64,000 nucleotides of DNA from an uncultured Candidatus Saccharibacteria bacterium. Its GTDB lineage: Bacteria; Patescibacteriota; Minisyncoccia; Phycocordibacterales; CSBR16-119. The notes below the pieces were generated by a model, which was not told the origin of the DNA, ran no database searches, and saw only the letters and a list, made by a program, of their open reading frames with translations. Shown here in pieces: positions 1 to 64,000 of this stretch; within the stretch, counting starts at the first letter, position 1, and the number at the start of each line of letters is the position of its first letter. A program made the position numbers and the translations under genes. Location of the stretch: positions 21,560 through 85,559 of the forward strand of contig CAZLAD010000002.1 of NCBI GenBank assembly GCA_964557535.1, read 5' to 3'.

Positions 1-8
1 TCATCGAG

Positions 9-482
9 GTGAGCAGTTTAACGCAGTTCCCCGAGATGATGGGCGGCAGATTGAAAACCTTGCACCCGATGGTCTTTGGACCCATCCTTGGAAGGACAAG
101 TGTACTGAGCGACATCAAGTCCATGCAGGATCACAAGATGCCGCTCATCGACATCGTCGTCGTGAACCTGTACCCTTTCAATGAAGAAGTCGAGAAGGGC
201 GCCAATACAACCCATCAGAACATCATCGAGAAGATCGACATCGGTGGGCCATCCCTGATCCGTGCCGCAGCCAAGAACTACGAACGCGTCAGCGTCGTCT
301 GCGACCCGCGGCATTACGATGTTCTGGCGGACCTTATCGAAAAGGGTGCCGGTATCTCACATGACCAACGCGAGGACTGGGCGGGCCAGGCCTTCGATCT
401 TACTTCCGGTTACGATGAACCGATCGGAAGCTACTTCGCTCGAAGGAGGCTTGCACGCCAGGAAACAGTCACCGGCGCCTAA
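9..482 (+). CDS. purH: PurH-like IMP cyclohydrolase (MGS-like) domain only; 5' end lies outside the window and the ORF stops before any AICAR-transformylase domain (truncated, possibly pseudogene or HGT fragment)
   Basis: Motifs FPEMMGGRLKTLHP, IDIVVVNLYPF and IDIGGPSLIRAAAKN match the PurH N-terminal domain. The ORF ends after the linker. Local GC is ~55%, against ~40% for the neighbours. Confidence 0.55.
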   Translation: MSSLTQFPEMMGGRLKTLHPMVFGPILGRTSVLSDIKSMQDHKMPLIDIVVVNLYPFNEEVEKGANTTHQNIIEKIDIGGPSLIRAAAKNYERVSVVCDPRHYDVLADLIEKGAGISHDQREDWAGQAFDLTSGYDEPIGSYFARRRLARQETVTGA

Positions 483-508
483 CCCGTACTTCACCTCGCA
501 TCCGCAGA

Positions 509-541
509 AAGCCCCGGACCCCGGGGCTTTCGCTTTTTTCT
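509..541 (+). terminator. Rho-independent terminator (GC hairpin aaagccccgg/ccggggcttt followed by a T-run)
   Basis: Inverted repeat plus tttttt seen directly in the sequence. Confidence 0.6.
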
Positions 542-567
542 TAAATCTTAAATCCTAATTCTTAAAT

Positions 568-948
568 CTAACCAAACGGCCACCATGGCTTCATCCCCTT
601 AATCCTTTTCTTGAGACTTCGCGCCCCACGGACAAACATCGTCTGAGATCTTCCCTTTCTGTCTTTAATCTCGCGCAGAGCTTCGTCACGTACGAGATCA
701 ATGGCCGCGAGTAATTCTCCTGAATGATTTTTTATATAAAATTCTTTACCTTCAAACGTAAACCGAACTTCTGCCATATACACGTCTTCGCCTTTCTGGT
801 GGTGGTTTGATTCTTTGCCAATCTCTACGAAGACATTGAAATCTCGATCATGATCTAAAAATTTACTGAATGAATTTATTTTTTCGTTTACGTAATCTTT
901 GATTTCTAGCGTCAGATCAATATTGGTTGCCTTGATATTTATGTTCAT
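568..948 (-). CDS. hpf: Ribosome hibernation promoting factor / ribosome-associated inhibitor (HPF/RaiA family)
   Basis: Size and sequence pattern (NINIKATNIDLT..., VRFTFEGKEFY) are typical of sigma-54 modulation protein/HPF. Confidence 0.7.
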   Translation of the reverse strand: MNINIKATNIDLTLEIKDYVNEKINSFSKFLDHDRDFNVFVEIGKESNHHQKGEDVYMAEVRFTFEGKEFYIKNHSGELLAAIDLVRDEALREIKDRKGRSQTMFVRGARSLKKRIKGMKPWWPFG

Positions 949-992
949 ACGATATATCCGTGAAGTGCTAATACTTCCATTTTAACACACTC

Positions 993-1220
993 TTATTCCT
1001 GGTCCGGTATAGACAAAATCTTGGCTTGACTGTGGTGTCCGCTTACAATGCGCACCTTGCCTGTCGGTATGGCAAAATGCCTAGCTACGAGCTCCCGGAC
1101 CGCCTCATTGGCCATATTTCGCTCAGCCGGAGCCCGAACCCTGGCCTCAAAGCGCAGACTAGAAACCTCCTTCAAAACGTCTTTTTTAGAATCAGGAAAG
1201 ACTTTTAGTTTGATATACAT
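993..1220 (-). CDS. DUF167 (YggU-like) small protein
   Basis: 75 aa; the C-terminal GKVRIVSGHHSQAKIL resembles the DUF167 signature. Overlaps ddl by 16 nt (operon). Confidence 0.5.
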   Translation of the reverse strand: MYIKLKVFPDSKKDVLKEVSSLRFEARVRAPAERNMANEAVRELVARHFAIPTGKVRIVSGHHSQAKILSIPDQE

Positions 1221-2068
1221 TGTTTAATCCATTCTTGTAATAAAACGGCTAAAGAAATCCCCGCCTGATTCAACATCTTCGGAATCAGTGAAGTTCTGGT
1301 CATTCCTGGAATGGTATTTATCTCCAAAAAATATATTTCATTTTCATGCCTAACAATAAAATCCGATCTAGAAATATGTTTGGCGTTTATTTTCTTATGA
1401 ATCGCAAGTGCTTGTTTTTGCAATTCTCTATTCAAACTCTCATCAATATCAGCAGGACATATTTCTGTCGCCAAACTCTTTGGGTTGTACTTATTTTCAA
1501 AATCAAAAAATTCGCCTTTTGGGATTATTTCTATGACGGGTAGAGCAATTATCTTTTGATTGTGTTCTATGATTCCAACAGTAAACTCCCTGCCATTTAT
1601 TGGCTCCTCCAATATAAATTCGGTTTCAGAATTTGCAGAAATCAATTTATCCAATTCTTCTTGCGAGCGACACAATCCAGAATCTACCGATGAACCACCC
1701 AAATTAGGTTTGGCAAAAAGTGGAAACTTGCTCGTCTCTGGTGCTATTTTAATTCCAATCGATTTGGCGATTTGCTTCGTTGTCTTTTTATCTATGCCAA
1801 CAGCATGAGCACCCGAATCAGAAAAAATATACGGTACTTTTATTTCTTTGAGAAACCCTTGAAGTGCTCCGTCCTCTCCACCGACACCGTGAATTACCGG
1901 TATTGCCACATCAAAATTTTTTGAGACATTCAAAAATCTCTCTTTTTCTTCGGGAAAAACAAAAACCTCGGTGTCGGCAAAATCAATCAAATTTACAACA
2001 TTTTCAGCCGACCTCATCGATATTTCTCGCTCGCCCGATTCTCCTCCCGTAATGATAGCAACCCGCAT
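1205..2068 (-). CDS. ddl: D-alanine--D-alanine ligase
   Basis: MRVAIITGG... and HGVGGEDGALQGFLKEIKVPY match Ddl N- and central-domain motifs. Carries an ATP-grasp C-terminal half. Confidence 0.8.
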   Translation of the reverse strand: MRVAIITGGESGEREISMRSAENVVNLIDFADTEVFVFPEEKERFLNVSKNFDVAIPVIHGVGGEDGALQGFLKEIKVPYIFSDSGAHAVGIDKKTTKQIAKSIGIKIAPETSKFPLFAKPNLGGSSVDSGLCRSQEELDKLISANSETEFILEEPINGREFTVGIIEHNQKIIALPVIEIIPKGEFFDFENKYNPKSLATEICPADIDESLNRELQKQALAIHKKINAKHISRSDFIVRHENEIYFLEINTIPGMTRTSLIPKMLNQAGISLAVLLQEWIKQCISN

Positions 2069-2193
2069 CTTCCTATCTTATCAAAAGTTTGCTTTTTAAG
2101 CCCTTTTTGGCTAATATTTGGCAGTATCTTCGAAAAGGTACACATTGAAAACTAAATATTCCCCGGTAGCGCAGCGGTAGCGCAGTTGCCTGT

Positions 2194-2756
2194 GAGAAAT
2201 GTAATGGTATACTTATTTTGTGTCTACCACAAGAAAAGAGACCAGAACATACTCCGATCGTGCAGAATATATGCGAGAAGCAGTTAAACGAAGACGTATA
2301 AAGCTTCGTGTAATGGCTCGTGAATATGCTGGCGGTAAATGCAGAATCTGTGGGTACAATAAATCTTCCCGAGCATTAAATTTCCACCATCTTGATCCAA
2401 AGAAAAAAGACTTTGGTTTGGCGGATGGCGGAATAACCAGATCTTGGGAAAAAACTCGCAAAGAAATAGACAAATGTATATTACTTTGCGCAAATTGTCA
2501 CATGGAAGTGCACGACGGAATTACGCAGCTCCCTTCGGAAACGAAGAGATGAAAAACAAGGTGAATTGTCTGGAAGCCCGAGCTGTAACAACAGCGGGTA
2601 ATCAGCAGCCAAGCCTCAATAATTTTTGAGGAAGGTTCAGAGACTATCCTAAACGGAGTAGGCCGAGAGTTTCGGTCGAAGCGCCTTGCACCTAAATTCC
2701 GATTCGGAACACGGTGATGATATAGTCCATTCCTAGAAGTGATTTTAGGGTAAATG
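2194..2756 (+). ncRNA. Group I self-splicing intron (ORF-containing), inserted between tRNA positions 35/36
   Basis: The catalytic-core conserved elements are all present: P-like caacagc (~2600), Q aatcagcagcc (2610-2620), R gttcagagactat (2636-2648) and S gatatagtcc (2719-2728). The intron ends in G before exon 2. Confidence 0.75.
2220..2552 (+). CDS. HNH homing endonuclease encoded inside the group I intron
   Basis: Carries CRICGYNKSSRALNFHHLDP...CILLCANCHMEVH, the HNH/zinc-finger motif. Lies entirely within the intron, 5' of the ribozyme core. Confidence 0.75.
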   Translation: MSTTRKETRTYSDRAEYMREAVKRRRIKLRVMAREYAGGKCRICGYNKSSRALNFHHLDPKKKDFGLADGGITRSWEKTRKEIDKCILLCANCHMEVHDGITQLPSETKR

Positions 2757-2834
2757 TAAGCAATTGGTCGCAGGTTCGAATCCTGCCCGGGGAGCCAAGT
2801 CGTGCGGAGTTATCCCGCACGAGACGCATCAATA

Positions 2835-2871
2835 TTTGTATCAGAAAAACCGCTTAGAATGAGCGGTTTTT
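2835..2871 (+). terminator. Rho-independent terminator after the tRNA (aaaaaccgct...agcggttttt), preceded by a second hairpin at 2799-2825
   Basis: Perfect 10-bp stem plus a T-run. Confidence 0.6.
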
Positions 2872-2901
2872 CTGTAGCCAATTAAATGATAAAATTAAAG
2901 C

Positions 2902-5900
2902 GTGAATTTTGAAAGAAATCTAAAACCCAACAAACTGGACGTCGGGTCAGTTGAGGATTTGTCCGAAAATCAAGAATCAAAGGAAAATCTAAATCAGGCA
3001 CATGAAAAAATTGTGTCTGTCTTGAAAGTTTTTAAACCAGAAGATATTTCATCAGATGAATTTCTTGATGAGGTGGTGGATAATTTATTTGAAGATGCTA
3101 AAAAACTCCAATTATCAAGGGGTCAACTTTTAGAGACCGATGAAGCTGTTTACTCTGAAATGAGAGAAATTTTGATTTCAAGATTCAAACAAATTTCCCA
3201 AGACTACTATGCTGATTATAAAGATATGAAAACGGAGCAATCTGGCCGAGATCTTTGTAGAAAAGCCAGACTTGGTTTGATTTTACTTGATGATCTGTCG
3301 GACTTCGAAGAAGAATTCACAAAAAGATATAACACGCCAAAAAATGACGATCCGAGACAATTAAATTTTGATAATGTTGTTCGCTATTTAAATTTGGATT
3401 GGCAAAACCCACTGAAAGTCAATGAAATAGAACTGTTGATACAAAATGGATACCTAGAAAAGATGTGTGACTTCAATGGAACACTCTACGGTTATATCGA
3501 AGGGACGCCAGAAGAGTTATTGAATGAGATGTCAAAGTCCGGTTTTGCTGGGTCTGCTCGTTGGTCAGACATAAATCATGCTCTTGGGGCTGTAGCGGGA
3601 AGCGAAGATCAGAAATATAGTAGAAAAGCGTTTGAGAATCTAATTGCAGGAAAATATATTAGAGGTATTGCTGAAAATATAAACGCTTTTGAAAACATAG
3701 ATCTAGAAGACCTAGCGATGGTTGGCCTAGACGCCAAAGACTTTATCAAGTTAATACTTGATAGATACGGAATAGACGACCCAACAATAGGAGATAAATT
3801 GAAGGATTTTGTTAAGCATAGCCAGATTAATTTTTTCGATGAAGAGCTAATTGTAAAAAAATGGCTAGGTTTAAAATTAAACAAAGTTCTGGAACAAGAC
3901 AGTAAGTTTTTTGATATTAGAGATGTAGAGCATTGTAAGAAAGTTATAGAGGCAGGATATCTAGGATTGGCGATATGGGACAATAAAATCTTTGAGGAGG
4001 TTGTTAAGAATGATTATGATTGGCTGCTCAATATAGCCAGAGAAAATCATCAAGAGCATCTCCTGCTCCGCTGTCCCGGTATTGGAAACGTCCTTAAAAA
4101 GGAAGATCAACTTGTATATGGTAAGAAACTTATTTCGGAGGGCAAATGGTATGTATTATCATCAATATTGGGCAATATAAGATACGCAGATTCACATTTT
4201 TCTTCTCAAACATTTGATCAAGATATATACGATTCTATCTCGAGCCATGATTTCCATCCGCATCCTGGAAGCTTTAAAAACTTAAATGAAGAGACTCTTG
4301 AGATTCTTTCTGAAAGGTTCCCTGATTTTATAGAACAGGATCCTCTGAGTATAACTAGTTTCGAATTCGGAGAAAATTCGAGATTAGAGGGATATAAGAG
4401 ATACAAGGAATTTATGCTTGAAGTTGAAGCTTTGTTCGACATTCGATTAAGTAAAGAGAGGCTAGAGACGATGAATTTTAATTTTAAAAGATTATCAAAG
4501 CTTTCTTTGGATCAAGGCTTAGAAAATATAAGAAGAAAGGCTTCTTTATACAAAAAAATCGAATCAGTGGCTATTTCTCAGGGGCACGACAAAGAACAAG
4601 TTTTTGATACCTTTGGTTGGATGTTGAATGATTCACATAGCGCTACACCCATAAGAGAAGAGGTCATTGATGAACTAAAATATGTTCCGAAGTCTCTTCA
4701 CGAAACTGAGAGATGTTTAACTATCTTGAATAGATTGACTGGACTTGATCGAGATAAAAAAACCCGAATAGCAATGGAACTATCTATGATCGCAGGATCA
4801 GAATTTTTGGGGGCCGAAGATGTTATATATGAACGATATTTCCGTATTACTTTGCCTGAAGAATCTAGATCTCCCACCAAAGATGAATTTCCTGCGCGAG
4901 AATCTATGGTTACTCAAATACCTGATTTTTCTACAGAATATAAGGAGATGAGCGAGCATTCGCAAGCAGTGTGGCAAAAATTATTCCCATGGTCTGAATC
5001 TTTGAGAGAACTTGAAGGTATCCAGAAACATGCAAAGAGGAGAGAATATGACCCTTGGCAAACAGAACTAGTTCCGCTTCTTAAACACGAACTTGGAAAT
5101 CTGTCATTTGCTAATCCAGAAGATGGAAAAATTTTAGTTGAATACGTAAAGAGATTTGGAATGAAAAATATTCCCTATCTATATTCGGTATTTTCCCAAG
5201 TTTATAAAAGTAAAGATGTAGATCAAATACCACCTCACATTAAGGGAATCCTTGCAGATGATTTCGGTATCAACGCAGAAGAACTTTGTAAAAAAGATAA
5301 AAAGAATTTGGGTCTAATTTTTGCTGAAATGGAGAAAATGCAGACTAGACTAGTTAGCGATATCAGGAATGAAGATTTATCCTTGCTAGAAAGAGTACAA
5401 AAATCACCTTATTTACTTGAAACGATTAAATCTATAGTTGGCAATTCGGGCCATGCGCATGGAGTAAGTACCGAAGAGGCTTTGGAGCTTTATAGAAAAG
5501 CCGTAAAAGAATCACCTAAGAAATTTTTGTTACCAGAAGGATATGAAGAAGTAGAAGTGAGTGTCCCGCAGGTTATATTTGAAGAGGAAGAAAAATCTGA
5601 GGTGATTCAGAAAGAAAAAGAGAAAATATTAAGCAATTCAGATCTAAGAACTTTGGCTGTTGGCTATCGTGACGTTTATAAGCAAAATAAAGACTCAGAT
5701 AACACAACTGATCTATCTAGCAAACGAGATGAAATTAGAAGTTTTATTCAGAGCTCGATAGATGATTTGAACTTACGTTTAAAACAAGAGGAAGAAAAAG
5801 AAATTAAAAATGAAAAAGCAATCTTCGGTCTAAAGTCTAGGATGCAAGCGCTTGAAGAAAAAAAGAAAGATTTCGATATAAATTTTGAAAAATCTTTGAG

Positions 5901-6798
5901 TAAAGAAATTTCTATAAAAGAAAGAATGGAAATACTTTTCGATCAAATACCAGAAAATTGGCCAGGAAAAAAGAACCTCATGATGGATATTAGCCTTTCA
6001 GATATAAAAAATAAAATGCCAGAAGGTTATGATCTGTTCAAATCAGGCATTCAAAATCACGATGACGAGGCTTCAATCTCTCAGATTTATGAATTTATAG
6101 CAAACCATGTTAAGGAACACTATTTAAACAAAAAACATGGACAAGGAGAAGCTGTGGAAACTGATAATAAGGCTTTGATCAAAGCGTTGAAGCAATATTG
6201 GGGTGTACAAGACTTTGATAACTCAATCTTAGCAGTTAGCCATGTAAAATTAGCGGAGTTAAACAAGGGTTCGATCTCAGAGAATAATCTTAATTTAAGT
6301 TTTGTGCCTTCAAAGGGACTGCAAAGAATTTTCAGTGGCGATTTAGGAAGAGCGTGTACGAGTCGAGAAAACGGCAACCTCGCAAAGGGTGAATTTGAAC
6401 CTATCACATCTTATTCAATCATATTAGATAAAGGAACAAAAAACGAAAGGTTTGCCGGATCTTTCCTGGTTATAGAAACGGGGACAGAAGACGGTAAGCC
6501 AGTAATGGTGCTTAGAGCAAACAACCCGCAACAAAATCTGTTTAATATGGTCCACGGTGACTCATTGGTTGCGTCTATTGTTAGTGAAGTAAAGGCGCTT
6601 GCGAAAAGAAGGGGTATAGATAGAGTGGTGGCGCCTCTATCTGGGGGAGCAACTTCAAACAGAACAGAGGTTGCGGAATACTATGACAAGACGTTTTCAA
6701 GTGGTCAGAAAATTGGTCTTAAAAAATCTCCGGAAACAAACTTTAATGGCTATGATATTTGGAATAAGGAGTCAGTGAATGCCGTCACTGTCATTTAG
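2902..6798 (+). CDS. Giant (1298 aa) acidic/lysine-rich hypothetical protein, GTG start, no signal peptide and no recognisable catalytic motifs; cargo of the tRNA-Asn-linked insertion
   Basis: Uninterrupted 3.9-kb ORF in a compact genome. No Walker, HExxH or other motif recognised. Confidence 0.6.
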   Translation: MNFERNLKPNKLDVGSVEDLSENQESKENLNQAHEKIVSVLKVFKPEDISSDEFLDEVVDNLFEDAKKLQLSRGQLLETDEAVYSEMREILISRFKQISQDYYADYKDMKTEQSGRDLCRKARLGLILLDDLSDFEEEFTKRYNTPKNDDPRQLNFDNVVRYLNLDWQNPLKVNEIELLIQNGYLEKMCDFNGTLYGYIEGTPEELLNEMSKSGFAGSARWSDINHALGAVAGSEDQKYSRKAFENLIAGKYIRGIAENINAFENIDLEDLAMVGLDAKDFIKLILDRYGIDDPTIGDKLKDFVKHSQINFFDEELIVKKWLGLKLNKVLEQDSKFFDIRDVEHCKKVIEAGYLGLAIWDNKIFEEVVKNDYDWLLNIARENHQEHLLLRCPGIGNVLKKEDQLVYGKKLISEGKWYVLSSILGNIRYADSHFSSQTFDQDIYDSISSHDFHPHPGSFKNLNEETLEILSERFPDFIEQDPLSITSFEFGENSRLEGYKRYKEFMLEVEALFDIRLSKERLETMNFNFKRLSKLSLDQGLENIRRKASLYKKIESVAISQGHDKEQVFDTFGWMLNDSHSATPIREEVIDELKYVPKSLHETERCLTILNRLTGLDRDKKTRIAMELSMIAGSEFLGAEDVIYERYFRITLPEESRSPTKDEFPARESMVTQIPDFSTEYKEMSEHSQAVWQKLFPWSESLRELEGIQKHAKRREYDPWQTELVPLLKHELGNLSFANPEDGKILVEYVKRFGMKNIPYLYSVFSQVYKSKDVDQIPPHIKGILADDFGINAEELCKKDKKNLGLIFAEMEKMQTRLVSDIRNEDLSLLERVQKSPYLLETIKSIVGNSGHAHGVSTEEALELYRKAVKESPKKFLLPEGYEEVEVSVPQVIFEEEEKSEVIQKEKEKILSNSDLRTLAVGYRDVYKQNKDSDNTTDLSSKRDEIRSFIQSSIDDLNLRLKQEEEKEIKNEKAIFGLKSRMQALEEKKKDFDINFEKSLSKEISIKERMEILFDQIPENWPGKKNLMMDISLSDIKNKMPEGYDLFKSGIQNHDDEASISQIYEFIANHVKEHYLNKKHGQGEAVETDNKALIKALKQYWGVQDFDNSILAVSHVKLAELNKGSISENNLNLSFVPSKGLQRIFSGDLGRACTSRENGNLAKGEFEPITSYSIILDKGTKNERFAGSFLVIETGTEDGKPVMVLRANNPQQNLFNMVHGDSLVASIVSEVKALAKRRGIDRVVAPLSGGATSNRTEVAEYYDKTFSSGQKIGLKKSPETNFNGYDIWNKESVNAVTVI

Positions 6799-6988
6799 AT
6801 TGTAAAATAGATATTTGTTTATCTTTTAGTAAAATTTTCCCTTTAAGATTCCCAAGTAATTCTCGCTTTTCCGAAATACTTCCATCTGCTAAAACGAACT
6901 TAGCATAATTCCGTATATCAACGTCATCAACTTTTACGACTTGGCTTTTACCAGAAACAAGTTTTTGGAATTTCTTGAATCGTGTCAC
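6791..6988 (-). pseudogene. C-terminal remnant (65 aa) of a large serine recombinase, paralog of the intact gene at 48801-50147
   Basis: The translation RFKKFQKLVSGKSQVVKVDDVDIRNYAKFVLADGSISEKRELLGNLKGKILL aligns with the last ~63 aa of the 448-aa recombinase at 48801-50147, at ~80% nt identity. No upstream catalytic domain is present. Confidence 0.75.
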
Positions 6989-7068
6989 TTTTGTAACTTT
7001 TTGATGCGCTCAAGACGCATCAGGAATTCCTGATTTTAGTGCTAAAATAGCCTTACCCTGCAATGAGC

Positions 7069-7101
7069 CAATTGGTTCTAACTCGAGTCGGGGAGCCAAG
7101 T
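7069..7101 (+). repeat. Decayed direct repeat of the tRNA-Asn 3' end (caattggt...cggggagccaagt); candidate attR of the 2798-7101 insertion
   Basis: Blocks of 8 and 13 nt are identical to 2761-2768 and 2788-2800 (T-arm/acceptor/CCA region), in the same order and orientation. Confidence 0.45.
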
Positions 7102-7126
7102 TTAGAAAATTAAGGAGACGGGTATC

Positions 7127-7501
7127 ATGCTTGAATCAAGACGAGAAGAAAATATGGGTCCAGAAAAAGTTGCAAAGATATCTCAAAATATTGTGTCTTT
7201 TTTGTTAAAGAACAAAAAAACGAACGAAGCTCTTAAAAGCTTAATAGGCGTTTATTGTCCAGAATTGAAAATCCTTACAAATCACGATGAAAAACTTTCT
7301 GAAGAATATACCTCAACCATGATTGTCCATAAACTTCCTGGGTTGCCTTTTCCAAAGGAAGATAGCGACTCTTTTATTTCCGACATGCTAAGCGAAACAA
7401 AACTATCCAATGCTGACTTTATAAAATGGCTAGAAAAAATAAAATCTAATAAGAAATCAGGTTTACATTTTGGTATAAAGAATCCTATTTTCCCGAGCTA
7501 A
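7127..7501 (+). CDS. Hypothetical protein
   Basis: ORF preceded by an aaggagacgggtatcATG ribosome-binding site. Confidence 0.45.
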   Translation: MLESRREENMGPEKVAKISQNIVSFLLKNKKTNEALKSLIGVYCPELKILTNHDEKLSEEYTSTMIVHKLPGLPFPKEDSDSFISDMLSETKLSNADFIKWLEKIKSNKKSGLHFGIKNPIFPS

Positions 7502-7609
7502 CAAAAGTATGCAAAAGACCTATTTTCTTGTAAAATAGCATTGCAAACATCGTCCCAAGTTCGAAACAGAATTTTGAAATCGTTTTGCCAAATCTGATAC
7601 AATAATCAG

Positions 7610-8176
7610 ATGAAAGAAACGTTGGCAATTATTGGTGCCGTTATCGCAATCGTCGGCAATATACCTTATTTAATAGATGTAATTAAAAAACGCGTTGAAC
7701 CGCATCCTTATACCTGGCTCGTCTGGACGATCGTCTCTGGGGTCACTTTTTTCGGAGCACTGGCCAAAGGCGCGGGGGTTGGGGCCATACCTACCGGCGC
7801 TGCAGAAATTTTCACAGTCATAATATTTATACTTTCATTAAAATATGGATTTAGAAATATTAGACGAATTGATACATATTTTTTAATCATTGCCCTGCTC
7901 GGACTTGTGCCCTGGGCGCTAACCAAAGACCCGACCATATCAGTCATAATCGTTGTTACGATTGATCTTGTAGCTTTTATCCCGACCCTGCGCAAAACTT
8001 GGAAAAAACCAAAAACAGAAACACCAGTACTCTACAGCATGAACGTCGTGCGTCATATTTTGACCCTCTTTTCGCTTCAGGCCTACAACATCGCGACGAT
8101 GCTTCACTCTATTGCCATGATTATCGTTAATTCCTTTATGACACTCATGATTATACGTGGCAGAAAGAAAGGCTAA
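7610..8176 (+). CDS. Integral membrane protein (about 6 TM, internal two-fold repeat; PQ-loop/SWEET-like?)
   Basis: Hydrophobic segments throughout. Function not assignable. Confidence 0.45.
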   Translation: MKETLAIIGAVIAIVGNIPYLIDVIKKRVEPHPYTWLVWTIVSGVTFFGALAKGAGVGAIPTGAAEIFTVIIFILSLKYGFRNIRRIDTYFLIIALLGLVPWALTKDPTISVIIVVTIDLVAFIPTLRKTWKKPKTETPVLYSMNVVRHILTLFSLQAYNIATMLHSIAMIIVNSFMTLMIIRGRKKG

Positions 8177-8739
8177 TATTTTCTAATAACACCCTTCACA
8201 ACTGCGCATATTTTCAAATCATATTCGGGATATATCGGCTCATAATTTTTATTCGCTGGCTCGAGCCAGACTTTTGCACCATTTTTACGAAAATATTTCA
8301 TCGTAAATTCCCCATCAACTTCAGCGATAATGATCTGACCATCGGTAGCCTTGGTCGTGCGTTCCGCTACCACCAGGTCTCCCTTTTTAATATGAGCATC
8401 AATCATCGAGTCACCGTCGACTTCGAGCACGTAAATAGAATCCTTTTTCGGTATCAAAAACTCATCAAGTGATATTGTCTCTTCTAAAATTTCTTCGGAC
8501 GGCGATGGGAATCCGGCCTTGATTGTTCCGAGCATTGGAACTTCGCCTAAAATTCGATCTGGGACAAGCCGTCCCATTTTATCCTTGGCTACAATTCCCG
8601 CCTCAATCATTTTCTCAACAACGCGGAAAACGGCATTTTTGGATTTGAATCCAAAGAGCTTCATCATCTCAGAATAACTCGGCATGCGCTTGTTGGAACG
8701 ATAGAAGCCAGAAAGGCTATCTTTGTAATTTTCATTCAT
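8173..8739 (-). CDS. lexA: LexA repressor (S24 peptidase)
   Basis: An N-terminal winged HTH, then an Ala-Gly-like cleavage region, then VDGDSMIDAHIKKGDLVV. These are the Ser and Lys of the S24 catalytic dyad. Confidence 0.8.
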   Translation of the reverse strand: MNENYKDSLSGFYRSNKRMPSYSEMMKLFGFKSKNAVFRVVEKMIEAGIVAKDKMGRLVPDRILGEVPMLGTIKAGFPSPSEEILEETISLDEFLIPKKDSIYVLEVDGDSMIDAHIKKGDLVVAERTTKATDGQIIIAEVDGEFTMKYFRKNGAKVWLEPANKNYEPIYPEYDLKICAVVKGVIRKY

Positions 8740-8869
8740 CCCGCTCGAGATAGCAAATTTTTAATTTGCGTATCTTATTTATTTAAAATAATTATTTATA
8801 ATTCGTTCCATTCCCATTATTGTAAAAATTTCTAACCATGAAATCTCTAACGGGATTCATAGATGTAGT

Positions 8870-9121
8870 TTAGAAGAAAGACGGAAAAAGTTTATTAAGC
8901 AATCCCTCGGATTGATGTTTGCGTAATTGATTTACAAGAAATCGATGGCGAAGCGATTCAAAGAAATAATTCTGTCCGCACATAATCTTGTCATCAATTC
9001 TCTTGTTGAGACGCTTGATCTCTGCTTCCAAGGATTTTAAATATTGATTTCGTGTCATGTGAGTGTTTAACTTAAAATTTGTAATCGACCACGAGAGTAT
9101 TATAAGTGAACGACCGTTCAC
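8870..9121 (-). CDS. Small hypothetical protein (possibly DUF465/YdcH-like; the true start may be the internal Met of MTRNQYLKSLEAEIKRLNKRIDD)
   Basis: Short ORF with a coiled-coil-like pattern. Weak call. Confidence 0.3.
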   Translation of the reverse strand: MNGRSLIILSWSITNFKLNTHMTRNQYLKSLEAEIKRLNKRIDDKIMCGQNYFFESLRHRFLVNQLRKHQSEGLLNKLFPSFF

Positions 9122-9218
9122 AAGTCAAATTATTTTAACAAAACGACACAAAAATACTAACTGGTCTATTTATGCCTCTGGGTCAAGCTCGATTCTCTGC
9201 CTAATATGTTAAAATATT

Positions 9219-9992
9219 TTGATGACATTTTTAGATGCGACAATACTTGGAATCATTGAAGGTATCACCGAATTCCTCCCCATCTCATCAACGGGCCATA
9301 TGATATTGGCAGCCGATATATTCAAAATACCCGCAACCGAATTCCTAAAAAGCTTTCAAATCATTATTCAACTTGGAGCTATTACAGCGGTGATTTTCCT
9401 TTATTGGAAAAACTTATGGAAAATCGAAAATATAAAAAAAGTTATTGTTGGATCGATTCCAACCGCCGTAATTGGTTTTGGTCTTTACAAAATAATAAAA
9501 TCAGATTTGTTGGGGTCAACTTCCGTCGTCTTGTGGTCAATGCTTTTGGGCGGAATCATACTTATAATTTTTGAATATTATTATCGTGGCCCAGATATAG
9601 AAAAAGAAGAGACTTCCGACATAACTTATTTACAAGCTTTTGTTGTTGGTATTTTCCAGTCTCTTGCCGTTATACCCGGCGTCTCTAGATCAGCTGCCAC
9701 AATCATTGGCGGACTTGCTCTTGGTATTCCTCGCAGAACCATAATTGAGTTTTCATTCATGCTTGCCATACCGGTCATGCTCGGAGCGAGCGCGCTCGAT
9801 ATCTACAAAAGCCCAGCGATTTTTTCGGATGCAAATATTCCCATCATCTTGGTCGGATTTGTAACGGCATTTTTGGTCGCCATAGTTTCAATTAAATTCT
9901 TACTTCGATTTATCAAAAATAACAATTTCATTCCCTTTGGAATCTACCGCATCGTGGTCGCAATCATGTTTTATTTCATAATTTTTAAATAA
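9219..9992 (+). CDS. uppP: Undecaprenyl-diphosphatase
   Basis: GIIEGITEFLPISSTGHM is the BacA/UppP signature. Multi-pass membrane protein. Confidence 0.85.
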   Translation: MMTFLDATILGIIEGITEFLPISSTGHMILAADIFKIPATEFLKSFQIIIQLGAITAVIFLYWKNLWKIENIKKVIVGSIPTAVIGFGLYKIIKSDLLGSTSVVLWSMLLGGIILIIFEYYYRGPDIEKEETSDITYLQAFVVGIFQSLAVIPGVSRSAATIIGGLALGIPRRTIIEFSFMLAIPVMLGASALDIYKSPAIFSDANIPIILVGFVTAFLVAIVSIKFLLRFIKNNNFIPFGIYRIVVAIMFYFIIFK

Positions 9993-10043
9993 TTTATAAG
10001 TTGGTAAGTAAAGCAAAATATATACGGAAAAGACATTCCGGAA

Positions 10044-10078
10044 CAGAAAACCGGCCTGAGGGCCGGTTTTCTGTTTTC
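10044..10078 (+). terminator. Rho-independent terminator of uppP (cagaaaaccggcc...ggccggttttctg + T-run)
   Basis: Perfect stem seen directly. Confidence 0.6.
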
Positions 10079-10088
10079 TCTCAGCGAA

Positions 10089-10167
10089 GCAAAATCTCCG
10101 TTTTCCGAATCCCGAGGACCTAGTGCGTAGACACGCTTCCGCAGGGTGAGGAAAACGGAGATTTTGC
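10089..10167. repeat. Structured repeat, copy A. A 46-nt conserved core (cgaatcccgaggacctagtgcgtagacacgcttccgcagggtgagg) enclosed by a copy-specific 17-bp perfect inverted repeat
   Basis: Shares the same core (4 mismatches) with 14952-15029, while the flanking stems differ and are compensatory. Confidence 0.6.
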
Positions 10168-10177
10168 ACAGTACCTT

Positions 10178-10345
10178 TTAAAATCTTCGATATCCTCCGC
10201 CACCAGATCCCCCACCTCGCTCATCGCGAGATTTACGGTGACAATCACGACATTTGAGTGTGCCGAGTCTACTTGGGTCTGGTTCAAACGGAAGTTCGGT
10301 AATTGAACCTCCGCAAGTTCCACATGTCCAATTACCCGTAAACAT
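10178..10345 (-). CDS. FmdB-family zinc-ribbon protein with a Gly/Arg-rich tail (start probably at MFTGNWTCGTCG)
   Basis: Motif WTCGTCGG-x17-KCRDC and a C-terminal GGGSGGGGYRRF tail, typical of TIGR02605-like zinc-ribbon proteins. Confidence 0.45.
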   Translation of the reverse strand: MFTGNWTCGTCGGSITELPFEPDPSRLGTLKCRDCHRKSRDERGGGSGGGGYRRF

Positions 10346-10495
10346 CTGACGTGGTGACTGGCTTCCTCCTGTGTTTCCTGTATACATAATCAATACGCTA
10401 AATTTATTAATCTAAACGAAAAAAGTTAACGTATCGACATAACATCACTTTAATTCGTATATTAATTATCAATTAAACCATTCCAAAAGTCAAAG

Positions 10496-11611
10496 TTATT
10501 TGAAAACCTCTTGCACAAGCTCGGGTTTTGTCTCGGCGTCTTTTATTTTAAACCTTATTTCTCCAACTGTCTGCCCCCTGCTTGTCGTAACCTTGACCCG
10601 CCAAGACCCCGGCCAAACATTTGATTTTTGAGAAAATCCTCGAAAACCATCAGTCCGTCCACCGGTGATTGGAATTTTTATACTCGAAGACTCGACCCAA
10701 CGAGTACGTTTGGTATCAAAATATTCCCAAACATGATAAATATCGACACCCAGATTCACAGGTGCATAGACTTCAGTATATACATAAACCGGTTCATTAT
10801 TTGTTCTATTAAAAACACGACTGCGTTTTCTCCAGAATTCAAAGTCCGGAGCCTCTTCATAACTACCATAATATTCAACTGCCTGGATACGATAAAAATC
10901 ATGATAAACTGCGCGAAATTTAAGCGACAGAGGTATTGGTGGGATGACATTTGTAAAATACAAGAAATTAAAAACCAGAAAAATCAAACCAATTCTTGTG
11001 AGAATTTTCGTACGATTAGTGACGAAAGCCGCTCTGTTTATCCTTGAAAGGATAAACAGATAAATCGAAATCAAAAAAAGTCCCGCGAATCCCGACAACA
11101 TATAAATACCCGGACCCATTTGCTTGAAAACCACAGGTAACGAAAATATTAAATAAGAAAAAAGTGCTACGTAAAAAAGACTAATTTGTAAAATAATCTT
11201 TTGAAAATATTTTTTCTTTATCTCGGTCGCAAGCATAAGCGCAAGCAACGCAAAGATAAACGGCCAACTAGAAATAAGCGAGCCTGATTTGGCATAAAAA
11301 ACAGTAAAAGCTGAAAACAATCCGCCAAAAGAAAACAATATTACGGCAGAAATAATTCCATCCTTGTTGGCAATTTTCAGCTTTCTGCCGAGACGACTGT
11401 TCGCCGAAAACAAGAGAGCGATGGAGATTGCAACGATGCAAAGGTGGACCAAAACGACAATATTGTCAAAAGCCTTATCTACTTGGCCAAGTGTCAGTGT
11501 GTCGATAATAAAACCGCCCAAAATAACAGTCGGCAAAAGTAACGTCCTATTACGTTCGATAAAATTCTCGAGGCTTTTTCTTTTTGAGGTAATATAACTT
11601 TTCATAACCAA
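10496..11611 (-). CDS. Membrane protein with an N-terminal polytopic domain and a C-terminal extracytoplasmic domain
   Basis: About 7 hydrophobic helices, then a ~150-aa soluble domain. No function assigned. Confidence 0.5.
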   Translation of the reverse strand: MVMKSYITSKRKSLENFIERNRTLLLPTVILGGFIIDTLTLGQVDKAFDNIVVLVHLCIVAISIALLFSANSRLGRKLKIANKDGIISAVILFSFGGLFSAFTVFYAKSGSLISSWPFIFALLALMLATEIKKKYFQKIILQISLFYVALFSYLIFSLPVVFKQMGPGIYMLSGFAGLFLISIYLFILSRINRAAFVTNRTKILTRIGLIFLVFNFLYFTNVIPPIPLSLKFRAVYHDFYRIQAVEYYGSYEEAPDFEFWRKRSRVFNRTNNEPVYVYTEVYAPVNLGVDIYHVWEYFDTKRTRWVESSSIKIPITGGRTDGFRGFSQKSNVWPGSWRVKVTTSRGQTVGEIRFKIKDAETKPELVQEVFK

Positions 11612-11618
11612 ATCACGG

Positions 11619-11709
11619 AAGTCGGCGCGATAAATTTAAAATGTCTGGTTGAGCTGCAAAAGGCGTAGCCTGGCGGCGACCCGAGGACTTTTAAATTTAT
11701 CACGCCGAC
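11619..11709. repeat. Long hairpin: a 21-bp inverted repeat (gtcggcgcgataaatttaaaa / ttttaaatttatcacgccgac) around a ~48-nt GC-rich loop, between gdh and the upstream gene
   Basis: Seen directly in the sequence, with one mismatch in the stem. Confidence 0.5.
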
Positions 11710-11718
11710 TGGAGTTAA

Positions 11719-12963
11719 TTATACCCTGCCTCGCAATTTCATTGCATCCACGATGCGTTTGACGCCCAGAGAGAAAGCTCCGAGTCGCAAATCAACTTGC
11801 TTGTCCTTGGCCAAAAAATAAACATCTCGATAACTTTTAACGATGATTTCTTTGAGCTTCGACAAGACTTCTGCTTCCGTCCAATAATATCCCTGTCTGT
11901 TCTGAACCCATTCAAAATACGACACGGTAACACCTCCGGCATTGGCGAGCACATCCGGCACGAGTGTTCTACCTTTTTTAAAGAGGATTTCATCGGCTTC
12001 AGGAGTCGTTGGACCGTTGGCCAATTCCAGAATAATTTTTGCTTTAATGTTTACCGCGTTCGACGCAGTGATTTGATTGTCGAGAGCGGCCGGAATCAAA
12101 ACATCGCAATCAACTTCTAAAAGTTCAGTGTTGGTCAAAACTTTGACACCATCTTTTTGAAATTCAATCATGCCCTTCCCGGATTCATCTTTGAAACGAT
12201 TTATCTCTTCGGGATCAAGACCGTTCCCATCATAAAGTCCACCAGAAGAATCCGACACGGCAACGATCTTGCATCCCATGCGATGGAGTATTGACGCCGC
12301 GGTGTATCCGGCGTTACCAAATCCTTGCACGGCGATTTTTAAATCACCAAAATTTAATCCCGCGTCTTTTACCACTTCTTCCAAAACATAAATTCCTCCC
12401 TGAGCTGTGGCAATATTTCTACCAAGTGATCCACCAAGTTCCAGAGGTTTACCAGTAATGACTCCTGGCTCAGCATGTCCAACAATTGATTCAAACTCAT
12501 CCAAGATATAAGACATTATTTGACCATTGGTGTAGACGTCCGGTGCGGGAATGTCTTTGTCGACGCCGATGACAGGCGCCATAGCGCGAGCCCAGGCCCG
12601 AGAGACGAGTTCCAAATCTTTGGCAGAATATTTTTTCGGATCAATTGTCACACCGCCTTTGGCACCTCCTAGTGGAATCCCAACGACAGCGCACTTCACG
12701 GCCATAAGAGCCGCGAGCGCTTTCACTTCATCGAGATCCGCTGCCGAGTGAAAACGAATCCCGCCCTTGAAAGGTCCGCGAGCGTTGTTGAACTGCACAC
12801 GATAGGCGGGGAAAATTTCTTTACCCAAAGATGTTTCAATTTCCAAATTTGTATTGACGATATTTTGCGGTTCGGTCAGTTTGGTAATTTCCGCATCAGA
12901 ATAATTTAAAAGTTTGGCAGTTTTGCCGAGGTTGTCGAGATAATTTTGAAATGGATTATTCAT
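11719..12963 (-). CDS. gdhA: NAD(P)-dependent glutamate dehydrogenase (Glu/Leu/Phe/Val dehydrogenase family)
   Basis: Carries KGGIRFHSAADLDEVKALAALMAVKCAVVGIPLGGAKGG, with the catalytic-Lys region, plus an NAD-binding GFGNAG. Confidence 0.85.
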   Translation of the reverse strand: MNNPFQNYLDNLGKTAKLLNYSDAEITKLTEPQNIVNTNLEIETSLGKEIFPAYRVQFNNARGPFKGGIRFHSAADLDEVKALAALMAVKCAVVGIPLGGAKGGVTIDPKKYSAKDLELVSRAWARAMAPVIGVDKDIPAPDVYTNGQIMSYILDEFESIVGHAEPGVITGKPLELGGSLGRNIATAQGGIYVLEEVVKDAGLNFGDLKIAVQGFGNAGYTAASILHRMGCKIVAVSDSSGGLYDGNGLDPEEINRFKDESGKGMIEFQKDGVKVLTNTELLEVDCDVLIPAALDNQITASNAVNIKAKIILELANGPTTPEADEILFKKGRTLVPDVLANAGGVTVSYFEWVQNRQGYYWTEAEVLSKLKEIIVKSYRDVYFLAKDKQVDLRLGAFSLGVKRIVDAMKLRGRV

Positions 12964-13076
12964 GTTTTTTTACTAATTGTTAGGGCTTAATTATATCCTC
13001 GTTTTGGTATAAAAAGAAATTGGAAGCAGAAAAGCCCCGGATCACCGGGGCTCCTCCACTTCGGTGGGGATACCAC

Positions 13077-14099
13077 CTAGTAGTTTGTGACAACAAGCCC
13101 GCAGGCCCGTCGTTCACCAATCTCACTGGTCTGAACCAACTGATACGCACCGGGTGCGTATCCGGCCAAGCTCATCATCAACGTCGATGATGAACTCGGG
13201 GTTAGTAGGACGTGAACCAAACGACCGTCAGATCCGATGACCTGTAGCGACTGGCCGGGGATGAGGTTTTCGATCGTCACCGTTTCAGCTTCAGTAGCTG
13301 GATTCGGGAAGACCCGCATCTCGCACGGCTTGCACTCAGCCTGATCATCAATTCCGGTCGAGAAGTCGTGATCAAACTCGACAACAGCGAAAGTGCTGCA
13401 GCTGGAGCTATTGCTGACCAGTTCCCAATTCCAGAGCGGGGCAAGCCCCGCATCCTTGTACCACAGCTCGTATGACAGGACATAGTGTCCGGGTTCATCA
13501 AGTTCGAAGTCGTAATACTCGGTGTTTGAGAACCCTGGGGTGATCATCCGATCTTCGGTCCAGACGCTACCTGTGGTGGTATTGGTCAAGATCCTCCTAA
13601 GCCGAAGCAGAACATCAGGAGCCGGATGACCATATCGAGCCACAACGGTAAAAGTGTAGTTGCTACCGTTAATGAACGGTTCGTCCGACACATTCAGCGT
13701 CGGACAAGCCAGTGGACTGAAGGAGTAAATCCCTCCCCCTGTTTCAGGCCGAGGTGAGGCTAATTCAGTCACGCCACCCAGAGGCTTCAAACGCAACTGA
13801 ATGAAATATTCGTGCTCGTTGATGTACGGCTCGATCGGAACAAGGATCACCTCGATTCCAGCGCCGGTCAAGGTATCCGTCAATTCCGGACGCTGAACCC
13901 AGATGTTGGGTGCACTGGTGATGTCCATCACATATACCCGGCGCAGGTAAGTGTCAGAGCCGAAGTCATACGTAACGTTCACCGTTTCCGAAAGCGGAAA
14001 GATCTCCGCGTTCCAGTTGATGACCATCGTCTGCGCCTGCGCGAGGTTCGCGCAGAAGACCGTCGCCACGAAGGCGAACAGGGTTTTCAGGTTCTTCAT
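13077..14099 (-). CDS. GC-rich secreted protein with a C-terminal T9SS (Por) sorting domain (CTD)
   Basis: Signal peptide MKNLKTLFAFVATVFCANLAQA. The last ~80 aa (RVFPNPATEAETVTIENLIPGQSLQVIGSDGRLVHV...) match the Bacteroidetes-type secretion-system C-terminal sorting domain. ~55% GC. Confidence 0.6.
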   Translation of the reverse strand: MKNLKTLFAFVATVFCANLAQAQTMVINWNAEIFPLSETVNVTYDFGSDTYLRRVYVMDITSAPNIWVQRPELTDTLTGAGIEVILVPIEPYINEHEYFIQLRLKPLGGVTELASPRPETGGGIYSFSPLACPTLNVSDEPFINGSNYTFTVVARYGHPAPDVLLRLRRILTNTTTGSVWTEDRMITPGFSNTEYYDFELDEPGHYVLSYELWYKDAGLAPLWNWELVSNSSSCSTFAVVEFDHDFSTGIDDQAECKPCEMRVFPNPATEAETVTIENLIPGQSLQVIGSDGRLVHVLLTPSSSSTLMMSLAGYAPGAYQLVQTSEIGERRACGLVVTNY

Positions 14100-14288
14100 G
14101 ATTTGAGGGTTGTTTGGTTCGTGAAGTTTGCAAGGTACGTGGTCAAGAAGACCAAACCTTTGCTTTGTATACTATCACAAATACTCAGAAAAGTCAACCT
14201 TTTTGAGGCTCTAAAAACCCTTATTTTACAAGGGTTTTTAGGACCCGCCAGTATGGGCAGGTAAACTCTTTGGTTCAATCTTTCTATT

Positions 14289-14939
14289 TTAAATTTTACG
14301 AGCCTTTTTGATGTCAAACTCCCCTATTTTCGTCCGTCGGAGATTTGCCAAAGTTGCAGGGGTGTCCAAGAAATTTCCGATGAATTCCACAAGCGATCTG
14401 ATATAAACTCCGCTCGCCACATCAAAATTTACTCTCAAAACAAAGCCATTTTCTGTTTCTTCGATTCCTCGAAGCTCACTTTTATAAATTTTCATCTTCT
14501 TCACCGGCAAAGGAACGTCGATTCCATCCCTCGCATATTCATAGAGCGCCTTGCCATTACGCTTGATTGCAGAATATTTTGGCACAGCAATATCAAACTC
14601 GCCGTGAAAAGCTCGTATGACTTCTTCGACATAATCTTCTTCGACATTGGTAACTTCACGTGATTCGATAATTTCGCCCTCCAAATCTCCGGTGTCGGTT
14701 TTGGTCCCGAGTAAAATTTCCGCTTCATAACTCTTGTCGAGTTTCAAAAATTGCTCCATCTGTTTCGTGCCGTCATTAACGCCGATAATCATAAGACCTG
14801 ATGCAAGCGGATCGAGCGTTCCAGCGTGTCCCATTTTCCGTATCCCCAAATCCCTTCGCAAAATGCGAATAACGTCAAAGCTTGTGATGCCTTTGGGCTT
14901 GTCGACGAGTATTATATTTTCAGGTAATTTTTTATTCAT
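14289..14939 (-). CDS. truB: tRNA pseudouridine(55) synthase
   Basis: VDKPKGITSFDVIRILRRDLGIRKMGHAGTLDPLASGLM is the TruB catalytic-Asp motif. Confidence 0.85.
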   Translation of the reverse strand: MNKKLPENIILVDKPKGITSFDVIRILRRDLGIRKMGHAGTLDPLASGLMIIGVNDGTKQMEQFLKLDKSYEAEILLGTKTDTGDLEGEIIESREVTNVEEDYVEEVIRAFHGEFDIAVPKYSAIKRNGKALYEYARDGIDVPLPVKKMKIYKSELRGIEETENGFVLRVNFDVASGVYIRSLVEFIGNFLDTPATLANLRRTKIGEFDIKKARKI

Positions 14940-14951
14940 GTTTCAAAAAAT

Positions 14952-15029
14952 AAAATTACAAAATTTTCGAATCCCGAGGACTTAAGTGCGCAGACACGCT
15001 TTCGCAGGGTGAGGAAATTTTATAATTTT
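14952..15029. repeat. Structured repeat, copy B. The same 46-nt core as 10089-10167, enclosed by a different 16-bp inverted repeat
   Basis: Core cgaatcccgaggacttaagtgcgcagacacgctttcgcagggtgagg. Flanks are aaaattacaaaatttt / aaaattttataatttt. Confidence 0.6.
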
Positions 15030-15042
15030 ATTTTTTGAAATA

Positions 15043-15636
15043 CTAGACATGATTTTTTAAAAAAGAAATTCGATGCAATGGCGTCGTACCAAATTCTCGT
15101 ATCGCATCCATATGCGATTTCGTTCCGTATCCTTTATTTTTTCTCCAACCATATTGATCTTCTTCGCCCGCAAGTTTTTCCATTTCCCTGTCACGCGAAA
15201 CTTTGGCCACAATTGAGGCGAGCGAAATTACGGGAATATTTTCATCACCCTTGATTATGGTTTCTTGATTATATTTATCCAATGCCCGAAGTCCACCATC
15301 GAGGAATACTTTCGTTTCAGCCGGATCGAAGTTTAATTTCTCTAAACAATTATCAACCGCCGCGCGGATACACACAGCAATGCCCTTGTCGTCAATTTCT
15401 ATATTTGAGGCCTTGGTCATCACATATCTGATTTTTTTCTCTTTAGCCAAACCATCCAAATATTCAAACCATTTCTCACGCATTTTGGCCGTGAGTTTCT
15501 TGGAATCTCGAAGCGGTAATTTCGCCCCGGAGACAATCTCGTCTATCGCGTTTGACGCGACCAAAAAGGCACAAACGTAGACCGGCCCAGCCACCGGCCC
15601 CCGCCCAACTTCGTCAATTCCGACTAAAAATTTCAT
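15043..15636 (-). CDS. rnhB: Ribonuclease HII
   Basis: GIDEVGRGPVAGPVYVCAF is the RNase HII active-site motif. Confidence 0.85.
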   Translation of the reverse strand: MKFLVGIDEVGRGPVAGPVYVCAFLVASNAIDEIVSGAKLPLRDSKKLTAKMREKWFEYLDGLAKEKKIRYVMTKASNIEIDDKGIAVCIRAAVDNCLEKLNFDPAETKVFLDGGLRALDKYNQETIIKGDENIPVISLASIVAKVSRDREMEKLAGEEDQYGWRKNKGYGTKSHMDAIREFGTTPLHRISFLKNHV

Positions 15637-15702
15637 AACTGCATTCTAACAAAAAGCGAAGGCCCCGGTAAGTTCCGGGGCCTTCAATCGCCAACAAGCA
15701 CA

Positions 15703-15936
15703 CTACCAGCCGGCCATTTCCAGAGACTCCTCGGATAAACGAGAAGGCCCTGAATGACGTAACTCGCTAGAACGATCCGAGCTTCGCTCGTACGACTCCA
15801 CCGATGGATAGTAGGTCGTGACGGTCTGAGACCGTGAAATTCGACCGATAATCCAGCCGATAAAGCCAGAGATGGCGGCCGCAAGAAATATCTTCATGGT
15901 GATGGGGTTTTTCTGAATATAACAATACTTTGCCAA
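15703..15936 (-). CDS. Small membrane-anchored hypothetical protein, GC-rich
   Basis: N-terminal TM (IFLAAAISGFIGWIIG). Followed by the GC hairpin gaaggccccgg...ccggggccttc at 15655-15690. Confidence 0.35.
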   Translation of the reverse strand: MAKYCYIQKNPITMKIFLAAAISGFIGWIIGRISRSQTVTTYYPSVESYERSSDRSSELRHSGPSRLSEESLEMAGW

Positions 15937-15945
15937 CTCGTCAAC

Positions 15946-17199
15946 CTACTCGTTGATTTTATTCCATATTCTATCTCGGATGTATTTCGCAACCTCCAAA
16001 TCATGTTTCTGAAGAGCGGTACGAAGAAAAGTGAAAAAATTCTTTATGTCTTCCGGTATGCCCGGCCCAAATTCGAAACCATAGATAAAGAAAGCTTTTA
16101 TGTCGTCTTTATACTCTTTGCTCATTGATCGAATTGCGTTTTGCGATTCATTGAAGTCCTTATCTTTGAAATGAGTCTCGTTTTGAGCCAAAAATAGTAA
16201 GTCCAGCATGAGACTATTTTTTTTCTCCTGTTTTCTGAAATCTTTCATACGCTCAATTTCTTCTGTCCAGGCATCTTTATTCTCAACAAACGAGCGTTCG
16301 ATTTCCGGAAACAATTTTTGTTGCATGCTCCGCCAGTCTCCTTTTTTCAAAACCTCGGCGTATTTTTTAGATAGCTCGTACACTTCTCGACGAGACCCTG
16401 GAACAAGGTCTACTTCTTCATTGTTTGCAACACTTTTAAATATCGAGATATTCTCAAGCACTTCATACATCACAGCACGATTAAAATCATGCACGATAAT
16501 AAATTTCTGATCGATCGGATTGCCAGATTTTTCATCTTCTAAACCTCCTTCTCTGTCGTCTGGCGACACATGATAAATTTTGTAACCGTCTTTCTCGTCA
16601 AAAACTCCATGCAATTTTATAGGAGGCCTCTGTCCGTCAACTATATACTGGACTCCTTCGGCTTCGACAATCACCATGGGATGGTCTGGTGTTATACCAA
16701 GCTCGACTTTCAATCCTCGTTTTTTACAGTAAGCTCCAAACATTGTTGTTAAGCCGACACAATTCGTTTCCACATTTTCTTCATTATCGTATTTTGCAAG
16801 CTTGGGAGTAAATCCTCGACTATCGTATCCATTACCTTGATCAAAAACAGAAGTCATGCCAAATCTTACATATAAATGCCATAGAAATTCCCTTTCAGGT
16901 AAATCCATCATACTTGGTGTAAAAATGTAGTGTTCTTTGTTTCTTTGTTCTATTTGTTCAGAAGTTAAAAATCTGGCTTCAAATCTGTTTATGCTTTCCA
17001 AATTTCTTCTGCGACGTTCTGTTTGAATATTTATAAATTGTTGCTGCATAGCTTCGGATATCGCCGGAATATTTTCTTTTGATAATGGTAGGTCTACTTC
17101 CTCCGTAAAAATCATTTCTTTCCCAAGTTCTCTAAAAGACTCCTGTTCTTCGGGTGAAATAAGGGGCTTTTTTCTTTCAAATACTTTCTTTAATTCCAT
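15946..17199 (-). CDS. Hypothetical protein (possible transglutaminase-like Cys/His/Asp fold: NCVGLTTMFGAYC...PDHPMVIV...IVDG)
   Basis: Long ORF. Only a weak motif resemblance. Confidence 0.4.
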   Translation of the reverse strand: MELKKVFERKKPLISPEEQESFRELGKEMIFTEEVDLPLSKENIPAISEAMQQQFINIQTERRRRNLESINRFEARFLTSEQIEQRNKEHYIFTPSMMDLPEREFLWHLYVRFGMTSVFDQGNGYDSRGFTPKLAKYDNEENVETNCVGLTTMFGAYCKKRGLKVELGITPDHPMVIVEAEGVQYIVDGQRPPIKLHGVFDEKDGYKIYHVSPDDREGGLEDEKSGNPIDQKFIIVHDFNRAVMYEVLENISIFKSVANNEEVDLVPGSRREVYELSKKYAEVLKKGDWRSMQQKLFPEIERSFVENKDAWTEEIERMKDFRKQEKKNSLMLDLLFLAQNETHFKDKDFNESQNAIRSMSKEYKDDIKAFFIYGFEFGPGIPEDIKNFFTFLRTALQKHDLEVAKYIRDRIWNKINE

Positions 17200-17263
17200 G
17201 GGAAAATTATACCAAAATATTGATTAGAATTGCGTACGAAGCCCTGCTATAATAGCCCTACTT

Positions 17264-20200
17264 ATGTCCGCAAAATTCGTCCATCTTCATACACACTCGC
17301 ATTACTCCCTACTAGACGGAATGTCAAAAATCGGCGATTTGGTGGCCAAAGCCAAAGAATTCGGCATGACGGCCATGGCCCTAACCGATCACGGCGCCAT
17401 GTACGGCGCGATTGAGTTCTACAAAGAATGCAAAAAGGCTGGTATCAAACCAATCCTCGGCGTCGAAGCCTACATTGCCGAACGCACGCGTTTCGACAAA
17501 GAAGCCAACGTCGATTCGAAACGTTATCACCTGACGCTTCTCGCTAAAAACGCCGCCGGTTACAAAAATCTGATGAAGCTCGTCTCAGCATCTTTTATCG
17601 ATGGCTACTATTACAAGCCACGCATGGACGAGGAACTCTTGCGACAATATTCTGAGGGCGTCATCTGTCTATCGGGTTGCCCGGCTGGCGAACTCGCTCA
17701 CGCCATCCGTGCCAAAGACGACGAAAAAGCTCGCGCCATAATTAACAAATACCAAAGTATTTTCGGTAAAGAAAATTTCTTCTTGGAACTCATGAGTCAT
17801 CCAGAAGTTGAAAATTACGAAATCGTCCGTGACGGCATTAAAAAATATTCCAAGGAACTAAGTATTCCAATTGTCGGAACCTGGGACTCACATTATCTCC
17901 ACGAAGATGACTCGGCCGCACACAATACCCTTCTCGCTATCAACACGCACGGCGGCGAAATGAAAATGAGTGGCGACTATTCTTTCATTGATCCAGAAAA
18001 GGCATCAAAGTTTTTCGCTGAAATTCCTGAGGCTTTGGAAAACACCGTTAAGGTTGCCGACCTGATAAATATTGAACTCGAACTTGATACGTGGGTCTTT
18101 CCCAAATTCGAGCTCGACCCTGGTCTCGATGCCGATGCCCAAGTGCGAAGAAATGTTTACGCGGGGATTCCGACGCGTTATGGTGAGACGTCGAAGAAAA
18201 TCGAAGATCGTATCGAATACGAGCTCGCCATCATCAAGCAAAAAGGCTTCTCAATCTACTTCCTCATCGTCGCCGACCTTATCCGCTTTGCTCGTGAGAA
18301 TAAAATTTTGACAAACATCCGAGGTTCGGTGGCCGGCTCCATCTGCTCATACCTTCTCGGCATCACCACCGTCGATCCATTTCGCTTCCAACTTCCTTTC
18401 GAGCGATTTCTAAACCCTGAGCGTCCATCCGCGCCCGATATCGATATGGACTTTGCCGATAACCGCCGTGACGAGGTCATTGATTATGCGCGTCAAAAAT
18501 ACGGAGAAGCTGCCGTGGCACAGATTGGAACATTTGGTACCATGCTCGCTCGCGGATCTGTACGAGACGTCGCTCGTGCGCTTGGTTATGCTTATGGAGT
18601 CGGAGACAAAATTTCGAAATTGATTCCTTTAGGTAAACAAGGCTTCCCGATGACGATTGATCTCGCCCTAAGTATGGTTGAAGAATTGAAAAAAGCGTAC
18701 GACACCGACGCCGTCACCAAAGAAATCATCGACATGGCCAAGAAAATCGAAGGCTGCGCAAGACACATCAGCGTGCACGCGGCGGGTGTCGTTATCTCGC
18801 CAACTCGCGTCGACGACTATGCGCCAATCCAACTCGACCCTAAAGGTGGAAAGATCATCACTCAATACGACATGCACTCCGTCGAAGCCGCCGGACTTAT
18901 CAAATTCGACTTTTTGGGAATTAGAAATCTCGCCATTCTCGGAGGCGCCGTGGAGTTGGTCAAAAAAATCGAAGGTGTAGAAGTCGATATCGAAAATATC
19001 CCGATGGACGACAAGAAAACTTTCGAAATGCTCGCACGTGGCGAAACTATCGGACTTTTCCAACTAAACGGCTCCGGCATGACACGATATTTGAAAGAAC
19101 TTCGTCCAACGGTTATCGACGACATCAACGCCATGGTGGCGCTTTATCGTCCGGGACCGATGGAAATGATTCCCGAATATATCCGCCGCAAACAAAATCA
19201 TCACCTCATCAGATTTCTAGATCCTCGCATGTCGGACATTCTCGATTTGTCGTACGGAGTTATCACCTACCAAGACGACGTCATGATGATTGCCATCAAG
19301 CTCGCCGGATATTCTTGGCTCGAGGCCGACAAATTGCGCAAAGCCATGGGTAAAAAAATTCCCGAAGTTATGGCCGCTGAGAAAGACAAGCTGATGGCGG
19401 GACTTTTGAAAAATGGTATGACCAAACAAAAAGCCGACGAGCTTTGGGCGCTTATCGAGCCATTCGCCGCGTATGGATTTAACAAGGCTCACGCTGCTTC
19501 GTACGGTCGTGTGGCCTATCAGACGGCTTATATGAAAGCCCACTTCCCGGTTCCTTATATGACGGCTATTCTCACGGCCGAGTCGGGCGACATCGAAAAA
19601 GTCTCCGAAATCATTCACGAATGCGCTCGTATGGGTATCGACGTCTTGCCACCAGACGTGAACGAATGCTTCGGCGGATTCACCGTTATCAAAGACGATA
19701 CTGGTTCTGGTAAAGACAAGATTCGTTTTGGCTTCTACACGATCAAGAACTTAGGAACAGATATCGCCGACGCCATCATCGAAGAACGCAAAGTCCGCGG
19801 AAGATTTACAAGTCTCGAAAATTTTCTCGAACGTGTCACACATAAAAATGTAAACAAGAAATCTCTCGAAGCCCTCATCAAGTCCGGCGCCATGGATTCG
19901 TTCGGCGATCGCGGAGTCTTGGCTGGTAACATTGAAAATCTAACAGAATTCAACAAATCATTTTCAAAAGTCGACAAAGACCAAGTTAGTCTCTTTGGCG
20001 GATCTTTGGCTCCTAAATCAATCCTCCGGTTGGGCGATGTGCCTCCCGTCGACATGAAAACCAAACTCGCCTGGGAGAAAGAACTTCTGGGGCTTTATGT
20101 TTCCGGTCACCCACTCGATGGTATTCGCGAGAAAATTGAAAAAGTTGGTATCAACATAAACAAGATTAAACTAACTGGTCGGGAAGACCAACCAGTGACT

Positions 20201-20431
20201 CTGGCTTGTGTAGTTCAGTCAGTTCGAATAATCATCACCAAGAAAAATCAACAAATGGCTTTCGTCCAGCTCGAAGATCTAACCGGCACGATCGAAGCCG
20301 TGGCATTCCCAACAATTTACAAAAACTTCATGAACATGCTCATGGAAGACAAAATCCTGGCAATCAAAGGTAAAGTTTCAATCCGCGAAGGCGAAAAGAC
20401 GCTCGTTATAGACGAGGTCAAAGAAATTTGA
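17264..20431 (+). CDS. dnaE: DNA polymerase III alpha subunit
   Basis: PHP domain VHLHTHSHYSLLDG, a polymerase core and an OB fold. 1055 aa. Confidence 0.9.
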   Translation: MSAKFVHLHTHSHYSLLDGMSKIGDLVAKAKEFGMTAMALTDHGAMYGAIEFYKECKKAGIKPILGVEAYIAERTRFDKEANVDSKRYHLTLLAKNAAGYKNLMKLVSASFIDGYYYKPRMDEELLRQYSEGVICLSGCPAGELAHAIRAKDDEKARAIINKYQSIFGKENFFLELMSHPEVENYEIVRDGIKKYSKELSIPIVGTWDSHYLHEDDSAAHNTLLAINTHGGEMKMSGDYSFIDPEKASKFFAEIPEALENTVKVADLINIELELDTWVFPKFELDPGLDADAQVRRNVYAGIPTRYGETSKKIEDRIEYELAIIKQKGFSIYFLIVADLIRFARENKILTNIRGSVAGSICSYLLGITTVDPFRFQLPFERFLNPERPSAPDIDMDFADNRRDEVIDYARQKYGEAAVAQIGTFGTMLARGSVRDVARALGYAYGVGDKISKLIPLGKQGFPMTIDLALSMVEELKKAYDTDAVTKEIIDMAKKIEGCARHISVHAAGVVISPTRVDDYAPIQLDPKGGKIITQYDMHSVEAAGLIKFDFLGIRNLAILGGAVELVKKIEGVEVDIENIPMDDKKTFEMLARGETIGLFQLNGSGMTRYLKELRPTVIDDINAMVALYRPGPMEMIPEYIRRKQNHHLIRFLDPRMSDILDLSYGVITYQDDVMMIAIKLAGYSWLEADKLRKAMGKKIPEVMAAEKDKLMAGLLKNGMTKQKADELWALIEPFAAYGFNKAHAASYGRVAYQTAYMKAHFPVPYMTAILTAESGDIEKVSEIIHECARMGIDVLPPDVNECFGGFTVIKDDTGSGKDKIRFGFYTIKNLGTDIADAIIEERKVRGRFTSLENFLERVTHKNVNKKSLEALIKSGAMDSFGDRGVLAGNIENLTEFNKSFSKVDKDQVSLFGGSLAPKSILRLGDVPPVDMKTKLAWEKELLGLYVSGHPLDGIREKIEKVGININKIKLTGREDQPVTLACVVQSVRIIITKKNQQMAFVQLEDLTGTIEAVAFPTIYKNFMNMLMEDKILAIKGKVSIREGEKTLVIDEVKEI

Positions 20432-20473
20432 CATTGGTCATATTGGTGATAGATTGAAGCAAAACCCGACGCC

Positions 20474-20845
20474 ATGCCCTTCCCACAGAACGAAGATGCT
20501 TTCTGGAACGATTACAGAAGCCCCTGGACCCAGGGCCAACACATGAGATCCACTGGATCAGGACAACCTTTGGACGAGCAGCAGGTGGATATCAACGCTT
20601 TACCTGTCCCGACACCAAATCCGGTCGCGTGGACGAATGTGCCCAATCTCCCTGATCGATTCATGAAAGTTCATTGCAAGGCCCGTCGCAGTGGACGAAG
20701 AACTTATCCTGGCAGACAACCTGTCGAGATGAAGATGACAAATGGTTCAATGGTCGTATATTTTTACGACCCGTGCGACAAGACTTTTCGAACCAAGAAA
20801 GGTCGAAACCGTACCAAGTTCATCACCAGTTGGAAACCAGCCTAG
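20474..20845 (+). CDS. GC-rich hypothetical protein
   Basis: ORF in a ~55% GC patch, followed by hairpin terminators at 20860-20955. Confidence 0.35.
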   Translation: MPFPQNEDAFWNDYRSPWTQGQHMRSTGSGQPLDEQQVDINALPVPTPNPVAWTNVPNLPDRFMKVHCKARRSGRRTYPGRQPVEMKMTNGSMVVYFYDPCDKTFRTKKGRNRTKFITSWKPA

Positions 20846-20963
20846 CACGCCACTCTTCACAAGCTCTACCCGCTCCGGCGGGGTTTGTCTTTTTAATTGA
20901 AAAATTTTGCAAACAAAAAGTCCCGGTGATTGCTCACACGGGACTTTTTGATTTACTTTTGAT

Positions 20964-21644
20964 TTAGGCTTGGGCAAGGACACGAGTGTCGACTTGCATG
21001 TTTCCAATATCGTTCATAACCTTTACAGCCTTACCATGATAATTTTTCGTAATACCAGGTGTCGCTGGGGGGTTATAGACTTCTAGGACCTCATCGAGAG
21101 ACTTACCTTTGTAAAGGTGAGAAGTTTTCTCGCCATTCCCAGACAAAGTCTTGGCAACAGCGTCGAAGGCTTCCTCGAAAGTGTTGAAGTGAATCTGGCA
21201 TGATCCGAAACCGAATGGGTTGTGGTTAACAATTCCGTTCTTGGTCTTGTCACACAAGTTCTTACCACCAGTAGTTTCAAGCATAGCCAAAGCCGGGAGC
21301 AATCTCCAATCGATACCGTACTTATCAGCAGCTTCGATCATACCTTTACCGTGTCCGGCAAGCGGGAGATCCCACTGAGCAAAGTAAGCATCGATCTTTT
21401 CGGCACGAGAGTCAACAATGACTTCCGGAGCCTTGAGGTCTTTGAAAATTTGAAGGTTCAAGCTGATTCCTTCTTTCGGGGCCTCCTCGATCTTGTTGTT
21501 AATAGCAAGACCTGGAGTAGCAATGTTCGAAAGAAGAAGCGGGAGAAGAATAAACGAGTTAAGTCTATTCTTGAAGTAATTGTTGATTTTGGTCATATTT
21601 GACGGTTTCGCTCCGACAACACCATGAAGGTAAATCTCCGGCAA
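20964..21644 (-). CDS. Secreted peptidoglycan hydrolase, glucosaminidase (FlgJ-C/PF01832-like) domain
   Basis: N-terminal TM/signal. LAMLETTGGKN...NPFGFGS resembles the glucosaminidase motif. Confidence 0.5.
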   Translation of the reverse strand: MPEIYLHGVVGAKPSNMTKINNYFKNRLNSFILLPLLLSNIATPGLAINNKIEEAPKEGISLNLQIFKDLKAPEVIVDSRAEKIDAYFAQWDLPLAGHGKGMIEAADKYGIDWRLLPALAMLETTGGKNLCDKTKNGIVNHNPFGFGSCQIHFNTFEEAFDAVAKTLSGNGEKTSHLYKGKSLDEVLEVYNPPATPGITKNYHGKAVKVMNDIGNMQVDTRVLAQA

Positions 21645-21718
21645 CTGAACATTTGCGTTCTTCCCTTGGGAAATGGTTGCGGGAAATTAAAAAACCCCTT
21701 TCGGGATTTACGAAGTAA

Positions 21719-21741
21719 TACTAGCATGCCACCCCAAACTT
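21719..21741 (-). promoter_or_regulatory. Predicted promoter of the glucosaminidase gene: duplicated gcTTGACAag -35 boxes, a 17-nt spacer, then TGcTAGTAT (minus strand)
   Basis: The minus strand reads gcTTGACAagtttggggtggcatgcTAGTAT. Confidence 0.35.
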
Positions 21742-21891
21742 GTCAAGCAATAAAAAGTTGACCTTGTCAAGCTCCAAAAAGCCTTATTTTATAACGCTTT
21801 TTGGCCTTTTTTAAGAATTGTCAGTCCGAGAATTTTGGATTCTAAAAATCGACTCCACCGCCAAAACTCGGCAAAAAGAGGGATCTAAAAG

Positions 21892-21920
21892 TTGACAAAT
21901 AAGATAAAAGATGCTATTGT
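21892..21920 (+). promoter_or_regulatory. Cassette promoter 1: TTGACA, 17-nt spacer, TGcTATTGT (extended -10)
   Basis: Consensus -35, a 17-nt spacer and an extended -10. Two near-identical copies sit at 22688 and 23181. Confidence 0.6.
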
Positions 21921-21979
21921 CTAGTGGTAGTTTGAACCTTGTAACCACCCGTCCAAGCGAGAGCTCGGACACAAAACCA

Positions 21980-22567
21980 ATGGACATGCACACACCTATG
22001 CAACTTCGGAAGAATTCCGAGATCATCAACCAGCAAGCAAAACGGCTGGTGAAGTTCGTACTCGCCAACCCTGGTAACAGGAAAAAGGGGGGTAACAACT
22101 ACCTGGGTCAAGATGAATTGGAAGCAGTAGGCTTCAGTGGTATCAAATACCTGACAGCTGAAGAGAGGGTTGTGCTCGATCATGGATGGGTTTTCTACCC
22201 AAACCTACTGAAAGGCCATGGCTATGATAGGTATGGAAAAACCCTGGAAGGACTCTTCCGTAGTCGATCCAACAGCCAGAACTGGAACAGGAGTATTAAC
22301 ATCAAGTCGAAGGCTACAAAAGGCCAACGACTGCTTGAGATCTCCATACGCCTGATCGATCCCCATTACGAGAGAAACTACGTCCTCGTAAACGAGGCCG
22401 GCAAGATCGTTCCTTGCCAATTCGCCGCCATGCAATCCCACAACTGGGATGAAGATTCTGATGAAACCTTGGCCTTGATCAAGGAACCCGAACCAGCGGA
22501 TGTCTACGACTGGGATCAGGACGATGACCCAGATCGTGGCATGGAAGTCCGTGCTGATGAGTACTAG
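21980..22567 (+). CDS. Cassette gene 1: hypothetical protein (start MDMHTPMQ after the conserved leader)
   Basis: ORF following the conserved promoter and leader. GC-rich terminator at 22590-22625. Confidence 0.5.
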   Translation: MDMHTPMQLRKNSEIINQQAKRLVKFVLANPGNRKKGGNNYLGQDELEAVGFSGIKYLTAEERVVLDHGWVFYPNLLKGHGYDRYGKTLEGLFRSRSNSQNWNRSINIKSKATKGQRLLEISIRLIDPHYERNYVLVNEAGKIVPCQFAAMQSHNWDEDSDETLALIKEPEPADVYDWDQDDDPDRGMEVRADEY

Positions 22568-22687
22568 CAAGGACAGTCCCTGCCAAAAGAAGCGCCCCGA
22601 GCAATCGGGGCGTTCTTGTTTCTATTTCTTCACTTCCTTTATCGTCCAGCCTTCCACCAAAACTCGGCAAAAAGAGGGATCTAAAAG

Positions 22688-22716
22688 TTGACAAATAGAC
22701 TAAACTATGCTAGTTT
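22688..22716 (+). promoter_or_regulatory. Cassette promoter 2: TTGACA, 17-nt spacer, TGcTAGTTT
   Basis: Shares a 32-nt upstream block (aaaactcggcaaaaagagggatctaaaag) with copy 1. Confidence 0.55.
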
Positions 22717-22785
22717 TTAGTCAGTAACTTTGAACCTTTACACTCACCTGCTCAGGAAAAAGCCTGGGACAAAACAACTGCACTC

Positions 22786-23112
22786 ATGCGCTACAAAATT
22801 CTCCTTGCCACGATTCGAAAAGCCGGCGAAAAATCGAGGGTAATAGCCTTCGTCACGGAACGCCACAAGACCGAAGAAGTCATCAAGCAAAAACTTTGGA
22901 AGAAGGGATTCAACGTCCTGAAACTCCAACAATTAGTAGTCGACCCGAACGATGATCTCATGATCAAGGCTCTGGACTATCTGGAAACGCAGTTGCTGCC
23001 CAGTCGAGGATTGGAGGCCGAAAGACACTTCAATCTGATCATCAGTGCGATTGCAGGACAAAGCGCCAAGATTGGCGCGCAATACGTCCAGGAGTCCCTG
23101 GAACAGTCCTGA
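22786..23112 (+). CDS. Cassette gene 2: small hypothetical protein
   Basis: ORF following the conserved promoter and leader. Terminator at 23133-23168. Confidence 0.5.
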   Translation: MRYKILLATIRKAGEKSRVIAFVTERHKTEEVIKQKLWKKGFNVLKLQQLVVDPNDDLMIKALDYLETQLLPSRGLEAERHFNLIISAIAGQSAKIGAQYVQESLEQS

Positions 23113-23132
23113 TAAAGAACAGGACAAAGTCT

Positions 23133-23168
23133 GAAGCCCCGGCGCACGCCGGGGCTTCTCCATTTTTA
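23133..23168 (+). terminator. GC-rich hairpin terminator gaagccccggcgcacgccggggcttc; an identical copy at 23734-23759
   Basis: Perfect 10-bp stem plus a T-run. Two 26-nt identical copies. Confidence 0.6.
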
Positions 23169-23180
23169 TATTTTAAAAAT

Positions 23181-23209
23181 TTGACAAATAGACTAAATTA
23201 TGCTAGTTT
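23181..23209 (+). promoter_or_regulatory. Cassette promoter 3: TTGACA, 17-nt spacer, TGcTAGTTT
   Basis: Same spacing and sequence as copy 2. Confidence 0.55.
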
Positions 23210-23277
23210 TTAGTGGTAACTCTGAACCTTTACACTCACCCGTTCTGGCAAAAGCCAGAACACAACAATCCAAACCC

Positions 23278-23712
23278 ATGGCAAGCATCGCTTTCGGTAA
23301 TGTAACGGTCTACCTGACCAAAGAAGAATTGCTGGAGCGCCTGTTCCCCAACCTCCCCGCAGAACTCAAGCGGACAGCAGAGGTCGTTCAGAATCAGGGG
23401 AAAGACGCCGCCCTCGAGTTCGAATTCCAGATCTACGGTGAGACGGAAAAAGGCGAACTGGAAGAGCTCAAGAAAGAGGTCGAAAGACTTCGCCTTGGTA
23501 CAACAAAGACCCAAGGCCCGGCCCAGCAAAAGATCGTCGATCAGGACATCACGGTACGAGCACTGAACGCCGCCAAACGTCACAATTTGGAAACGTTGGC
23601 GGACATTGCCTCCTTCACCAGCGACAAGTTCCTCGGCCTGGTTGGCAGGAAAAACTGGACCGAATTGGGAGACTTACTGGAAGCGAAAGGTCTCAAGTTC
23701 AAGGAGGAGTAG
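23278..23712 (+). CDS. Cassette gene 3: hypothetical protein with a C-terminal RNA-polymerase-alpha-CTD-like helix-hairpin-helix domain
   Basis: ITVRALNAAKRHNLETLADIASFTSDKFLGLVGRKNWTELGDLLEAKGL resembles alphaCTD (LSVRSANCLK...GELV...LLKxxNxGxKSLxEIxxxLxxxGL). Confidence 0.45.
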   Translation: MASIAFGNVTVYLTKEELLERLFPNLPAELKRTAEVVQNQGKDAALEFEFQIYGETEKGELEELKKEVERLRLGTTKTQGPAQQKIVDQDITVRALNAAKRHNLETLADIASFTSDKFLGLVGRKNWTELGDLLEAKGLKFKEE

Positions 23713-23733
23713 TCCGCAAGCACGACAAAGTTT

Positions 23734-23766
23734 GAAGCCCCGGCGCACGCCGGGGCTTCTTTCATT
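23734..23766. terminator. Bidirectional terminator between cassette gene 3 and secA (identical hairpin to 23133-23158)
   Basis: Sits between convergent genes. Confidence 0.55.
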
Positions 23767-23774
23767 CTTGGTTG

Positions 23775-26312
23775 TTATTTTTTGACTTCCCTTATCGTCC
23801 AGCCTTCGGCGAGCAATTGCTCGGCTTTTTTGTATTTTAATTCTTGAGTTTCGCTTCCCTTTTGGATGATGACGATGTCGTTTCGACCGATTTTATCTTC
23901 TTCTGATTTCTTGACCGTGCCTCCGACATCTCCTTTGTTGTCGCTTCCTCCACCCGACGTAATGTATTCTTTTTTCTTTTCTACAACTTCAGCTTGTGGT
24001 GGGGCTTGTTTGATCGTTTCGATGAGCGACAAGACTTGTTCGCGGAACATTGCTTCCATCTGAGTAAATCTCGTGAGGCCCTCCTTTTTATACTCGACAA
24101 GCGGTTCACGCTGACCATATGCGCGCAAGTTTACCGATGAACGCACATAATCCATCGTTTCGAGGTGTTCCACCCAGAGCAAGTCAGTCACATGGAGAAT
24201 TATTCGACGAACCGTATCCCAAAATGGCGCCTCGCCGACTTCTTTTATCCTATCGGCAATGATTTGCTCAAGCTTCGTCTTGTCATCGGTCAAAGACATG
24301 GTGAATTCTTGGACCTCCGGAGTTTCGGCAAAAAGCATCTTTCTTCGTCGTTCATAAATAGCGAATCTTTGAGTATTGAGAACGTTGTCGTATTCGAGCG
24401 TGTGTTTACGCGAGTCGAAATGGAAGCCTTCGATTTTCTTCTGAGCGGTTTCAATAGCATTTGAGACAAATTTGTTCTGTATCGGCTCGTCTTCGGGAAT
24501 GCCGAATCGACCCATCATGTTTTTGAGTCTGTCACCACCGAAAATACGCATAAGATCGTCCTCGAGTGAGACATAAAACTGAGTTTCGCCCGGATCACCC
24601 TGACGGCCCGATCGTCCTCGAAGCTGATTGTCGATACGACGAGACTCGTGCCGTTCGGTTCCAAGGACAAAAAGTCCGCCAAGATTTTTGATCTCTTCGG
24701 AAAGTTCTTTGGTCGAAGGATCACCGCCGAGCTTGATGTCGATTCCACGACCGGCCATGTTGGTCGCAATAGTAACTGAACCTTTTCGTCCCGCCTGAGC
24801 AACTATCTCACCCTCTGATTCGTGTCGTTTAGCATTTAGAATCGTGTGAGACACGCCCTCTTTCTGGAGATACTCGGAAAGCATTTCACTTCGCTCAACT
24901 GAAATAGTACCGACGAGGATCGGCTGACCCGAAGCATTTACTTCTTTGATTTTCTTGGCAATGGCTTTGAACTTACCAGCTTCTGTCTGAAAAATTAAAT
25001 CAGATTCGTCACGACGCACTACGGGCTGGTTCGTTGGGATAGTCATAACGTCGAGTCCATAGACAGTATAGAATTCTTCGGACGAAGTTTTGGCCGTACC
25101 GGTCATACCCGAAAGCTTCTTGTAGAACTTGAAGTAGTTTTGGAAAGTAATCGAAGCGACTGTCTTCGTCTCTTGTTTGATTTCGACGGCTTCTTTGGCT
25201 TCAATCGCCTGATGAAGACCCTGATTGAAACGTCGGCCTGGCATCATGCGTCCAGTTGACTGATCAATGATTATAATTTCTCCGTTGTGAACAACATATT
25301 CTTTGTCTTTTCTAAACAACGCATCTGCACGAATAGCGGTTTCTAAATGGTGGACATATTTGATGCCCTGTTCGGTATAGATATTTTCAATTCCCAGTAA
25401 CTTCTCGGCCAAAGTAATTCCTTCGTCGTTCAATGTAATGGCGCGAAGCTTTTCATCCACACCATAATGCTCAATAGGTTTTAATTGTTTGGCAATGCCA
25501 GCAAATTTAACATACAGTTCGCCTGAATCTTCGGCTGGAGCGGAGATGATGAGCGGTGTTCGAGCTTCGTCGATGAGAATCGAGTCAATTTCGTCAACGA
25601 CAGCATAAAAGTGTCCGCGCTGAACGATACCGTATTTGGATTGGGTCAGGTTGTCACGCAAATAATCAAAACCAAATTCATTGTTCGTACCATAAGTAAT
25701 GTCCGCATCGTAGGCTTCTTTCCTGCTACAAGGCTTTAGAAAATCATAGACGACCTTGAAAGACCCGACTTCGTCACGAAGCTTGTCTTTGTCTGGTCCT
25801 GCGGTTCTATCATATAGATAAGAAACGTTCTGAGAATTTACGACACCAACACTAAGTCCAAGCGCGTCGTAGATTTCCCCCATCCAAGTAGCGTCACGAC
25901 GAGCCAAGAAATCGTTCACCGTAACCAAGTGTGCGCCCTTGCCAGCCAGGGCGTTTAGATACATAGCAAGTGTTGCGACGAGAGTTTTACCCTCGCCTGT
26001 TTTCATCTCGGCAATTCGGCCCTTGTGGAGAGCGTATCCTCCGATGATCTGAACATCGTAGTGTCTTTGTCCGCGGGTACGTTTCGAGGCCTCACGGACG
26101 AGAGCAAATGCTTCTGGCAGGACATCGTCCAGACTTTCGCCTTTTGTCAGGCGGTCTTTTAATTCGAGGGTATATTTGGGCAAGTCTTCTATAGGAACGT
26201 TCAAAAACTTCTCTTCTAGAGAATTGACCTTGGCGACGATGGCTTCGACCTCTTTCAAAAATGACGTATTTTCATCCCCGAAAAGACTTTTTAGACTATT
26301 TAAAATAGACAT
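23775..26312 (-). CDS. secA: Preprotein translocase ATPase SecA
   Basis: DEAD-like motor with Walker A GEGKT, the preprotein cross-linking domain and a helical scaffold. 845 aa. Confidence 0.9.
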   Translation of the reverse strand: MSILNSLKSLFGDENTSFLKEVEAIVAKVNSLEEKFLNVPIEDLPKYTLELKDRLTKGESLDDVLPEAFALVREASKRTRGQRHYDVQIIGGYALHKGRIAEMKTGEGKTLVATLAMYLNALAGKGAHLVTVNDFLARRDATWMGEIYDALGLSVGVVNSQNVSYLYDRTAGPDKDKLRDEVGSFKVVYDFLKPCSRKEAYDADITYGTNNEFGFDYLRDNLTQSKYGIVQRGHFYAVVDEIDSILIDEARTPLIISAPAEDSGELYVKFAGIAKQLKPIEHYGVDEKLRAITLNDEGITLAEKLLGIENIYTEQGIKYVHHLETAIRADALFRKDKEYVVHNGEIIIIDQSTGRMMPGRRFNQGLHQAIEAKEAVEIKQETKTVASITFQNYFKFYKKLSGMTGTAKTSSEEFYTVYGLDVMTIPTNQPVVRRDESDLIFQTEAGKFKAIAKKIKEVNASGQPILVGTISVERSEMLSEYLQKEGVSHTILNAKRHESEGEIVAQAGRKGSVTIATNMAGRGIDIKLGGDPSTKELSEEIKNLGGLFVLGTERHESRRIDNQLRGRSGRQGDPGETQFYVSLEDDLMRIFGGDRLKNMMGRFGIPEDEPIQNKFVSNAIETAQKKIEGFHFDSRKHTLEYDNVLNTQRFAIYERRRKMLFAETPEVQEFTMSLTDDKTKLEQIIADRIKEVGEAPFWDTVRRIILHVTDLLWVEHLETMDYVRSSVNLRAYGQREPLVEYKKEGLTRFTQMEAMFREQVLSLIETIKQAPPQAEVVEKKKEYITSGGGSDNKGDVGGTVKKSEEDKIGRNDIVIIQKGSETQELKYKKAEQLLAEGWTIREVKK

Positions 26313-26377
26313 GTCCTAAAGATTATCATAAAAACGAAAATCCCGCGAGGCGGGATTTTCGTTACAAGGCAAATGAA

Positions 26378-26470
26378 ATTATCGTCGTCGTTTTGCTGCT
26401 TTCTTCTTTGCGACTTTCTTCTTTGCTTTCTTTGCAGTCTTCTTTGCTGCTTTTCTTTTTTTAGCTGCCA
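26378..26470 (-). CDS. 30-aa Lys/Ala-rich basic peptide (MAAKKRKAAKKTAKKAKKKVAKKKAAKRRR), with a hairpin terminator at 26334-26360
   Basis: An ORF in a frame the track does not list. Composition resembles the K/A-rich protein at 35006-35275. Speculative. Confidence 0.3.
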
Positions 26471-26705
26471 TAGTATTTTCAATTAGTTTATAAATCATGC
26501 AACAACTTTCGACCAAAAATTTTTTTCAAAAAAATATCTTGAAAAAAGTTGTCGCTGCTGTAACTAAATTATCTTACAAACAAAGTTTACTTACAATAAT
26601 TTAAAAACAAATGTGTGGATAACTCCTGTCCGAACAAAAATATTTTTGGACGAATTTTTAAAATAAATTTTTCGCAAAAATTATTTTTGTAAAAATAATT
26701 CTATT

Positions 26706-26939
26706 TTAGAAAATTAAAATCAAATTGATTAACGCAATAACGGCCCAAATGATATTTAGAATTGCTGGTTGATAGTCACGACGATGAAATGCATGAAAGA
26801 CGATGAAAACTGAACCGACGATATTTAAAATCAGATAAACCAAACTCTTTGTTTGGATAATTTCAAAAATATTCAACGTGTAGGCCGTTAAAATCAGAAC
26901 GATCCCAAACCAACTTAATAAATTTGAAAAATTTTTCAT
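26706..26939 (-). CDS. Small 2-TM membrane protein
   Basis: Two hydrophobic helices. Confidence 0.4.
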   Translation of the reverse strand: MKNFSNLLSWFGIVLILTAYTLNIFEIIQTKSLVYLILNIVGSVFIVFHAFHRRDYQPAILNIIWAVIALINLILIF

Positions 26940-27114
26940 AAGATTATTTTAGCATTAGTTACTTTATTGGCTTCTATTCTTTGTTTTATAAGCGCAACCA
27001 CCACCCAAACAGTAAAAATAATCAGTGCCCACTTTAAACTTATTACATCGAACGCCCTCTCGCCAAGCAACGACACGAGGCAGAATGCTTAGAATTTTAG
27101 GAGATTATTTATTT

Positions 27115-27678
27115 TCATAAATTTTCTATCGCCTCCAAAACAAACGGCACCGGACCAAAACCTTCTTCAGAAGTTATATGTCCGGCATTTGGTATGACAG
27201 TCACTTGTGCGCCCAGATTTTCTTCAAACTTCTTCTTGGTAATTTCAAGAGGCACAAATTTATCATTATCACTCAGAAAAACAATTGTCTTTCCGACAAC
27301 CTCTTTCAATTTCCCAAAATCAATCGGCGTTTCGATCCAAGGCTTGGCAATCTCCCCCACTTCGCCATTTTCAAGTCCGATCAAATCAAACCAACCCGCC
27401 ACAAAAACAACTCCGGCAACTTTTTTCTCTTGCTCTGCTAAAAATCTCATAATCGTCTGACAGCCAATGCTGTGACCGACAAATATTGTATTTTCATCAA
27501 TCTCGCCCGCTTCTTCGCGCAATTGCGAAACCCATTCACCAATTATGGGAGTTTCCGGATCTTTCATGTCAAAAGCAACAACCTCGTATTGTTTCTTTTT
27601 CAGTTCGCCAACAAGCCACGGGAACCAAAATGATTCCATGCTACCGTCCCAGCCATGAACCAAAATTACTTTTTTCAT
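27115..27678 (-). CDS. Alpha/beta-hydrolase-fold serine hydrolase (RBBP9/YdeN-like)
   Basis: VILVHGW... and FVGHSIGC, the nucleophile elbow GxSxG. Confidence 0.6.
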   Translation of the reverse strand: MKKVILVHGWDGSMESFWFPWLVGELKKKQYEVVAFDMKDPETPIIGEWVSQLREEAGEIDENTIFVGHSIGCQTIMRFLAEQEKKVAGVVFVAGWFDLIGLENGEVGEIAKPWIETPIDFGKLKEVVGKTIVFLSDNDKFVPLEITKKKFEENLGAQVTVIPNAGHITSEEGFGPVPFVLEAIENL

Positions 27679-28241
27679 GAATTTATTTCTTCTAAAAGCT
27701 CTGGAAATTCTATCGTTCCAAGATCATCCAAACAAAAATGTCCCTTGTCAGTAAATTCAATAAATTTAATATTCTGTGTATTTTCTTTCAGGAGATTTAC
27801 GCTGTCGGTTATATAATCTTCGTCATCTGATGAAGATAGTACTGTGATTCCAGAAGTTTTGGAGACAATATCTGAATCAATCTTGAAATCAAACATACCT
27901 GTCGTTAGATATTTCTCGGTATCTAGCCATGGAGCGACCAAAACAACCTGCGAGACTTTTATATTATTTTCGCTCAACCAACGAACAATGAATCCGCCCC
28001 CACAACTATGTCCAATTAATATAGTTTCTTCGTCTGGATTTAATTGTTCAAATATTTTTCGCCAGTTTTCATATACGGGATTGTAAGGCTCTGGCATTTC
28101 CGGAGTCTGAGCCAAAATATTTTTTAATAAGAGTTTCTTTTGAATCCATGGAAGCCAATGACAATTCGATGAAGCTGGACGATTTACGTCGTAATATTCT
28201 TCCTTCGACGGCATCCCGTGAATTATGATTGCTTTCTTCAT
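27675..28241 (-). CDS. Alpha/beta-hydrolase-fold serine hydrolase, tandem paralog of the preceding gene
   Basis: AIIIHGM... and LIGHSCGG. Overlaps its neighbour by 4 nt. Confidence 0.6.
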   Translation of the reverse strand: MKKAIIIHGMPSKEEYYDVNRPASSNCHWLPWIQKKLLLKNILAQTPEMPEPYNPVYENWRKIFEQLNPDEETILIGHSCGGGFIVRWLSENNIKVSQVVLVAPWLDTEKYLTTGMFDFKIDSDIVSKTSGITVLSSSDDEDYITDSVNLLKENTQNIKFIEFTDKGHFCLDDLGTIEFPELLEEINS

Positions 28242-28242
28242 T

Positions 28243-28785
28243 TTAATTCTTCTCCAACCACTCGATCATTTTCTTGTAAGTTCCTTCGCCCGCTTGGCCA
28301 TCCGCTAGCAGACCTTGTTCTTGTTGGAATTTTTTGACCGCGTTTACGGTCGTATCGCCATAATCGTTATCCACACCCACTTTTATCCCGTATTCGTTTA
28401 GAAACTTCTGCACCGTTCCCACACGTGTTCCACGCGAACCTTTTTTCATGAGAATCTTGTCAGTAATGAGTTTTTGAATATCTTTTATAAGCTGTGCGTT
28501 TTCGCCCACCGGTGTCGTCGATGTCGGCACTTCATTTGGCTCAACAGGATTTGGGGTTGGTGCTTGTGGAGCAGGATCTACGACTGGAGTTTCTGGCGTC
28601 GTATTTTGTGGAGGAACGTAGCTATCTTCTGGTTCTGTCGTAACTACCGGACCTATATCTATAGACTCATAGCCTTCTATAATAGAGTCATTTGCAGAGT
28701 TAATGCTTTTAAATGCCCAAATTCCCAGAGCCACAACCCCAAAAATAAAGACAAATATTATAAAATTGGTCTTTAGGCTTTCCAT
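28243..28785 (-). CDS. Secreted protein with a Pro-rich linker and a C-terminal peptidoglycan-binding (PG_binding_1) domain
   Basis: Signal/TM, PxxP repeats, then GSRGTRVGTVQKFLNEYGIKVGVDNDYGDTTVNAVKKFQQEQGLLADGQAG. Confidence 0.6.
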   Translation of the reverse strand: MESLKTNFIIFVFIFGVVALGIWAFKSINSANDSIIEGYESIDIGPVVTTEPEDSYVPPQNTTPETPVVDPAPQAPTPNPVEPNEVPTSTTPVGENAQLIKDIQKLITDKILMKKGSRGTRVGTVQKFLNEYGIKVGVDNDYGDTTVNAVKKFQQEQGLLADGQAGEGTYKKMIEWLEKN

Positions 28786-28955
28786 CTAGATAGTGATAGG
28801 TCACGATCTTTAGATTAATAAACTGTCAGACATTCCCCCGAGAGTAACCGCGTGCGCTATCGGGATCCATACAATAGATATTACCAAGTCCGAGTAACTT
28901 CGCCAAACGGCATGGGTGTTTGCAAAATTTTGAAGGCTTTGATAGTATATTCCCC

Positions 28956-29177
28956 ATGGAAGGAATACTCTCGTGGCTACAGATAATATTCTCTATCGTA
29001 CTGGTAATAACCATACTGTTACAGAAATCCGAATCAGGTATCGGAGGCACTTTTGGCGCTGGCAATGACGGCGGTGTGACATACCACAAAAGACGTGGTT
29101 TCGAGAAGTTTATTTTCTACATGACTATTGTATTCGCGGTGCTTTTAGTTGCTTCGCTTTTGGCAGAATTTTTCTAG
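28956..29177 (+). CDS. secG: Preprotein translocase subunit SecG (track ORF starts at 28920; the internal Met is the likely start)
   Basis: LLQKSESGIGGTFGAGNDGG is the SecG glycine-rich signature between two TM helices. Confidence 0.65.
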   Translation: MEGILSWLQIIFSIVLVITILLQKSESGIGGTFGAGNDGGVTYHKRRGFEKFIFYMTIVFAVLLVASLLAEFF

Positions 29178-29236
29178 TCAGAATCTAATTTTTGACTCCT
29201 TAGACGCTTAAATTTATAGATACTATTTAATTAAAC

Positions 29237-31003
29237 ATGACAGAAACAAAAAGTCATTTGACTAAATTTACTTCGTCGATAATTCAAAATAAAAAAACTC
29301 TAAAAAATGTTTTGGATTCTTTTTCGCCGAAGCAAACATTTATTTTCATAACTTTATTCATAGTGATGCTTGTCAGCGTTTTGTTTATTTTGGGCAAAAT
29401 CAACAAAACATTTTTGGTCTATTTACCAGAAAGAGGTGGTGGGATTTCAGAGGGAATCATTGGCTCCCCACGGTTCATAAACCCCATACTTGCAATTTCA
29501 GACACGGACAAAGACCTAACTTCACTCGTATATTCCGGACTGATGAAGAAAAATCCAGATGGAACGATTGTTCCTGATATCGCAGAATCCTATACTATTT
29601 CCGAAAACGGATTAACTTATAGTTTCAAGATAAAGCCGGGCATCAAATTCCAAGACAATAATCCCCTCACAATCGATGACATAATCTTTACTGTCGAAAA
29701 AATCAAAGACGCGGTAGTCAAAAGCCCACTTGAATCAACATGGCAAGGCATCCTCGTTTCAAAAGATCAGAACGATCCGCAAACAATTGTTTTCAAACTA
29801 GCTGCTCCGTACGCATCATTTTTAGAAAATACAACTTTCGGAATCCTCCCAAAACATATTTGGAATGAATTTCAAACCGAAGAATTTAATTTATCGAAAG
29901 TAAATCTAGAAGCAATTGGTTCTGGCCCGTATAAAATTTCTTCTATAACCCAAAACAAAAATGGAGTTGTCGAAAAAATTGAATTAAATCAATGGCGTAG
30001 ATATTCCGGTAAAAAGCCCTTTATCAAAAAAATCAAACTTGTTTTCTATAGAAACGAAGCAGACATGATTCGAGCTTACCGCAGGGGTCGCGTGGACCAA
30101 ATCAGTTCCATAAGTCCGAAAAATGCCAACGAACTGCGCGATGCGGGATATCAGCCCACAACAGCTGTTTTGTCTAGGATTTTTGGACTATTTTTCAATC
30201 CAAACCAAAATGAAATATTTCGTGACAAAAGCATAATCACGGCGATCAATCTCGGAATAGACAAAGAAAAAATCATCGATGGAACTCTGTATGGTTTTGG
30301 AAAAGTGATCGACTCACCCGTAACCAATCAGGATTCGGATGAAAAAATCGACAACAATTTTGCCGAAAATTTATCAACCGCCCAAAACATCTTGGATAAT
30401 GCTGGATGGAAAATAAACGAAGCAACTGGTTTTCGAGAAAAATCTGGTAAAAGATTGCAATTTTCTATCTCGACAGCTGACGTCGGAGAACTCCGTGCCA
30501 CAAGTGAATCAATCAAAGAAGCTATGGCCAATCTCGGTATCGAGGTCTCAGTCAAAGTCTTTGAGATCGGGATGTTAAATCAGACCATCATTCGACCGAG
30601 AGACTACGAAGCACTATTTTTCGGTCAAATTGTTAGAAATGATTCGGACTTGTTTGCTTTTTGGCATTCGTCGCAAAGAAATGATCCCGGACTAAACATT
30701 TCTGTTTATACAAATGCCAGGGTAGACAAAATGCTCGAAGAACTAATTGCAACCACCGACCAGACGACAAGAGAAGCGAGACTTGCCGAGATAGCTAGTC
30801 AAATAAAATCTGATCTACCAGCAATCTTTATCTATTCGCCAGAATTTATTTACATGAAAAGTGAACGTATAAAAGGAATTGAGCTTGGTCAAATGACTTC
30901 TAGTTCAGAAAGATTTCTCGGAATAGCTGATTGGTATGTTAGAACTGACGCTGTGTGGAAGTTTTTGAAGCCAAAAGACGAACGCGCAATGACTGAAAAT
31001 TAA
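29237..31003 (+). CDS. ABC transporter substrate-binding protein, family 5 (oligopeptide/nickel type)
   Basis: N-terminal TM anchor. The SBP_bac_5 region has matches in ...LVYSGLMKKNPDGTIVPDIAESYTIS... Confidence 0.7.
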   Translation: MTETKSHLTKFTSSIIQNKKTLKNVLDSFSPKQTFIFITLFIVMLVSVLFILGKINKTFLVYLPERGGGISEGIIGSPRFINPILAISDTDKDLTSLVYSGLMKKNPDGTIVPDIAESYTISENGLTYSFKIKPGIKFQDNNPLTIDDIIFTVEKIKDAVVKSPLESTWQGILVSKDQNDPQTIVFKLAAPYASFLENTTFGILPKHIWNEFQTEEFNLSKVNLEAIGSGPYKISSITQNKNGVVEKIELNQWRRYSGKKPFIKKIKLVFYRNEADMIRAYRRGRVDQISSISPKNANELRDAGYQPTTAVLSRIFGLFFNPNQNEIFRDKSIITAINLGIDKEKIIDGTLYGFGKVIDSPVTNQDSDEKIDNNFAENLSTAQNILDNAGWKINEATGFREKSGKRLQFSISTADVGELRATSESIKEAMANLGIEVSVKVFEIGMLNQTIIRPRDYEALFFGQIVRNDSDLFAFWHSSQRNDPGLNISVYTNARVDKMLEELIATTDQTTREARLAEIASQIKSDLPAIFIYSPEFIYMKSERIKGIELGQMTSSSERFLGIADWYVRTDAVWKFLKPKDERAMTEN

Positions 31004-31033
31004 AAAACAAAAATTAATTATAAAAAATAAAAT

Positions 31034-33001
31034 ATGATAAAAAAAGGAGACGAGCGAAACAACGCGAGCCGAACTAGAACCTATGTTTCTAATGGAGCAC
31101 CCAAGAAAAAGACGCACACCTCGACATCGGTTGTTGGTGCCAGCGCGCCAAAACAAGCGCCACGCAGACCAAACCAAGGATCAACAAAAAAAGCTTTCGG
31201 TGACAAACCCATATCTGGACAGACGAGAAATTTTAGAACGCAAAAACCGTCCGGGAATTTCCGTTCCGGTGATCAAAGACCGTCTCATAACCACCCCGAA
31301 CGCAAGAGTGCTGATAAAATTCCGCCACTCGCACCAGGTGATATCCGCATAATTCCACTTGGAGGCGTCGAAGAAATCGGTCGCAACATGACGATTGTTG
31401 AAATGAACGATCAGATCATCGTTATCGATGCTGGTATAGAATTTGCCGACGAAGATAATCCGGGTGTGAATTATATTATCCCAAACACTAGATATCTAGA
31501 GGAAAACAAACACAAAATCAAAGCATTGGTTATCACGCACGGACACCTCGACCACATCGGCGGAATTCCCTATCTCATCGACCGTATTGGAAATCCACCA
31601 ATATATACTCGTGAGTTTGGAGCATTGCTTATCAAATCAAAAGCGACGGATTTCCCAGGTCTCAAACTCAACATAAAAATAGTTGAGAAAGACGACGGAG
31701 CAATTCCTCTGTCACCTGACTTCAAAGTGCGCTTCTTTGGTCTGACTCACTCTATTCCAGACTCCACAGGAGTAATCATTGAAACTCCTTATGGTGACAT
31801 CGTCTCAACCGGAGATGTTCGTATTGAAAACACCGATGGCGTACCGGCTGAGAAAGAAATTGCCCAATATGAAATTTTCAAAAACCGCAAAGTCCTTCTC
31901 ATGACGATGGATTCCACTGGAATCACTACGCCAGGATGGTCACAATCTGAACGAAAAGTTATTGAAACGATCGACGGTATCATGAAAAACGTTACTGGTA
32001 GATTGATTATTGCTACATTCGCCTCGCAAGTCGAACGCATTGTTGAATTCATAAAGATCGCCAAAAAGTACGGTAAATATGTGGTCGTCGAAGGCCGTTC
32101 GATGAAAACAAACATCGGTATTGTCGAACAGCTTAAACTTACAGAAATGTCACATGTCATTCCTGTCGAAGAAATGGAAAATTACCCACCACACAAAATC
32201 ATGATGCTTGCAACTGGCGCTCAGGGTGAGGAATTCGCCGCTCTCATGCGTATGGCAAACAAAACACACAAACAAGTGCGTCTAACGCCACACGACACCA
32301 TCATCCTCTCGTCATCAGTTATTCCCGGCAACGAAATGTCAGTAACGAAGCTCAAGGACAATCTATACCGAAGTGACGCCAAGATCATAACGTACATCGA
32401 TAACGTCGTTCATGCTTCTGGTCACGGTAAGCGAGATGAGCTCATGTGGATTCATAGCCAAATAAAATACAAATATTTTATGCCAGTCCATGGACATCAC
32501 CACTTTGTCAAAATCCACGCCGAATTGGCGGTTGCTCGTGGCGCAAAACCAGAAAACGTCATAGTTCCAGACGACGGATCAATTATCGAAATCAGAGATA
32601 AGGGCGAAAGTATCACCAAACTCAAAGAAAAAGCCCCGGCAGACGCAGTTATCATCGACGGTCTCTCTGTTTCTGACACTCAACACTTGGTTATCCGCGA
32701 CAGAAAAGCTCTGGCCCAAGACGGAATCTTTATGATTATCGTCATGATCGACGTTCACAATAAAAAAGTAAAAAAATCCCCAGACCTAATTTCACGTGGA
32801 TTTGTTTATCTCAAAGAAAATCAAGAACTTCTGAAAAAAGCCCGCACAATGATCAAAACCACGACCGAAGAAACAATACTAGGTATGGACCCGATTGATT
32901 TTGACTATGTCAAAGACACCATCAACCGAAAAATCTCGAAATTCCTGTTCCAGTCAACTGGTAAGCGCCCTGTCGTTATCCCAGTAGTGCTCAGTGTCTA
33001 A
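31034..33001 (+). CDS. rnj: Ribonuclease J with a ~100-aa basic low-complexity N-terminal extension
   Basis: Metallo-beta-lactamase VITHGHLDHIGG, plus a beta-CASP and a C-terminal domain. Confidence 0.85.
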   Translation: MIKKGDERNNASRTRTYVSNGAPKKKTHTSTSVVGASAPKQAPRRPNQGSTKKAFGDKPISGQTRNFRTQKPSGNFRSGDQRPSHNHPERKSADKIPPLAPGDIRIIPLGGVEEIGRNMTIVEMNDQIIVIDAGIEFADEDNPGVNYIIPNTRYLEENKHKIKALVITHGHLDHIGGIPYLIDRIGNPPIYTREFGALLIKSKATDFPGLKLNIKIVEKDDGAIPLSPDFKVRFFGLTHSIPDSTGVIIETPYGDIVSTGDVRIENTDGVPAEKEIAQYEIFKNRKVLLMTMDSTGITTPGWSQSERKVIETIDGIMKNVTGRLIIATFASQVERIVEFIKIAKKYGKYVVVEGRSMKTNIGIVEQLKLTEMSHVIPVEEMENYPPHKIMMLATGAQGEEFAALMRMANKTHKQVRLTPHDTIILSSSVIPGNEMSVTKLKDNLYRSDAKIITYIDNVVHASGHGKRDELMWIHSQIKYKYFMPVHGHHHFVKIHAELAVARGAKPENVIVPDDGSIIEIRDKGESITKLKEKAPADAVIIDGLSVSDTQHLVIRDRKALAQDGIFMIIVMIDVHNKKVKKSPDLISRGFVYLKENQELLKKARTMIKTTTEETILGMDPIDFDYVKDTINRKISKFLFQSTGKRPVVIPVVLSV

Positions 33002-33023
33002 AATTGTTTGCTACAATTAAAGT

Positions 33024-34199
33024 ATGCAAAAAAACAAACCTGATTTATCTGGTCAAAAAATACGTTCGGTTTTCTTGATTGGTTTTCTGCTTACGGTTGC
33101 ACTTGCCCTCACTGGCTACATCGATTCGAGCTTCCTTGGAACCAAAGTCAACGTCAAAACAGTTGGGCTTTTGTTCTCTCTTGGGTCCATCGCCTCTATC
33201 GTCTTTCTAACTTATCTGCCAGAAATATTGAAAAAGATAGGTATTCGTGGCGTTTTCCATTTGACGGGATTGACCTACCTCGTGTCAGTTCTAGGAATGT
33301 TGAATACCGAAACACCTTTGGTTTTCGGAATATTGTTTATCTTTTATATTGCTTCGGGCTACGGCATGTATTTCGCTATTGATCTACTCATAGAAAGCAT
33401 GTCCAAAAAGAAAACAACTGGTGTGACACGCGGGATTTATCTTGCGATTTACAACTTGGCGTATCTTCTCGGACCACTTCTGGCCGGAATGATTCTAAAA
33501 GATAATTCTTTTAATCTCGTATACCTCATCGCCGGAGTGTTTGTTATTATCATGTTTTTGGTCTTCATCAAAGATTTGGAAAAGCTCGACATTGAAACCT
33601 CGCATCGAAAGATTTCCCCGCCCGAAATCATCAATCGACTTTTTAGAAGTGAGAACCTTTTTAATATTTTTATCGTAAGCTTGATGCTGTCATTTTTCTT
33701 CAGCTGGATGGCTATTTACACGCCTATTTATCTTCATACATTTTTGGGATTTAATTGGCAACAAATCGGCACAATGTTTGCCATCATGCACATCCCCTAT
33801 ATTACTCTCGAGGTCCCGATCGGACGTTTGGCTGACAAATACAATTGTGAAAAATATTTACTCACGATTGGTCTCGTCATCATAGGACTCTCGACTGCCG
33901 GTCTATCTCTTTTTGCCGATGGTAGTTTCTGGGCTTGGACTCTGGGGCTTGCAATAACTCGTGTCGGCGCAAGTTTTGTACAAGTTGGCCACGAAAGCTA
34001 CTTTTTCAAGCGTGTCGACGCGCAAGACTCACACATGATTGCACTTTACCGAAACGCCTCTCCGCTTGCATATATCTTGGGACCAATAATCGGAACGATT
34101 GTTTTAGCATTTACAAATTACAATGCTTTGTTTATAGTGCTCGGAGTTATCATGCTTGGCGTCACCTACTTTAGTGTACGCCTAAAGAAATTTCGATGA
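33024..34199 (+). CDS. MFS transporter (12 TM)
   Basis: Twelve hydrophobic helices with an MFS-like loop arrangement. Confidence 0.6.
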   Translation: MQKNKPDLSGQKIRSVFLIGFLLTVALALTGYIDSSFLGTKVNVKTVGLLFSLGSIASIVFLTYLPEILKKIGIRGVFHLTGLTYLVSVLGMLNTETPLVFGILFIFYIASGYGMYFAIDLLIESMSKKKTTGVTRGIYLAIYNLAYLLGPLLAGMILKDNSFNLVYLIAGVFVIIMFLVFIKDLEKLDIETSHRKISPPEIINRLFRSENLFNIFIVSLMLSFFFSWMAIYTPIYLHTFLGFNWQQIGTMFAIMHIPYITLEVPIGRLADKYNCEKYLLTIGLVIIGLSTAGLSLFADGSFWAWTLGLAITRVGASFVQVGHESYFFKRVDAQDSHMIALYRNASPLAYILGPIIGTIVLAFTNYNALFIVLGVIMLGVTYFSVRLKKFR

Positions 34200-34243
34200 A
34201 TCCCATTAGAGATACCCTTATTTAAGCCTACAATAAAAAATTT

Positions 34244-34969
34244 ATGAAAAAAACGAATGACAAAATCTCTAACGGGATGAGAATAAACAAATATCTGGCT
34301 CACAAAAATTATGCCACCCGCCGAGGCGCAGACGCCCTTATATCTGCCGGAAAAGTCCTTATAAACGGTAAAAAAGCCGTGCTTGGCGATCAGGTAACCG
34401 AAACTGACAAAGTCACCCTCAAAGGCGATGTGGCTGCCACAGAGGCAAAATACGCCTACTACGCCTACTATAAACCGACAGGAGTCTCGACCATCGGTGG
34501 TACAACCGAAGAGAAAAGTATAAACGATGTGGCCAAATTCCCCGAGCGAGTCTTTCCGCTCGGTCGCCTAGACAAAGATTCCGAAGGATTACTTTTGATG
34601 ACCAACGATGGTCGCCTAACCGACAAACTTCTCAATCCCAAAAACGATCACGATAAAGAATACTTGGTCACACTCGAGGAAGAAATTACGCATCAGTTCT
34701 TGGTCAAAATGGGACTTGGGGTAAAAATCGGCGACTACAAAACAAAAAAAACAAAAATTCGTCGTGTCGATAAACATTCATTCGAAATAATTCTAACTGA
34801 AGGCAAAAATCGTCAAATTAGAAAAATGTGCGGAAACCTAGGATTCAAAGTCAAATATTTAAAACGCATCCGTATCATGAACATTCTCTTGGGCAAACTA
34901 AAACCAAATCAATTTAGAAAACTAACCCCTGCCGAACTTAAAACACTTTTCAAAGACTTGGGATTTTAA
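34244..34969 (+). CDS. RsuA/RluB-family rRNA pseudouridine synthase (S4 domain + catalytic domain)
   Basis: S4 region MRINKYLAHKNYATRRGADALISAGKVLINGK, and the catalytic-Asp motif FPLGRLDKDSEGLLLMTNDG. Confidence 0.8.
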   Translation: MKKTNDKISNGMRINKYLAHKNYATRRGADALISAGKVLINGKKAVLGDQVTETDKVTLKGDVAATEAKYAYYAYYKPTGVSTIGGTTEEKSINDVAKFPERVFPLGRLDKDSEGLLLMTNDGRLTDKLLNPKNDHDKEYLVTLEEEITHQFLVKMGLGVKIGDYKTKKTKIRRVDKHSFEIILTEGKNRQIRKMCGNLGFKVKYLKRIRIMNILLGKLKPNQFRKLTPAELKTLFKDLGF

Positions 34970-35000
34970 AAAGAAAAACCAGAGCGATCTGGTTTTTCTT
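34968..35000. terminator. Bidirectional hairpin terminator (aaaaaccagagcgatctggttttt)
   Basis: Sits between convergent genes. Confidence 0.55.
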
Positions 35001-35005
35001 TTTGA

Positions 35006-35275
35006 TTATTTCTTGATTGCTTTTTTGACGGCTTTCTTCATCACGGCGACTTGCTTGGCGACCTTCTTTACTGTTTTCTTGGCGTTCGCAACTTTTTTCT
35101 TGGCGGCACCCATCATGGCTTTGCCGGTTACTTTCGCTTTGGCCATTACCTTCTTTACCTTGGCGCGATTTTTCTTACCATTTGGTCCAAGTAACATATA
35201 TGCCGCTGTTCCCGCTGCCACGACTCCTGCACCAATTGCTAACTTCTTGCCTAGATTTCCTTTTTTCTTTGCCAT
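35006..35275 (-). CDS. Lys/Ala-rich basic protein (histone-H1-like tail) with an N-terminal hydrophobic segment
   Basis: Composition: KK(V/A)xKAxKK repeats. Confidence 0.45.
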   Translation of the reverse strand: MAKKKGNLGKKLAIGAGVVAAGTAAYMLLGPNGKKNRAKVKKVMAKAKVTGKAMMGAAKKKVANAKKTVKKVAKQVAVMKKAVKKAIKK

Positions 35276-35341
35276 AATATTTTCTTTCTTAGTTTAATAA
35301 TCTTTGCTTTCCTGTTTTATTATACTCCAAAAATCACCGAA

Positions 35342-35707
35342 TCAAGACTTTTTCTTCCTGCGCCCTCCCAGGGCTTTGCGCGTAGACGGTTTCACTTCCG
35401 GAAACATCAACCTAAACAGAAAGCTCTCTTTGACGCGGGCAACCATGTCTTTAGCATCATTACTAACTTCGTTCGCACTAGTTTCGATATTTTTTGCAAT
35501 CCTGTTACAAGTCGAAAGAAATTGAGCCAAGTGAAAAAGTGCAAAAATAATTCCAGCTGTTATTACAACAACGGCAATCGTCGTAACGAAGAAGAAAATG
35601 TCGGCTTTCATAAATGTTTCCATCCCGGTAGTGATTGTCGCGGTCTTAAAAATAATAAACTTCAGATAATTTCCCCGAAGCTTATCGCAATCACTGTCGG
35701 GATCCAT
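35342..35707 (-). CDS. Single-TM membrane protein (DUF948-like?)
   Basis: One hydrophobic helix, then a coiled-coil-like region. Confidence 0.4.
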   Translation of the reverse strand: MDPDSDCDKLRGNYLKFIIFKTATITTGMETFMKADIFFFVTTIAVVVITAGIIFALFHLAQFLSTCNRIAKNIETSANEVSNDAKDMVARVKESFLFRLMFPEVKPSTRKALGGRRKKKS

Positions 35708-35745
35708 GTCTAAATTATAGCAGATACTCGTGCTAATATACCCAC

Positions 35746-37017
35746 ATGAAAGACAAAGTCTGGGACGTGATCGTCGTGGGTGGTGGACCAGCTGGCATGA
35801 TGGCGGCTATTTCTGCATCTGGGAAAGGCGCACAAGTAATCCTGATCGAGAAAAATCGAACTCTTGGCAAGAAACTCCTCATCACCGGTGGGGGGCGCTG
35901 TAATGTGACCAATGCGGAATTTGACGACCGTAAACTTCTAGCCAAATTCCGGGGTCAAGGGAAATTTCTCTTTTCAGCATTTGATAAATGGAACGTCGAG
36001 AAAACTCTCGAATTTTTCCACACCAGAAACATGCCAACTAAAATTGAAAACGAGAAGCGCGTCTTCCCCGTTTCTGATTCGGCCCAGTCCGTCTGGGATG
36101 TTCTCGTTGACGAAATGAAAAAAAATCATGTAACTATTCTTTCTAACTCTCCGGTCACCGAAATAATCCTAAGTGACGACAAAAAATCCGTCCTCGGCGT
36201 AGCTCTTAAAAACAAAACTAAAGTATTGGGCAAGTCGGTCATCATCGCAACCGGAGGCACGTCTCGTCCCGAGACAGGATCGACTGGCGATGGCTACAAA
36301 TGGCTCGACAAAATCGGTCATACGATATCCAAACCGACGGCTTCACTGGTGCCGATCGCGGTCAAAGACAGATGGGTTAAATCTCTCGCTGGAATAAGTC
36401 TAAGAGATATAAAAATCAGTCTATTCCAAAACAATGTTCTCCAAGAAAAAATCTTGGGTAAAATTCTATTCACTCACGTCGGTGTCTCTGGTCCAACAAT
36501 TCTCAATATGAGTAAAAGTATAGGCGAACTACTCAAGTACGGCGTAGTCACGGTGTTGCTTGATCTATTGCCGACAATGAACCACGGAGATCTCAATCTC
36601 GGACTCCAAGAAATATTCAATAAAAATCCAACCAAGAAGTTCAAAAATGTTTTGGGCGAATTGGTGCCAAATGCAATGTCTCCAGTCATTGTCGAACTCT
36701 CTGGAATCAATCCGGACATCATCTGCAATGCCGTGTCTCGCGAGCAAAGACTAGCTTTGGTGAAATTACTCAAAGGCATTCCGCTCCATGTCGACAAACT
36801 TCTCGGTCTCGACAAGGCCGTCATCTCATCTGGTGGAGTAGACTTACGTGAAGTTGATTTCAAAACTTGCGCTTCTCGCTTGTACCCAAACCTCTATCTA
36901 ATTGGAGATATACTAAATATTGACCGGCCATCAGGTGGTTACTCTCTGCAACTTTGCTGGACGACTGGACATGTCGCCGGTATTTCATCCACAGAAAAAC
37001 TTTTTTCGAGAAAATAA
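35746..37017 (+). CDS. HI0933-family flavoprotein (BaiN-like NAD(FAD)-utilising dehydrogenase)
   Basis: WDVIVVGGGPAGMMAAISASGKGAQVILIEKN...LLITGGGRCNVTN, 423 aa. Confidence 0.75.
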   Translation: MKDKVWDVIVVGGGPAGMMAAISASGKGAQVILIEKNRTLGKKLLITGGGRCNVTNAEFDDRKLLAKFRGQGKFLFSAFDKWNVEKTLEFFHTRNMPTKIENEKRVFPVSDSAQSVWDVLVDEMKKNHVTILSNSPVTEIILSDDKKSVLGVALKNKTKVLGKSVIIATGGTSRPETGSTGDGYKWLDKIGHTISKPTASLVPIAVKDRWVKSLAGISLRDIKISLFQNNVLQEKILGKILFTHVGVSGPTILNMSKSIGELLKYGVVTVLLDLLPTMNHGDLNLGLQEIFNKNPTKKFKNVLGELVPNAMSPVIVELSGINPDIICNAVSREQRLALVKLLKGIPLHVDKLLGLDKAVISSGGVDLREVDFKTCASRLYPNLYLIGDILNIDRPSGGYSLQLCWTTGHVAGISSTEKLFSRK

Positions 37018-37046
37018 TTTTATATAATTGGTAAAACCCATCTGCC

Positions 37047-37451
37047 ATGAAAACTCTGCTAGTTTTCCTCTTGGCCTTCATGCCAAGTTTTGAGATCGTG
37101 GCTCAAAGTCACGCAATCAAGAATCAGTGTCCGTGCGCACACGAGCGGATCGAAAGAGCACAAAAAAGAGCGAGGTGGATGTGGGAGAACGGCTGGGTCC
37201 TGCAAATAAAATGCAGACGTCAGTCATTTTTCTTCAGGGTCAATCTTCCTGATTCCAAGGATGGCATACTTCTAACGAGAGACACACCGTTTAAGAAGAC
37301 GGTGAAGATCTCGTACCGGGACCACCATTCTTTTGGAGTTGATTTAGGAGACGGTACAACTGTCTACTACAATTTCAACTCACAGAAATGGAGCGAGCCA
37401 AGCCGACCGCTCAGCCCCGGAGAAATTCGACCGGGAGAATACAGAGAGTAG
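37047..37451 (+). CDS. GC-rich secreted hypothetical protein
   Basis: Signal peptide MKTLLVFLLAFMPSFEIVAQS. GC-rich hairpin terminator at 37455-37510. Confidence 0.4.
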   Translation: MKTLLVFLLAFMPSFEIVAQSHAIKNQCPCAHERIERAQKRARWMWENGWVLQIKCRRQSFFFRVNLPDSKDGILLTRDTPFKKTVKISYRDHHSFGVDLGDGTTVYYNFNSQKWSEPSRPLSPGEIRPGEYRE

Positions 37452-37596
37452 CTTGGGTCTACACAAGCGCACGTTCGCCCCCGCCAACAGGCGGGGGCTG
37501 TTCGTTTATTTTTTATTACGCAACTTACTTATAGCAATTTCACTCCAAGCAACAGCAAAAGCCGAGTAATTTACAATCACAAACCACGTTGGGTTT

Positions 37597-38037
37597 TTAC
37601 AACGACGCCAAGCTCGTCACGAAAAGCACTACCAGCCCCCACCAGCCGAGGAATGAAATTACGAAGCTTGCTATTATTTTGTGCTGAAGGCTCGTTGTGA
37701 GGAGCTCACGGGACTTGCCATCTTTCTCCCTTTGGATAAGCGCGGGGCTCACGACAAACGAAAGAAAACATCCATTTACGATGAGTATAGCGATGACGAC
37801 GAGACGACTTGCGAGTTCCCCCTCGACGAAAACTCCCTGTTTCGACAGGAGAATATGTCCCACAAACACAAGTAGTGTCCCAACCCAAATCAGTGGCTTG
37901 GTAATTTTATGCGTACGAATAGTTGCCTCCGTCCAGTACGAAGACGTGCGGCCGAAAAATCCGTGCAGATCGATAACCGTGACCGCGCCAAGTCCGATGA
38001 CAAATCCTGCGATAGTGAGAAAAAGTGCGATGAACAT
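37597..38037 (-). CDS. Integral membrane protein (4 TM)
   Basis: Hydrophobic helices. Confidence 0.4.
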   Translation of the reverse strand: MFIALFLTIAGFVIGLGAVTVIDLHGFFGRTSSYWTEATIRTHKITKPLIWVGTLLVFVGHILLSKQGVFVEGELASRLVVIAILIVNGCFLSFVVSPALIQREKDGKSRELLTTSLQHKIIASFVISFLGWWGLVVLFVTSLASL

Positions 38038-38038
38038 A

Positions 38039-38458
38039 TTATTTGAAATTTAGATACGTAATCGTGAGTTGAAGGACCGTTGCGAAAATAACCCAAAGCA
38101 GATACGGAATATTGATAAGAGCAATCCATTTCGCGTATGGATATATGGCAATCATCGCCCAGATGAGCGTCGCAAGGACGAGAATGATGTCTCCAGCTGC
38201 GAGGAGATTGTTCTTCAGTCCAAATTGAATCGGCGTAAAAAGTAAATTAAAAACGAGATTAAGAATAAATGGCAAAGCAACAATGAACGGAATCTGGCGC
38301 CCGAAAAGCATCATAAAAACTTTTCCAAATGAAATGGCGATGAGGATGTAAAGCACAGACCACACCGGACCAAAGAGCCACGACGGCGGAGCCCAGTCGG
38401 GCCTTATGAGCGTCTGATACCATTCATAAGAATTTTTCATACTTAAATCATGCACCAA
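38039..38458 (-). CDS. tspO: TspO/MBR family tryptophan-rich sensory protein
   Basis: LIRPDWAPPSWLFGPVWSVLYILIA is the TspO signature. 5 TM. Confidence 0.7.
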   Translation of the reverse strand: MVHDLSMKNSYEWYQTLIRPDWAPPSWLFGPVWSVLYILIAISFGKVFMMLFGRQIPFIVALPFILNLVFNLLFTPIQFGLKNNLLAAGDIILVLATLIWAMIAIYPYAKWIALINIPYLLWVIFATVLQLTITYLNFK

Positions 38459-38484
38459 GTCCTAATTTTTTACAACCCGAATCT

Positions 38485-39966
38485 TTATACCGACTTCTTG
38501 TCGAGATCGAGAGTTTCGTCGATACGGATTTGCTTTACGAATTCTGGAACGTGAGAAACGAGAATCATCGCGCCTTGGAATTCATCGAGCGCTTTGGCAA
38601 TGACCGGCAAATGTCGAAAGTTTATATGATTCGTCGGCTCGTCGAGAATGAGGAGTCCGGGTCGTTCGAGCACGAGCCGTGCAAATGCTACGAGTCCTTT
38701 CTGACCTTCGGACAAAGATCCGATTTTGGTTTTGATCATGTCGCCGGTAAGCAGAAATCCAGCCGCGGTTGCACGCAACCGTTCTTCGTTTAGGGGCATG
38801 TTCGCTATAGCCATACCATCACGCAGAGATTCGTAAATCGTTTGATTAAAATCAAGCGTCGAAAAATCTTGGCGATAGTAGCCAATGCGAACTTCTGGCG
38901 CAATTTTTACTCCCTCGGCCGTTCCACGGGCCAAATTCTCAAGAAGCGTCGACTTCCCTATTCCGTTTGGACCCGCGAGAAGAAGATGATTATTTTTCTT
39001 TAATTTTATGTTTACTTTTTTCTTTGTCGGTTTGTGATTTTTCAAAACGGTAACAGATTCGAAAGTAACCAAATCACCAATCAGATCACCCTGATATGGA
39101 ATAGTAAAATTCTTGATTGTTTTGTCTTCGCGTCGTACATCCACCAACTCTTCTTCGAGATCGGCCGCGAGGTCACGCATACGTTTCGCGACCGCACGCA
39201 AATTACCGCCTTTATGAGCAAAGACGTTAGCTTGATCCTTCTTGGCCTGGATGATTTTACCCAGTCGTGCGTTTTTGATATTTTCTTTTTCGACGCGCGC
39301 AGTAATGTCTTTGATCACATCGAAATAGTTTCCGACGTAGCGCTCAATTTTTCGCGTGAAAACGTCGAGATATAGCACGCCGTCAGTAAACGAATTCAAA
39401 AAGTCGGCGTCGTGAGAGATGACCAGACAAGTTTTTTGATAATTGATAAGAAAATCTGTAAGGTGTGCGATGCCGGCTTTGTCCAAATTATTCGTCGGCT
39501 CGTCGAGAAGAAGTATGTCTGGTTCTTGGATTAAAGCCGAGGCGAGAAGTATGCGTGCCTGCTGACCACCAGAAAAACTTCGAATGACGCGGTCGTGAAC
39601 TTTTTCATGACCTTTCAAGTGAACAATTTCTAGAACTTCATCGATGCGCGGATCAATGTCGTAAACCTTTGCTTTGAAATAACTTTGAAAAAATTCTCGC
39701 ACGGTCATGTCCATCTTCTCGCGCGGAATAACTTGTTTGGCGATGGCGATAGTAACTCCCCGCACAACGTGGATATCGCCAGAGTTCGGCTCGTGCTCGC
39801 CAGTAATGAGCCCAAAAAGTGTAGATTTACCCGCGCCGTTTTGACCCATAATAGTGAGCTTCATGCCCGAGCGCACCGAAAAAGACACCTCGTCGAGGAT
39901 CGGCTTCAAGGGATTGTATTCAAATGTGACTCCTTCGAATCGGAGAATCGTTTCGTCTTTGGACAC
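38485..39966 (-). CDS. ABC-F family ATPase (two tandem ABC domains, no TMD)
   Basis: Two Walker A motifs (GQNGAGKST, GPNGIGKST) and two LSGG signatures. Confidence 0.8.
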   Translation of the reverse strand: MSKDETILRFEGVTFEYNPLKPILDEVSFSVRSGMKLTIMGQNGAGKSTLFGLITGEHEPNSGDIHVVRGVTIAIAKQVIPREKMDMTVREFFQSYFKAKVYDIDPRIDEVLEIVHLKGHEKVHDRVIRSFSGGQQARILLASALIQEPDILLLDEPTNNLDKAGIAHLTDFLINYQKTCLVISHDADFLNSFTDGVLYLDVFTRKIERYVGNYFDVIKDITARVEKENIKNARLGKIIQAKKDQANVFAHKGGNLRAVAKRMRDLAADLEEELVDVRREDKTIKNFTIPYQGDLIGDLVTFESVTVLKNHKPTKKKVNIKLKKNNHLLLAGPNGIGKSTLLENLARGTAEGVKIAPEVRIGYYRQDFSTLDFNQTIYESLRDGMAIANMPLNEERLRATAAGFLLTGDMIKTKIGSLSEGQKGLVAFARLVLERPGLLILDEPTNHINFRHLPVIAKALDEFQGAMILVSHVPEFVKQIRIDETLDLDKKSV

Positions 39967-40284
39967 GTTCTAGAAGATTACTTTATTTTATATAAAAATG
40001 AAACCCCAAAATGGTTGAAGCCCGCCTTACGGGACGGGCTTCTCAACCGGATCGTGAGCTATAGCTACCACGACAGACCGAAGTCCGTACGACATCACGC
40101 TCATAACTCAAGCGACCCCAGTATAAAGGTCTAGCGTCCCCCAAGAAAACCCGATTTCTTTTCACCAACCGGCCAAGCATGTGGGACGATTACCTTTGAT
40201 AAATATTCTACACTCTCTTTATAATTTTACAATACAAACGAAGAAGCCCCCGCGCGGGGGGCTCTCGGGACCAGATCGGTCTTT

Positions 40285-40608
40285 CTAATGATGCCAACGA
40301 GGTAGTCCATCCTTTGAATGTGCACGCTCCCACTCTTCTGGGGTCATGTCATTTATGAGCCAAACCAGCCTCTTACGGCCATCAATCCTCCGATAGCCAT
40401 GCTTTATCTGGTCGGCCCCAGGAACATGGTATTTGTCCATGAATTCTTTGAGGGTGAGTCCTTCGACAGGATCCCGTTCCGCCAAGGGCTGATTCAGAAA
40501 GTCTTCGGCGGTTTGAAGGCCGTTTGCTCTTGCGTGACGATCGGCATCTTTCTCCCAGGCACTCTGGCCGATTGGAGGCATCTTGGGTCTTATGTTCTCA
40601 ATTCTCAT
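40285..40608 (-). CDS. GC-rich hypothetical protein
   Basis: ORF followed by the GC hairpin gaagcccccgcgcggggggctc. Confidence 0.35.
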   Translation of the reverse strand: MRIENIRPKMPPIGQSAWEKDADRHARANGLQTAEDFLNQPLAERDPVEGLTLKEFMDKYHVPGADQIKHGYRRIDGRKRLVWLINDMTPEEWERAHSKDGLPRWHH

Positions 40609-40651
40609 GGTGGCGGGTTTTGCTAAAAATTATAACACTGGTTTTATTATA

Positions 40652-41161
40652 CTACAAACGACGCGTATCGTACGCCCAGTGTAAAAGCGCCTGACGCTGA
40701 CGCGGACGACAAGCGAGATCTCCTACTCGGCAATTATGCGATATCTGGGCCAGATGGCGACGCATGGCATTCCAACGTTTTATCTGACGAGTGTCTTCAT
40801 CAGGAATTCTGCGACCCATGTAATAGCGACAATACCATTGAAACCACCCCCGCGGATCTTCGTGGTAAATCCAACCTTTGGCTCGCCAGACGGACAGCGG
40901 TTGGCTTGCATTTATTTTGAAATAATTTATTTTCGCATCACGAGCACCTTTGGCAAATTTGGCAAGCGTAAACCACGACTTTGGAAACTCTTTGCCACAA
41001 TCACGCATGTACACCCCGCCAAAAACTCCAATAGCAAGCATTTCGGCTGGCGTCAAATCTGGACGAAAATCGGGATGAAAATTTCTACCAACGGGAGCAG
41101 ACAAAACATATTCGTATTTTTTCTGCATTTTGTCGTTTACGACAACTTTCTTTTTGGGCAT
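40652..41161 (-). CDS. GC-rich hypothetical protein with a Trp-rich motif (RGWFQWYCRYYMGRR)
   Basis: ORF; family not recognised. Confidence 0.4.
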   Translation of the reverse strand: MPKKKVVVNDKMQKKYEYVLSAPVGRNFHPDFRPDLTPAEMLAIGVFGGVYMRDCGKEFPKSWFTLAKFAKGARDAKINYFKINASQPLSVWRAKGWIYHEDPRGWFQWYCRYYMGRRIPDEDTRQIKRWNAMRRHLAQISHNCRVGDLACRPRQRQALLHWAYDTRRL

Positions 41162-41164
41162 ATC

Positions 41165-41377
41165 TTAGAGCTTACCGAGTTCTTTCAAGTCTTTGTCGGG
41201 AAAGTATAGAATGAAGATTCCGACAATTATCCCAGCAATAGCGGTAATGAAATGATCGCCGTTTAAAAGACGATGGTCAACAATATCTAGCAAGTGCCAC
41301 ACTCCCCGCCAAATCAAAACGATGGCCACGCCAACAAGGAAACTATCTACTAAGTTCTTTGCTTTTTTTGATGTCAT
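41165..41377 (-). CDS. Small 2-TM membrane protein
   Basis: Hydrophobic helices. Confidence 0.35.
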   Translation of the reverse strand: MTSKKAKNLVDSFLVGVAIVLIWRGVWHLLDIVDHRLLNGDHFITAIAGIIVGIFILYFPDKDLKELGKL

Positions 41378-41410
41378 GATGAGAAAATTATAACATGATT
41401 GTATAAAAGA

Positions 41411-41734
41411 CTATTTTATTTCTTTCCATTGCCGAGTTTTTTCGTCATATTCTGCAAGATTTTCTGACCAAAAAGGCATATCGTTTTTGTAATGAATCGC
41501 ATGAACAACGGTCACCGACGAAGAAATTTTATTAGGAAATTCTCCTCTTCTTGTGTATTGATATTCAATGAAACGCCCTTCTTCCAAGTCTTTTTTTGCT
41601 TCATAAAAATAAAGTCCTTTTTCGTCAGAAAGCTCTCTAGTAAAAACGGCGCCTTCGGCAAAGCGGTTCATAACTTCTAAAACCTGTTCTCTGGTGAGTA
41701 TTCTCTCGGGACTTGCTTCCATAAATTCTTTCAT
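41411..41734 (-). CDS. Hypothetical protein
   Basis: ORF. Confidence 0.4.
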   Translation of the reverse strand: MKEFMEASPERILTREQVLEVMNRFAEGAVFTRELSDEKGLYFYEAKKDLEEGRFIEYQYTRRGEFPNKISSSVTVVHAIHYKNDMPFWSENLAEYDEKTRQWKEIK

Positions 41735-41830
41735 AGCTTTATTCTATCACTTCCTTGATTTTAATTCCCATAATAGTGACAATTACGAACTTCTTCTCTC
41801 AAATATTTTAGGACTATGTTTCTTTAGAAT

Positions 41831-42052
41831 TTGGATTATAATAAAAGTATGCAAAAAATTACAACAAAATTGTTTATTATCGCTTCTGTCGCTTTCGGCA
41901 TCGCCGGAATCCTCCTCATCCTGACGACCGAAGGACCGGATGGCACAACGGCTTATAACATGATTCTAACCAAAATCATGATGACGTCAGTCTTCGTCCT
42001 CCTACCCTCTTTTGCGCTAAGTGTCGCGAGTAAATATCTAAACACTAAATAA
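41831..42052 (+). CDS. Small 2-TM membrane protein
   Basis: Hydrophobic helices. Confidence 0.35.
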   Translation: MDYNKSMQKITTKLFIIASVAFGIAGILLILTTEGPDGTTAYNMILTKIMMTSVFVLLPSFALSVASKYLNTK

Positions 42053-42680
42053 AATCGGTCTTTAGATAATCGCGCAATTTTGAAACAGAATCGACAATAG
42101 CCACGAGGTTTTCGTGCGGTTCACGGTTGAAATAAGCATGATCGTGAATCCCCCATGTCACGGCAATCGTCGGCACGTTTTCGTGATCGGCCTCGCGAAT
42201 ATCACCCAAGGTGTCGGTGATGAAAATCATATCTTTTGAATCAACACTATACTTTTCTTTAATCATTTTGAATTTCTCAGTTTTCTTGATCGAAACTTCT
42301 TTGGTTCCGAGAAAATCAAAAAGATCGAGTATTCCGTGGCGTTCCAAAACAGGAAAACAAGTTGTTTTACCCGCAGAAGTATTGAGACACAGGGTTTGCC
42401 CGGAAGCGAAAAGATCTTTTACGAGTTCCGCAATCCCATCAAATAAGACACACTCTTTTTTGTCTTTTATGTACTTGTTTAAGCGGGCTTCTTTTTCTTC
42501 GGGGGTTTCGATTTTTTTAAAATCAGTCAGCTTGGCAGATTCTTCGATAAAATTACCGCACAGCGTTTCGCGGTACAGTTCTTCCCCGGCATTTGGGTGG
42601 ACATTATAAAAATCCTCGACTGTCAATTTATTCGAGTCCACCAAGACTCCATCAAGATCGAAAATTATGATTTTAGACAT
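42045..42680 (-). CDS. HAD-superfamily hydrolase
   Basis: KIIIFDLDGVLVDS is HAD motif I with the nucleophile Asp. Confidence 0.7.
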   Translation of the reverse strand: MSKIIIFDLDGVLVDSNKLTVEDFYNVHPNAGEELYRETLCGNFIEESAKLTDFKKIETPEEKEARLNKYIKDKKECVLFDGIAELVKDLFASGQTLCLNTSAGKTTCFPVLERHGILDLFDFLGTKEVSIKKTEKFKMIKEKYSVDSKDMIFITDTLGDIREADHENVPTIAVTWGIHDHAYFNREPHENLVAIVDSVSKLRDYLKTDFI

Positions 42681-42822
42681 GGGCTGGCCTGTTCGGTCTC
42701 GGAAGTTTTAAAACGTTACCCCACAAGGCTTTCCAGGTAACTTTCATTCTACCATTTCGACCCTCTTCGGACAGCTCTAAAACGAGACAAACGAGACACT
42801 TTTTCGCTTCGATTTTTATCTA

Positions 42823-43230
42823 TTGACGAGCATGATAATGAATGATATTATGCCAACAAAATACCCTGAAATGAAAGCACTAAAGCTCTCGTCTGTATGG
42901 GATTGGACCTTGTCGGCCACTCTGTACGTTCTCTTCTTGCTCCTACTCGGTAAGATCGTCGACATCTTCTCACCCGTCACAACCATGTTCTTCGTACTGA
43001 TCGGTACGGGATACGGTTTGATGAGTGGATGGCTCAGAGCGATCATTACCATTTCGGGTATCGCCATGTACATCCTGTCGTGGGTGGCATTGTGGAACTG
43101 GAATTGGAGTCCGAACGAAGCGATGTTGCTATGCGGAGCCGGCATCCTCACCTGGATCGCCGCCGTCTTTTCTCCAGCAGCATCACATATCTTGCCGCTG
43201 ATTTTCGCGGCAAGACAACGTCCCTTGTGA
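42823..43230 (+). CDS. GC-rich 4-TM membrane protein (an alternative minus-strand ORF overlaps it)
   Basis: Hydrophobic helices on the + strand. Terminator hairpin at 43245-43280. Confidence 0.35.
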   Translation: MTSMIMNDIMPTKYPEMKALKLSSVWDWTLSATLYVLFLLLLGKIVDIFSPVTTMFFVLIGTGYGLMSGWLRAIITISGIAMYILSWVALWNWNWSPNEAMLLCGAGILTWIAAVFSPAASHILPLIFAARQRPL

Positions 43231-43505
43231 CGTAGACCACTTATGTGGAACGAAGCCCTTAGCGAAAGCGGGGCTTCTTCTTTTTCTCTAATTAAATCTT
43301 TATCCACACCCCTCATTCGTTGACATTATTCCGTACCGATATACATTTAGTTTATAAGATATTTCATAGATAAATAGTTTCTAAGTAAAGCGTTGTAAGC
43401 ACTTACAGTGACAAGTAAGGGTTTGGCCCAAGCGTGGATAACCAAGAGTGTTGGCTAAAGGCGACAATATCTTAGGTTTTAGGAACTAACGCCTATCTAC
43501 GAAGT

Positions 43506-44816
43506 ATGAAAACTAATATTGAGGTTGTTTATGTTCGCACGGATCTACTTTCTGCTGCGGAATATAATCCACGCACGTGGGACTCAGAAGCCAAGAAGCA
43601 TTTAACAGAGAGTATTAATAAATTTGGTGTTGTTGATCCGCTCATCGTGAACGGTGCAACGAATCGAAAGAATATTGTTATCGGTGGGCACTTTCGTCTT
43701 GAAGTGTTAAAAGAACTTGGGCATGCCGAAGTTCCTGTCGTGTATCTAAACATACCCGACATAAACAAAGAGAAGGAACTAAATATTCGTCTCAATAAAA
43801 ACCAGGGAGAATTTGATCTCGATCTTCTAACATCTTTCGACGAAGGCTTATTAGCCGATATTGGTTTTTCAAGTGAAGAGCTTGATGATATTTTCCTTGA
43901 TGACATTGAAGAAGATGAGTTTGATCTAAAGAAAGCACTTGAGAGACTAGATATACAAAAAATTTCGGTAAAACCAGGAGATGTATACGAGATAGACGGC
44001 TCGCGTCTTATGTGTGGTGACTCGACAATAGAGTCTGACATGAAAAAGCTTGTGGGGAATGAAAAAGCCGACATGGTAATGACAGATCCACCATATATTC
44101 TCGACTACCTAACAAAACCAAACCAAGGAGGTTTTGGCGCAAATCAGAATAGAAAATATCTTGGAACCGACAGCTTGCCTCCAAACTTCACGGAGCTTTG
44201 GATGAGTAATGTTGCCGGGGCAGCCCAAAAGGATTTCTCTATTATCGTTTACGAGAATTGGAAGAATATTAGAACCATCTGGAATGAAATGGAGAAACAT
44301 TGGCGCGTCCGAAATATGATCGTTTGGCATGCCGCCAATAGAAGCCAGGGATATGCCGGCAAACACAAGTTCTTCAACAAGCACGACATCGCGATTGTTG
44401 GTACGACGCCAGGAAAAGATGTATCCAGCGAACAAGAAGATGCTCTTATCGAAAATGAATATGAGACGGCACTATTTGCAATTTCTGGAAGTCCTCATTG
44501 GGAGAAATATGAGAAAGGTAATCCATACTGTCCAACCGATTTCATCTCTCACAATGTAGCAACTGAAAAATCTTCTGGCCAAGGGGTTGTCTTTGGAACA
44601 AAACCAATCGAACTCTTGATTCCGTATATCAAGGTGCTGACCAAGCGTAATCAGTTGGTCCTGGAACCATTTGGCGGAAGCGGATCAACCCTCATCGCCT
44701 CCATTAAGATTAGTCGTCGATGCTTTACCATGGAGAAATCTCCCGTCTATTCTGAAGTCATCCTTACACGGTGGGAAAAATTAACTGGTAAGAAAAGAGT
44801 AAAAATAAATGCATAA
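43506..44816 (+). CDS. ParB-like nuclease domain fused to an N6A/N4C DNA methyltransferase (circularly permuted motifs: DPPY before FGGSG)
   Basis: N-terminal ParB/Srx fold (VDPLIVNG...GGHFRLEVLKELG), then MVMTDPPY (motif IV) and EPFGGSGSTLIAS (motif I). Confidence 0.75.
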   Translation: MKTNIEVVYVRTDLLSAAEYNPRTWDSEAKKHLTESINKFGVVDPLIVNGATNRKNIVIGGHFRLEVLKELGHAEVPVVYLNIPDINKEKELNIRLNKNQGEFDLDLLTSFDEGLLADIGFSSEELDDIFLDDIEEDEFDLKKALERLDIQKISVKPGDVYEIDGSRLMCGDSTIESDMKKLVGNEKADMVMTDPPYILDYLTKPNQGGFGANQNRKYLGTDSLPPNFTELWMSNVAGAAQKDFSIIVYENWKNIRTIWNEMEKHWRVRNMIVWHAANRSQGYAGKHKFFNKHDIAIVGTTPGKDVSSEQEDALIENEYETALFAISGSPHWEKYEKGNPYCPTDFISHNVATEKSSGQGVVFGTKPIELLIPYIKVLTKRNQLVLEPFGGSGSTLIASIKISRRCFTMEKSPVYSEVILTRWEKLTGKKRVKINA

Positions 44817-45264
44817 CAATGATATTAGAAAACAATTTATTGAAACTCTCGAAGAAGTCCCTTTCGTTAAATATGCTGCCAAGAAGGTCGGTATCAATCG
44901 TACGACTATATATCGATGGATGCAGGAAGACCCAAGATTCAGAATTCAAGTAGAAAAGTCTTTGGGTGAGGGCCGTAAATTACTTATCGAAGACGCGGAG
45001 TATCAATTACTAAAAAAGATTAGAAAAGATGGCAACCAAAGAGCCATAGAGTTTTTCCTAAAACATAATAATAAGAAGTATTATCCAAGAAAAACGATGG
45101 AGGTATATCCATTGGCTGAAGACCAGTATCAGATGTCGTTTGAAGAACACGCGGCTATCGAGTTGTGGTCAGAGAAGTTTGTTGAGCTATCTCCTATGTG
45201 GCGACGAATCTTCTCTGACATGGAAAAGAAGCTAGGAAACCCCGACGAAGACCGATCCTTATAA
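44809..45264 (+). CDS. HTH DNA-binding protein (terminase-small-subunit-like or regulator)
   Basis: VGINRTTIYRWMQ helix-turn-helix. Overlaps the upstream gene by 8 nt. Confidence 0.5.
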   Translation: MHNNDIRKQFIETLEEVPFVKYAAKKVGINRTTIYRWMQEDPRFRIQVEKSLGEGRKLLIEDAEYQLLKKIRKDGNQRAIEFFLKHNNKKYYPRKTMEVYPLAEDQYQMSFEEHAAIELWSEKFVELSPMWRRIFSDMEKKLGNPDEDRSL

Positions 45265-45276
45265 GGAGGAAGATGA

Positions 45277-45882
45277 TTAGTCGATTTGCACTAAGGTGTT
45301 GCAAGCCGTATCGTAACCATCACTCTCATTCTTCAAGAATTCACAGAGATTGCCACTATCGAAGTTCGACCAAGCGATCTTTTCATAGGTCGCTTTGTCG
45401 ATTGTATATACCAAGATCACTTTGTTTTCTGCATTCCCATATTTATCTGTCGTGTCGCCGTAGTACCAAACCAAGACATCGTACGCTTCTGGATGAGAAG
45501 AATATATTTCTTGGAATGTTTTGGCGGATAGCTCTCCTGTATTTCGGTATAAGGAATCTTTGTTGTAGAACGAAGAAAGAGAATATTTAACCGTGATCAT
45601 TTTCGTGTCGACAGGACGATCTGGGTCAGATTTCTCTATGTCCATTCCTACATAGGAAGCATGTGCAAGCGGAATGTCTTTAACAATCGCTTTTAGTCTA
45701 TCTTCTGGCGTTAGTGATTGTGCTGGAACATTTGTTGCAACAGTTTGTTCTGTTTTCTTGCCATCACCAGATCCGGCGATGACGAAAAGAAAAATAATAA
45801 AGACTACAATTCCAGTAATTACTGGGTGGCGTTTGATCCAGGACTTGGTTGTCTTAGGATCCATCATTGGGTGTTTATCCAT
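45277..45882 (-). CDS. N-terminally membrane-anchored extracytoplasmic protein, hypothetical
   Basis: TM helix VITGIVVFIIFLFVIAGSG, then a ~160-aa domain. Confidence 0.45.
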   Translation of the reverse strand: MDKHPMMDPKTTKSWIKRHPVITGIVVFIIFLFVIAGSGDGKKTEQTVATNVPAQSLTPEDRLKAIVKDIPLAHASYVGMDIEKSDPDRPVDTKMITVKYSLSSFYNKDSLYRNTGELSAKTFQEIYSSHPEAYDVLVWYYGDTTDKYGNAENKVILVYTIDKATYEKIAWSNFDSGNLCEFLKNESDGYDTACNTLVQID

Positions 45883-46167
45883 ATGTTATTACTAATTAAT
45901 AAATCCCGATGATGGATACAAAAAGCCCACCACGGGTAGGGCCCGAAAGCCCTCATACGAGTTTCCTCGTATGGCCAATCAGACAACCCCATGATGGGTT
46001 CTTTATGTCTGATTGGACTTTTTCACCATGCCCAGTAAGGGGTTTAGGCTACTTTATTTATTCGATTGTTCGACCATAATACCAAATAATAGGCATTACG
46101 CCCACCACCATAGCAGATTCCAGGATTTTGCGAAGGGGGTTACCAACAAGTTTAGATCTAAATTTTT

Positions 46168-48780
46168 TTACTTGATATCTTTTTTAGTTTCCACATTCTT
46201 GATACCCCAAGTTTCAAAAACCTCTCCTGTTATCCTTCTTAGATTTTCATTTTTTGATTTTATTAAATCAGGCATTTTTTTATCTAAGGGGTATTTCGAT
46301 AAGTTAACCCATGGCCACTGGTTCTTTTTAAGAAAACCGATTAATTGTTCTTGGGCGGCTTCATCGGAAGCATTAATCTTATCGACTAGCATGTCCATAA
46401 ATTTAGATGCGTATTCTGAGGGAGGAGGAATTTTTTGGAATCCTTGATTGATAAAATTAGCAATATTATCTGACAAGGCGGCTATATGTTTAGGGATGAT
46501 TCTTTTCCATATCTCTTCGGGTGTGGAAATATTTTGTTGAATTATAAAATTTAGACTCTGAATAAGAACATTAATATCAACTGAATCTTCAATCTTTTTC
46601 AATAGCTCCCCTTCGATCTCGGAAACCTTCCACGAACTATCGTCGGCTTTTGAGACTGCCCAAGTCGTAACGTCTGCATTTAAATCGTATACTTGTTTTA
46701 GAATTTTCTCTTTTAAGATTGTAATTCCGTTAGGTATAAAATATTTCAAAATTTCGAATCTCTTATCTCGTAGATCGTTATTCTCTCCTAACAAACCATC
46801 AGCAAAAGTATTTTCCATACCTTCCATTTCTTTTTGTACCGCAGGTTTATCTAGTTGTGGAAATAGATTTAACATTCTATTTGTTAAATCTGTTGGATTC
46901 TGAGGATAGAAATTCCTGTACCATCTAGTAAGTAGAGAGCTTGTGAAAATTCCAGGCTCAATAATGTTTGCGTTATCAAAATCGTTGGAATTTAGTATAA
47001 AATCAAATTTATTTTTAAAGCCATCGAAGATCGATTGTTCCTCGATAAGATCAATCCAGTGCGTAAAAGAATTAACGATATCAAATTTTTGTGCCAAATT
47101 TACAATAAAGTTGAGGTCTACGTCTTTTAATTTATCTGCAAATATTTTATGAACGGAATACTCTTTGGGAAACTGGGCTAATGCTATCATCAGAGCTTTT
47201 AAGATGCTTCCTCGTGTTTCTTCACCAAGACCTGGTAGTCTAGTCGAGACTACGCCCGCATAGTTAGATAAATTATTATCCCCAGAAGAAGCAAGAACGT
47301 TTTTTATTTGTACTGGATCACCAGTATCAATAATAGAAACAAAATCATCCCCAGATAATCCTCTATGATCACCAAAACTTGCATCTGCCGCCAAGAAAAT
47401 GAATGGTCGTATGTCAGCAATATCTAGACTGAAACCTTTATAGAATCTAGGATCCTCGTAGAGAAATGCCTCTATGAAACTTTTCTGACCCGAAGACATA
47501 TCTGTTCCGTACTTAGTTACTTCTTCATTTATTTTTACAGAATCTTTTTTCTCAACTAGGTACTCTAACTTTAGAAGTATCTCTTGATCATTGACAATTT
47601 TATCAAAAAGAGGCGGGCAAAGTTCTTGTAACATCAGAATACGTACTACGAGGAGGGGTTTATCGAGCATTTCCATAAAGTATTTCTTTTGTATTTCATC
47701 CTGATCACCAGATTTGCTTTGAATGATTTCAAAGGTGAATAATGTAGTTTCAATAAACCTGATAATTTGGCGATAGTTCTTACTGAAATATTTTTTTAAA
47801 TATCCGGCAAAAATAGTTTTATCATCTTCTTTAAGGAATATCTTATCTAGAGCCGAGTCTTTCTCCTTTAGCTTTTTATCAATGAATGAATCGATTTCCT
47901 TTTCTAATGGGAGAGGTAGGCGCCAATAAATATTAAATATTTTCTTTAAAAATCTTCTACCCTCCTCAAGTTGTTCAGGGCTGTTCGAATCCGGAAGAAT
48001 ATCTTTACCTAAATATCTTTCTAGAACGGTATGATCACCTGTTACCACGAATGTAATATCTTTTTTATCGAAGAACGTTCTTAGGTTATCTAGAACAGTA
48101 TGAGCAATTTCTGGAGTTACCCTATCAAGATCATCAACAAAGATAACAGGCTTCTTTTTATCTGATTTAAACGCATCAATAATTTTTCGCAAAAGCTCAT
48201 CAAATTGATCAATTGTAGAAATGGCATGATTACTTTTTTGCACAGTAATCATATTGCCCACAATACCAAGAAAGATTGGTATTCCCATTAACATTATCAA
48301 TGACTTCCAGTTTTGGATGAAAAGTTTGAAAGGATCAGAACATTGCATAACCATGTATACAATAAAGATCGCACCTGCAATCAAGAATAGATTTCCCCAA
48401 TGGACATTTGTCTCCGACGTGTCAAAATCTAGTGCTTTAAGGTCTTCTTTGACACCCGTATCAGTCAAATCACCAGCTAGTGTTTTCAAAAAATTTCTAA
48501 GGAAAGACGTACTATCGCTATCAGAAGCAAATTTCCAAGGATTAATTCTAAATATTTTAAATTTTTCTTCTTTAGAATCGGTCTGACTAACCAAATCTTC
48601 TTCTAATTGGTCCAAAAAGTGTGTTTTACCCTCGCCCCATTTCCCAGAAATACCAAAAATGAAGGATTCGCTATGCTTTCCGTGATTATCCTTTATTGTG
48701 TTGGCTACTTGTTTTACGAAGTATTTTTTACTATCCATAGTCTCGAATTTAGCATAAAAATCTTCATATTTATAGGGCAT
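46168..48780 (-). CDS. KAP-family P-loop NTPase (870 aa) with two TM helices inserted in the NTPase domain
   Basis: Walker A GISGKWGEGKTHF. The hydrophobic helices LFLIAGAIFIVYMVM and LIMLMGIPIFLGIVGNMI sit between Walker A and Walker B (VIFVDDLDR). A long alpha-helical C-terminal region follows. This is the defining KAP architecture. Confidence 0.7.
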   Translation of the reverse strand: MPYKYEDFYAKFETMDSKKYFVKQVANTIKDNHGKHSESFIFGISGKWGEGKTHFLDQLEEDLVSQTDSKEEKFKIFRINPWKFASDSDSTSFLRNFLKTLAGDLTDTGVKEDLKALDFDTSETNVHWGNLFLIAGAIFIVYMVMQCSDPFKLFIQNWKSLIMLMGIPIFLGIVGNMITVQKSNHAISTIDQFDELLRKIIDAFKSDKKKPVIFVDDLDRVTPEIAHTVLDNLRTFFDKKDITFVVTGDHTVLERYLGKDILPDSNSPEQLEEGRRFLKKIFNIYWRLPLPLEKEIDSFIDKKLKEKDSALDKIFLKEDDKTIFAGYLKKYFSKNYRQIIRFIETTLFTFEIIQSKSGDQDEIQKKYFMEMLDKPLLVVRILMLQELCPPLFDKIVNDQEILLKLEYLVEKKDSVKINEEVTKYGTDMSSGQKSFIEAFLYEDPRFYKGFSLDIADIRPFIFLAADASFGDHRGLSGDDFVSIIDTGDPVQIKNVLASSGDNNLSNYAGVVSTRLPGLGEETRGSILKALMIALAQFPKEYSVHKIFADKLKDVDLNFIVNLAQKFDIVNSFTHWIDLIEEQSIFDGFKNKFDFILNSNDFDNANIIEPGIFTSSLLTRWYRNFYPQNPTDLTNRMLNLFPQLDKPAVQKEMEGMENTFADGLLGENNDLRDKRFEILKYFIPNGITILKEKILKQVYDLNADVTTWAVSKADDSSWKVSEIEGELLKKIEDSVDINVLIQSLNFIIQQNISTPEEIWKRIIPKHIAALSDNIANFINQGFQKIPPPSEYASKFMDMLVDKINASDEAAQEQLIGFLKKNQWPWVNLSKYPLDKKMPDLIKSKNENLRRITGEVFETWGIKNVETKKDIK

Positions 48781-48800
48781 TCAATCCTTGACCTCCAAAA

Positions 48801-50147
48801 GTGTTTGCGTCATCCATAGAGTATATGGAAAAAGCGATTACAGGGCTTATAAGCCCACCAGTGTTACCCAGTATAGAGAAAGTCAGGTATTGTCTCTACG
48901 CTCGTAAATCCAGTGAGGATTCCAGCGAAAAACAGGCCCTTTCGGTGGATTCCCAAGTTAAGGAAATGTTGGCTATTGCCGAGCGAGAAAACTTAGAAAT
49001 CGTGGATATTCGGCGTGAGTCTCATTCGGCCAAGGATTCTGGTCAAAGACCTGTTTTTAACGAATTGGTTCGGGATCTCCGTAGTGGAAGATACACGGGT
49101 ATTTTAACCTGGGCCCCGGATAGACTTTCGAGAAATGCAGGAGATTTGGGCTCGCTCGTTGACCTGATGGATCAGAAACTTCTTCATGAGATAAGAACCT
49201 ACGGCCAGTACTTTAGAAATTCTCCGAATGAGAAATTTCTTTTGATGATTCTATGTTCACAAGCGAAACTTGAGAATGATAATAAAAGTATCAATGTTAA
49301 ACGTGGTCTTCGTACACGATGTGAAATGGGACTGTGGCCTGCGCCAGCTCCAATGGGATATTTAAATGAAATGAAGACGGACAGAAAAGGATATGTCTAT
49401 GTTGATCCAGAAAGAGGACATGTTATTAAAAAAATGTTTGAGAAAGTTGCCTTTGAAAAATGGAGCGGTAGAAAACTTTATCACTGGTTAAAGTTTGAGC
49501 TAAATTTTAAGACACCAAACGGCAATAAAGGCTTAACCTTGAGTTGTATTTATCTGATTCTTAGCAATCACTTTTATTATGGTACTTTTGAATTCCCAAG
49601 AAAAAGTGGTGTATGGTACAAAGGCATACACGAACCTATTATCACGAAAGAATTATTTGATCAGGTTCAAGAGCAGATGAGAAGCCAGTTCGTGAAATCA
49701 GAAACAAAAGAGTTTGCTTTCACGAAGCTTATGGCCTGCGGGCTGTGCGGTTCTGGCGTAACGGCTGATGAGAAATTTAAAAAGCAGAAAAATGGAAATA
49801 TACACAGACATGTTTATTATGGGTGTACTAGGGTACGCGACCAAAATTGTAAATGTGCATATATTAATGAGCCAGATCTTATTAAAGAATTTGAGTGCCT
49901 AATGGACGAAATTGATCTCAATGAGTTGGGGATGAAAGAAAAGATTAAACTTGAAATTGAACGATTCAAAAAGTTCCAGAAACTCGTTTCTGGTAAAAGC
50001 CAAATCATCAAAATTGATGAGGTTGATATACGAAATTACGCAAAGTTTGTTTTGGCTGAAGGAGCGCTGATTGAGAAACGTGAATTGCTTGGGAATTTAA
50101 AAGGAAAGATTATATTAGGAGATAAGAAAATCTCTTTAGTTTCCTAA
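48801..50147 (+). CDS. Large serine recombinase (resolvase catalytic domain + recombinase domain + zinc ribbon)
   Basis: YARKSSEDSSEKQALSVDSQ (catalytic Ser), DRLSRN, and CGLCGSGV...YYGCTRVRDQNCKC zinc ribbon. 448 aa. Confidence 0.8.
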   Translation: MFASSIEYMEKAITGLISPPVLPSIEKVRYCLYARKSSEDSSEKQALSVDSQVKEMLAIAERENLEIVDIRRESHSAKDSGQRPVFNELVRDLRSGRYTGILTWAPDRLSRNAGDLGSLVDLMDQKLLHEIRTYGQYFRNSPNEKFLLMILCSQAKLENDNKSINVKRGLRTRCEMGLWPAPAPMGYLNEMKTDRKGYVYVDPERGHVIKKMFEKVAFEKWSGRKLYHWLKFELNFKTPNGNKGLTLSCIYLILSNHFYYGTFEFPRKSGVWYKGIHEPIITKELFDQVQEQMRSQFVKSETKEFAFTKLMACGLCGSGVTADEKFKKQKNGNIHRHVYYGCTRVRDQNCKCAYINEPDLIKEFECLMDEIDLNELGMKEKIKLEIERFKKFQKLVSGKSQIIKIDEVDIRNYAKFVLAEGALIEKRELLGNLKGKIILGDKKISLVS

Positions 50148-50954
50148 TTCTTTTTTAAGAACAAAAATTTTCTTGGTAATCGTGAATTGAATAGTATTTC
50201 CTAGATCTTCGTACTTGAGCTTTTCTTTTAATTCGGGGTTAAATCTTTCGCGGATGTATTGGTTGAGCTGTTCAAGTTTCGACATGTCGCCGCCGAGCTC
50301 TTGTTCAAGTCGTCGAATAGAGTTAAACCGATAGTGGATAGGATGAAATTCATGAATGTTTCCGAAACCAGCCTTTTTAACATTTTCAATAAATTCATCT
50401 TCTCTAAAAAAGTATCTCTCGGTCATGAGCATGTCGAAGCCGCTCAATTCGTCTTTCTTGCGGATAATGTCTTGGAACAAGGTTTGAGTTTCATTGTCGA
50501 GCATGATGTCCCAGATGACAATCTTGCCAGTTGGCTTTAGTAACTTGTGGAACTCTTGTAGCACCTCGAGTTGCAAGGCCTTGGAAACCTCGTGGAGCCC
50601 CATTTTGAGTGCTATGGTATCGAAAAAAGATTCTTTGAATGGAGCTCCGGGCAAAGATGCGACAGAAAATCTTTCGGCTGGAAGATTTGGCAAATTTTCT
50701 CTCGCTCGCTGTACCTGTACATCACTTTCATCGACGAGATAGACGACTGCGTTCGGATTTCTCTCTAATACCTCTTTACCGATAGCTCCATATCCGCCCA
50801 TGGCGTCCAAAACGATCTCACCATCTTTCGGATCAATAGCATCAATAAACGCCTTTTTATCCGCAGGGTCAATCGAGTGGATGTACTCATAGGAAACTAT
50901 TCTATTGTCGAATCCTTGTTTCATAATTTTACAGATAATCTCCTCCGCTTTCAT
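50136..50954 (-). CDS. Class I SAM-dependent methyltransferase
   Basis: VLDAMGGYGAIG (motif I), YLVDESD (acidic post-I), KPTGKIVIWD. Confidence 0.65.
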   Translation of the reverse strand: MKAEEIICKIMKQGFDNRIVSYEYIHSIDPADKKAFIDAIDPKDGEIVLDAMGGYGAIGKEVLERNPNAVVYLVDESDVQVQRARENLPNLPAERFSVASLPGAPFKESFFDTIALKMGLHEVSKALQLEVLQEFHKLLKPTGKIVIWDIMLDNETQTLFQDIIRKKDELSGFDMLMTERYFFREDEFIENVKKAGFGNIHEFHPIHYRFNSIRRLEQELGGDMSKLEQLNQYIRERFNPELKEKLKYEDLGNTIQFTITKKIFVLKKELGN

Positions 50955-51750
50955 TTTTGAATTCCTTTCTGAATTGTTTCCATCCGATAAGATTGCCCAT
51001 TCTTTTTCTTGTGTTTAGTGCTTGAGCGACATGCTCGAATGGACTCCAGTGTCCAGACGAAGAAAGCCTCTCACATAATTTTAGATCGCTATTGATATCA
51101 GAAGTTTTTCCATCAAAAAGAGAGTAACTCACTCGTGCGCATCGAGCCGCACTAATCTTTTTTCTCATCTCTAGATCAAGGGTATGTTCAGTGTCTAAAA
51201 TAAAAGGAAGATGCCATTCATCAGATTGCAATATGTTTGGTTTCTGATCCTGTAAGAGTAAATTCATCCTTTCTGCGACATATCTGATTTCAGGCTGAGC
51301 GGCTTCGTTTGATCTTAGAGAAATAAAGTTGGACCACTCTGTCGCAGTTATAATCACATCAACCATGAGCCAAGGTTCTATGAGTCGATTCACCACCTCC
51401 TTATGCATTCCTAGTTTTTCTCCCAGCCAATGAAAGAAAACAGGTACATACCTAGACCAAAGCCATATCTTTTTTGCCAAGAATAGTTTTAGACCTCTAA
51501 AGGGCTTGCCAGATTGCATGCCAGCCCTGTTCTCACCGAAATATACTGGCAAGAAAGGATCATTAAGAACATATTTTCTAATTCTTTTTGCTGGAATAGC
51601 CCTACTCGAGGCAGAGTTTCTTGAAAGCGTTCGATGACTAATGATATGTCCCCAAAGAAATTTGGGGATCTTGAGAACAAAAGTTGCCAGACGCTTTTGG
51701 GTATCTGTTGATTCAGAATAAGTAATTAATGATACTTTAATTTTATTCAT
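50929..51750 (-). CDS. ThyX-like (flavin-dependent thymidylate synthase fold) protein with altered motif order and a degenerate signature
   Basis: N-terminal FVLKIPKFLWGHIISHRTLSRNSASSRA aligns with the ThyX segment [28 protein letters not shown]. The first Arg of the RHR signature motif is replaced by Ser. C-terminal AARCARVSYSLFDG...GHWSPFEHV resembles the ThyX N-terminal segment AARVSFD...GHETPFEH. Confidence 0.5.
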   Translation of the reverse strand: MNKIKVSLITYSESTDTQKRLATFVLKIPKFLWGHIISHRTLSRNSASSRAIPAKRIRKYVLNDPFLPVYFGENRAGMQSGKPFRGLKLFLAKKIWLWSRYVPVFFHWLGEKLGMHKEVVNRLIEPWLMVDVIITATEWSNFISLRSNEAAQPEIRYVAERMNLLLQDQKPNILQSDEWHLPFILDTEHTLDLEMRKKISAARCARVSYSLFDGKTSDINSDLKLCERLSSSGHWSPFEHVAQALNTRKRMGNLIGWKQFRKEFKNESGGDYL

Positions 51751-52879
51751 GTTTGTCTAGTATATCAGTTACCGTATCAGGGACGTCGATAAACCCAAGC
51801 TGTCCAATTTCGTTGTTTGTCAGAGCTTCTAAAGTTGATCCGTACAATAGGCCAATAGTACGTTCGATTTCTTCTGGGGTTGATTCGTATCGATTACCTT
51901 TGAATGTTATTGGAAACCCGTTGTTTATGAGTACCAAATTATCCCAAATAACATCTCCATGGATTTCAGAAGATTTAATACTGTTTTTTCTTATGTATAT
52001 TGTCGGGAACTCGCGATCAGCCGATGACATACTTATAAGGTAGAGCTTATAATCTAAAAGATCTTTAATTTCTTGAAGCTGTTCCTCGTTTAGAATATTT
52101 GAACCCGTCACACCAACCACAACATTAATATTATTATCTCGAATCAGGTTCACTAATTCAGATTTATCATGGTGAGCAATATCGTACCCTAATGCAAAAT
52201 AACCTTTCTCTTTAAATATCGAAAGCGTATTACTACCCATAGGTCCTAGTCCGACAACGAGAATTCTTGGTTCAGCAATGGAATACTGCTTGAACGCATC
52301 TACCATTCTATTGCACCCCAGCTCCGCGATGAGAGGACTTTCTTTTATAAGTTTGACCGAAGCACGGGCGACATTGAATATTGGGAAATGAACTTGTGAT
52401 TTTTCAAGCTTTCTAAAACCAGATGAGGTTTGTTCGATGCCGATGACAGGAATCTCTTTGGATATAGAATCAAATTTATCATTTACGATTCTAAGCAACT
52501 CTCCACCATCATCTAAAATAATAACTTTTGAAGGATTCTTGATCCGAGACAAGAATAAATCGAGTTGCTTGGTGCAATTTTCAGCATGTTCGATATCGAA
52601 TGAGACAGATTGATCGAAGTTTGGTTGGACAACATTAAATCCAGCGTCAGATAATTCTTTCAATACTTCATTACTGGTTGAATAGATCTTGCCGAAGATA
52701 TGAATGTTCTCTTTTGGAACACCAAACTCTACCAATAACTCAAACATTTTTGCTTGCGACTCGAGTATGTGCTGACAGGCGAGAATATAGACATTATCAA
52801 ATCCACCCTTTTTTGAATCAAAATAACGGGAGATCTCCTCCAGTAGAGAATACTTATAAGCTGTTTCCATGACTTCCAT
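51743..52879 (-). CDS. S-adenosyl-L-homocysteine hydrolase-like protein (divergent)
   Basis: ILACQHILESQAKMFELLVEFG...IHIFGKIYSTSNEV matches GCLHMTxQTAVLIETLxxLGA...CNIFSTQDHAA. VIILDDGGEL matches ILDDGGDL. NAD-binding VVGLGPMGS matches AGYGDVGKG. Confidence 0.55.
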   Translation of the reverse strand: MEVMETAYKYSLLEEISRYFDSKKGGFDNVYILACQHILESQAKMFELLVEFGVPKENIHIFGKIYSTSNEVLKELSDAGFNVVQPNFDQSVSFDIEHAENCTKQLDLFLSRIKNPSKVIILDDGGELLRIVNDKFDSISKEIPVIGIEQTSSGFRKLEKSQVHFPIFNVARASVKLIKESPLIAELGCNRMVDAFKQYSIAEPRILVVGLGPMGSNTLSIFKEKGYFALGYDIAHHDKSELVNLIRDNNINVVVGVTGSNILNEEQLQEIKDLLDYKLYLISMSSADREFPTIYIRKNSIKSSEIHGDVIWDNLVLINNGFPITFKGNRYESTPEEIERTIGLLYGSTLEALTNNEIGQLGFIDVPDTVTDILDKHE

Positions 52880-52950
52880 TATACTAAATCCTTAGGTGTT
52901 TTAACCTAGGGACTTTCAACGCGTCTCGAGCGCGATAACCTAGCTCAAGT

Positions 52951-53024
52951 TGGCTGCGGAACCTGGACTCGAACCAAGATACCCTCCTCCAGAGGGAGGT
53001 GTCCTACCATTAGACGATTCCGCA
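52951..53024 (-). tRNA. tRNA-Gln(CUG), CCA encoded
   Basis: Cloverleaf UGCGGAA-UC-GUCUAAUGGUAGGAC-A-CCUCC-CUCUGGA-GGAGG-GUAU-CUUGG-UUCGAGU-CCAGG-UUCCGCA-G-CCA, similar to E. coli tRNA-Gln2. Confidence 0.75.
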
Positions 53025-53109
53025 ATGGTCACATTTTGCCCGAAAATAACCTTAAAATCAAGAATGGATTTATTTTGTTAAATACGCACAAAAACTCTGT
53101 GCTAGAATA

Positions 53110-53838
53110 TTGTCCATGACTGAAAACAATAAACCTTTTAGACCAAAGAAGCTTTCGATCGAAGAAATCAAGAGTGGCTGCGTCTATGTCTACGGCAAAG
53201 ACTCTGACGAGACTCAAATCTGCGTCATGAACGAAGAATTTCGCCAAGGCTTCGATATAGTGAAGAAAAACAAAGACGGAAATAAATCCGTCACTTTCTG
53301 GGGATCAGCCAGATTCCCCGTCGAAAACGAATACTATCAAAAGGCTTTACGACTCGGACGCAGACTTGCTCAGGAACTCAACTGCATGATCGTCACCGGC
53401 GGCGGCCCAGGCATCATGGAAGCCGGCAATCGCGGAGCTTATGAAATGGGCAAACCGTCTCTTGGCCTCACCATCAATTTGCCGATGGAACAACAGACCA
53501 ATCGCTACGTCACGGAGGAAATTCCTTTCTACTTTTTCTTCACCCGAAAAACACTTATGGCATATTCTGCCGAAGCATATCTGTACTTCCCCGGCGGATA
53601 CGGCACACTCGACGAACTTTTTGAAATTTTGACACTTGTCCAAACGGGCAAAATTTCCAAACTACCGATCATCCTCGTCGGCGAGAAATTCTGGAGACCG
53701 CTCGATGAGTTCATCCGCCAAACACTCGACACCGAGAACCAAACCGTCTCTCACGAAGACTTAAATCTTTATCAGATCATCGATGACGAAGACCAGATCA
53801 TCGAAATCGTCAAAAACGCACCGATGAGAAATGATTAA
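53110..53838 (+). CDS. LOG-family protein (TIGR00730 Rossmann-fold nucleotide-binding / cytokinin riboside 5'-monophosphate phosphoribohydrolase-like)
   Basis: IVTGGGPGIMEAGNRGA and YFPGGYGTLDELFE motifs. Confidence 0.75.
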   Translation: MSMTENNKPFRPKKLSIEEIKSGCVYVYGKDSDETQICVMNEEFRQGFDIVKKNKDGNKSVTFWGSARFPVENEYYQKALRLGRRLAQELNCMIVTGGGPGIMEAGNRGAYEMGKPSLGLTINLPMEQQTNRYVTEEIPFYFFFTRKTLMAYSAEAYLYFPGGYGTLDELFEILTLVQTGKISKLPIILVGEKFWRPLDEFIRQTLDTENQTVSHEDLNLYQIIDDEDQIIEIVKNAPMRND

Positions 53839-53841
53839 TTT

Positions 53842-54708
53842 ATGTCACTTGGAATATTAGCCGCCATAATCGCCATGCTCTGTTGGGGCTTTGGCGATTT
53901 TCTAATTCAACGTTCGACGAGAAAAATTGGCGACTGGGAAACACTTTTCCTGATTACTCTTCTAGGTACGATCGGACTGCTTCCATTTGTTTGGAAAGAT
54001 TTTCCAAATTTTTTCCAAAACATTGATTCGACAGCGTGGATACTTGGTGTGGCCGGAATCCTTCTATTTATAGCCGCACTTTTAGAATTCGAAGCCTTAA
54101 AAGAAGGCAAAATTTCGGTAATTGAGCCAACTTGGTCGCTCGAGATTCCGGTGGCAGCAATATTGGCGGCTTTTATCCTAAGCGAGTCTCTCACTATCAC
54201 GCAAATAATTCTTGTCGCGACACTTATCGTCGGGCTTTTCTTCGTTTCATATAAAGGCGCAATCACGAAGAAATTTTTCCTAGAAAAAGGTGTTGTTATT
54301 TCTGTGTTTGCGGCAATCATGATGGGTACAACAAACTTTTTCGTCGGCTGGGGCGCACGAGAAACGGATCCACTTATGATAAATTTTGTTATCAGCTTCG
54401 TCTCGCTTCTTGGATCTTTTATTTTTTTGGTCGTCAGGGGAAGAGTTGAAAAGACTTTTTCTCATTTGATTAAATATTCAAAAACACTTCTCCCTATGAT
54501 GGTTCTCGACAACAGCGCCTGGATCGCGTTTGCCTTTGCCATGACGCTCGCGCCAATCGGGATCACGGTCGCGCTATCTGAAAGTTATATTATCATCGCA
54601 GTAATTCTGGGGATCTTCATAAGCAAAGAAAAACTCAGCAGACGTCAACTTGCCGGGCTCTTGGTCGCACTAACCTCAGCCATACTTTTGGCGATGGTGA
54701 CTATTTAG
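53842..54708 (+). CDS. EamA/DMT-superfamily transporter (10 TM)
   Basis: Two 5-TM repeats. Confidence 0.6.
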   Translation: MSLGILAAIIAMLCWGFGDFLIQRSTRKIGDWETLFLITLLGTIGLLPFVWKDFPNFFQNIDSTAWILGVAGILLFIAALLEFEALKEGKISVIEPTWSLEIPVAAILAAFILSESLTITQIILVATLIVGLFFVSYKGAITKKFFLEKGVVISVFAAIMMGTTNFFVGWGARETDPLMINFVISFVSLLGSFIFLVVRGRVEKTFSHLIKYSKTLLPMMVLDNSAWIAFAFAMTLAPIGITVALSESYIIIAVILGIFISKEKLSRRQLAGLLVALTSAILLAMVTI

Positions 54709-54727
54709 ATTAAATTTATAAAAAAAT

Positions 54728-54843
54728 AAAATGTAACAATTTCCAGCTATAGCATGAAATTGTTACATTTTATTTTCAGGTCGGTTTGGATGTTTAATCT
54801 AAATGTAACATTAACATGCTATAGCTACTTAATGTTATATTTT
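54728..54843. repeat. Pair of related palindromic elements: E1 54728-54771 (16-bp perfect inverted repeat aaaatgtaacaatttc/gaaattgttacatttt, loop cagctatagcatg) and E2 54801-54843 (shorter stem, loop the reverse complement of E1's loop)
   Basis: Seen directly. Located between convergent genes. Confidence 0.55.
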
Positions 54844-54854
54844 TTATTTCAATA

Positions 54855-55277
54855 TTAATTCTGTCGTGCATTATCAACCCTTAGGAGTATTTCATTAAAT
54901 TTTTGTTGTAATTCTTTCCATTCGTCATTGATAGCGTCAAGATGAATGTTTCGTAGAGTCATTTCATCAATCTGGGATTGCAGTTTTCCTATATCGGATT
55001 TTATTTTTTCTATTTCTCGTTTAGATTTTTCTATCTGTTCAGTAGAATATTTAGATGTGCTTTCAGCTCCCATTATTTCTTTTTCAAGTGTCGTAAAATC
55101 CTTTTCACTTTCCGTGTGTTCTAGATAGCCCGTTTCAGAGTCTAAAATTTCGATACCCTCTTTTATTGAAACCATGGCTTCTTGAATAAGCAGTTTTTGT
55201 TCCTCGACAAATTTCTCGTTATCTCTTATCTGCTTTTGAATTTCTGGGTCAAATATTTTTGGTTTTCTACTTTCCAT
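54855..55277 (-). CDS. Coiled-coil hypothetical protein
   Basis: Heptad-like charged pattern. Confidence 0.4.
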   Translation of the reverse strand: MESRKPKIFDPEIQKQIRDNEKFVEEQKLLIQEAMVSIKEGIEILDSETGYLEHTESEKDFTTLEKEIMGAESTSKYSTEQIEKSKREIEKIKSDIGKLQSQIDEMTLRNIHLDAINDEWKELQQKFNEILLRVDNARQN

Positions 55278-55281
55278 AAAA

Positions 55282-55812
55282 TTACTCGTTATTTTCTTCT
55301 CTTGCTAATTTCAAGATATTTTGCAAAAAATCATTTTTGCCGGCACGATAAGCCGGATAATCTTCTGGGAAATCTTCATTGAGTTTTATTTTCAAATCTT
55401 CATATTCTTTCAACGCCTCTGGATGATCTAGAAAATATTTTTTCGTAATCAAAAATTTCTCGGCCTCCCGATGTCCTTCTGGCACAACATGAATATTTTC
55501 AATTTTTCTTTCACCTTCTAATTTATAGACAAATACAGTATCAGGCGCAATGTAATTATCTTCCCATAAATACCCAAACTCTGTCATTTTTTGCTTTTCG
55601 AACGCAATATCATCAATATCTTTGACCACAACCAAAACATCAAGGAGTGGCTTCGCTCTGATAGCAAATGAATTACTACCAATATGTTCTATCCGCAAGA
55701 CCTTATCACCAAAGACCGACTTTAATATTTCTCTGACACTATCAAATTTCTTGACCCAGGAATCGTTTGGCGCCTCCAAAGAATATGGTCGTTTTTGCAT
55801 CTTATCGAGCAT
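55282..55812 (-). CDS. GrpB-family protein (UPF0157, nucleotidyltransferase fold)
   Basis: EHIGSNSFAIRAKPLLDVLVVV matches the GrpB HIGSTSVPGLxAKPIIDI motif. Confidence 0.65.
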   Translation of the reverse strand: MLDKMQKRPYSLEAPNDSWVKKFDSVREILKSVFGDKVLRIEHIGSNSFAIRAKPLLDVLVVVKDIDDIAFEKQKMTEFGYLWEDNYIAPDTVFVYKLEGERKIENIHVVPEGHREAEKFLITKKYFLDHPEALKEYEDLKIKLNEDFPEDYPAYRAGKNDFLQNILKLAREENNE

Positions 55813-55813
55813 A

Positions 55814-57478
55814 CTATTTCTTCTTTATACACGCTTTTACAAACGCTGAGAAAAGCGGATGTGGTGAAAGTGGTCGCGCTAGGAATTCCGGATGAAACTG
55901 TGTGCCCAGCATAAACGGATGCGCGGATTTTGGCAGTTCAGCAATTTCCATAAGGACGCCATTTGGAGACTTGCCGGAGAAAACGAGCCCGGCCTTTTCG
56001 ATTTTCTCCACATACGCCGGATTGACTTCATAGCGATGTCGGTGACGCTCATCGATTTTCGTTTTGCCGTAGGCCTCGTAAGCAATTGTGTTTTTCGAGA
56101 CGACACACGGATATGTGCCGAGACGCATTGACCCGCCGAAATTTTTAATTTCCAACTTCTTCTTCTGATCCGGCATAATGTCGATGACCGGATTTTCCGT
56201 TTTTGGATTGATCTCGACAGTGTTCGCGTCTTTGAGGCCCAAAACATTGCGTGCGTATTCGACAACCATAAGTTGCATGCCGTAACAAAGCCCGAAATAT
56301 GGGATTTTGTTTTTGCGAGCATGTTCGATAACTTTTATCTTGCCCTCGACGCCCGTTTCTCCAAACCCACCCGGCACAAGTATGCCGTCAAAATTTTTGA
56401 GCTTTTCGAGAGTTTTACCGCCTTTTTCAAAAGACTTCGCGTCAAGCCACGAAAGCTCGGTTTTGACACCGTTATACGCACCAGAAATTTTGAGTGCCTC
56501 TATGACTGAAATATACGCGTCAGAGAGAACGAAGTCGCCCGTTTCGAAGTACTTCCCAACAACGGCAATTTTCACTGCACTTTTGACATTATCCATTTTC
56601 GATACAAATGCTCGCCACTCTTTCAAATCTTTTTTCTTTGGCTTGATATCAAAATATTTGAGTATCCGCGCAGACAAACCATCGTTTTCAAAATTAATTG
56701 GGACGTCATAAATATTTTTGACATTCGGCGCTGAGATAACATCATCGGCCGAATAAAGTCCTGACATGTTGGCAATTTTCTCCTTGCGCTTCTTGTCGAC
56801 TGGTTGGTCGGCACGAGCAATAATGATATTTGGGTGGACTCCGTAACCATTCATCTGAGACACAGCGTTTTGGGTTGGTTTGGTTTTCATCTCCCCAATC
56901 GAAGACGGCATCGGCAGGTATGAGACCATCACAAACATCACATTTCCCGGATTTTGGAGTTTGAGCTGGCGTGCGGCTTCTAGAAAAATAGCATTTTGGT
57001 ATTCGCCAATTGTCCCGCCAATTTCTACTATGACAAATTCACTTTTATTTACTTCGATACATTCATCAATACGACGCAGAATTTCTTCGGTGATGTGATA
57101 TGTCGGTTCGACGCATTTACCCCGATAACCGAGCGCGCGTTCTTTGTCGATGACGTATTTGAAGACCATGCCGTTCGTCATATAGTTCTGCTTCGGCAAA
57201 CTCTTATTTAGAAATCTCTCGTAATTGCCCATGTCTTGATCGGTTTCAAGTCCCGAGTCGAGCACGAAGACTTCGCCGTGCTCGGTCGGATTCATAGTGC
57301 CAGCATCGACATTTAAATAAGGGTCGGCTTTTATCAAGCTGACCCGAAAACCTTTTGACTCCATAATAGTGCCGATAGAAGATGTCGTGACTCCCTTACC
57401 CACCCCAGACATTACGCCCCCGACAACAAAGATATATTTTGTATTTCTTTTATTTTTCATCCCATTAGTGATTATCAA
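55814..57478 (-). CDS. pyrG: CTP synthase
   Basis: YIFVVGGVMSGVGKG, and a C-terminal glutamine amidotransferase with GLCYGMQ. Confidence 0.9.
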   Translation of the reverse strand: MIITNGMKNKRNTKYIFVVGGVMSGVGKGVTTSSIGTIMESKGFRVSLIKADPYLNVDAGTMNPTEHGEVFVLDSGLETDQDMGNYERFLNKSLPKQNYMTNGMVFKYVIDKERALGYRGKCVEPTYHITEEILRRIDECIEVNKSEFVIVEIGGTIGEYQNAIFLEAARQLKLQNPGNVMFVMVSYLPMPSSIGEMKTKPTQNAVSQMNGYGVHPNIIIARADQPVDKKRKEKIANMSGLYSADDVISAPNVKNIYDVPINFENDGLSARILKYFDIKPKKKDLKEWRAFVSKMDNVKSAVKIAVVGKYFETGDFVLSDAYISVIEALKISGAYNGVKTELSWLDAKSFEKGGKTLEKLKNFDGILVPGGFGETGVEGKIKVIEHARKNKIPYFGLCYGMQLMVVEYARNVLGLKDANTVEINPKTENPVIDIMPDQKKKLEIKNFGGSMRLGTYPCVVSKNTIAYEAYGKTKIDERHRHRYEVNPAYVEKIEKAGLVFSGKSPNGVLMEIAELPKSAHPFMLGTQFHPEFLARPLSPHPLFSAFVKACIKKK

Positions 57479-57561
57479 TTGTGTTTTTTAACTAATTCAA
57501 GATTAATTTAATTTTTGAATCTTTTTGACATTTTATAAGTAATAATTTACGAAACAGGTTT

Positions 57562-58485
57562 TTATTTATTTAAATACGCACGGACAGCAGAAAAACTTGA
57601 GATGGCGCCCAAAATCATACCGAAGACCGCAGTGATAATAAACAACTGGAAGAAATTCGAAACATAATACGTATGGAGATTTAGTCCCAAAAATTCTGTC
57701 ATATTCGCGCCTACCCAAAGAGTAATCGGGTAGAAAATTATCATTGTAATAATCGAAGAAATAATGCCATAAAGCATTCCTTCGACCAAAAACGGTCCGC
57801 GAATATAGTGATTTTCGGCCCCAACAACTCGCATGACTGATATCTCATCACGAGAAATATAGATAACCAAACGGATAGTGTTGAAAGTAATGATGAGCGA
57901 AATAACCATTAGAACGATGGTGACAGCAATCCCTAGGCGTCGCGCACCTTCGGTAATAGAAATTAGGCGATCAATAACAAGTTTATTTTGAGAATAGTTA
58001 ACTTTATCAATTATGACCTTGTTGCCAGACCCAAGAGCGCCCTTGTTATCGAGAAATGTCGCAATGGCTTCGTAATCAGCCGTGTCGATGGCTTTTATAT
58101 TTAGAGTCGCTCCAAGAGGATTGCCGTCGAGTTCTTCGAGAGCCTGCAGAGTCAGAAAATCATTGGCGTGCCTTTCTTTGAAATTTTCCAAGGCTTGTTC
58201 AGCAGAAATATACTTTACCGAAGCAACTGTTGGCAATTCTTCGATTGATTTTTTGATTATTAAAATATCGGATTCTTCTGCTCCGACAGTCATATAGACA
58301 GTGACGTCAACTTTATCTTTGATTGAAGCGAGAGAAAAATTCAAAATTGCTTGAGAAAAAATTATCAGCGTCACGACCGACAAGGTAATAGTCATGACGA
58401 GAACGGAAGAAAGCGAAACAAAACTGCTTCTCTTGAAGTTAATGAATCCGGATTTTATGATGCGTCGTAGATCTAATATTTTCAT
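57562..58485 (-). CDS. ftsX: Cell-division ABC transporter permease FtsX-like
   Basis: 4 TM with a large periplasmic loop. Immediately downstream of ftsE. Confidence 0.75.
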   Translation of the reverse strand: MKILDLRRIIKSGFINFKRSSFVSLSSVLVMTITLSVVTLIIFSQAILNFSLASIKDKVDVTVYMTVGAEESDILIIKKSIEELPTVASVKYISAEQALENFKERHANDFLTLQALEELDGNPLGATLNIKAIDTADYEAIATFLDNKGALGSGNKVIIDKVNYSQNKLVIDRLISITEGARRLGIAVTIVLMVISLIITFNTIRLVIYISRDEISVMRVVGAENHYIRGPFLVEGMLYGIISSIITMIIFYPITLWVGANMTEFLGLNLHTYYVSNFFQLFIITAVFGMILGAISSFSAVRAYLNK

Positions 58486-58554
58486 CCCGTTAGAAATTTA
58501 ATCTTTTAAAACTTTTTTCATAATATTTCCCCGTATTTCTAACGGGACGTGTAA

Positions 58555-59238
58555 CTAAACAATATATTTACCATGTGCTTCGTCACGCACAATTCTACCG
58601 TCTTCGAGCGTGACAACACGTTTTTTAATCGAATCAATAACACCCTTGTTGTGTGTGGTTAAAATTACTGTCGTACCCAAATCATTTATCTTTTTCAAAA
58701 TCTGAATAACTTCGAAAGTGTTAACTGGATCCAAATTCCCTGTCGGCTCATCGGCAATCACGACATCGGGGTTGTTGATAATAGCGCGGGCAATCGATAA
58801 ACGCTGTTTTTCTCCGCCAGAAAGCTGTCTAGGAAAATGATTTGCTTTGTCTGACATATCAACAAGTTCTAAAACGTGCGGGACATCTTCGGCAATTTCT
58901 TCGTCCGTCTTGCCTGCCATTTCCATAGCAAAGGCAATGTTTTCGTATGTTGTTTTGTTTGGCAACAAACGGAAATCTTGGAAAACCGTACCAATACCAC
59001 GACGATACTTGGTCAATTTCTTGCGTCGAAGTTTATGAATGTCGTGGCCATGAAAAGTAACTCGACCTTCGGTTGGAGATTCTTCACACAAAAGTAGTTT
59101 GGTAAAAGTTGTTTTGCCCGCGCCAGAATGACCAACGATCGATACGAATTCGCCCTTTTTTATTTCCAAATCCATATCCACAATAGAAGGATTCTTCGCA
59201 CCTTTATAAAATTTTGTAACACCCTCAAAAAGAATCAT
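58555..59238 (-). CDS. ftsE: Cell-division ABC transporter ATP-binding protein FtsE
   Basis: Walker A GHSGAGKTT, LSGGEKQR, Walker B VVIADEPTGNLD. Confidence 0.8.
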   Translation of the reverse strand: MILFEGVTKFYKGAKNPSIVDMDLEIKKGEFVSIVGHSGAGKTTFTKLLLCEESPTEGRVTFHGHDIHKLRRKKLTKYRRGIGTVFQDFRLLPNKTTYENIAFAMEMAGKTDEEIAEDVPHVLELVDMSDKANHFPRQLSGGEKQRLSIARAIINNPDVVIADEPTGNLDPVNTFEVIQILKKINDLGTTVILTTHNKGVIDSIKKRVVTLEDGRIVRDEAHGKYIV

Positions 59239-59283
59239 GCCATAAAGTATAGCAAAAAATTGGCTCAGTCCGAAAAACTTTTT

Positions 59284-60162
59284 CTACAATTCGCGCTCGG
59301 CTTCGAGAAATTCGTCAATTTCGCCATTTTTAAAAACCTTGTCAATATTTCTCTCTTCGATTTCGGTTCTGTGATCTTTGATCATTTGATAAGGATGTAG
59401 GACATATGAACGAATCTGACTACCCCATTCGTTGGCTGTCGTTTTAGAAATCGATAACTCTTCGATGCTATCTTTCTTTTGCTCTTCGAGAATTCGAACG
59501 AGCTTACCTCGAAGCATTTCCATGGCTTTGGCGCGATTGGCCTCCTGACTACGTTCGGAGCTTTCATGAACAGCTATTCCCGTCGGTTTGTGAGTTATGC
59601 GAACAGCGGTGTCACGCTTGTTGACGTTTTGTCCACCGGCACCACCCGAACGTGTAAATGTCACCTCCAAATCATCGGGGGAAATCTGAATCTCATCGCT
59701 TTTATCCATAACCGGAATCACTTCAACCATCGAAAAAGATGTCTGTCGTTTTGAATTTGCATTAAATGGTGAAATGCGGACCAAACGATGCACACCAGAC
59801 TCGTTTTTTAGTTTGCCATAAACTCCCTTTCCCAAGATTTCAAAAACAATCGAACGATACCCTCCCGAGTCGGCACGCGTCTCGTCGTTGATTTTAAAAC
59901 CAAACGATTCTTTGTTCGCGTACTTCATATACATCTCAAAAAGCATGCGTGTAAAATCTTCGGCATCATCACCACCAGCACCGGAAAAAATGGTGATAAG
60001 GGCCGACTTCTTGTCGTACTTACCCAAGCCATCGAGGGAATCTTTTAATTCGCCGAGTTCTTTTATCATAGCTTGCGCCTTGTTTTTGTCAGACCAAAAA
60101 TCCGCCGAATTCATGGCGTTTTCGATTTCATTTATCCTTTGATTGATTACGTCTTTGTTCAT
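59284..60162 (-). CDS. prfB: Peptide chain release factor 2 (the track ORF extends spuriously to 60240)
   Basis: SPF tripeptide ([15 protein letters not shown]) and GGQ motif ([11 protein letters not shown]). Continuous frame, with no frameshift site. Confidence 0.8.
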
Positions 60163-60276
60163 TGTTTTATACTTTAGCGAAAAAAAGATAAAGAAGAAAG
60201 CCCGACACGAATTCACGCATCGAGCTTCCATGAGACTCACAAATGATCAGGTTCGTCCTTGTTGACCAAGATGATC

Positions 60277-60741
60277 TTAATCAAACGACAAGACGATGAG
60301 CTTACGAAGGAGCACCTCTGCTTCTCGGGGCTTTATCCTCTTGGAGTTCGAAAAGATTGCATAACTGTCACCGTCCGGATCATCTTTGATGGCCCCGACT
60401 CCTGCAGTATTCAAGCTGTTGTTTAATTCACAACGCTCATCTTCGGTAAGACCAAAAGCAACGACTCCCTGGCAATCCGGGTTGGTGGCCAAGTCGACGA
60501 TTTGCTCGAGATCTTCCGATACATAATTGCTATGATTTCTAAGAGACGTACCTGGAATTCCCAATTTCTCTTCGATTTCTCCTACGAACTTGGTGGAACT
60601 GCAAGACAGCTCTCCAATTAGTAGAAAAAATTGCTGTTTGTTTCTACTGTAATGTTCTCTTGCTTTGTGTCGAAGCTGGTCTGGACCAAGACCACGCTCT
60701 ACGTACAGATGAGGCGCCTTCCCTTTGAGTGCTTGTAGCAT
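60277..60741 (-). CDS. GC-rich hypothetical protein
   Basis: ORF. Confidence 0.35.
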   Translation of the reverse strand: MLQALKGKAPHLYVERGLGPDQLRHKAREHYSRNKQQFFLLIGELSCSSTKFVGEIEEKLGIPGTSLRNHSNYVSEDLEQIVDLATNPDCQGVVAFGLTEDERCELNNSLNTAGVGAIKDDPDGDSYAIFSNSKRIKPREAEVLLRKLIVLSFD

Positions 60742-60832
60742 GGTGTCTTGTTTTTTCTATAATATAATTATAAAAACCTCAAAAGTCAAGGTGATTTTAA
60801 AATCATCCACATCCTATATTTAAAAACGTTTT

Positions 60833-60909
60833 TGAGCCATCTCCCGGGATTGAACCGGGGGCCTCATCTTTACGAAAGATGCGCTCTACCAACTGAGCTA
60901 AGATGGCTC
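60833..60909 (-). tRNA. tRNA-Thr(CGU)
   Basis: GAGCCAUCUUAGCUCAGUUGGUAGAGCGCAUCUUUCGUAAAGAUGAGG-CCCCGGUUCAAUCCCGGGAGAUGGCUCA. Anticodon loop UUCGUAA. Confidence 0.75.
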
Positions 60910-60939
60910 GCCAATTGTGTGCGACATTTATCCCGTGAG

Positions 60940-61012
60940 AGCCGATGGCGAGACTTGCACTCGCGGCCTCCCCCTTACCATGGGGGTGCTCGACTACCTG
61001 AGCTTCATCGGC
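60940..61012 (-). tRNA. tRNA-Thr(GGU)-like gene with unusual features (T-loop TGCAAGT, A8, U73, acceptor helix extendable to 11 bp by flanking complementarity); possibly a divergent or pseudo tRNA
   Basis: GCCGAUG-AA-GCUC-AGGUAGUC-GAGC-A-CCCCC-AUGGUAA-GGGGG-AGGCC-GCGAG-UGCAAGU-CUCGC-CAUCGGC-U. Confidence 0.5.
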
Positions 61013-61170
61013 TCTCATGAGACAAAGTATTTTATCTTGGCGACAGTCGTCATGATAGCCAAAAGCCCGCTATATTTCAAGCGAGCTTTCTTTGACGAGA
61101 ACAAAAAGGGATTGAAAAGTAGAGGCTTTTATGTTAGTTTTTACCTATTGTCGCGTCAGACGCGACTTAT

Positions 61171-61244
61171 GTCGGGGTAGCTCAGACGGTTAGAGCGTAG
61201 CACTCATAACGCTAAGGTCGAGAGTTCGATTCTCTCCCCCGACA
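61171..61244 (+). tRNA. tRNA-Met(CAU) (elongator-type; could also be tRNA-Ile2)
   Basis: GUCGGGG-UA-GCUC-AGACGGUUA-GAGC-G-UAGCA-CUCAUAA-CGCUA-AGGUC-GAGAG-UUCGAUU-CUCUC-CCCCGAC-A. Confidence 0.75.
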
Positions 61245-61371
61245 CAGCGTGCGGGGAGGAAAGCAAACGACTTTGCTTTCCGTGAGGAATCGAAGGCCGG
61301 AGTCATGTCTCAAGCAATTAAAGAGACAGGCGAGGCGGGGTCGCGACCTTTTGCCAGGCAAAAGAGTTGTG

Positions 61372-61392
61372 ACCGATTCTCTCCCCCGACAC
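61372..61392 (+). repeat. Direct repeat of the last 20 nt of tRNA-Met plus 2 flanking nt (cgattctctcccccgacaca), 128 nt downstream of the tRNA
   Basis: 61227-61246 and 61373-61392 are identical. Confidence 0.7.
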
Positions 61393-61444
61393 AAAAACAT
61401 TGGCGATTTTAGGCTTTTTGTGATAGACTTTCGCCATTGTTATT

Positions 61445-61518
61445 GCGGGCGTAGCTCAACTGGTTAGAGCACTCCCCTGTCACGGGAGAGGTTGCGGGTT
61501 CGAGTCCCGTCGCTCGCG
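61445..61518 (+). tRNA. tRNA-Asp(GUC)
   Basis: GCGGGCG-UA-GCUC-AACUGGUUA-GAGC-A-CUCCC-CUGUCAC-GGGAG-AGGUU-GCGGG-UUCGAGU-CCCGU-CGCUCGC-G. Confidence 0.8.
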
Positions 61519-61520
61519 CA

Positions 61521-61560
61521 GCAAAGTGAAAAGCCGCCTTTTGGCGGCTTTTCACTTTTT
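61521..61560 (+). terminator. Strong rho-independent terminator (aagtgaaaagccgcc tttt ggcggcttttcactt + T-run)
   Basis: 15-bp stem. Confidence 0.7.
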
Positions 61561-61570
61561 CTTAAGTTTG

Positions 61571-61641
61571 TTGCGGGGGGCCGACTCGAACGGCCGTCCT
61601 CAGGTTATGAGCCTGATGAGTTACCACTACTCCACCCCGCT
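61571..61641 (-). tRNA. Initiator-type tRNA-Met(CAU) (1:72 mismatch, A73, CUCAUAA loop; ends approximate)
   Basis: AGCGGGG-UGGAGUAGUGGUAACUCAUCAGG-CUCAUAA-CCUGAGGACGGCCGUUCGAGUCGGCC-CCCCGCA-A. Compared with E. coli tRNA-fMet CGCGGGG...CCCCGCA-A. Confidence 0.65.
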
Positions 61642-61690
61642 ATAATAAGTAGGTTGATTATATATATTTTGAAGATTTTGACAATAGTAA

Positions 61691-62254
61691 CTAAATAATC
61701 TCAAACTCTTTAAAAACACTCTCGTAGAGTTCGATAGTTTTTTTCGCCTCTCGATAAGATAAATTGTAAGACAAACCTTCGTGCGCTATTCGATTTCTAA
61801 CTTTATGAGCTTCCCATGCATTGTCTAAATTTTTAAAATGATTAGGATTTGCATTCTTTAGCCTTTCTCCCAAATCTGCACCAACAAGCCCCAACTTCAC
61901 TGTCAATTGATCGAGCATGTTATCGGCCTCGATTATCGCGATTCGCCAATCAGTAGAATTGTCTGATTTTATGTGTTTAACAATCGCTTGCCATCTTTCA
62001 TTGTTTGTACCATCTTTGTGGGCAGTTTCTGCATGACGGATAAGTTCAAAATACTTATCATCATTTTTCTTTTTCCTTTCTCTCAGTCGCATCACAGAAT
62101 ATATAGTCAGGCCCAAAAAAAATATTCCGACAAGCGCCAAAAGAAACATTATAAAATTTTTAAATCCCTGACTTGGGCCACTTAGGCTGACGTCTGTACT
62201 AAACAGATTATAAATCTTTAGGAAAAACCAATCTAAGAAATTTGGACCATACAT
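61691..62254 (-). CDS. N-terminally membrane-anchored hypothetical protein
   Basis: TM FIMFLLALVGIFFLGLTIYSV, then a helical soluble domain. Confidence 0.45.
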   Translation of the reverse strand: MYGPNFLDWFFLKIYNLFSTDVSLSGPSQGFKNFIMFLLALVGIFFLGLTIYSVMRLRERKKKNDDKYFELIRHAETAHKDGTNNERWQAIVKHIKSDNSTDWRIAIIEADNMLDQLTVKLGLVGADLGERLKNANPNHFKNLDNAWEAHKVRNRIAHEGLSYNLSYREAKKTIELYESVFKEFEII

Positions 62255-62257
62255 AAA

Positions 62258-63670
62258 TTATTTTTTATAACTCTCATAATTTTTTCCGACCTCAAACAAC
62301 AATTTTTCACCAAAATGTGGCGCCATGAGTTGAATATCAAGCGGTAGCCCTTTTTGAGAAACGCCGGCAGGGATAGAGATGGCGGGCACACCAGTGATGT
62401 TGGCCGGTACGGTGAAAATGTCAGATAGATACATGGCAAGCGGGTCTTTCTTGGCACCAGGTGCGAATGCTGGGCTTGGCGTTGTTGGCGTCGCAATCAA
62501 ATCAACTTCTTCAAAAACTTTGTTCATGGCAGACGTAATAGCATGGCGAAGTTTGATGGCTTTGTTGTAATACGCATCATAATAGCCGTGTGAGAGAACA
62601 TACGTGCCGAGCAAAATGCGACGCTTGGCCTCTTTGCCGAAGCCGGCTTCTTTGGTTTTCTTGTACGAATCAGCCACATCTTTGCCTTCGACCGAAAGTC
62701 CAAAACGAATTCCATCAAAACGCGCGAGGTTCGTCGAAACTTCCGCCGGCATGAGAACATAATACACGGCTAGAGAATACTCCATGAGTGGGACTTCAAT
62801 ATCAACAATTTCATAACCAAGCGCACGAAGCTTCTCGAGACTTTTTTCAAAGTTTTCAAGTGTTTCCGGATCAATTCCCTCGCCCTTTAGAAATCCTCGG
62901 GGCACGCCGATTTTTTTCACTGTAGTTTTTTTACAAATTCTATCTTTTTCTAAAATAGCCGTGCTATCTTTTGGATCTTCTTTGGCGAGTGCACTAAAAA
63001 CAATTTCTGAATCTTCTACTGTCTTAGTAAAAGGTCCGATGATATCAAGTGACGATCCCATAGCCATGAGTCCGCTTCGGGAAATTGTGCCATATGTAGG
63101 TTTCAGTCCAACAACTCCACAAAAACCCGCCGGTTGGCGAATTGATCCACCCGTATCAGAACCAAGGGCAAAGAGCGCCATATCACCAGCGACAGAGGCG
63201 GCTGACCCGCCCGATGAACCTCCGGCAACCGTTTCGAGATTTCTTGGATTTTTGGTAATTCCATACGCACTTGTTTCGGTCGAAGAACCCATGGCAAATT
63301 CGTCCATGTTTGTCCGGCCCAAAATCACAGCGCCTTCAGCTTTCAGAGTTTCAATAACTTTGGCGTCATACGTAGCAATATAATTTTCAAGAATTTTTGA
63401 AGAGGCGCTAGCGTGATGACCCTTGAATAGCAAGTTGTCTTTGATCGCCAGAGGAATGCCGGTCAGATTTTTCATCTCGCCACGAACAATCATTTCATCA
63501 GCAACTTTTGCCTGGGCGAGCGCATCGTCAAAAACTTCCAAAAATGCATTTATGTCTACGTTTTTATTTTTAATTTCTTCTATATATGCATTCGTAAGAT
63601 CGACAGAAGTAAATTCTCCGTTTTTTAGAGCCTCTCGCGCTTTTGCAATTGTTAGATTTTTTAAATCCAT
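62258..63670 (-). CDS. gatA: Glutamyl-tRNA(Gln) amidotransferase subunit A
   Basis: Amidase signature GGSSGGSAASVA and the Ser-cisSer-Lys triad region. Confidence 0.9.
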   Translation of the reverse strand: MDLKNLTIAKAREALKNGEFTSVDLTNAYIEEIKNKNVDINAFLEVFDDALAQAKVADEMIVRGEMKNLTGIPLAIKDNLLFKGHHASASSKILENYIATYDAKVIETLKAEGAVILGRTNMDEFAMGSSTETSAYGITKNPRNLETVAGGSSGGSAASVAGDMALFALGSDTGGSIRQPAGFCGVVGLKPTYGTISRSGLMAMGSSLDIIGPFTKTVEDSEIVFSALAKEDPKDSTAILEKDRICKKTTVKKIGVPRGFLKGEGIDPETLENFEKSLEKLRALGYEIVDIEVPLMEYSLAVYYVLMPAEVSTNLARFDGIRFGLSVEGKDVADSYKKTKEAGFGKEAKRRILLGTYVLSHGYYDAYYNKAIKLRHAITSAMNKVFEEVDLIATPTTPSPAFAPGAKKDPLAMYLSDIFTVPANITGVPAISIPAGVSQKGLPLDIQLMAPHFGEKLLFEVGKNYESYKK

Positions 63671-63674
63671 AAAA

Positions 63675-63950
63675 TTAGAGAATCTTTTTAACTTTCACAA
63701 AGCCATTTTCTGTTCGCGGTGCTGAAGCAAGCAAGTCGTCAGAAAATTCTCCGGTCTGGTGAGTCGCGACATCTGGTCTGGTAACGTTTTGCGTAGGATA
63801 CGAAGGCGAAACATCGCCCACATCAACCGATTCAATTTGATTGATGTAGCCCAAAATCAATTCAAAATCTTTTTTGAATCCTTCGGCTTCTCCCGAACCT
63901 ATTTCTATCTTGGCTAATTCTGCCAATTTCTCTATCGCCTTTTCGTCCAT
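63675..63950 (-). CDS. gatC: Aspartyl/glutamyl-tRNA amidotransferase subunit C
   Basis: 91 aa, MDEKAIEKLAELAKIEI..., located directly upstream of gatA. Confidence 0.75.
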   Translation of the reverse strand: MDEKAIEKLAELAKIEIGSGEAEGFKKDFELILGYINQIESVDVGDVSPSYPTQNVTRPDVATHQTGEFSDDLLASAPRTENGFVKVKKIL

Positions 63951-64000
63951 CCCATTAGAAGATTTTAGTAATAATTTGACCTTTTCCCGTAACTTTTCGA

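Follow-up and report, generated by a model that had tools for sequence, protein, structure and literature searches.

The window, by which we mean the whole 64,000-nucleotide stretch of DNA that was analyzed, carries a canonical tRNA-Asn(GUU) gene that is reconstituted by positions 2160-2193 and 2757-2797 and whose anticodon is split between positions 35 and 36 by a group I intron. An ORF for an HNH endonuclease lies inside the intron. The features of the locus and of the predicted ribozyme fold are as follows.

2160..2193, + strand: tRNA-Asn 5′ exon (ARAGORN, spliced and intron-aware; anticodon-stem pairs covary, 46 loci)
2190..2194, + strand: P1 5′ strand, made of CUGU from the exon and G1 of the intron (pairs with 2524-2528)
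2194..2756, + strand: group I intron, 563 nt, omega-G at 2756 (RF00028, comparative structure, MFE fold)
2205..2213, + strand: promoter-like sequence, extended -10 box TGgTATACT (promoter scan, with TG; conserved in relatives)
2220..2552, + strand: HNH endonuclease ORF, 110 aa, GTG start, in the P1 loop (Pfam, PHROG, homologs)
2524..2528, + strand: internal guide sequence CGCAG, the P1 3′ strand (P1 pairing, comparative)
2530..2549, + strand: P2 hairpin with GAAA loop (all 6 pairs compensatory; in the MFE fold)
2557..2563, + strand: P3 5′ strand CAAGGUG (pairs with 2682-2688; 95% of cells paired, 3 pairs compensatory)
2567..2636, + strand: P4-P5-P6 domain (90-99% paired, 14/17 pairs compensatory; Rfam alignment), with P4 at 2567-2573/2602-2607, P5 at 2577-2598 and P6 at 2608-2636
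2642..2646, + strand: P7 5′ strand GACUA (pairs with UAGUC at 2723-2727; canonical RF00028 R/S core)
2647..2677, + strand: two extra hairpins in the P7-P3′ interval (comparative helices; Rfam shows a 33-nt insertion)
2647-2657, + strand: P7.1-like hairpin
2661-2677, + strand: P7.2-like hairpin (7/7 pairs compensatory)
2682..2688, + strand: P3 3′ strand CGCCUUG (same P3 helix)
2689..2716, + strand: P8 hairpin (3/4 pairs compensatory; MFE fold)
2732..2749, + strand: P9 hairpin (4/4 pairs compensatory, 83% paired; Rfam alignment)
2757..2797, + strand: tRNA-Asn 3′ exon (ARAGORN; exon pairs covary)
2845..2871, + strand: terminator-like hairpin AAAAACCGCU-loop-AGCGGUUUUU, 3′ of the tRNA (by eye; low confidence; absent from the list of the program scan)

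The split tRNA-Asn gene

The 5′ exon contains the acceptor strand, the D arm, the 5′ side of the anticodon stem and C32, U33, G34 and U35, its last base being the U that wobble-pairs (U.G) at the 5′ splice site. The 3′ exon contributes U36, A37 and A38, the 3′ side of the anticodon stem, the variable loop, the T arm, the acceptor strand, G73 and CCA. Joined in silico, the exons are recognized by ARAGORN as a 75-nt tRNA-Asn(gtt), a cloverleaf with a GUU anticodon, the anticodon loop CUGUUAA and the discriminator G73 (the G at 2794) before the encoded CCA. ARAGORN in its default mode makes no call at this locus; in intron-aware mode it returns tRNA-Asn(gtt) i(35,563). The exons, the loop and the 563-nt insert at 35/36 that had been read from the sequence alone are thereby correct to the base. 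At related loci the intron-aware mode also named tRNA-Thr(tgt) i(33), His(gtg) and Ser; these are the same Asn gene resolved wrongly, since the aligned exons read CTGT/intron...G/TAA in every one.

Predicted structure of the intron

The Rfam model Intron_gpI (RF00028) matches positions 2476-2749 with a score of 72.6 bits against a gathering threshold of 50 (E 1.7e-16), in an alignment that spans the full model from 1 to 253, and the MFE fold of 2519-2756 alone recovers P2-P9 (z = -2.86). In a MAFFT alignment of 46 related introns, in which the register is off in a few columns (for the window row in P4, for example), 95.5% of the cells in the proposed pairs do pair, against 35-42% when the partners are slid; compensatory changes occur in 43 of the 62 pairs, and none of 500 shuffles matched the observed pairing values. 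The covariance search and the P1-P9 fold, the latter approached both comparatively and by MFE, were the two checks named by the sequence-only reading for its group I assignment, and both uphold it.

P1 is short, with only 5 bp. Its pairs C-G, U-A, G-C and U.G are unchanged in all 46 introns, so that the U2193.G2525 wobble is invariant, and the pair between the first intron nucleotide and the guide covaries (G-C in 41, C-G in 2 and A-U in 1). P3 is pseudoknotted with P7. The Q, R and S strings picked out earlier are present at 2600-2610, 2635-2647 and 2719-2728: Q falls inside the P4-P5-P6 domain, R holds the 5′ strand of P7 and S its 3′ strand. P7 is uninformative for covariation because it is invariant in 46/46. 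P9 is followed by GUAAAUG, which ends with the omega-G at 2756. A search by eye for P10 gave at most UAA/UUA (3 bp), a pairing that lacks conservation, and we make no claim for such a helix. With a comparatively supported P3-P8 core, the P3/P7 pseudoknot, the 5′ splice-site U.G pair and the omega-G, the predicted structure is a complete group I fold from P1 to P9.

The integrity of this core bears on whether the split gene is functional. It might be a dead tRNA pseudogene or an assembly artifact, with an intact tRNA-Asn elsewhere serving translation; the genome is visible over 64 kb only, and within this window no second tRNA-Asn was seen. However, the same split gene occurs in more than 40 independent assemblies, the exon stems of 46 loci vary only by compensatory substitutions, with 100% of the anticodon-stem cells paired, and the ribozyme core is intact, which makes this explanation scarcely credible. 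Exon-stem compensation together with an intact ribozyme core argues for selection for a spliced, functional tRNA. On the comparative evidence, a split gene recurring in more than 40 independent genomes with covarying helices is far beyond chance.

Ribozyme subgroup and relation to other introns

In introns of subgroup IC3 the core is compact, and P3′ follows P7 with no further hairpins in the interval. Because two hairpins occupy this interval in the window intron, the ribozyme, as far as its predicted fold defines it, falls outside the IC3 type to which the classical tRNA introns belong; in these hairpins it resembles the phage-type IA introns. IA2 introns are characterized by two hairpins in domain 7 (P7.1 and P7.2) and an extended P9 comprising P9.0, P9.1 and P9.2 (PMC4227781); the window intron has P7.1/P7.2-like hairpins, whereas its P9 is a single hairpin plus 7 nt. 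About 15 introns outside tRNA genes were picked up as well with the core string AGAGACUAUC-hairpin-GAGUA, and the flanks of three of them (L190, L205 and L225) read, without a search, as DNA-polymerase-like coding sequence. At the same Asn site, loci L026, L047 and L051 contain a second, compact intron type that looks closer to the classical IC3 tRNA introns.

The classical IC3 introns interrupt cyanobacterial and plastid tRNA-Leu(UAA), Azoarcus tRNA-Ile(CAU) and Agrobacterium tRNA-Arg(CCU), at 34/35 or after position 36. Like the window intron they have a short P1, and their exons are held by the tRNA anticodon stem, as is predicted for the window too, but they have neither an ORF nor extra hairpins after P7, whereas the window intron has an HNH ORF in L1 and two such hairpins. 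The tRNA-fMet group I intron of Synechocystis PCC 6803 reportedly encodes the endonuclease I-Ssp6803I (Bonocora & Shub 2001, as cited in PMC3984707), and in both cases the anticodon loop of a bacterial tRNA is interrupted by an ORF-bearing group I intron. The host in the window is tRNA-Asn rather than tRNA-fMet, with insertion at 35/36; the endonuclease is of HNH rather than PD-(D/E)XK type; and the ribozyme has P7.1/P7.2-like hairpins, in contrast to the IC3 ribozyme of Synechocystis. Phage IA2-type introns in DNA polymerase genes encode the HNH nicking endonucleases I-HmuI, I-BasI and I-PfoP3I (PMC3428280, PMC3984707). An HNH homing endonuclease (putative here) and two domain-7 hairpins are common to these introns and that of the window, but the phage introns reside in protein-coding genes rather than in a tRNA gene and are cited as having the extended P9.0-P9.2 in place of a single P9 hairpin, and the window HNH protein, placed in the P1 loop, is much smaller (110 aa).

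It could be argued that the ribozyme self-splices inefficiently alone and needs a protein cofactor, perhaps a chaperone of the host or the intron's own HNH protein, given that P1 has only 5 bp, that P10 is weak and that cofactors are required by many group I introns in vivo (PMC3984707). The core is nevertheless complete, peripheral P7.1/P7.2 hairpins usually stabilize the G-binding pocket (PMC1995217), and versions of the intron that lack the ORF persist in tRNA-Asn genes, so that a cofactor requirement seems distinctly improbable.

The HNH protein and its reading frame

The ORF matches the Pfam family HNH (PF01844) with 28.9 bits against a cut-off of 21.4 and, with E values as low as 2e-29, HNH families of PHROG, in agreement with its original identification. 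Across 30 homologs C41, C44, C90, C93, H56, H57, N92 and H98 are invariant, so that the catalytic H/N/H residues and the four zinc cysteines (CxxC...CxxC) are all retained; mean column identity is 63%, with 36 invariant residues. HNH endonucleases have a beta-beta-alpha-metal fold. An AF2 model of the protein (pLDDT 79.4) has a strand-strand-helix arrangement at residues 53-57, 86-90 and 91-98. The top Foldseek matches are all HNH nucleases (Cap5, the Cas9 HNH domain, Gme HNH, T5 SciA and T4 endonuclease VII), although they are weak, with a best E of 0.085 and nothing in the PDB below 0.08. A sequence search of the PDB gave marginal matches only, one of them to the HNH of a group II maturase (E 0.16), and since both kinds of match are marginal, no specific solved homolog can be named. 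No separate DNA-binding domain is recognizable in the 110 aa.

The sequence-only reading had described the ORF as followed by the ribozyme core. Both elements are present, but the ORF is nested within the ribozyme: it occupies the loop of P1, which runs from the 5′ splice site to the internal guide sequence, and its final 10 codons run through that guide and P2. The guide CGCAG lies within the codons for T-Q of a conserved C-terminal ITQLP, a motif that is kept only in intronic copies of the protein and replaced in free-standing ones such as L003 and P0011. The 3′ end of the HNH gene is thus predicted to be dual-coding, the codons of ITQLP (including cGCAG) doubling as ribozyme sequence.

An extended -10 box sits 6 nt before the HNH start codon. 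The motif TGnTATAMT is kept in 42 of 49 related loci, intronic and free-standing alike, and the first in-frame start codon most often lies 6 nt past it. This conserved box suggests that the HNH gene would be expressed from a leaderless mRNA. The GTG start codon of the window copy counts against the leaderless model, GTG being a poor leaderless start in E. coli. In the pre-tRNA the same start codon lies internally, and no Shine-Dalgarno sequence precedes it. A -35 box, TTGCCT, was returned by the promoter scan inside the anticodon stem; relatives do not conserve it, and no function is claimed for it.

Distribution among CPR genomes and phages

Among 55 species-level genomes carrying the HNH gene, almost all of them CPR/Paceibacteria and their loci chosen by HNH presence, 42 have it inside the same tRNA-Asn site; the earlier assignment of the window to a CPR-like genome holds. 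About 21 further cases of the arrangement are present in a metagenome sample, and more than 460 HNH protein clusters are found at 70-89% identity. An ORF-bearing tRNA-Asn intron is common, not rare, in the CPR/Patescibacteria; the arrangement had been called unusual, and this is true against the classical literature but not of public CPR genomes. Group I introns are often present in CPR tRNAs (PMC8172020), and the bacterial tRNA hosts named in the literature are Leu(UAA), fMet, Ile2(CAU) and Arg(CCU) (PMC8450103, PMC5733544). Literature searches for tRNA-Asn group I introns turned up no description of this element. A preprint by Nakagawa et al. (2025, 10.1101/2025.07.03.662931), to judge by its title as cited in PMC12641178, concerns tRNA group I introns of Patescibacteria and hence the same group of organisms and the same kind of element.

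The presence of the ORF is polymorphic among the loci. Beside the 42 intronic copies, about 10 of the 55 loci have a free-standing HNH gene next to a tRNA-Asn gene with an ORF-less intron, and 2 of the 55, both non-CPR (L052 and L054), have it beside an intron-less tRNA-Asn gene. Free-standing copies beside tRNA-Asn occur at L003, L009, L010, L023, L024, L043 and L054, and ORF-less introns of the same type and the same fold at L003, L009, L010, L024 and L043. In a neighbor-joining tree without support values, free-standing and intronic copies interleave. One viral contig of 436 kb (a giant phage) bears the same module, and viral HNH relatives sit in tRNA arrays, among them L058, where a tRNA-Asn split in the same way precedes the HNH gene.

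An hpf-like gene upstream is syntenic in at least 20 genomes; an initial identification of this conserved neighbor as ddl was wrong, the syntenic gene being the hpf-like ORF at 568-948. This synteny is one reason to ask whether the intron is instead an essentially immobile resident of the tRNA-Asn gene of Paceibacteria, long fixed and inherited vertically, with an HNH protein kept for a useful role other than homing, such as that of a maturase aiding folding or splicing, or a role in defense or competition. The intron is moreover found in nearly every locus recovered, although this is biased by the selection of loci for HNH presence, and the HNH protein, with 36 invariant residues and columns that are on average 63% identical, is unusually conserved for a selfish gene; such conservation could come instead from a host-beneficial function. 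Several observations run counter to immobility. The catalytic residues of the nuclease are invariant, and ORF-less introns keep the fold, which means that folding does not depend on the protein in cis. The HNH gene also occurs free-standing and in phage tRNA arrays. The element is far more alike between genomes than its surroundings: HNH proteins are 70-89% identical where the syntenic hpf-like neighbor is only about 24-61% identical, and introns are 67-83% identical while their flanks cannot be aligned at the DNA level. We therefore regard an immobile resident as unlikely.

Discussion

Taken as a whole, the locus is very probably best explained by a self-splicing tRNA-Asn intron together with a separately transcribed homing HNH endonuclease. 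A pre-tRNA transcribed from the tRNA promoter would fold, and external guanosine would attack after U35; the freed 3′-OH of U35 would then attack after G2756, joining the exons into mature tRNA-Asn. Because P10 is weak, the exons would be held mainly by the tRNA anticodon stem. The HNH gene would be transcribed separately, as a leaderless mRNA from the extended -10 box of the intron, and only HNH transcripts without the 5′ exon would be translated. Since the start codon is internal in the pre-tRNA and is not preceded by a Shine-Dalgarno sequence, the pre-tRNA would remain untranslated and free to fold. The HNH protein would nick or cut tRNA-Asn genes lacking the intron or the HNH gene, and repair from an intron-bearing copy would spread the ORF and the intron by homing.

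The tight linkage of the family to tRNA-Asn genes, in or out of introns, is circumstantial evidence for homing. The free-standing HNH genes near tRNA-Asn genes with ORF-less introns and the copies in phage tRNA arrays fit a tRNA-gene-targeting endonuclease that may have moved repeatedly into and out of the intron. A parallel to these free-standing copies is the phage T4 enzyme SegB, a free-standing homing endonuclease in a tRNA cluster whose preferred cleavage is inside a tRNA-Asn gene (PMC2330249); SegB is a GIY-YIG rather than an HNH enzyme and is not associated with an intron, and the resemblance is functional only.

A broader reading can be proposed, tentatively, in which the CPR tRNA-Asn loci represent stages in the union of a homing endonuclease gene and a ribozyme into a single mobile element: a tRNA-gene-targeting HNH gene that stood free beside an intron-less tRNA-Asn gene, then one beside a tRNA-Asn gene with an ORF-less intron, and then one inside the P1 loop with its 3′ end recoded as guide sequence and P2. 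The leaderless promoter would partition transcripts into a spliced and a translated class, and large phages with tRNA arrays would trade the module with CPR bacteria. This reading is possible but rather doubtful.

The tRNA-Asn intron is a real case of a standard mechanism and alters nothing in what is known of how group I introns splice or home. It adds tRNA-Asn to the known hosts, and 35/36 inside the anticodon to the known sites, of group I introns in bacterial tRNAs, and it places what appears to be a phage-like ribozyme, instead of the classical IC3 type, in a tRNA gene. One HNH family that is both intronic and free-standing at a single locus offers a tractable system for the route proposed for the invasion of introns by endonuclease genes, and its relatives in phage tRNA arrays make it a comparative system also for phage-to-CPR exchange. 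If the 110-aa protein is site-specific for the tRNA gene, it would be among the smallest homing nucleases, and easily tested. Because default tRNA finders miss the split gene, many CPR genomes will seem to be without tRNA-Asn, which can distort estimates of completeness and claims of a reduced translation machinery. If the split gene is the sole tRNA-Asn gene, all asparagine decoding in these organisms would rest on a phage-type ribozyme.

Anatomy of the split tRNA-Asn gene

Joined together, 2160-2193 and 2757-2797 form a 75-nt tRNA-Asn(GUU) with a normal cloverleaf, and both G73 and the CCA are encoded in the DNA. The 5' exon ends in ...CCUGU, the intron in ...AAAUG, and the 3' exon starts with UAAGCAAU, so the anticodon loop is CUGUUAA, as the sequence-only reading had claimed, and the break falls between U35 and U36. 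No tRNA is called at 2160-2797 by ARAGORN in default mode or by the Rfam tRNA model; run on the unspliced DNA in intron-aware mode, ARAGORN reports tRNA-Asn(gtt) i(35,563). The exons, intron, ORF and core described for this stretch are all present there. The Rfam group I model (RF00028) matches 2476-2749 with 72.6 bits (gathering 50, E 1.7e-16), and the proposed Q, R and S strings were located at 2600-2610, 2635-2647 and 2719-2728.

Elements of the ribozyme
2524-2528 (+), internal guide sequence CGCAG, from comparison with relatives
2530-2549, P2
2557-2563 / 2682-2688, P3, pseudoknotted with P7
2567-2636, P4-P6
2642-2646 / 2723-2727, P7
2647-2657 and 2661-2677, two extra hairpins between P7 and P3'
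2689-2716, P8
2732-2749, P9
2756, omega-G, the last intron nucleotide

The guide pairs with exon nucleotides C2190-U2193 and intron G2194. Among related introns the U.G wobble of P1 is invariant, and the P1 pair of the first intron nucleotide covaries (G-C, n=41; C-G, n=2; A-U, n=1). The minimum free energy fold of 2519-2756 as a single sequence independently yields P2-P9 (z = -2.86). RNAalifold, applied to an alignment of 46 "mini-introns", all different and with trimmed P1 loops, recovered all helices except the pseudoknotted P3; with P3 added, standard pairs occupy 95.5% of 2814 cells, compared with 35-42% in a control with partners slid by 1-3 columns. Compensatory changes occur in 43 of 62 pairs, and none of 500 shuffles attained the values observed. 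P10 does not exceed 3 bp and lacks conservation. The tRNA anticodon stem is 100% paired across the aligned introns, and each of its four tested pairs shows compensatory changes; it is probably this stem that aligns the exons, as in other tRNA introns.

The six ordinary tRNA genes elsewhere in the window (Gln, two Thr, two Met and Asp, at 52951-53024 and 60834-61641) are uninterrupted; tRNA-Asn is therefore the only tRNA gene of the window that an intron has invaded. A perfect 8-bp hairpin, TCGTGCGG-AGTTAT-CCGCACGA (2800-2822), begins 3 nt past the encoded CCA and stands upstream of a terminator-like hairpin (2845-2871). Immediately downstream of the tRNA, a 1298-aa ORF (2902-6798, +) has no Pfam match at E <= 0.01. 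The window has a GC content of 0.53-0.56 in its first ~600 nt, which contain an ORF at 9-482 (+), and of 0.33-0.47 thereafter; the GC-rich segment (1-600) could be a compositional boundary or foreign DNA. A full-length LOOT RNA (RF03000; 79.8 bits, gathering 46.4) lies at 45938-46050 (-).

A phage-like ribozyme in a tRNA gene

The Rfam consensus lacks the two hairpins between P7 and P3', counting them as a 33-nt insertion, and the second (2661-2677) shows compensatory changes in seven of seven pairs. Two such hairpins in domain 7, P7.1 and P7.2, are cited as a hallmark of IA2 introns (PMC4227781), and the ribozyme of phage Twort has them surrounding its G-binding pocket (PMC1995217). Scanning metagenomes with the pattern AGAGACTATC-N6-12-GAGTA gave 120 hits, of which 40 were genuine group I introns, ~21 in tRNA-Asn at the same site and ~15 outside tRNA genes; three of the latter (L190, L205, L225) have 3' exons that, read by eye only, are DNA-polymerase-like. 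On the strength of the hairpins and these relatives, the window ribozyme resembles the IA introns typical of phages, not the classical tRNA introns, which are IC3. Its P9 is simple, which makes it no more than a candidate member of IA2.

One metagenomic locus (L212; Ga0208375_1001450, ~10014-10036, -) places what is, from its sequence, the same ribozyme type in another tRNA and at another site: a tRNA-Phe(GAA) is split after U33 (33/34) by an intron of 231 nt that shares the P7-P7.1 core and whose apparent guide GGGG pairs with exon CCCU. A compact second type also occupies the tRNA-Asn 35/36 site in three species-level lineages (L026/L027, 3385-3600; L047, 2960-3499; L051, 1561-1766). It scores 36-39 bits against RF00028, below gathering, is without the P7.1/P7.2 hairpins and has GGGAAC in place of GCCAAG and GACUAGAUACC after P7. 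The HNH gene accompanying it lies within the intron in L047 and upstream in L026 and L051.

A very small HNH gene in the P1 loop

The HNH ORF that had been proposed runs from a GTG start at 2220 to 2552 and encodes 110 aa (Pfam HNH, 28.9 bits, cut-off 21.4). It matches 11 PHROG families (best E 2e-29), of which nine carry an HNH endonuclease annotation. Aligned with 29 homologues, two CxxC pairs (C41, C44, C90, C93), H56/H57, N92 and H98 are invariant. In the AlphaFold model (pLDDT 79), strand-strand-helix comes after a long N-terminal helix; the model's best Foldseek matches in the PDB, all HNH nucleases, are weak (best E 0.085).

Since the guide at 2524-2528 pairs with the 5' exon, the P1 loop contains the entire ORF, whose ten final codons (...G I T Q L P S E T K R) share nucleotides with the guide and P2. 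The C-terminal ITQLP, whose codons contain the guide, is kept only in intronic copies, which is the signature expected of RNA-level constraint on overlapping codons; free-standing copies have other C-termini, such as ...LAKIPKK in L003.

The start codon has no Shine-Dalgarno sequence ahead of it; 6 nt 5' of it lies an extended -10 box, TGGTATACT (2205-2213), which is listed by a promoter scan. TGnTATAMT occurs in 42 of 49 related loci, intronic and free-standing alike, most commonly 6 nt from the first in-frame start codon, in P1-loop sequence that is otherwise variable. This pattern probably reflects a dedicated HNH promoter producing a leaderless mRNA. We hypothesize two classes of transcript. 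Those from the tRNA promoter would carry the start codon internally, with no ribosome-binding site, and would remain untranslated, free to fold and splice; those from the internal promoter, having no 5' exon, would be translated and unable to splice.

Distribution and possible mobility

At cluster level, homologues of the HNH protein number 467. The best 120 of these span 99-155 aa at 68-89% identity, and the named taxa among them belong to the CPR (Paceibacterota, Nomurabacteria, Kaiserbacteria, Parcubacteria). One genome per species was scanned for the gene, giving 55 loci whose states were set by exon mapping.

States of the 55 HNH loci
42: HNH inside a tRNA-Asn intron at exactly CTGT/...G/TAA (two truncated by contig ends)
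About 10: free-standing HNH beside a tRNA-Asn with an ORF-less intron of 206-317 nt at the same site; upstream of the tRNA (L003, L009, L024, L026/L027, L051), downstream (L043), convergent (L010) or divergent (L023); truncated L029 is probably also of the free-standing type
2: HNH beside an intron-less tRNA-Asn, non-CPR genomes (L052, L054)
1: HNH with no tRNA within 3 kb (L007)

An ORF-bearing tRNA-Asn intron in a CPR-like genome had been called unusual; with 42 of 55 HNH loci intronic, the combination is instead widespread in public CPR genomes. The P1 loop of ORF-less introns is 4-7 nt (C-AGUAA-G in L003). In at least 20 loci the tRNA has an hpf-like gene upstream of it (568-948, minus strand, in the window), showing that the split gene is the ordinary chromosomal tRNA-Asn locus. 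The HNH relatives next to intron-less tRNA-Asn genes are 53-60% identical and come from Solirubrobacterales (L054, 3001-3228 / 3268-3338) and Pyrinomonadaceae (L052, 3001-3231 / 3334-3404), the latter at the edge of a 21-tRNA array.

When the window is compared with other genomes, identity is 70-89% for the HNH and, at the DNA level, 67-83% for intron plus exons, in contrast to ~24-61% protein identity for the hpf-like neighbour; blastn cannot align the flanks. In a neighbour-joining tree of this short protein, without support values, free-standing and intronic copies interleave in ~5 places. Identity contrast and interleaving together hint at mobility.

The family extends to phages. In IMG/VR, 189 stretches encode HNH relatives (33-63% identity); of 80 loci examined with ARAGORN, roughly 55 have tRNA genes within 1.5 kb, and several relatives directly abut tRNA-Asn. 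The family also has 439 records from cultured phages, FelixO1-like, Bastille, Lak and crAss-like phages among them, with some copies within annotated tRNA regions. A 436-kb viral contig (L058; IMGVR_UViG_3300032782_000001) carries intron, HNH and a second tRNA-Asn within a tRNA array.

Features of L058
1182-1483, tRNA-Asn split at CTGT/...G/TAA by a 227-nt group I intron (RF00028, 76.6 bits)
1501-1776+, HNH relative, immediately downstream of the split tRNA-Asn
2043-2117, second tRNA-Asn, intact

Apparent ~200-nt group I introns also occur in other phage tRNA genes (L098/L099, 909-1189; L084, 1964-2256, -; L062, L065, L135). The Rfam gathering score is reached or exceeded in L098, with 70.8 bits (called Phe(gaa) i(34,207) by ARAGORN), and in L084, with 59.3 bits (called Leu(taa) i(36,211)). 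A 2014 review placed all then-known phage group I introns in protein-coding genes (PMC3984707). T4 SegB, the best-studied analogue among tRNA-array endonucleases, has its preferred site inside the T2L tRNA-Asn gene (PMC2330249) but is a member of the GIY-YIG family.

What is new in the element

The bacterial tRNA hosts named for group I introns in the literature consulted are Leu(UAA), fMet, Ile2(CAU) and Arg(CCU) (PMC8450103, PMC5733544, PMC3984707), and a passing remark states that CPR tRNAs often contain such introns (PMC8172020). Our literature search found no description of one in a bacterial tRNA-Asn. Group I introns of Patescibacteria tRNA genes are the subject of a 2025 preprint, cited in PMC12641178, which may already cover this element.

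The sequence-only reading was right in its interpretation of a group I intron with an HNH ORF inserted at 35/36 of tRNA-Asn(GUU). Judged from sequence, the mechanism would be the standard one of group I self-splicing with an intron-borne homing endonuclease. It is the combination that appears new: a tRNA-Asn host, insertion inside the anticodon at 35/36, an IA-like ribozyme, guide and P2 dual-coded within a very small HNH gene that occupies the P1 loop, what is probably a leaderless HNH promoter, and free-standing siblings of the HNH.

Follow-up and report, generated by a model that had tools for sequence, protein, structure and literature searches.

The segment that starts at position 2798, directly 3' of an intact tRNA-Asn gene whose 3' exon ends at 2797, and runs to position 7101 raises the question of whether an integrative element once entered the end of this tRNA gene and, if so, of what kind it was. 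We compared the locus with the rest of the window (the whole 64-kb stretch of DNA that was analysed), with other genomes and with viral contigs. As a preliminary description had stated, the segment holds only a giant ORF and a 65-aa ORF (Table 1), and its GC content (0.32-0.38) hardly differs from that of the right flank. We consider it probable that 2798-7101 is the remnant of an integrative element with a large serine recombinase (LSR) as integrase, and that this element was probably a temperate phage of Patescibacteria.

Table 1. Features of the tRNA-Asn island and of the sister element, in positions of the window.
Feature	Position	Strand	Evidence
tRNA-Asn(GUU) 5' exon: acceptor, D arm, anticodon stem, loop bases CUGU	2160-2193	+	read from sequence
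Group I intron of 563 nt in the anticodon loop, inserted between positions 35 and 36	2194-2756	+	Rfam RF00028
HNH endonuclease ORF, 110 aa, in intron P1 loop	2220-2552	+	Pfam, PHROG
tRNA-Asn 3' exon with encoded CCA at its end	2757-2797	+	sequence, in silico splicing
Proximal 13-nt core CGGGGAGCCAAGT (acceptor 3' strand, CCA and the next 3 nt); candidate attL core	2788-2800	+	
Conserved element-side junction arm with motif GTTATCCCGCACGAGACGC at 2809-2827; putative attP-derived half-site	2798-2827	+	
Cargo gene, 1298-aa protein	2902-6798	+	ORF
5'-truncated LSR gene remnant, last ~63 of ~448 codons	6791-6988	-	homology
Distal attR-like junction; 13-nt core at 7089-7101 after partial tRNA T-arm mimic	7069-7101	+	
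Intact sister LSR, 448 aa, same family	48801-50147	+	tblastn, Pfam
Sister cargo slot and target: methyltransferase, ThyX-like protein, 378-aa unknown protein, arm, tRNA-Gln	50136-53024	-	
Junction arm after tRNA-Gln	52921-52939	-	motif match
tRNA-Gln, in sister element region	52951-53024	-	

The target gene is itself interrupted. Of the tRNA that had been placed at 2741-2800, the tRNA-Asn 3' exon stands, but 2741-2756 belongs to an intron, and ARAGORN called no tRNA in this interval, the gene being split. Once the exons were joined in silico, the same program called a canonical 75-nt tRNA-Asn(GTT). The stretch between them is a group I intron in the tRNA anticodon loop, putatively self-splicing: RF00028 matched at 2476-2749 with 72.6 bits (E=3.7e-17; gathering score 50), U-1 and omega-G are present at the splice sites, and by inspection we identified P1 (CUGU/G at 2190-2194 with CGCAG at 2524-2528, including the U.G wobble), P10 (UAA at 2757-2759 with UUA at 2521-2523) and a P2 hairpin at 2529-2549. 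The HNH ORF, the 3' end of which runs into the ribozyme core, matched Pfam HNH at 1.3e-6 and PHROG HNH endonuclease families down to 2.4e-29. Known intron-split tRNAs include tRNA-Leu(UAA) of cyanobacteria and Azoarcus tRNA-Ile. The present intron resembles the group I introns of split bacterial tRNA genes in its anticodon-loop site, U-1, omega-G and Rfam match, but differs in carrying an HNH ORF in the P1 loop and in its host, tRNA-Asn(GUU), with the insertion site after loop position 4 ('Asn.4Ug' in the nomenclature of Williams 2020). According to that preprint (bioRxiv 10.1101/2020.01.27.920355), group I intron-split bacterial tRNA genes form 21 classes, and such introns are frequent in tRNAs of metagenomic 'unnamed phyla'.

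Subsequently, we asked what the two ORFs encode. The 65 codons had been taken for the end of a large serine recombinase, and this holds: the ORF shares 76% identity with residues 386-447 of an intact sister LSR located 42 kb away in the same window, and 37-57% with seven full-length LSRs from IMG/VR. A profile search with the 65-aa ORF returned 1551 matches, with PF13408 in the longer ones. Neither the ORF nor any upstream frame has the Resolvase catalytic domain (PF00239), to which the nucleophilic serine belongs, Pfam found neither the Recombinase (PF07508) nor the zinc-ribbon (PF13408) domain in the ORF, and the LSR homology does not continue upstream in any reading frame. What survives is homologous to the C-terminal tail of full-length LSRs, and so the ORF is what is left of a gene rather than a working member of the family; a remnant with ~14% of the LSR gene cannot be catalytic. 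A degenerate tandem copy of its first codons reaches ~7013, and the DNA at 6992-7013 matches positions 49957-49978 of the sister.

The sister element served as the template for the architecture of the tRNA-Asn island. Its LSR (Resolvase, Recombinase and Zn_ribbon_recom in Pfam) converges on the cargo genes and tRNA-Gln with a stop overlap of 12 nt, and the stop of the remnant overlaps that of the giant ORF by 8 nt. A distal repeat of the sister element was searched for and none was found. The comparison also bears on a different explanation, in which the integrase gene itself contains attP, an arrangement known from the streptococcal ICEs that target rumA, and the supposed remnant is the 3' end, displaced in the normal way, of an integrase gene that is split yet functional. 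Serine integrase genes with an att site inside them have precedent (PMC4701971), and stand-alone tails are very common in this LSR family. This explanation is nevertheless extremely improbable, since no N-terminal LSR part is present at the opposite end of the island or in its vicinity, the truncation points vary from locus to locus (about residues 254, 314, 359, 377 and 388), and the LSR genes are contiguous in the intact relatives, including the integrated sister copy.

Junctions were found at both ends of the segment. Alignment recovered the repeat of the tRNA 3' end that had been reported, with 21 of 33 ungapped identities between 2768-2800 and 7069-7101, among them the exact 13-mer CGGGGAGCCAAGT. 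This 13-mer occurs at only two places in the 64 kb, 2788 and 7089, in direct orientation and at the exact boundaries of the segment; the ribosome-binding site of orf124 follows directly after the distal copy. Dinucleotide shuffles were scored for direct exact matches to the tRNA 3' end of at least 13 nt in the 10 kb that follow it. Such a match arose once in 300, and a 21/33 match in 5 of 300; when all of the remaining window was scored, the frequencies were 4/100 (13-mer) and 12/100 (21/33 match). The significance of the boundary repeat is therefore moderate and is owed to the 13-mer. Short common cores are typical of large serine integrases. The attP and attB sites of a serine integrase can look like this, with a 13-nt common core and partial similarity besides, so that of the 'decayed attR-like repeat' of the preliminary description the distal repeat is confirmed but decay need not apply. 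A second element of the junction is the 19-nt arm GTTATCnCGCnCGAGACGC, which begins 12 nt past the CCA of both tRNA-Asn and tRNA-Gln, with 17 of 17 specified bases identical. It has no other exact copies in the 64 kb, where 0.08 would be expected even with 3 mismatches.

The same arrangement was found outside the window. In a locus from another metagenome (L008), the same tRNA-Asn 3' end is followed by the same arm with 1 mismatch, the cargo is different (an AsnB-like protein, a methyltransferase and a 475-aa unknown protein) and the LSR remnant has 128 aa; the right junction of the Asn island shows to the repeats of this locus (rep2) a weak similarity that does not exceed the background of a large scan. 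In a further locus (L009), type I R-M cargo converges on an LSR remnant, and past this cargo come a related arm and the 3' fragment of a tRNA. Of the seven full-length relatives of ~440 aa in IMG/VR viral contigs, three have a tRNA just past the LSR stop and a conserved arm of their own in common. The intact paralogue, the common arm, the L008 instance and the phage relatives support the proposal of the preliminary description, an old element at the tRNA 3' end that has lost its recombinase. As for the locus as a whole, its structure is not conserved among the relatives compared. Nine Ddl-anchored loci from GTDB species show no synteny with the tRNA-Asn locus, the tRNA-Asn gene of L015 is uninterrupted and has unrelated neighbours, and the exact flanking proteins occur in the source contig only. 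Neither these nine non-syntenic loci nor the flanking-protein search yielded an orthologous empty site or an excision junction; hence the insertion is inferred rather than observed.

On this basis, the following history is proposed. An element would have recombined with the 3' end of an intron-containing, presumably functional tRNA-Asn gene, with the crossover inside the 13-nt core, joining the tRNA to the element-derived arm as attL and leaving the second copy of the core as attR ahead of the original downstream gene. As in the intact relatives, the integrase gene would have pointed towards the tRNA, and the 1298-aa gene would occupy the cargo ('moron') slot that separates the two. One large internal deletion may later have removed integrase codons 1 to ~377 and everything beyond, up to ~75 nt from attR, so that the 1298-aa gene, the final ~63 codons of the integrase gene and the two junctions are all that remains. 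That attR was kept ~75 nt from the end-point of such a deletion is a coincidence this history has to accept.

The extent of the deletion is where another explanation departs from this history. The element could instead have been a small autonomous cassette island of ~5.5 kb, with nothing but the LSR and one cargo gene between its att sites, from which a local deletion of ~1.1 kb took the N-terminal part of the LSR. The 5' side of the LSR remnant is only ~80-100 nt from the distal core, LSR remnants in other genomes adjoin compact cargo (R-M systems or 1-3 genes), and Pfam and PHROG searches found no phage structural gene left in the Asn island. We regard a cassette island as unlikely, however, because terminase or ParB-methylase genes lie directly upstream of the LSR in every full-length viral relative examined, and because the sister region keeps part of the phage module, in the form of a ParB-methylase and a small-terminase-like ORF, and what immediately precedes its LSR start is a KAP NTPase rather than an att site. 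Moreover, no intact minimal element of LSR plus cargo was seen.

The giant ORF had been called an orphan of no recognisable family. It indeed has no match in Pfam, NCBIfam, PHROG or PADLOC, but it is not an orphan: a word-indexed search turned up a single homologue, and an exhaustive HMMER search gave 566 clusters of homologues, of which 132 reach E<=1e-30. The region common to the 566 clusters is the C-terminal ~610 aa (aa ~690-1298). The protein is intact and is a member of a large uncharacterised family. Its N-terminal ~1120 aa are predicted to be all-helical (pLDDT 75), with no more than generic solenoid matches. For the C-terminal alpha/beta domain (aa ~1124-1298, nt ~6271-6795), the AF2 model (pLDDT 89.8) has the GNAT strand-helix order known from AtaT/TacT/KacT toxins, and its Foldseek PDB matches are GNATs without exception, with AtaT/KacT on top. 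In contrast to these acyltransferases, to which the E-values are at least 0.023 (a weak value even for the best match), Pfam and PDB-profile searches found no GNAT match, the acetyl-CoA motif A (Q/R-x-x-G-x-G/A) is missing, with an invariant RANNP at the equivalent position, and a helical scaffold longer than 1100 aa precedes the domain in the same protein. We identified no antitoxin-like partner. Our best guess from the models is a long helical scaffold that ends in a divergent GNAT-like acyltransferase domain.

Other members of the family sit among housekeeping genes with no recombinase near; therefore the giant gene is not intrinsically mobile cargo. This context would also suit a locus without any insertion, in which the giant gene is ancestral, chance accounts for the 13-nt repeat and the LSR tail is the debris of an unrelated event. 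The whole-window frequency of the repeat in shuffles, the unremarkable composition of the segment and the lack of an empty site among the loci compared are consistent with such a locus. Yet the giant gene is flanked precisely by a conserved element arm and by the LSR tail, the arm and the geometry recur with other cargo at tRNA-Gln in the window and at tRNA-Asn in L008, and the repeat is direct and at the exact boundary, so that we find this explanation quite improbable and retain that of a decayed element.

An inserted element of this type can be compared with two known groups. tRNA targeting is mainly a habit of tyrosine integrases, which serve the classic tRNA-targeting elements such as P4-like islands and actinomycete AICEs, and large serine integrases of the phiC31, Bxb1, A118 and TP901-1 type are known for targeting protein-coding genes or intergenic sites. 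The former preference is partly stated in PMC4701971, and tRNA/tmRNA genes are the target of about a third of mapped islands (PMC12424338). Like the tRNA 3'-end prophages and islands of the Islander/TIGER type, the segment follows a tRNA that is kept intact, has a distal direct repeat of the tRNA 3' end and places the integrase gene beside an att site, with variable cargo and decay through internal deletion. It differs from them in having a large serine recombinase instead of a tyrosine integrase, an identity block of just 13 nt and a target tRNA with a group I intron. With the phage integrases of the phiC31 type it shares the Resolvase, Recombinase and Zn-ribbon architecture, seen in the sister, and the occurrence of relatives on phages beside terminase genes, whereas the present LSR family ends at tRNA genes.

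The insertion of a phage at the end of a tRNA gene is an ordinary kind of event, and it is some of the details that are unusual, namely that an intron of the self-splicing type splits the target tRNA and that the sole surviving cargo gene encodes a giant protein with a predicted function only. The tRNA-Asn island is no longer able to move on its own. A further reading, which taken as a whole is speculative and doubtful, would make the giant protein a new phage-borne 'moron' effector, with a GNAT-like domain bearing an invariant cysteine on its helical scaffold, directed at aminoacyl-tRNA or another component of translation and acting in defence or as a toxin. The gene would then have been retained by selection after the prophage decayed, and the island, with both junctions in place, might still be mobilisable in trans by the intact sister integrase.

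The 4.3-kb segment directly 3' of a tRNA-Asn gene is probably the remnant of an integrative element or prophage of the large serine recombinase (LSR) type. As the preliminary description stated, window 2798-7101 holds just two ORFs, encoding a giant protein and a 65-aa recombinase tail; among the genes flanking the segment are Ddl, a ribosome hibernation factor, an S24/LexA-like protein, BacA and GDH, and related Ddl loci are annotated as Paceibacterota/Parcubacteria/Saccharibacteria, assigning the window to a Patescibacteria (CPR) genome. The composition profile of the window gave no clear island signal, and promoter and terminator scans were uninformative. Initial search with the 65-aa ORF returned just 15 homologues, all short, and a profile built from these retrieved 1551 proteins; the best 120 matches were 78-164 aa each, the longer ones carrying the recombinase zinc-ribbon domain PF13408. 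Seven loci emerged when viral contigs were scanned, each with a full-length serine recombinase (~430-450 aa) ending in the same tail. With a full-length viral LSR as query, we identified an intact 448-aa member within the window, which has the domains Resolvase, Recombinase and Zn-ribbon. Aligned to residues 386-447 of this protein, the remnant shows 76% identity and 95% similarity, which bears out its earlier description as the last 65 codons of an LSR; homology is confined to the final ~63 codons (6994 to 6805), and no frame extends it further upstream. At the truncation point, the ERFKKFQK codons are repeated in tandem in degenerate form (6990-7013, sense strand -), which may be the footprint of a deletion or slippage event. 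Furthermore, 5'-truncated tails of this LSR family (63-190 codons, with varying truncation points) are common in other Patescibacteria contigs (loci L002, L003, L005-L007, L008, L009/L010). Where neighbours were called, the tails run up against the 3' ends of cargo genes oriented towards them. This cargo varies and includes a type I R-M system, an AsnB-like protein accompanied by a methyltransferase, and a DnaA_C/sigma70_r4 protein together with an HATPase.

Coordinates of the features in the window
Feature	Position	Strand	Remark
tRNA-Asn(GTT), 5' exon	2160-2193		read from upstream sequence
Group I intron, 563 nt	2194-2756		U-1 and omega-G present
Group I intron, Rfam match	2476-2749		72.6 bits, E=3.7e-17
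HNH endonuclease ORF, 110 aa	2220-2552		inside P1 loop
tRNA-Asn(GTT), 3' exon	2757-2797
Giant ORF, 1298 aa	2902-6798	+	ORF calling
Recombinase-tail ORF, 65 aa	6791-6988	-	ORF calling
Sister element	43506-53024		same LSR family, beside tRNA-Gln; better preserved than the Asn island
ParB-methylase of sister region	43506-44816
LOOT RNA (Rfam RF03000)	45938-46050	-	79.8 bits, gathering score 46.4
Intact LSR of sister element	48801-50147
tRNA-Gln	52951-53024	-	just beyond sister cargo

The intact LSR belongs to a sister element, in which three cargo genes are convergent with it; they encode a mad2-like methyltransferase, a ThyX-like protein and an unknown protein of 378 aa, and there is a 12-nt overlap between the LSR stop codon and the first of these genes. 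In tRNA orientation, the element thus reads tRNA, cargo, recombinase facing back to the tRNA. The order at the Asn locus is identical (tRNA-Asn, giant ORF, recombinase tail), with a stop overlap of 8 nt. The remaining sister genes encode a ParB-N6 methylase, a small-terminase-like ORF and, at the position of the large terminase, a KAP NTPase resembling the PifA/QatA defence proteins; the distal att site or boundary of this element was sought and not located. Between the KAP NTPase and the genes of the phage module sits a LOOT RNA, on which the papers searched gave no functional information. In viral contigs, large-terminase and ParB-N6-methylase genes lie directly upstream of the recombinase, and at locus L026 the slot between recombinase and tRNA is filled by a 907-aa SF1 helicase. 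Given these neighbours and the ParB-methylase and small-terminase-like ORF kept by the sister, both window elements look like decayed prophages of one family. An internal deletion of the Asn island would have taken recombinase codons 1 to ~377 along with the phage body and ended about 75 nt from attR.

The two tRNA junctions share more than gene order. DNA following tRNA-Asn and tRNA-Gln is homologous, and an arm, GTTATCnCGCnCGAGACGC, begins 12 nt after the CCA of both. These are its only zero-mismatch copies in the window, where 0.08 were expected even allowing three mismatches, and the arm is absent after the other five tRNAs of the window. A copy with three mismatches at 39714 was set aside as lying inside a coding region, as were two motif matches in viral contigs that fall in unrelated GC-rich sequence. 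The contig with the closest relative of the remnant (L008, 75% identical) ends with the 3' part of this tRNA-Asn, after which comes the arm, differing by one mismatch; past the arm its sequence diverges into genes for an AsnB-type amidotransferase, a methyltransferase and an unknown protein of 475 aa, convergent with a 128-aa LSR remnant. At L009, type I R-M cargo is convergent with a 137-aa LSR remnant, and beyond the cargo lie a tRNA 3' fragment and a related arm. This stretch (15361-15420, -; GTTCGAGTCC...CAGCCA plus arm) is homologous to the tRNA-Gln junction of the window, with a terminator hairpin directly upstream and no complete tRNA present; it represents either an attL that has lost its tRNA or an attP-like sequence that is still intact. 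Three IMG/VR contigs carry a tRNA (Asp, Ser, Ser) just past the recombinase stop and have a conserved arm of their own, common to the three.

At the distal end of the segment, the 13-nt repeat CGGGGAGCCAAGT of the tRNA 3' end recurs; within the 64 kb there are exactly two copies, one at 2788 and one at 7089, each on the + strand. An ungapped 33-nt alignment reproduced the 21 matches originally reported there. In dinucleotide shuffles of the 10 kb downstream, a direct exact match of at least 13 nt to the tRNA 3' end arose in 1/300 and a 21/33 match in 5/300, and over the whole rest of the window in 4/100 and 12/100, respectively. Put to the shuffling test proposed for it, the repeat taken alone is therefore moderately significant. 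From these comparisons we infer that the arms are probably attP-derived half-sites and the 13-nt repeat a putative common core of attB and attP. In L008, a ~125-nt direct repeat (117-241 and 1010-1134, 72-91% identical) brackets a gene for a polysaccharide deacetylase, immediately past the recombinase remnant. There is a weak likeness between one copy and the right junction of the window (AGCCAATTG..GGTTCT.AACTCG), at 0/1000 in a targeted shuffle, yet at background level for a 64-kb scan, and similarity of the repeats to the tRNA was not significant. Neither likeness was used as evidence; the repeats could be tandem attR-type scars, a statistically insecure reading.

Taken with the intact sister LSR, the shared arm, the same gene order and the terminase-linked viral relatives, the original view of an old integrative element that targeted the tRNA 3' end and lost its recombinase is supported. 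A truncated integrase gene is also expected where att lies inside the gene, as in streptococcal ICEs (PMC4701971). In contrast to these, the other end of the Asn island bears no N-terminal LSR part and truncation points vary among loci, which rules out this model. The suggested comparison of orthologous loci yielded no empty site: none of the Ddl-anchored loci of GTDB species genomes was syntenic, and exact-protein look-ups of Ddl and of orf124, the first gene right of the segment, returned the source contig only. Two relatives have a tRNA-Gln(CTG) downstream of their Ddl gene (L013, 17283-17355; L014, 10291-10362, there directly after it), whereas in the window Ddl adjoins tRNA-Asn and tRNA-Gln is 50 kb off, which suggests rearrangement around these tRNA genes.

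ARAGORN called six tRNAs in the window, none of them at 2741-2800. The tRNA end noticed at the segment start is real, but it is only a 3' exon: joined in silico to the 5' half upstream, it gives a canonical 75-nt tRNA-Asn(GTT) with encoded CCA. Thus the gene is split at anticodon-loop positions 35/36 by a group I intron carrying an HNH endonuclease ORF (Pfam 1.3e-6; PHROG 2.4e-29), which explains the silence of ARAGORN. By inspection, P1 forms between the exon end CUGU|G (2190-2194) and CGCAG (2524-2528), including the expected U.G wobble, the first 3'-exon bases UAA pair with UUA (2521-2523) in P10, and a GAAA-capped P2 hairpin follows. The gene is a further example of an already known type; the tRNA-Asn of the relative L015 is uninterrupted.

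Pfam, NCBIfam, PHROGs, PADLOC and PDB sequence searches matched neither the 65-aa ORF nor the giant protein; ferritin and glycosyltransferase matches were dismissed as noise. A word-indexed search found one homologue (39% identity) and an exhaustive search 566 clusters (defined at 50% identity), so the protein is without a curated-library match, as first described, but not an orphan. Full-length relatives number five or six; in most clusters the similarity is limited to residues ~690-1298, always C-terminal, in proteins of 1000-3400 aa, and no Pfam domain was found in the members tested. An AlphaFold2 model of residues 690-1298, from a 24-sequence alignment, reached pLDDT 89.8; in it, helical bundles precede an alpha/beta domain (aa ~1124-1298) that contains invariant C1152, GS1186-7, E1192, RANNP1205-9, NR1253-4 and T..N.Y1279-84. 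In the structure search proposed earlier, all Foldseek PDB matches are GNAT-fold acyltransferases, AtaT/KacT toxins first. The predicted GNAT fold is tentative since the best E-value is only 0.023, no HMM-level match to GNAT was obtained and the domain lacks the CoA-binding glycine motif. The helical N-terminal 700 aa gave generic solenoid matches only. Other family genes sit amid housekeeping genes (ABC-F ATPase, FtsH, class II aminoacyl-tRNA synthetase), with no recombinase nearby in the loci examined; hence the family is not intrinsically mobile, and in the window one member fills a phage cargo slot. In two distant loci (L041, 4183-5637; L043, 2875-4344), a class II (Asp/Lys/Asn-type) synthetase lies directly upstream of the family gene and a conserved 443-aa unknown directly downstream. 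The synthetase may reflect a functional link to tRNA/translation or coincidence.

Mobile elements of Patescibacteria are sparsely documented, and our literature search found no paper pairing "large serine recombinase" with "Patescibacteria". Of interest here are the tRNA-targeting serine integrases of CPR phages and an intron-split tRNA as attachment site. Standard finders are blind to intron-split tRNAs, so that integration sites stay hidden. Integrase-tail scars are abundant beside cargo, and many small "hypothetical proteins" are such surviving tails, an annotation hazard. The cargo protein leads to a large unannotated family with a well-predicted, enzyme-like C-terminal domain. One serine-integrase phage family is represented twice in the window, by an intact and by a decayed copy, and its junctions are recognisable. 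They supply candidate attB/attP sequences for an integrase that targets the 3' ends of tRNAs, and integrases of this kind could potentially serve as genetic tools in uncultivated lineages.

What the first reader, a model, noticed from the sequence alone, without database searches (positions are those of the whole stretch)
13077..14260. GC-rich gene with a Bacteroidetes-type T9SS C-terminal sorting domain in a CPR-like context
The secreted 340-aa protein ends with a Por/T9SS CTD-like segment, which only functions in organisms with a type IX secretion system. GC is ~55%. It is flanked by a GC hairpin (13025-13075) and core genes (gdh, truB) of ~38% GC. This suggests horizontal acquisition from an FCB-group donor, or a chimeric assembly.
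Basis: partly seen in the sequence, partly recalled or inferred. Interest (0 to 1): 0.55.

Follow-up and report, generated by a model that had tools for sequence, protein, structure and literature searches.

The report
Hypervariable secreted protein with T9SS-type tail
A tiny-genome (Patescibacteria) bacterium carries, at a fixed spot between two housekeeping genes, a swappable and compositionally odd gene for a secreted three-domain protein whose last domain is a true relative of the Bacteroidota type IX secretion tag. It is neither an assembly error nor a recent import.

Summary
Window 13077-14099 (-) encodes a 340-aa protein with a signal peptide. Its GC is 53.9% and GC3 0.65 in a 41.7% GC window, and its tetranucleotide profile is uncorrelated with the rest (r = -0.05; other genes 0.74-0.94). 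The window copy scores below the curated cut-offs for the T9SS type A CTD. At family level the homology is solid: 24 of 25 relatives hit Por_Secre_tail, and the family profile hits solved T9SS CTDs at E ~1e-8.

The interpretation does not hold. The gene sits in the same rnhB-truB-X-gdh-DUF2914 synteny in all ten lineages examined, from independent assemblies of one Paceibacteria (Nomurabacteria-like) clade. It has a conserved promoter, leader and terminator; the "GC hairpin" is that terminator. Its odd composition recurs in the low-GC lineages. That excludes a chimera and a recent FCB transfer.

X is a replaceable cassette. Strains with 95-96% identical flanks carry X alleles that are only 27% identical. 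The breakpoints lie just after the signal peptide and before gdh.

Most likely X is a Sec-exported, strongly expressed, fast-diversifying surface or extracellular protein of three Ig/FN3-like domains. The CTD would then serve as a T9SS-independent module. Why canonical T9SS motifs persist in a lineage thought to lack an outer membrane is unresolved.

The parts
14211..14241 (-). Terminator-like hairpin of the upstream gene truB (12-bp perfect stem, 7-nt loop). It separates truB from X.
   Evidence: Inverted repeat I5; sequence read. truB is 14289-14939 (-), Pfam TruB_N in orthologous loci.
14169..14197 (-). Promoter of X: TTGACT, 17 nt, TAGTAT, with a TGTGA extension before the -10 box.
   Evidence: Consensus scan. 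The TTGAC -35 box is present in the six of eight aligned lineages whose stretch reaches that far; the (T/C)GTGATAnTAT(A) extended -10 box is shared by most of the eight (CATGATAATATA in L087, TGTGATATAAAT in L089). Function is inferred; no transcript data.
14100..14162 (-). 5' leader of about 60-70 nt: a small hairpin (AAGGTTTGGTCTTCTTGACCACGTACCTT) followed by a CA-rich tract without a Shine-Dalgarno motif (CTTCACGAACCAAACAACCCTCAAATC). The transcription start is inferred from the -10 box.
   Evidence: The CA-rich tract recurs in L003, L005, L085, L087, L088, L092 and L096. Most other window genes have a -10 box 6-10 nt before the ATG, i.e. look leaderless.
14034..14099 (-). Codons 1-22: Sec-type signal peptide. 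This is also the conserved 5' arm of the variable cassette.
   Evidence: Sequence; family alignment ending in A-Q. The DNA remains alignable to L096 here, with long identical runs (62-70% per 50-column bin), while the mature part is unalignable. Helix 3-17 in the AF2 model.
13716..14033 (-). Residues 23-128: variable beta-sandwich domain D1.
   Evidence: AF2 with a 25-sequence alignment, block pLDDT 86-97. Foldseek finds tandem FN3/Ig arrays. Mean pairwise family identity 24%.
13368..13715 (-). Residues 129-244: variable beta-sandwich domain D2.
   Evidence: AF2 pLDDT 87-96. Conserved PG.Y..C..L.Y.D.G..P.W motif. Mean pairwise identity 24%.
13317..13367 (-). Residues 245-261: linker carrying the near-invariant [DG]-[IFL]-S-T-[GS]-[VI] motif (FSTGIDD here) and Cys259. 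It matches the TG[IV][DE] stretch that precedes type A CTDs in unrelated cargo proteins.
   Evidence: Column counts S 21/25, T 23/25, G/S 20/25, V/I 22/25. pLDDT below 50 at residues 248-253. Same motif in P0029, P0030, P0043 and P0062. PorU cleavage consensus T/E/D/N|G/A/S from PMC10202324.
13080..13316 (-). Residues 262-340: T9SS type A CTD-like domain, a seven-strand Ig-like sandwich. This copy is derived: it has a TEAE insertion, a TSEIGER insertion, and ends in VVTNY instead of RFVK.
   Evidence: sub-threshold; family-level homology; seven strands, pLDDT 84-92; motif E lysine present in about 22/25 members but absent here; Cys259/Cys332 pair covaries across the family.
13023..13062 (-). 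Intrinsic terminator of X: 18-bp GC-rich stem, 4-nt loop, U-rich tail.
   Evidence: -40.3 kcal/mol for the 71-nt stretch, z = -6.2. An equivalent AAAGCCCCGG...CCGGGGCTTTT-type hairpin follows X in L001, L003, L005, L085 and L089.
11719..12963 (-). gdh (glutamate dehydrogenase): conserved 3' flank of the cassette. Identity to L096 returns to 98% at about 12973.
   Evidence: Pfam ELFV_dehydrog in orthologous loci; junction alignment.

Best explanation
X (13077-14099, minus strand) is one allele of a locus-bound, hypervariable gene. The family is found only in one Paceibacteria (Nomurabacteria-like) clade of the Patescibacteria.

X is an autonomous transcription unit between truB and gdh. It has a conserved strong sigma-70-type promoter, a CA-rich leader and a strong terminator.

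The product is exported by the Sec pathway. It consists of two rapidly diverging Ig/FN3-like beta-sandwich domains, a short linker, and a C-terminal seven-strand domain that is a true homolog of the Bacteroidota T9SS type A CTD.

The part encoding the mature protein behaves as a replaceable cassette. Recombination between the conserved signal-peptide/leader arm and the gdh arm swaps deeply divergent alleles between otherwise near-identical genomes. This is the pattern seen at surface-antigen, S-layer, pilin and flagellin loci under diversifying selection from hosts, phages or predators.

The high GC, C/G-ending codon usage and foreign-looking oligonucleotide profile are properties of the cassette pool. 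They are kept in the low-GC lineages examined, so they do not mark a recent import.

Patescibacteria are thought to have no outer membrane, and T9SS is a Bacteroidota/FCB outer-membrane machine. The CTD therefore most likely acts here as a T9SS-independent structural, retention or binding module.

Shown: gene structure, synteny, homology, predicted fold, cassette replacement, composition.
Inferred: export, surface location, high expression, the role of the CTD.
For: The gene is real and under selection. dN/dS is 0.17 (against L001) and 0.26 (against L003).

Synteny rnhB-truB-X-gdh-DUF2914 holds in all ten lineages examined.

The family is small and confined. About 25 full-length members were found among 1.84 billion representatives. 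All other hits match only the CTD.

CTD homology: 38.8 and 28.1 bits in orthologs; 24/25 members; 5jvk, 7pzj, 8glk_D at E ~1e-8; also PorZ 5m11. The canonical TG[IV]D/E linker motif is shared with unrelated CTD cargo.

Fold: AF2 mean pLDDT 87, showing a signal helix, two beta-sandwich domains and a seven-strand CTD. Foldseek returns tandem FN3/Ig adhesin-like arrays such as CNTN FN1-3, SiiE, RbmA and Bap.

Cassette behaviour:
- TruB+GDH are 95-96% identical between the window and L096, but X is only 27% identical.
- X identity does not track flank identity (Spearman 0.22, p = 0.27).
- DNA identity collapses right after the signal peptide and recovers to 98% at the gdh start.
- Against L001, X has dS 0.55 while its flanks have 0.03-0.32.

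Composition:
- GC3 of X exceeds its flanks in all twelve loci compared except L094, where X merely equals truB (0.69 each) and exceeds gdh (0.63).
- Tetranucleotide r against the local background is -0.11 to 0.24 in ten of the eleven loci tested; L094 is the exception at 0.58. The gdh control gives 0.74-0.87.
- Codon choice is the main driver.

Transcription unit.

Extracytoplasmic folding: the Cys pair in CTD strands 1 and 7 is present together or absent together, with a single exception (P0153/L005).

No T9SS genes occur among the window's ORFs. Patescibacteria are proposed to lack an outer membrane (PMC12102498). T9SS is specific to Bacteroidota (PMC7463736, PMC10994853).
Against: No experimental or expression data exist. 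Export, surface location and high expression are inferred.

Only 64 kb of the genome could be inspected. A T9SS-like or other CTD-reading system elsewhere in the genome is not excluded.

The family keeps features that in Bacteroidota are read by T9SS components: the motif E lysine in about 22/25 members and the S-T-G/S linker motif at the PorU-type cleavage position. This is not obviously expected for a purely structural domain.

The cause of the persistent GC and codon bias is unresolved. Candidates are selection for expression, GC-biased gene conversion at a recombination hot spot, or flow of cassettes from GC-richer relatives such as L094.

Foldseek TM-scores are low (0.2-0.3). The adhesin resemblance is only at the level of tandem Ig-like domains.
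Confidence: 0.62

Rival explanations
1. Recent horizontal acquisition of the whole gene from a Bacteroidota/FCB donor. The high GC and CTD would be donor traits not yet ameliorated.
For: Strong compositional anomaly. The CTD family is overwhelmingly Bacteroidota-associated (PMC10202324). CTD-only hits in the representative library are typical multi-domain cargo.
Against: The gene is present at the same locus in all ten lineages examined, including ones whose flanks are saturated at synonymous sites (dS about 2 or more). The anomaly recurs in the low-GC lineages. No full-length homolog was found outside this synteny or in 185,579 GTDB species genomes other than L005. No mobility genes or bounding repeats are present. 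The promoter and leader are conserved and native in style.
Confidence: 0.04
2. Chimeric assembly: a GC-rich fragment of another organism was mis-joined into a CPR contig.
For: Abrupt change in GC and tetranucleotide profile at the gene borders.
Against: Identical junctions appear in at least four independent assemblies of near-identical strains. Equivalent junctions appear in about ten further lineages from unrelated samples and assemblers. The borders coincide with a promoter and a terminator, not with arbitrary points.
Confidence: 0.01
3. X is a functional cargo of a CTD-reading machinery. This could be an undescribed sorting or anchoring pathway in these cells. It could also be the T9SS attachment complex (PorV/PorU) of a Bacteroidota host cell, onto which the epibiont's secreted protein docks or is even covalently attached.
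For: Canonical signal features are conserved over deep divergence: S-T-[GS]-[VI] at the PorU-type cleavage position, PNP, GRLV, G.Y, and the motif E lysine in about 22/25 members. The profile matches a CTD solved in an F. johnsoniae T9SS structure entry (8glk_D, E = 5.7e-8). Other Paceibacteria carry further CTD-like secreted proteins (L039, L011).
Against: No T9SS gene is in the window. Patescibacteria are thought to lack an outer membrane. The window allele itself has lost the motif E lysine and carries insertions, yet it is under purifying selection. The conserved motifs are also fold determinants of the Ig-like domain. The host of this clade is unknown.
Confidence: 0.12
4. On the composition only. 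The GC-rich signature arises because cassettes circulate within the clade and originate in GC-richer members, so they carry donor composition. It would not come from selection on codon usage or GC-biased gene conversion acting in situ.
For: Lineage L094 has locus GC 52.5% and flank GC3 0.63-0.69. There X (GC3 0.69) fits its background (tetranucleotide r = 0.58). X alleles share a signature with each other (r = 0.4-0.67). Cassette exchange is shown. The codon set includes CGG, CTG and CCG, which is not typical of translational selection in AT-rich genomes.
Against: Only one GC-rich lineage was sampled. Alleles are deeply diverged (23-48% identity), so most have resided in low-GC genomes for a long time without ameliorating. 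The preference for C-ending codons (TTC, ATC, AAC, TAC, CAC) fits selection for expression. The elevated dS also fits a recombination hot spot with biased gene conversion.
Confidence: 0.3

Closest known systems
T9SS type A CTD cargo proteins of Bacteroidota (Pfam PF18962 / TIGR04183), e.g. CTDs of P. gingivalis RgpB and PorZ (5m11) and F. johnsoniae cargo (8glk_D)
   Same: N-terminal Sec signal peptide. C-terminal domain of about 80 aa with seven beta-strands in an Ig-like fold. Shared motifs: TG[IV][DE] linker, [FY]PNP, GR.V, G.Y.L and a terminal K. Profile-level sequence homology.
   Different: The host is a Patescibacterium, proposed to lack an outer membrane, with no T9SS gene seen. The window copy is below the curated thresholds, has lost the motif E lysine and carries two insertions. 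Many family members have a covarying disulfide-type Cys pair in the CTD. The gene is a single-locus hypervariable cassette, not one of many cargo genes.
Hypervariable surface-protein loci exchanged as cassettes between conserved flanks (recalled from general knowledge, not tested here: the C. difficile slpA S-layer cassette, flagellin central regions, type IV pilin alleles, O-antigen loci with atypical GC)
   Same: Fixed chromosomal position. Conserved 5' signal/leader and 3' flank. Deeply divergent alleles distributed incongruently with the flanks. Atypical base composition. Own strong promoter and terminator.
   Different: No evidence yet that X forms an S-layer, pilus or antigen. It is small (34 kDa). 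No known cell-wall anchor (SLH, LPXTG, LysM) was detected.
Tandem FN3/Ig-like bacterial adhesin and matrix proteins (V. cholerae RbmA 4kkp, Salmonella SiiE 2yn5, Bap 7c7u)
   Same: A string of beta-sandwich domains in a secreted protein (Foldseek E = 1e-7 to 1e-5).
   Different: Similarity is at the level of domain class only (TM 0.2-0.3, identity 10-15%). There is no sequence homology and no shared binding motif.

Membership tests
T9SS type A C-terminal sorting domain (PF18962 / TIGR04183) | HMM score at or above the curated threshold | tested here: not met
   Window protein: 18.1 bits against 27 (Pfam) and 17 against 23 (TIGR04183). Positional orthologs do pass: L005 38.8 bits, P0003 28.1 bits. 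24/25 family members match at E <= 0.01. Homology holds at family level; this copy is degenerate.
T9SS type A C-terminal sorting domain (PF18962 / TIGR04183) | Domain at the extreme C-terminus, with a seven-strand Ig-like beta-sandwich fold | tested here: met
   Match at residues 263-325 of 340. The AF2 model shows seven strands between residues 256 and 337, with pLDDT 84-92. The fold definition is from PMC10202324. This is a prediction, not a solved structure.
T9SS type A C-terminal sorting domain (PF18962 / TIGR04183) | Conserved motifs, including the motif E lysine(s) in the last residues that are required for secretion | tested here: not met
   The window copy ends in GLVVTNY with no lysine. 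About 22 of 25 family members end in RFVK-like sequences. PNP, GRLV and G.Y are present in the window copy.
T9SS cargo protein (functional class) | N-terminal Sec signal peptide | tested here: met
   MKNLKTLFAFVATVFCANLAQA|QT, with the pattern conserved in the family. Helix 3-17 in the model. Assessed by inspection only, without a dedicated predictor.
T9SS cargo protein (functional class) | T9SS machinery (SprA/Sov, PorK/L/M/N, PorU, PorV) encoded in the same genome | not testable with these tools
   None among the window's ORFs of at least 150 aa that were scanned (all but three) (Pfam and NCBIfam).
T9SS cargo protein (functional class) | Organism belongs to Bacteroidota/FCB and has an outer membrane | tested here: not met
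   The best DnaE relatives are Nomurabacteria, Paceibacterota and Parcubacteria MAGs at 56-81% identity (lineage). Patescibacteria are proposed to lack an outer membrane (PMC12102498).
Recently acquired genomic islet (horizontal transfer) | Atypical nucleotide composition | tested here: met
   GC3 z = 2.7. Tetranucleotide r = -0.05 against 0.74-0.94 for other genes.
Recently acquired genomic islet (horizontal transfer) | Patchy presence among close relatives; mobility genes or bounding repeats | tested here: not met
   Present at the same locus in all ten lineages examined. No flanking repeats beyond chance. The neighbours are truB and gdh.
Hypervariable replacement cassette at a fixed locus | Allele divergence uncoupled from flank divergence, with sharp breakpoints in conserved arms | tested here: met
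   Flanks are 95-96% identical and X 27% identical between the window and L096. Spearman 0.22 (not significant) across 28 pairs. Breakpoints at about 14035 and about 12985.

The most novel reading that the evidence does not exclude
The canonical T9SS signal is conserved in this Patescibacteria family because a CTD-recognising machinery still reads it. The features concerned are the S-T-G/S cleavage-region motif, the PNP/GRLV/G.Y motifs and the terminal lysine.

One possibility is an undescribed CTD-dependent sorting or anchoring route in a cell with a single membrane.

A more striking possibility involves the T9SS attachment complex (PorV/PorU) on the surface of a Bacteroidota host. The epibiont's hypervariable protein would dock there, or be transpeptidated onto host lipopolysaccharide. 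This would be molecular mimicry of host cargo used for attachment.
Probability: 0.1. Interest if true: 0.9.

Novelty: new variant of a known kind. Interest (0 to 1): 0.5.

Why it matters
T9SS type A CTDs are treated as a hallmark of Bacteroidota outer-membrane secretion. When they are annotated in CPR MAGs, contamination is an obvious suspicion.

This case shows a genuine, selection-maintained CTD homolog embedded in a conserved Patescibacteria locus. Either the domain has a T9SS-independent life as a surface module, or something still reads it.

The locus is also a clean example of a single-gene hypervariable cassette in an ultra-small, probably host-dependent bacterium. That makes it a candidate determinant of host or phage specificity and a handle for strain typing.

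It carries a methodological warning too. A strong GC, codon and tetranucleotide anomaly can be a stable property of a gene family over long evolutionary times. It is therefore not proof of recent transfer or misassembly.

No paper in the searchable library links T9SS CTDs with CPR/Patescibacteria.

Tried and rejected
- Scan of 185,579 GTDB species genomes with the three-sequence profile found nothing. The patterns were too specific; L005's ortholog was found later by synteny.
- First AF2 run with three sequences was poor outside the CTD (pLDDT 44.7). The 25-sequence alignment fixed this.
- The search for homologous proteins with the 25-sequence profile returned only five proteins, because the candidate list was swamped by CTD words.
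- P0016, P0024 and P0048 are long proteins with many short matches to X. They are repetitive sequences with meaningless Pfam hits and no passing stretch, so they were discarded.
- CTD-only best hits P0028 and P0030 lie on contigs of 2-3 kb that carry no taxonomic information.
- No Rfam family is present in 12964-14288.
- No meaningful direct repeats bound the gene.
- A 21-nt leader/CDS complementarity in the window (I1) is not conserved in position or strength in other lineages. It is treated as unproven.
- A DGR or retroelement explanation for the variability was considered. No reverse transcriptase or template repeat is nearby, and differences are not adenine-specific or localised.
- A lipoprotein was considered. 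Cys16 is not in a lipobox and is not conserved.
Full report
WHAT IS THERE

The ORF is at 13077..14099 on the minus strand and encodes 340 aa. Its product starts with a Sec-type signal peptide, MKNLKTLFAFVATVFCANLAQA|QT.

The C-terminal 80 residues match Pfam Por_Secre_tail only weakly: E = 0.0033, 18.1 bits against a gathering score of 27. TIGR04183 gives 17 bits against 23.

The gene is compositionally extreme.
- GC is 0.539 and GC3 0.648. The other ORFs of at least 150 aa average GC3 0.426 (z = 2.7).
- Its tetranucleotide profile does not correlate with the window (r = -0.05). Every other gene of at least 900 nt gives 0.74-0.94.

The "GC hairpin" is an 18-bp stem at 13023-13062 on the gene's own strand, right after the stop codon and followed by a U-rich tract. 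The 71-nt stretch containing it folds at -40.3 kcal/mol, z = -6.2. It is the gene's intrinsic terminator. The only correction is that the flanks are 42-45% GC, not 38%.

WHOSE GENOME

DnaE (17264-20431) is 56-81% identical to DnaE of many MAGs labelled Nomurabacteria, Paceibacterota, Parcubacteria or Patescibacteria (lineage).

The window holds small-genome housekeeping genes: ddl, bacA, gdh, truB, rnhB, dnaE, secA, RNase J, pyrG, prfB, ftsEX and gatA. It also holds one mobile-element-like block. No T9SS component is present.

NOT A CHIMERA, NOT A RECENT IMPORT

A word-indexed search of 5.8 billion proteins found only the protein itself, an 86% relative and a 44% relative. All three lie in the order rnhB-truB-X-gdh-DUF2914 on contigs from different samples and assemblers.

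The nearest GTDB genome is L005 (DnaE 81% identical). It has a 354-aa signal-peptide protein in the same slot. Its N-terminal part does not align with X by BLASTP, but its tail is an unambiguous Por_Secre_tail at 38.8 bits, E = 1.2e-9.

A profile search of 1.84 billion representatives found about 25 full-length relatives of 304-358 aa. All further hits match only the last ~100 residues of X, at the C-terminal end of proteins of every size. That is the generic T9SS CTD.

Every family member whose context I could read (P0005, P0012, P0013, P0019, P0020, P0021, P0022) lies directly downstream of truB. On contigs long enough to show it (all but P0012, P0020 and P0021), it also lies upstream of gdh. 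The family is thus a set of positional orthologs confined to one Paceibacteria clade.

No repeats or mobility genes bound the gene.

THE TAIL IS A REAL TYPE A CTD

- 24 of 25 members hit Por_Secre_tail (best E = 3.2e-11).
- The family profile hits solved T9SS CTDs: 5jvk, 7pzj and 8glk_D at E = 1e-8 to 6e-8. It also hits PorZ 5m11.
- AlphaFold2 with the 25-sequence alignment gives mean pLDDT 87. The model has a signal helix, two beta-sandwich domains (about residues 23-128 and 129-244), a floppy linker, and a seven-strand sandwich at 256-337. That last domain matches the published CTD fold (PMC10202324).
- The linker carries a near-invariant [DG]-[IFL]-S-T-[GS]-[VI] motif (S 21/25, T 23/25). 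The same TG[IV][DE] stretch precedes the CTD in unrelated cargo proteins. It coincides with the PorU cleavage consensus T/E/D/N|G/A/S.
- About 22 of 25 members end in RFVK-like sequences, which is motif E.

The window allele and its 86% relative are derived. They carry two insertions and end in VVTNY/VVTTY without the lysine. This explains the sub-threshold score.

A Cys in CTD strand 1 and a Cys in strand 7 are present together (10 members) or absent together (14 members), with one exception (P0153/L005). This suggests a disulfide and an extracytoplasmic, stably folded domain.

Whole-model Foldseek hits are tandem FN3/Ig arrays of adhesins and matrix proteins at low TM. They support the domain class and nothing more.

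AN AUTONOMOUS AND PROBABLY STRONG TRANSCRIPTION UNIT

truB ends with its own hairpin at 14211-14241. Then comes TTGACT-17-TAGTAT with a TGTGA extension at 14197..14169. The extended -10 box recurs, with small variations, in the eight aligned lineages, and the TTGAC -35 box is present in the six whose aligned stretch reaches it.

A 60-70-nt leader follows, ending in a CA-rich, SD-free tract. That tract recurs in most lineages. A GC-rich terminator follows X in every lineage checked.

Most other genes of the window instead have a -10 box 6-10 nt before the ATG and no SD motif. They look leaderless.

A REPLACEABLE CASSETTE

Against L001, the flanking genes are 96-99% identical in protein with dS 0.03-0.32. 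X is 86% identical with dS 0.55 and dN/dS 0.17.

Against L096, TruB+GDH are 95-96% identical but X is only 27% identical. Over 28 lineage pairs, X identity does not track flank identity (Spearman 0.22, p = 0.27).

In the window/L096 DNA alignment:
- identity is 86-98% over most of the aligned truB 3' part;
- it is about 60% in the spacer;
- the signal-peptide codons align, with long identical runs (62-70% per 50-column bin);
- it falls to background right after the cleavage site (about 14035);
- it returns to 98% at the gdh start (about 12973).

The mature-protein part is therefore exchanged between conserved arms. This pattern is familiar from surface-antigen loci.

THE COMPOSITION IS A STABLE PROPERTY OF THE CASSETTE POOL

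X has a higher GC3 than its flanks in nearly every lineage: 0.61-0.78 against 0.35-0.58, and 0.46 against 0.26-0.40 in L089. Only in L094 does it merely match truB.

Its tetranucleotide profile is uncorrelated with the local background in ten of the eleven loci tested (r = -0.11 to 0.24). The gdh control gives 0.74-0.87. X alleles resemble each other (r = 0.4-0.67) even at about 25% protein identity.

Codon choice is the main cause. CAG is used 100% of the time against 34% genome-wide, TTC 80% against 37%, ATC 72% against 35%, and CGG 43% against 5%. A lysine- and isoleucine-poor, threonine- and proline-rich composition adds to it. Recoding gdh with X's codon usage drops its r from 0.80 to 0.09.

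Synonymous sites of the flanks are saturated between lineages. A neutral foreign signature should therefore have decayed. Selection, biased gene conversion at this recombination hot spot, or cassette flow from GC-richer relatives must maintain it. One such relative exists: L094 has locus GC 52.5%, and there X fits its background (r = 0.58).

HOW IT PROBABLY WORKS

Shown:
- a selected, locus-bound, hypervariable gene;
- a product with a signal peptide, two variable Ig-like domains and a T9SS-type CTD;
- its own promoter, leader and terminator.

Inferred:
- export by Sec across the single membrane;
- display on or release from the cell surface;
- high expression;
- diversifying selection by a host, phage or predator;
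- use of the CTD as a T9SS-independent structural, retention or binding module.

The last inference rests on two published points. T9SS is a Bacteroidota outer-membrane machine (PMC7463736, PMC10994853). Patescibacteria are proposed to lack an outer membrane (PMC12102498).

What remains odd is that the family keeps precisely the motifs that T9SS components read. Other Paceibacteria also carry distinct secreted proteins with near-threshold CTDs (L039:19385-20884 and L011:18232-18819).

I could not inspect whole genomes, so a CTD-reading system cannot be excluded. It could belong to the bacterium itself or to a Bacteroidota host.

No paper in the searchable library connects T9SS CTDs with CPR.

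VERDICT

The proposed causes (recent FCB transfer or chimera) are wrong. The gene is a native, hypervariable secreted-protein cassette with a genuine T9SS-type tail in a lineage where that tail should have no machinery. I rate it a moderately interesting new variant of a known kind.

Noticed in passing
window, all ORFs of at least 150 aa (e.g. 1205-2068 -, 15946-17199 -, 17264-20431 +, 33024-34199 +): Only about 5 of 46 genes have any Shine-Dalgarno-like motif. Many have a TAnAAT-type -10 box, often TG-extended, ending 6-10 nt before the start codon. The genome looks largely leaderless and SD-free; X is one of the few clearly leadered genes.
   Followed up: partly
window 2476-2749 (+): A full-length group I intron match (72.6 bits, E = 2e-18) lies in the spacer between ddl (1205-2068) and a 1298-aa ORF. 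No rRNA or tRNA host gene was detected around it.
   Followed up: partly
window 43506-50147, with LOOT RNA at 45938-46050 (-): A mobile-element-like block: ParB-N6/N4 DNA methylase fusion, HTH protein, 870-aa KAP-family NTPase and a large serine recombinase. A LOOT RNA (79.8 bits) lies between them.
   Followed up: no
window 2902-6798 (+): A 1298-aa ORF with no Pfam or NCBIfam hit and nearly the lowest GC3 in the window (0.30). It is conserved in L004. Possibly a large lineage-specific envelope protein.
   Followed up: no
L039:19385-20884 (+) and L011:18232-18819 (-): Two other Paceibacteria MAGs (DnaE about 59-62% identical) encode unrelated proteins ending in near-threshold Por_Secre_tail domains (26.1 and 25.6 bits). 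The L039 protein has a signal peptide ending in AQAQ. T9SS-type tails are thus not unique to the X family in this group.
   Followed up: partly
L094 (JGI Ga0119868_1000250), whole locus: A member of the same clade with much higher GC (52.5%; flank GC3 0.63-0.69). Its X allele is compositionally at home there (tetranucleotide r = 0.58). It is a possible source of the GC-rich signature of X cassettes.
   Followed up: partly
window 13214-13234 and 14100-14120: A 21-nt, 86% complementarity links the CA-rich leader just upstream of the ATG with the codons for the conserved DGRLV motif of the CTD. Chance expectation by a rough estimate of my own is about 0.01. It is not conserved in place or strength in other lineages; L005 and L092 show weaker leader/3'-end matches.
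   Followed up: yes
window 15946-17199 (-): A 417-aa ORF with no family hit lies between rnhB and dnaE. It is present in the window and L001 (99% identical) but absent from L003, L005 and L085, where rnhB abuts dnaE. This is a second variable slot in the neighbourhood.
   Followed up: no
window 9-482 (+): The only ORF with a higher GC3 (0.70) than X is a PurH fragment (MGS + AICARFT/IMPCHase) near the window edge. GC3 among native genes ranges from 0.30 to 0.61, so GC3 alone is a weak transfer marker here.
   Followed up: partly
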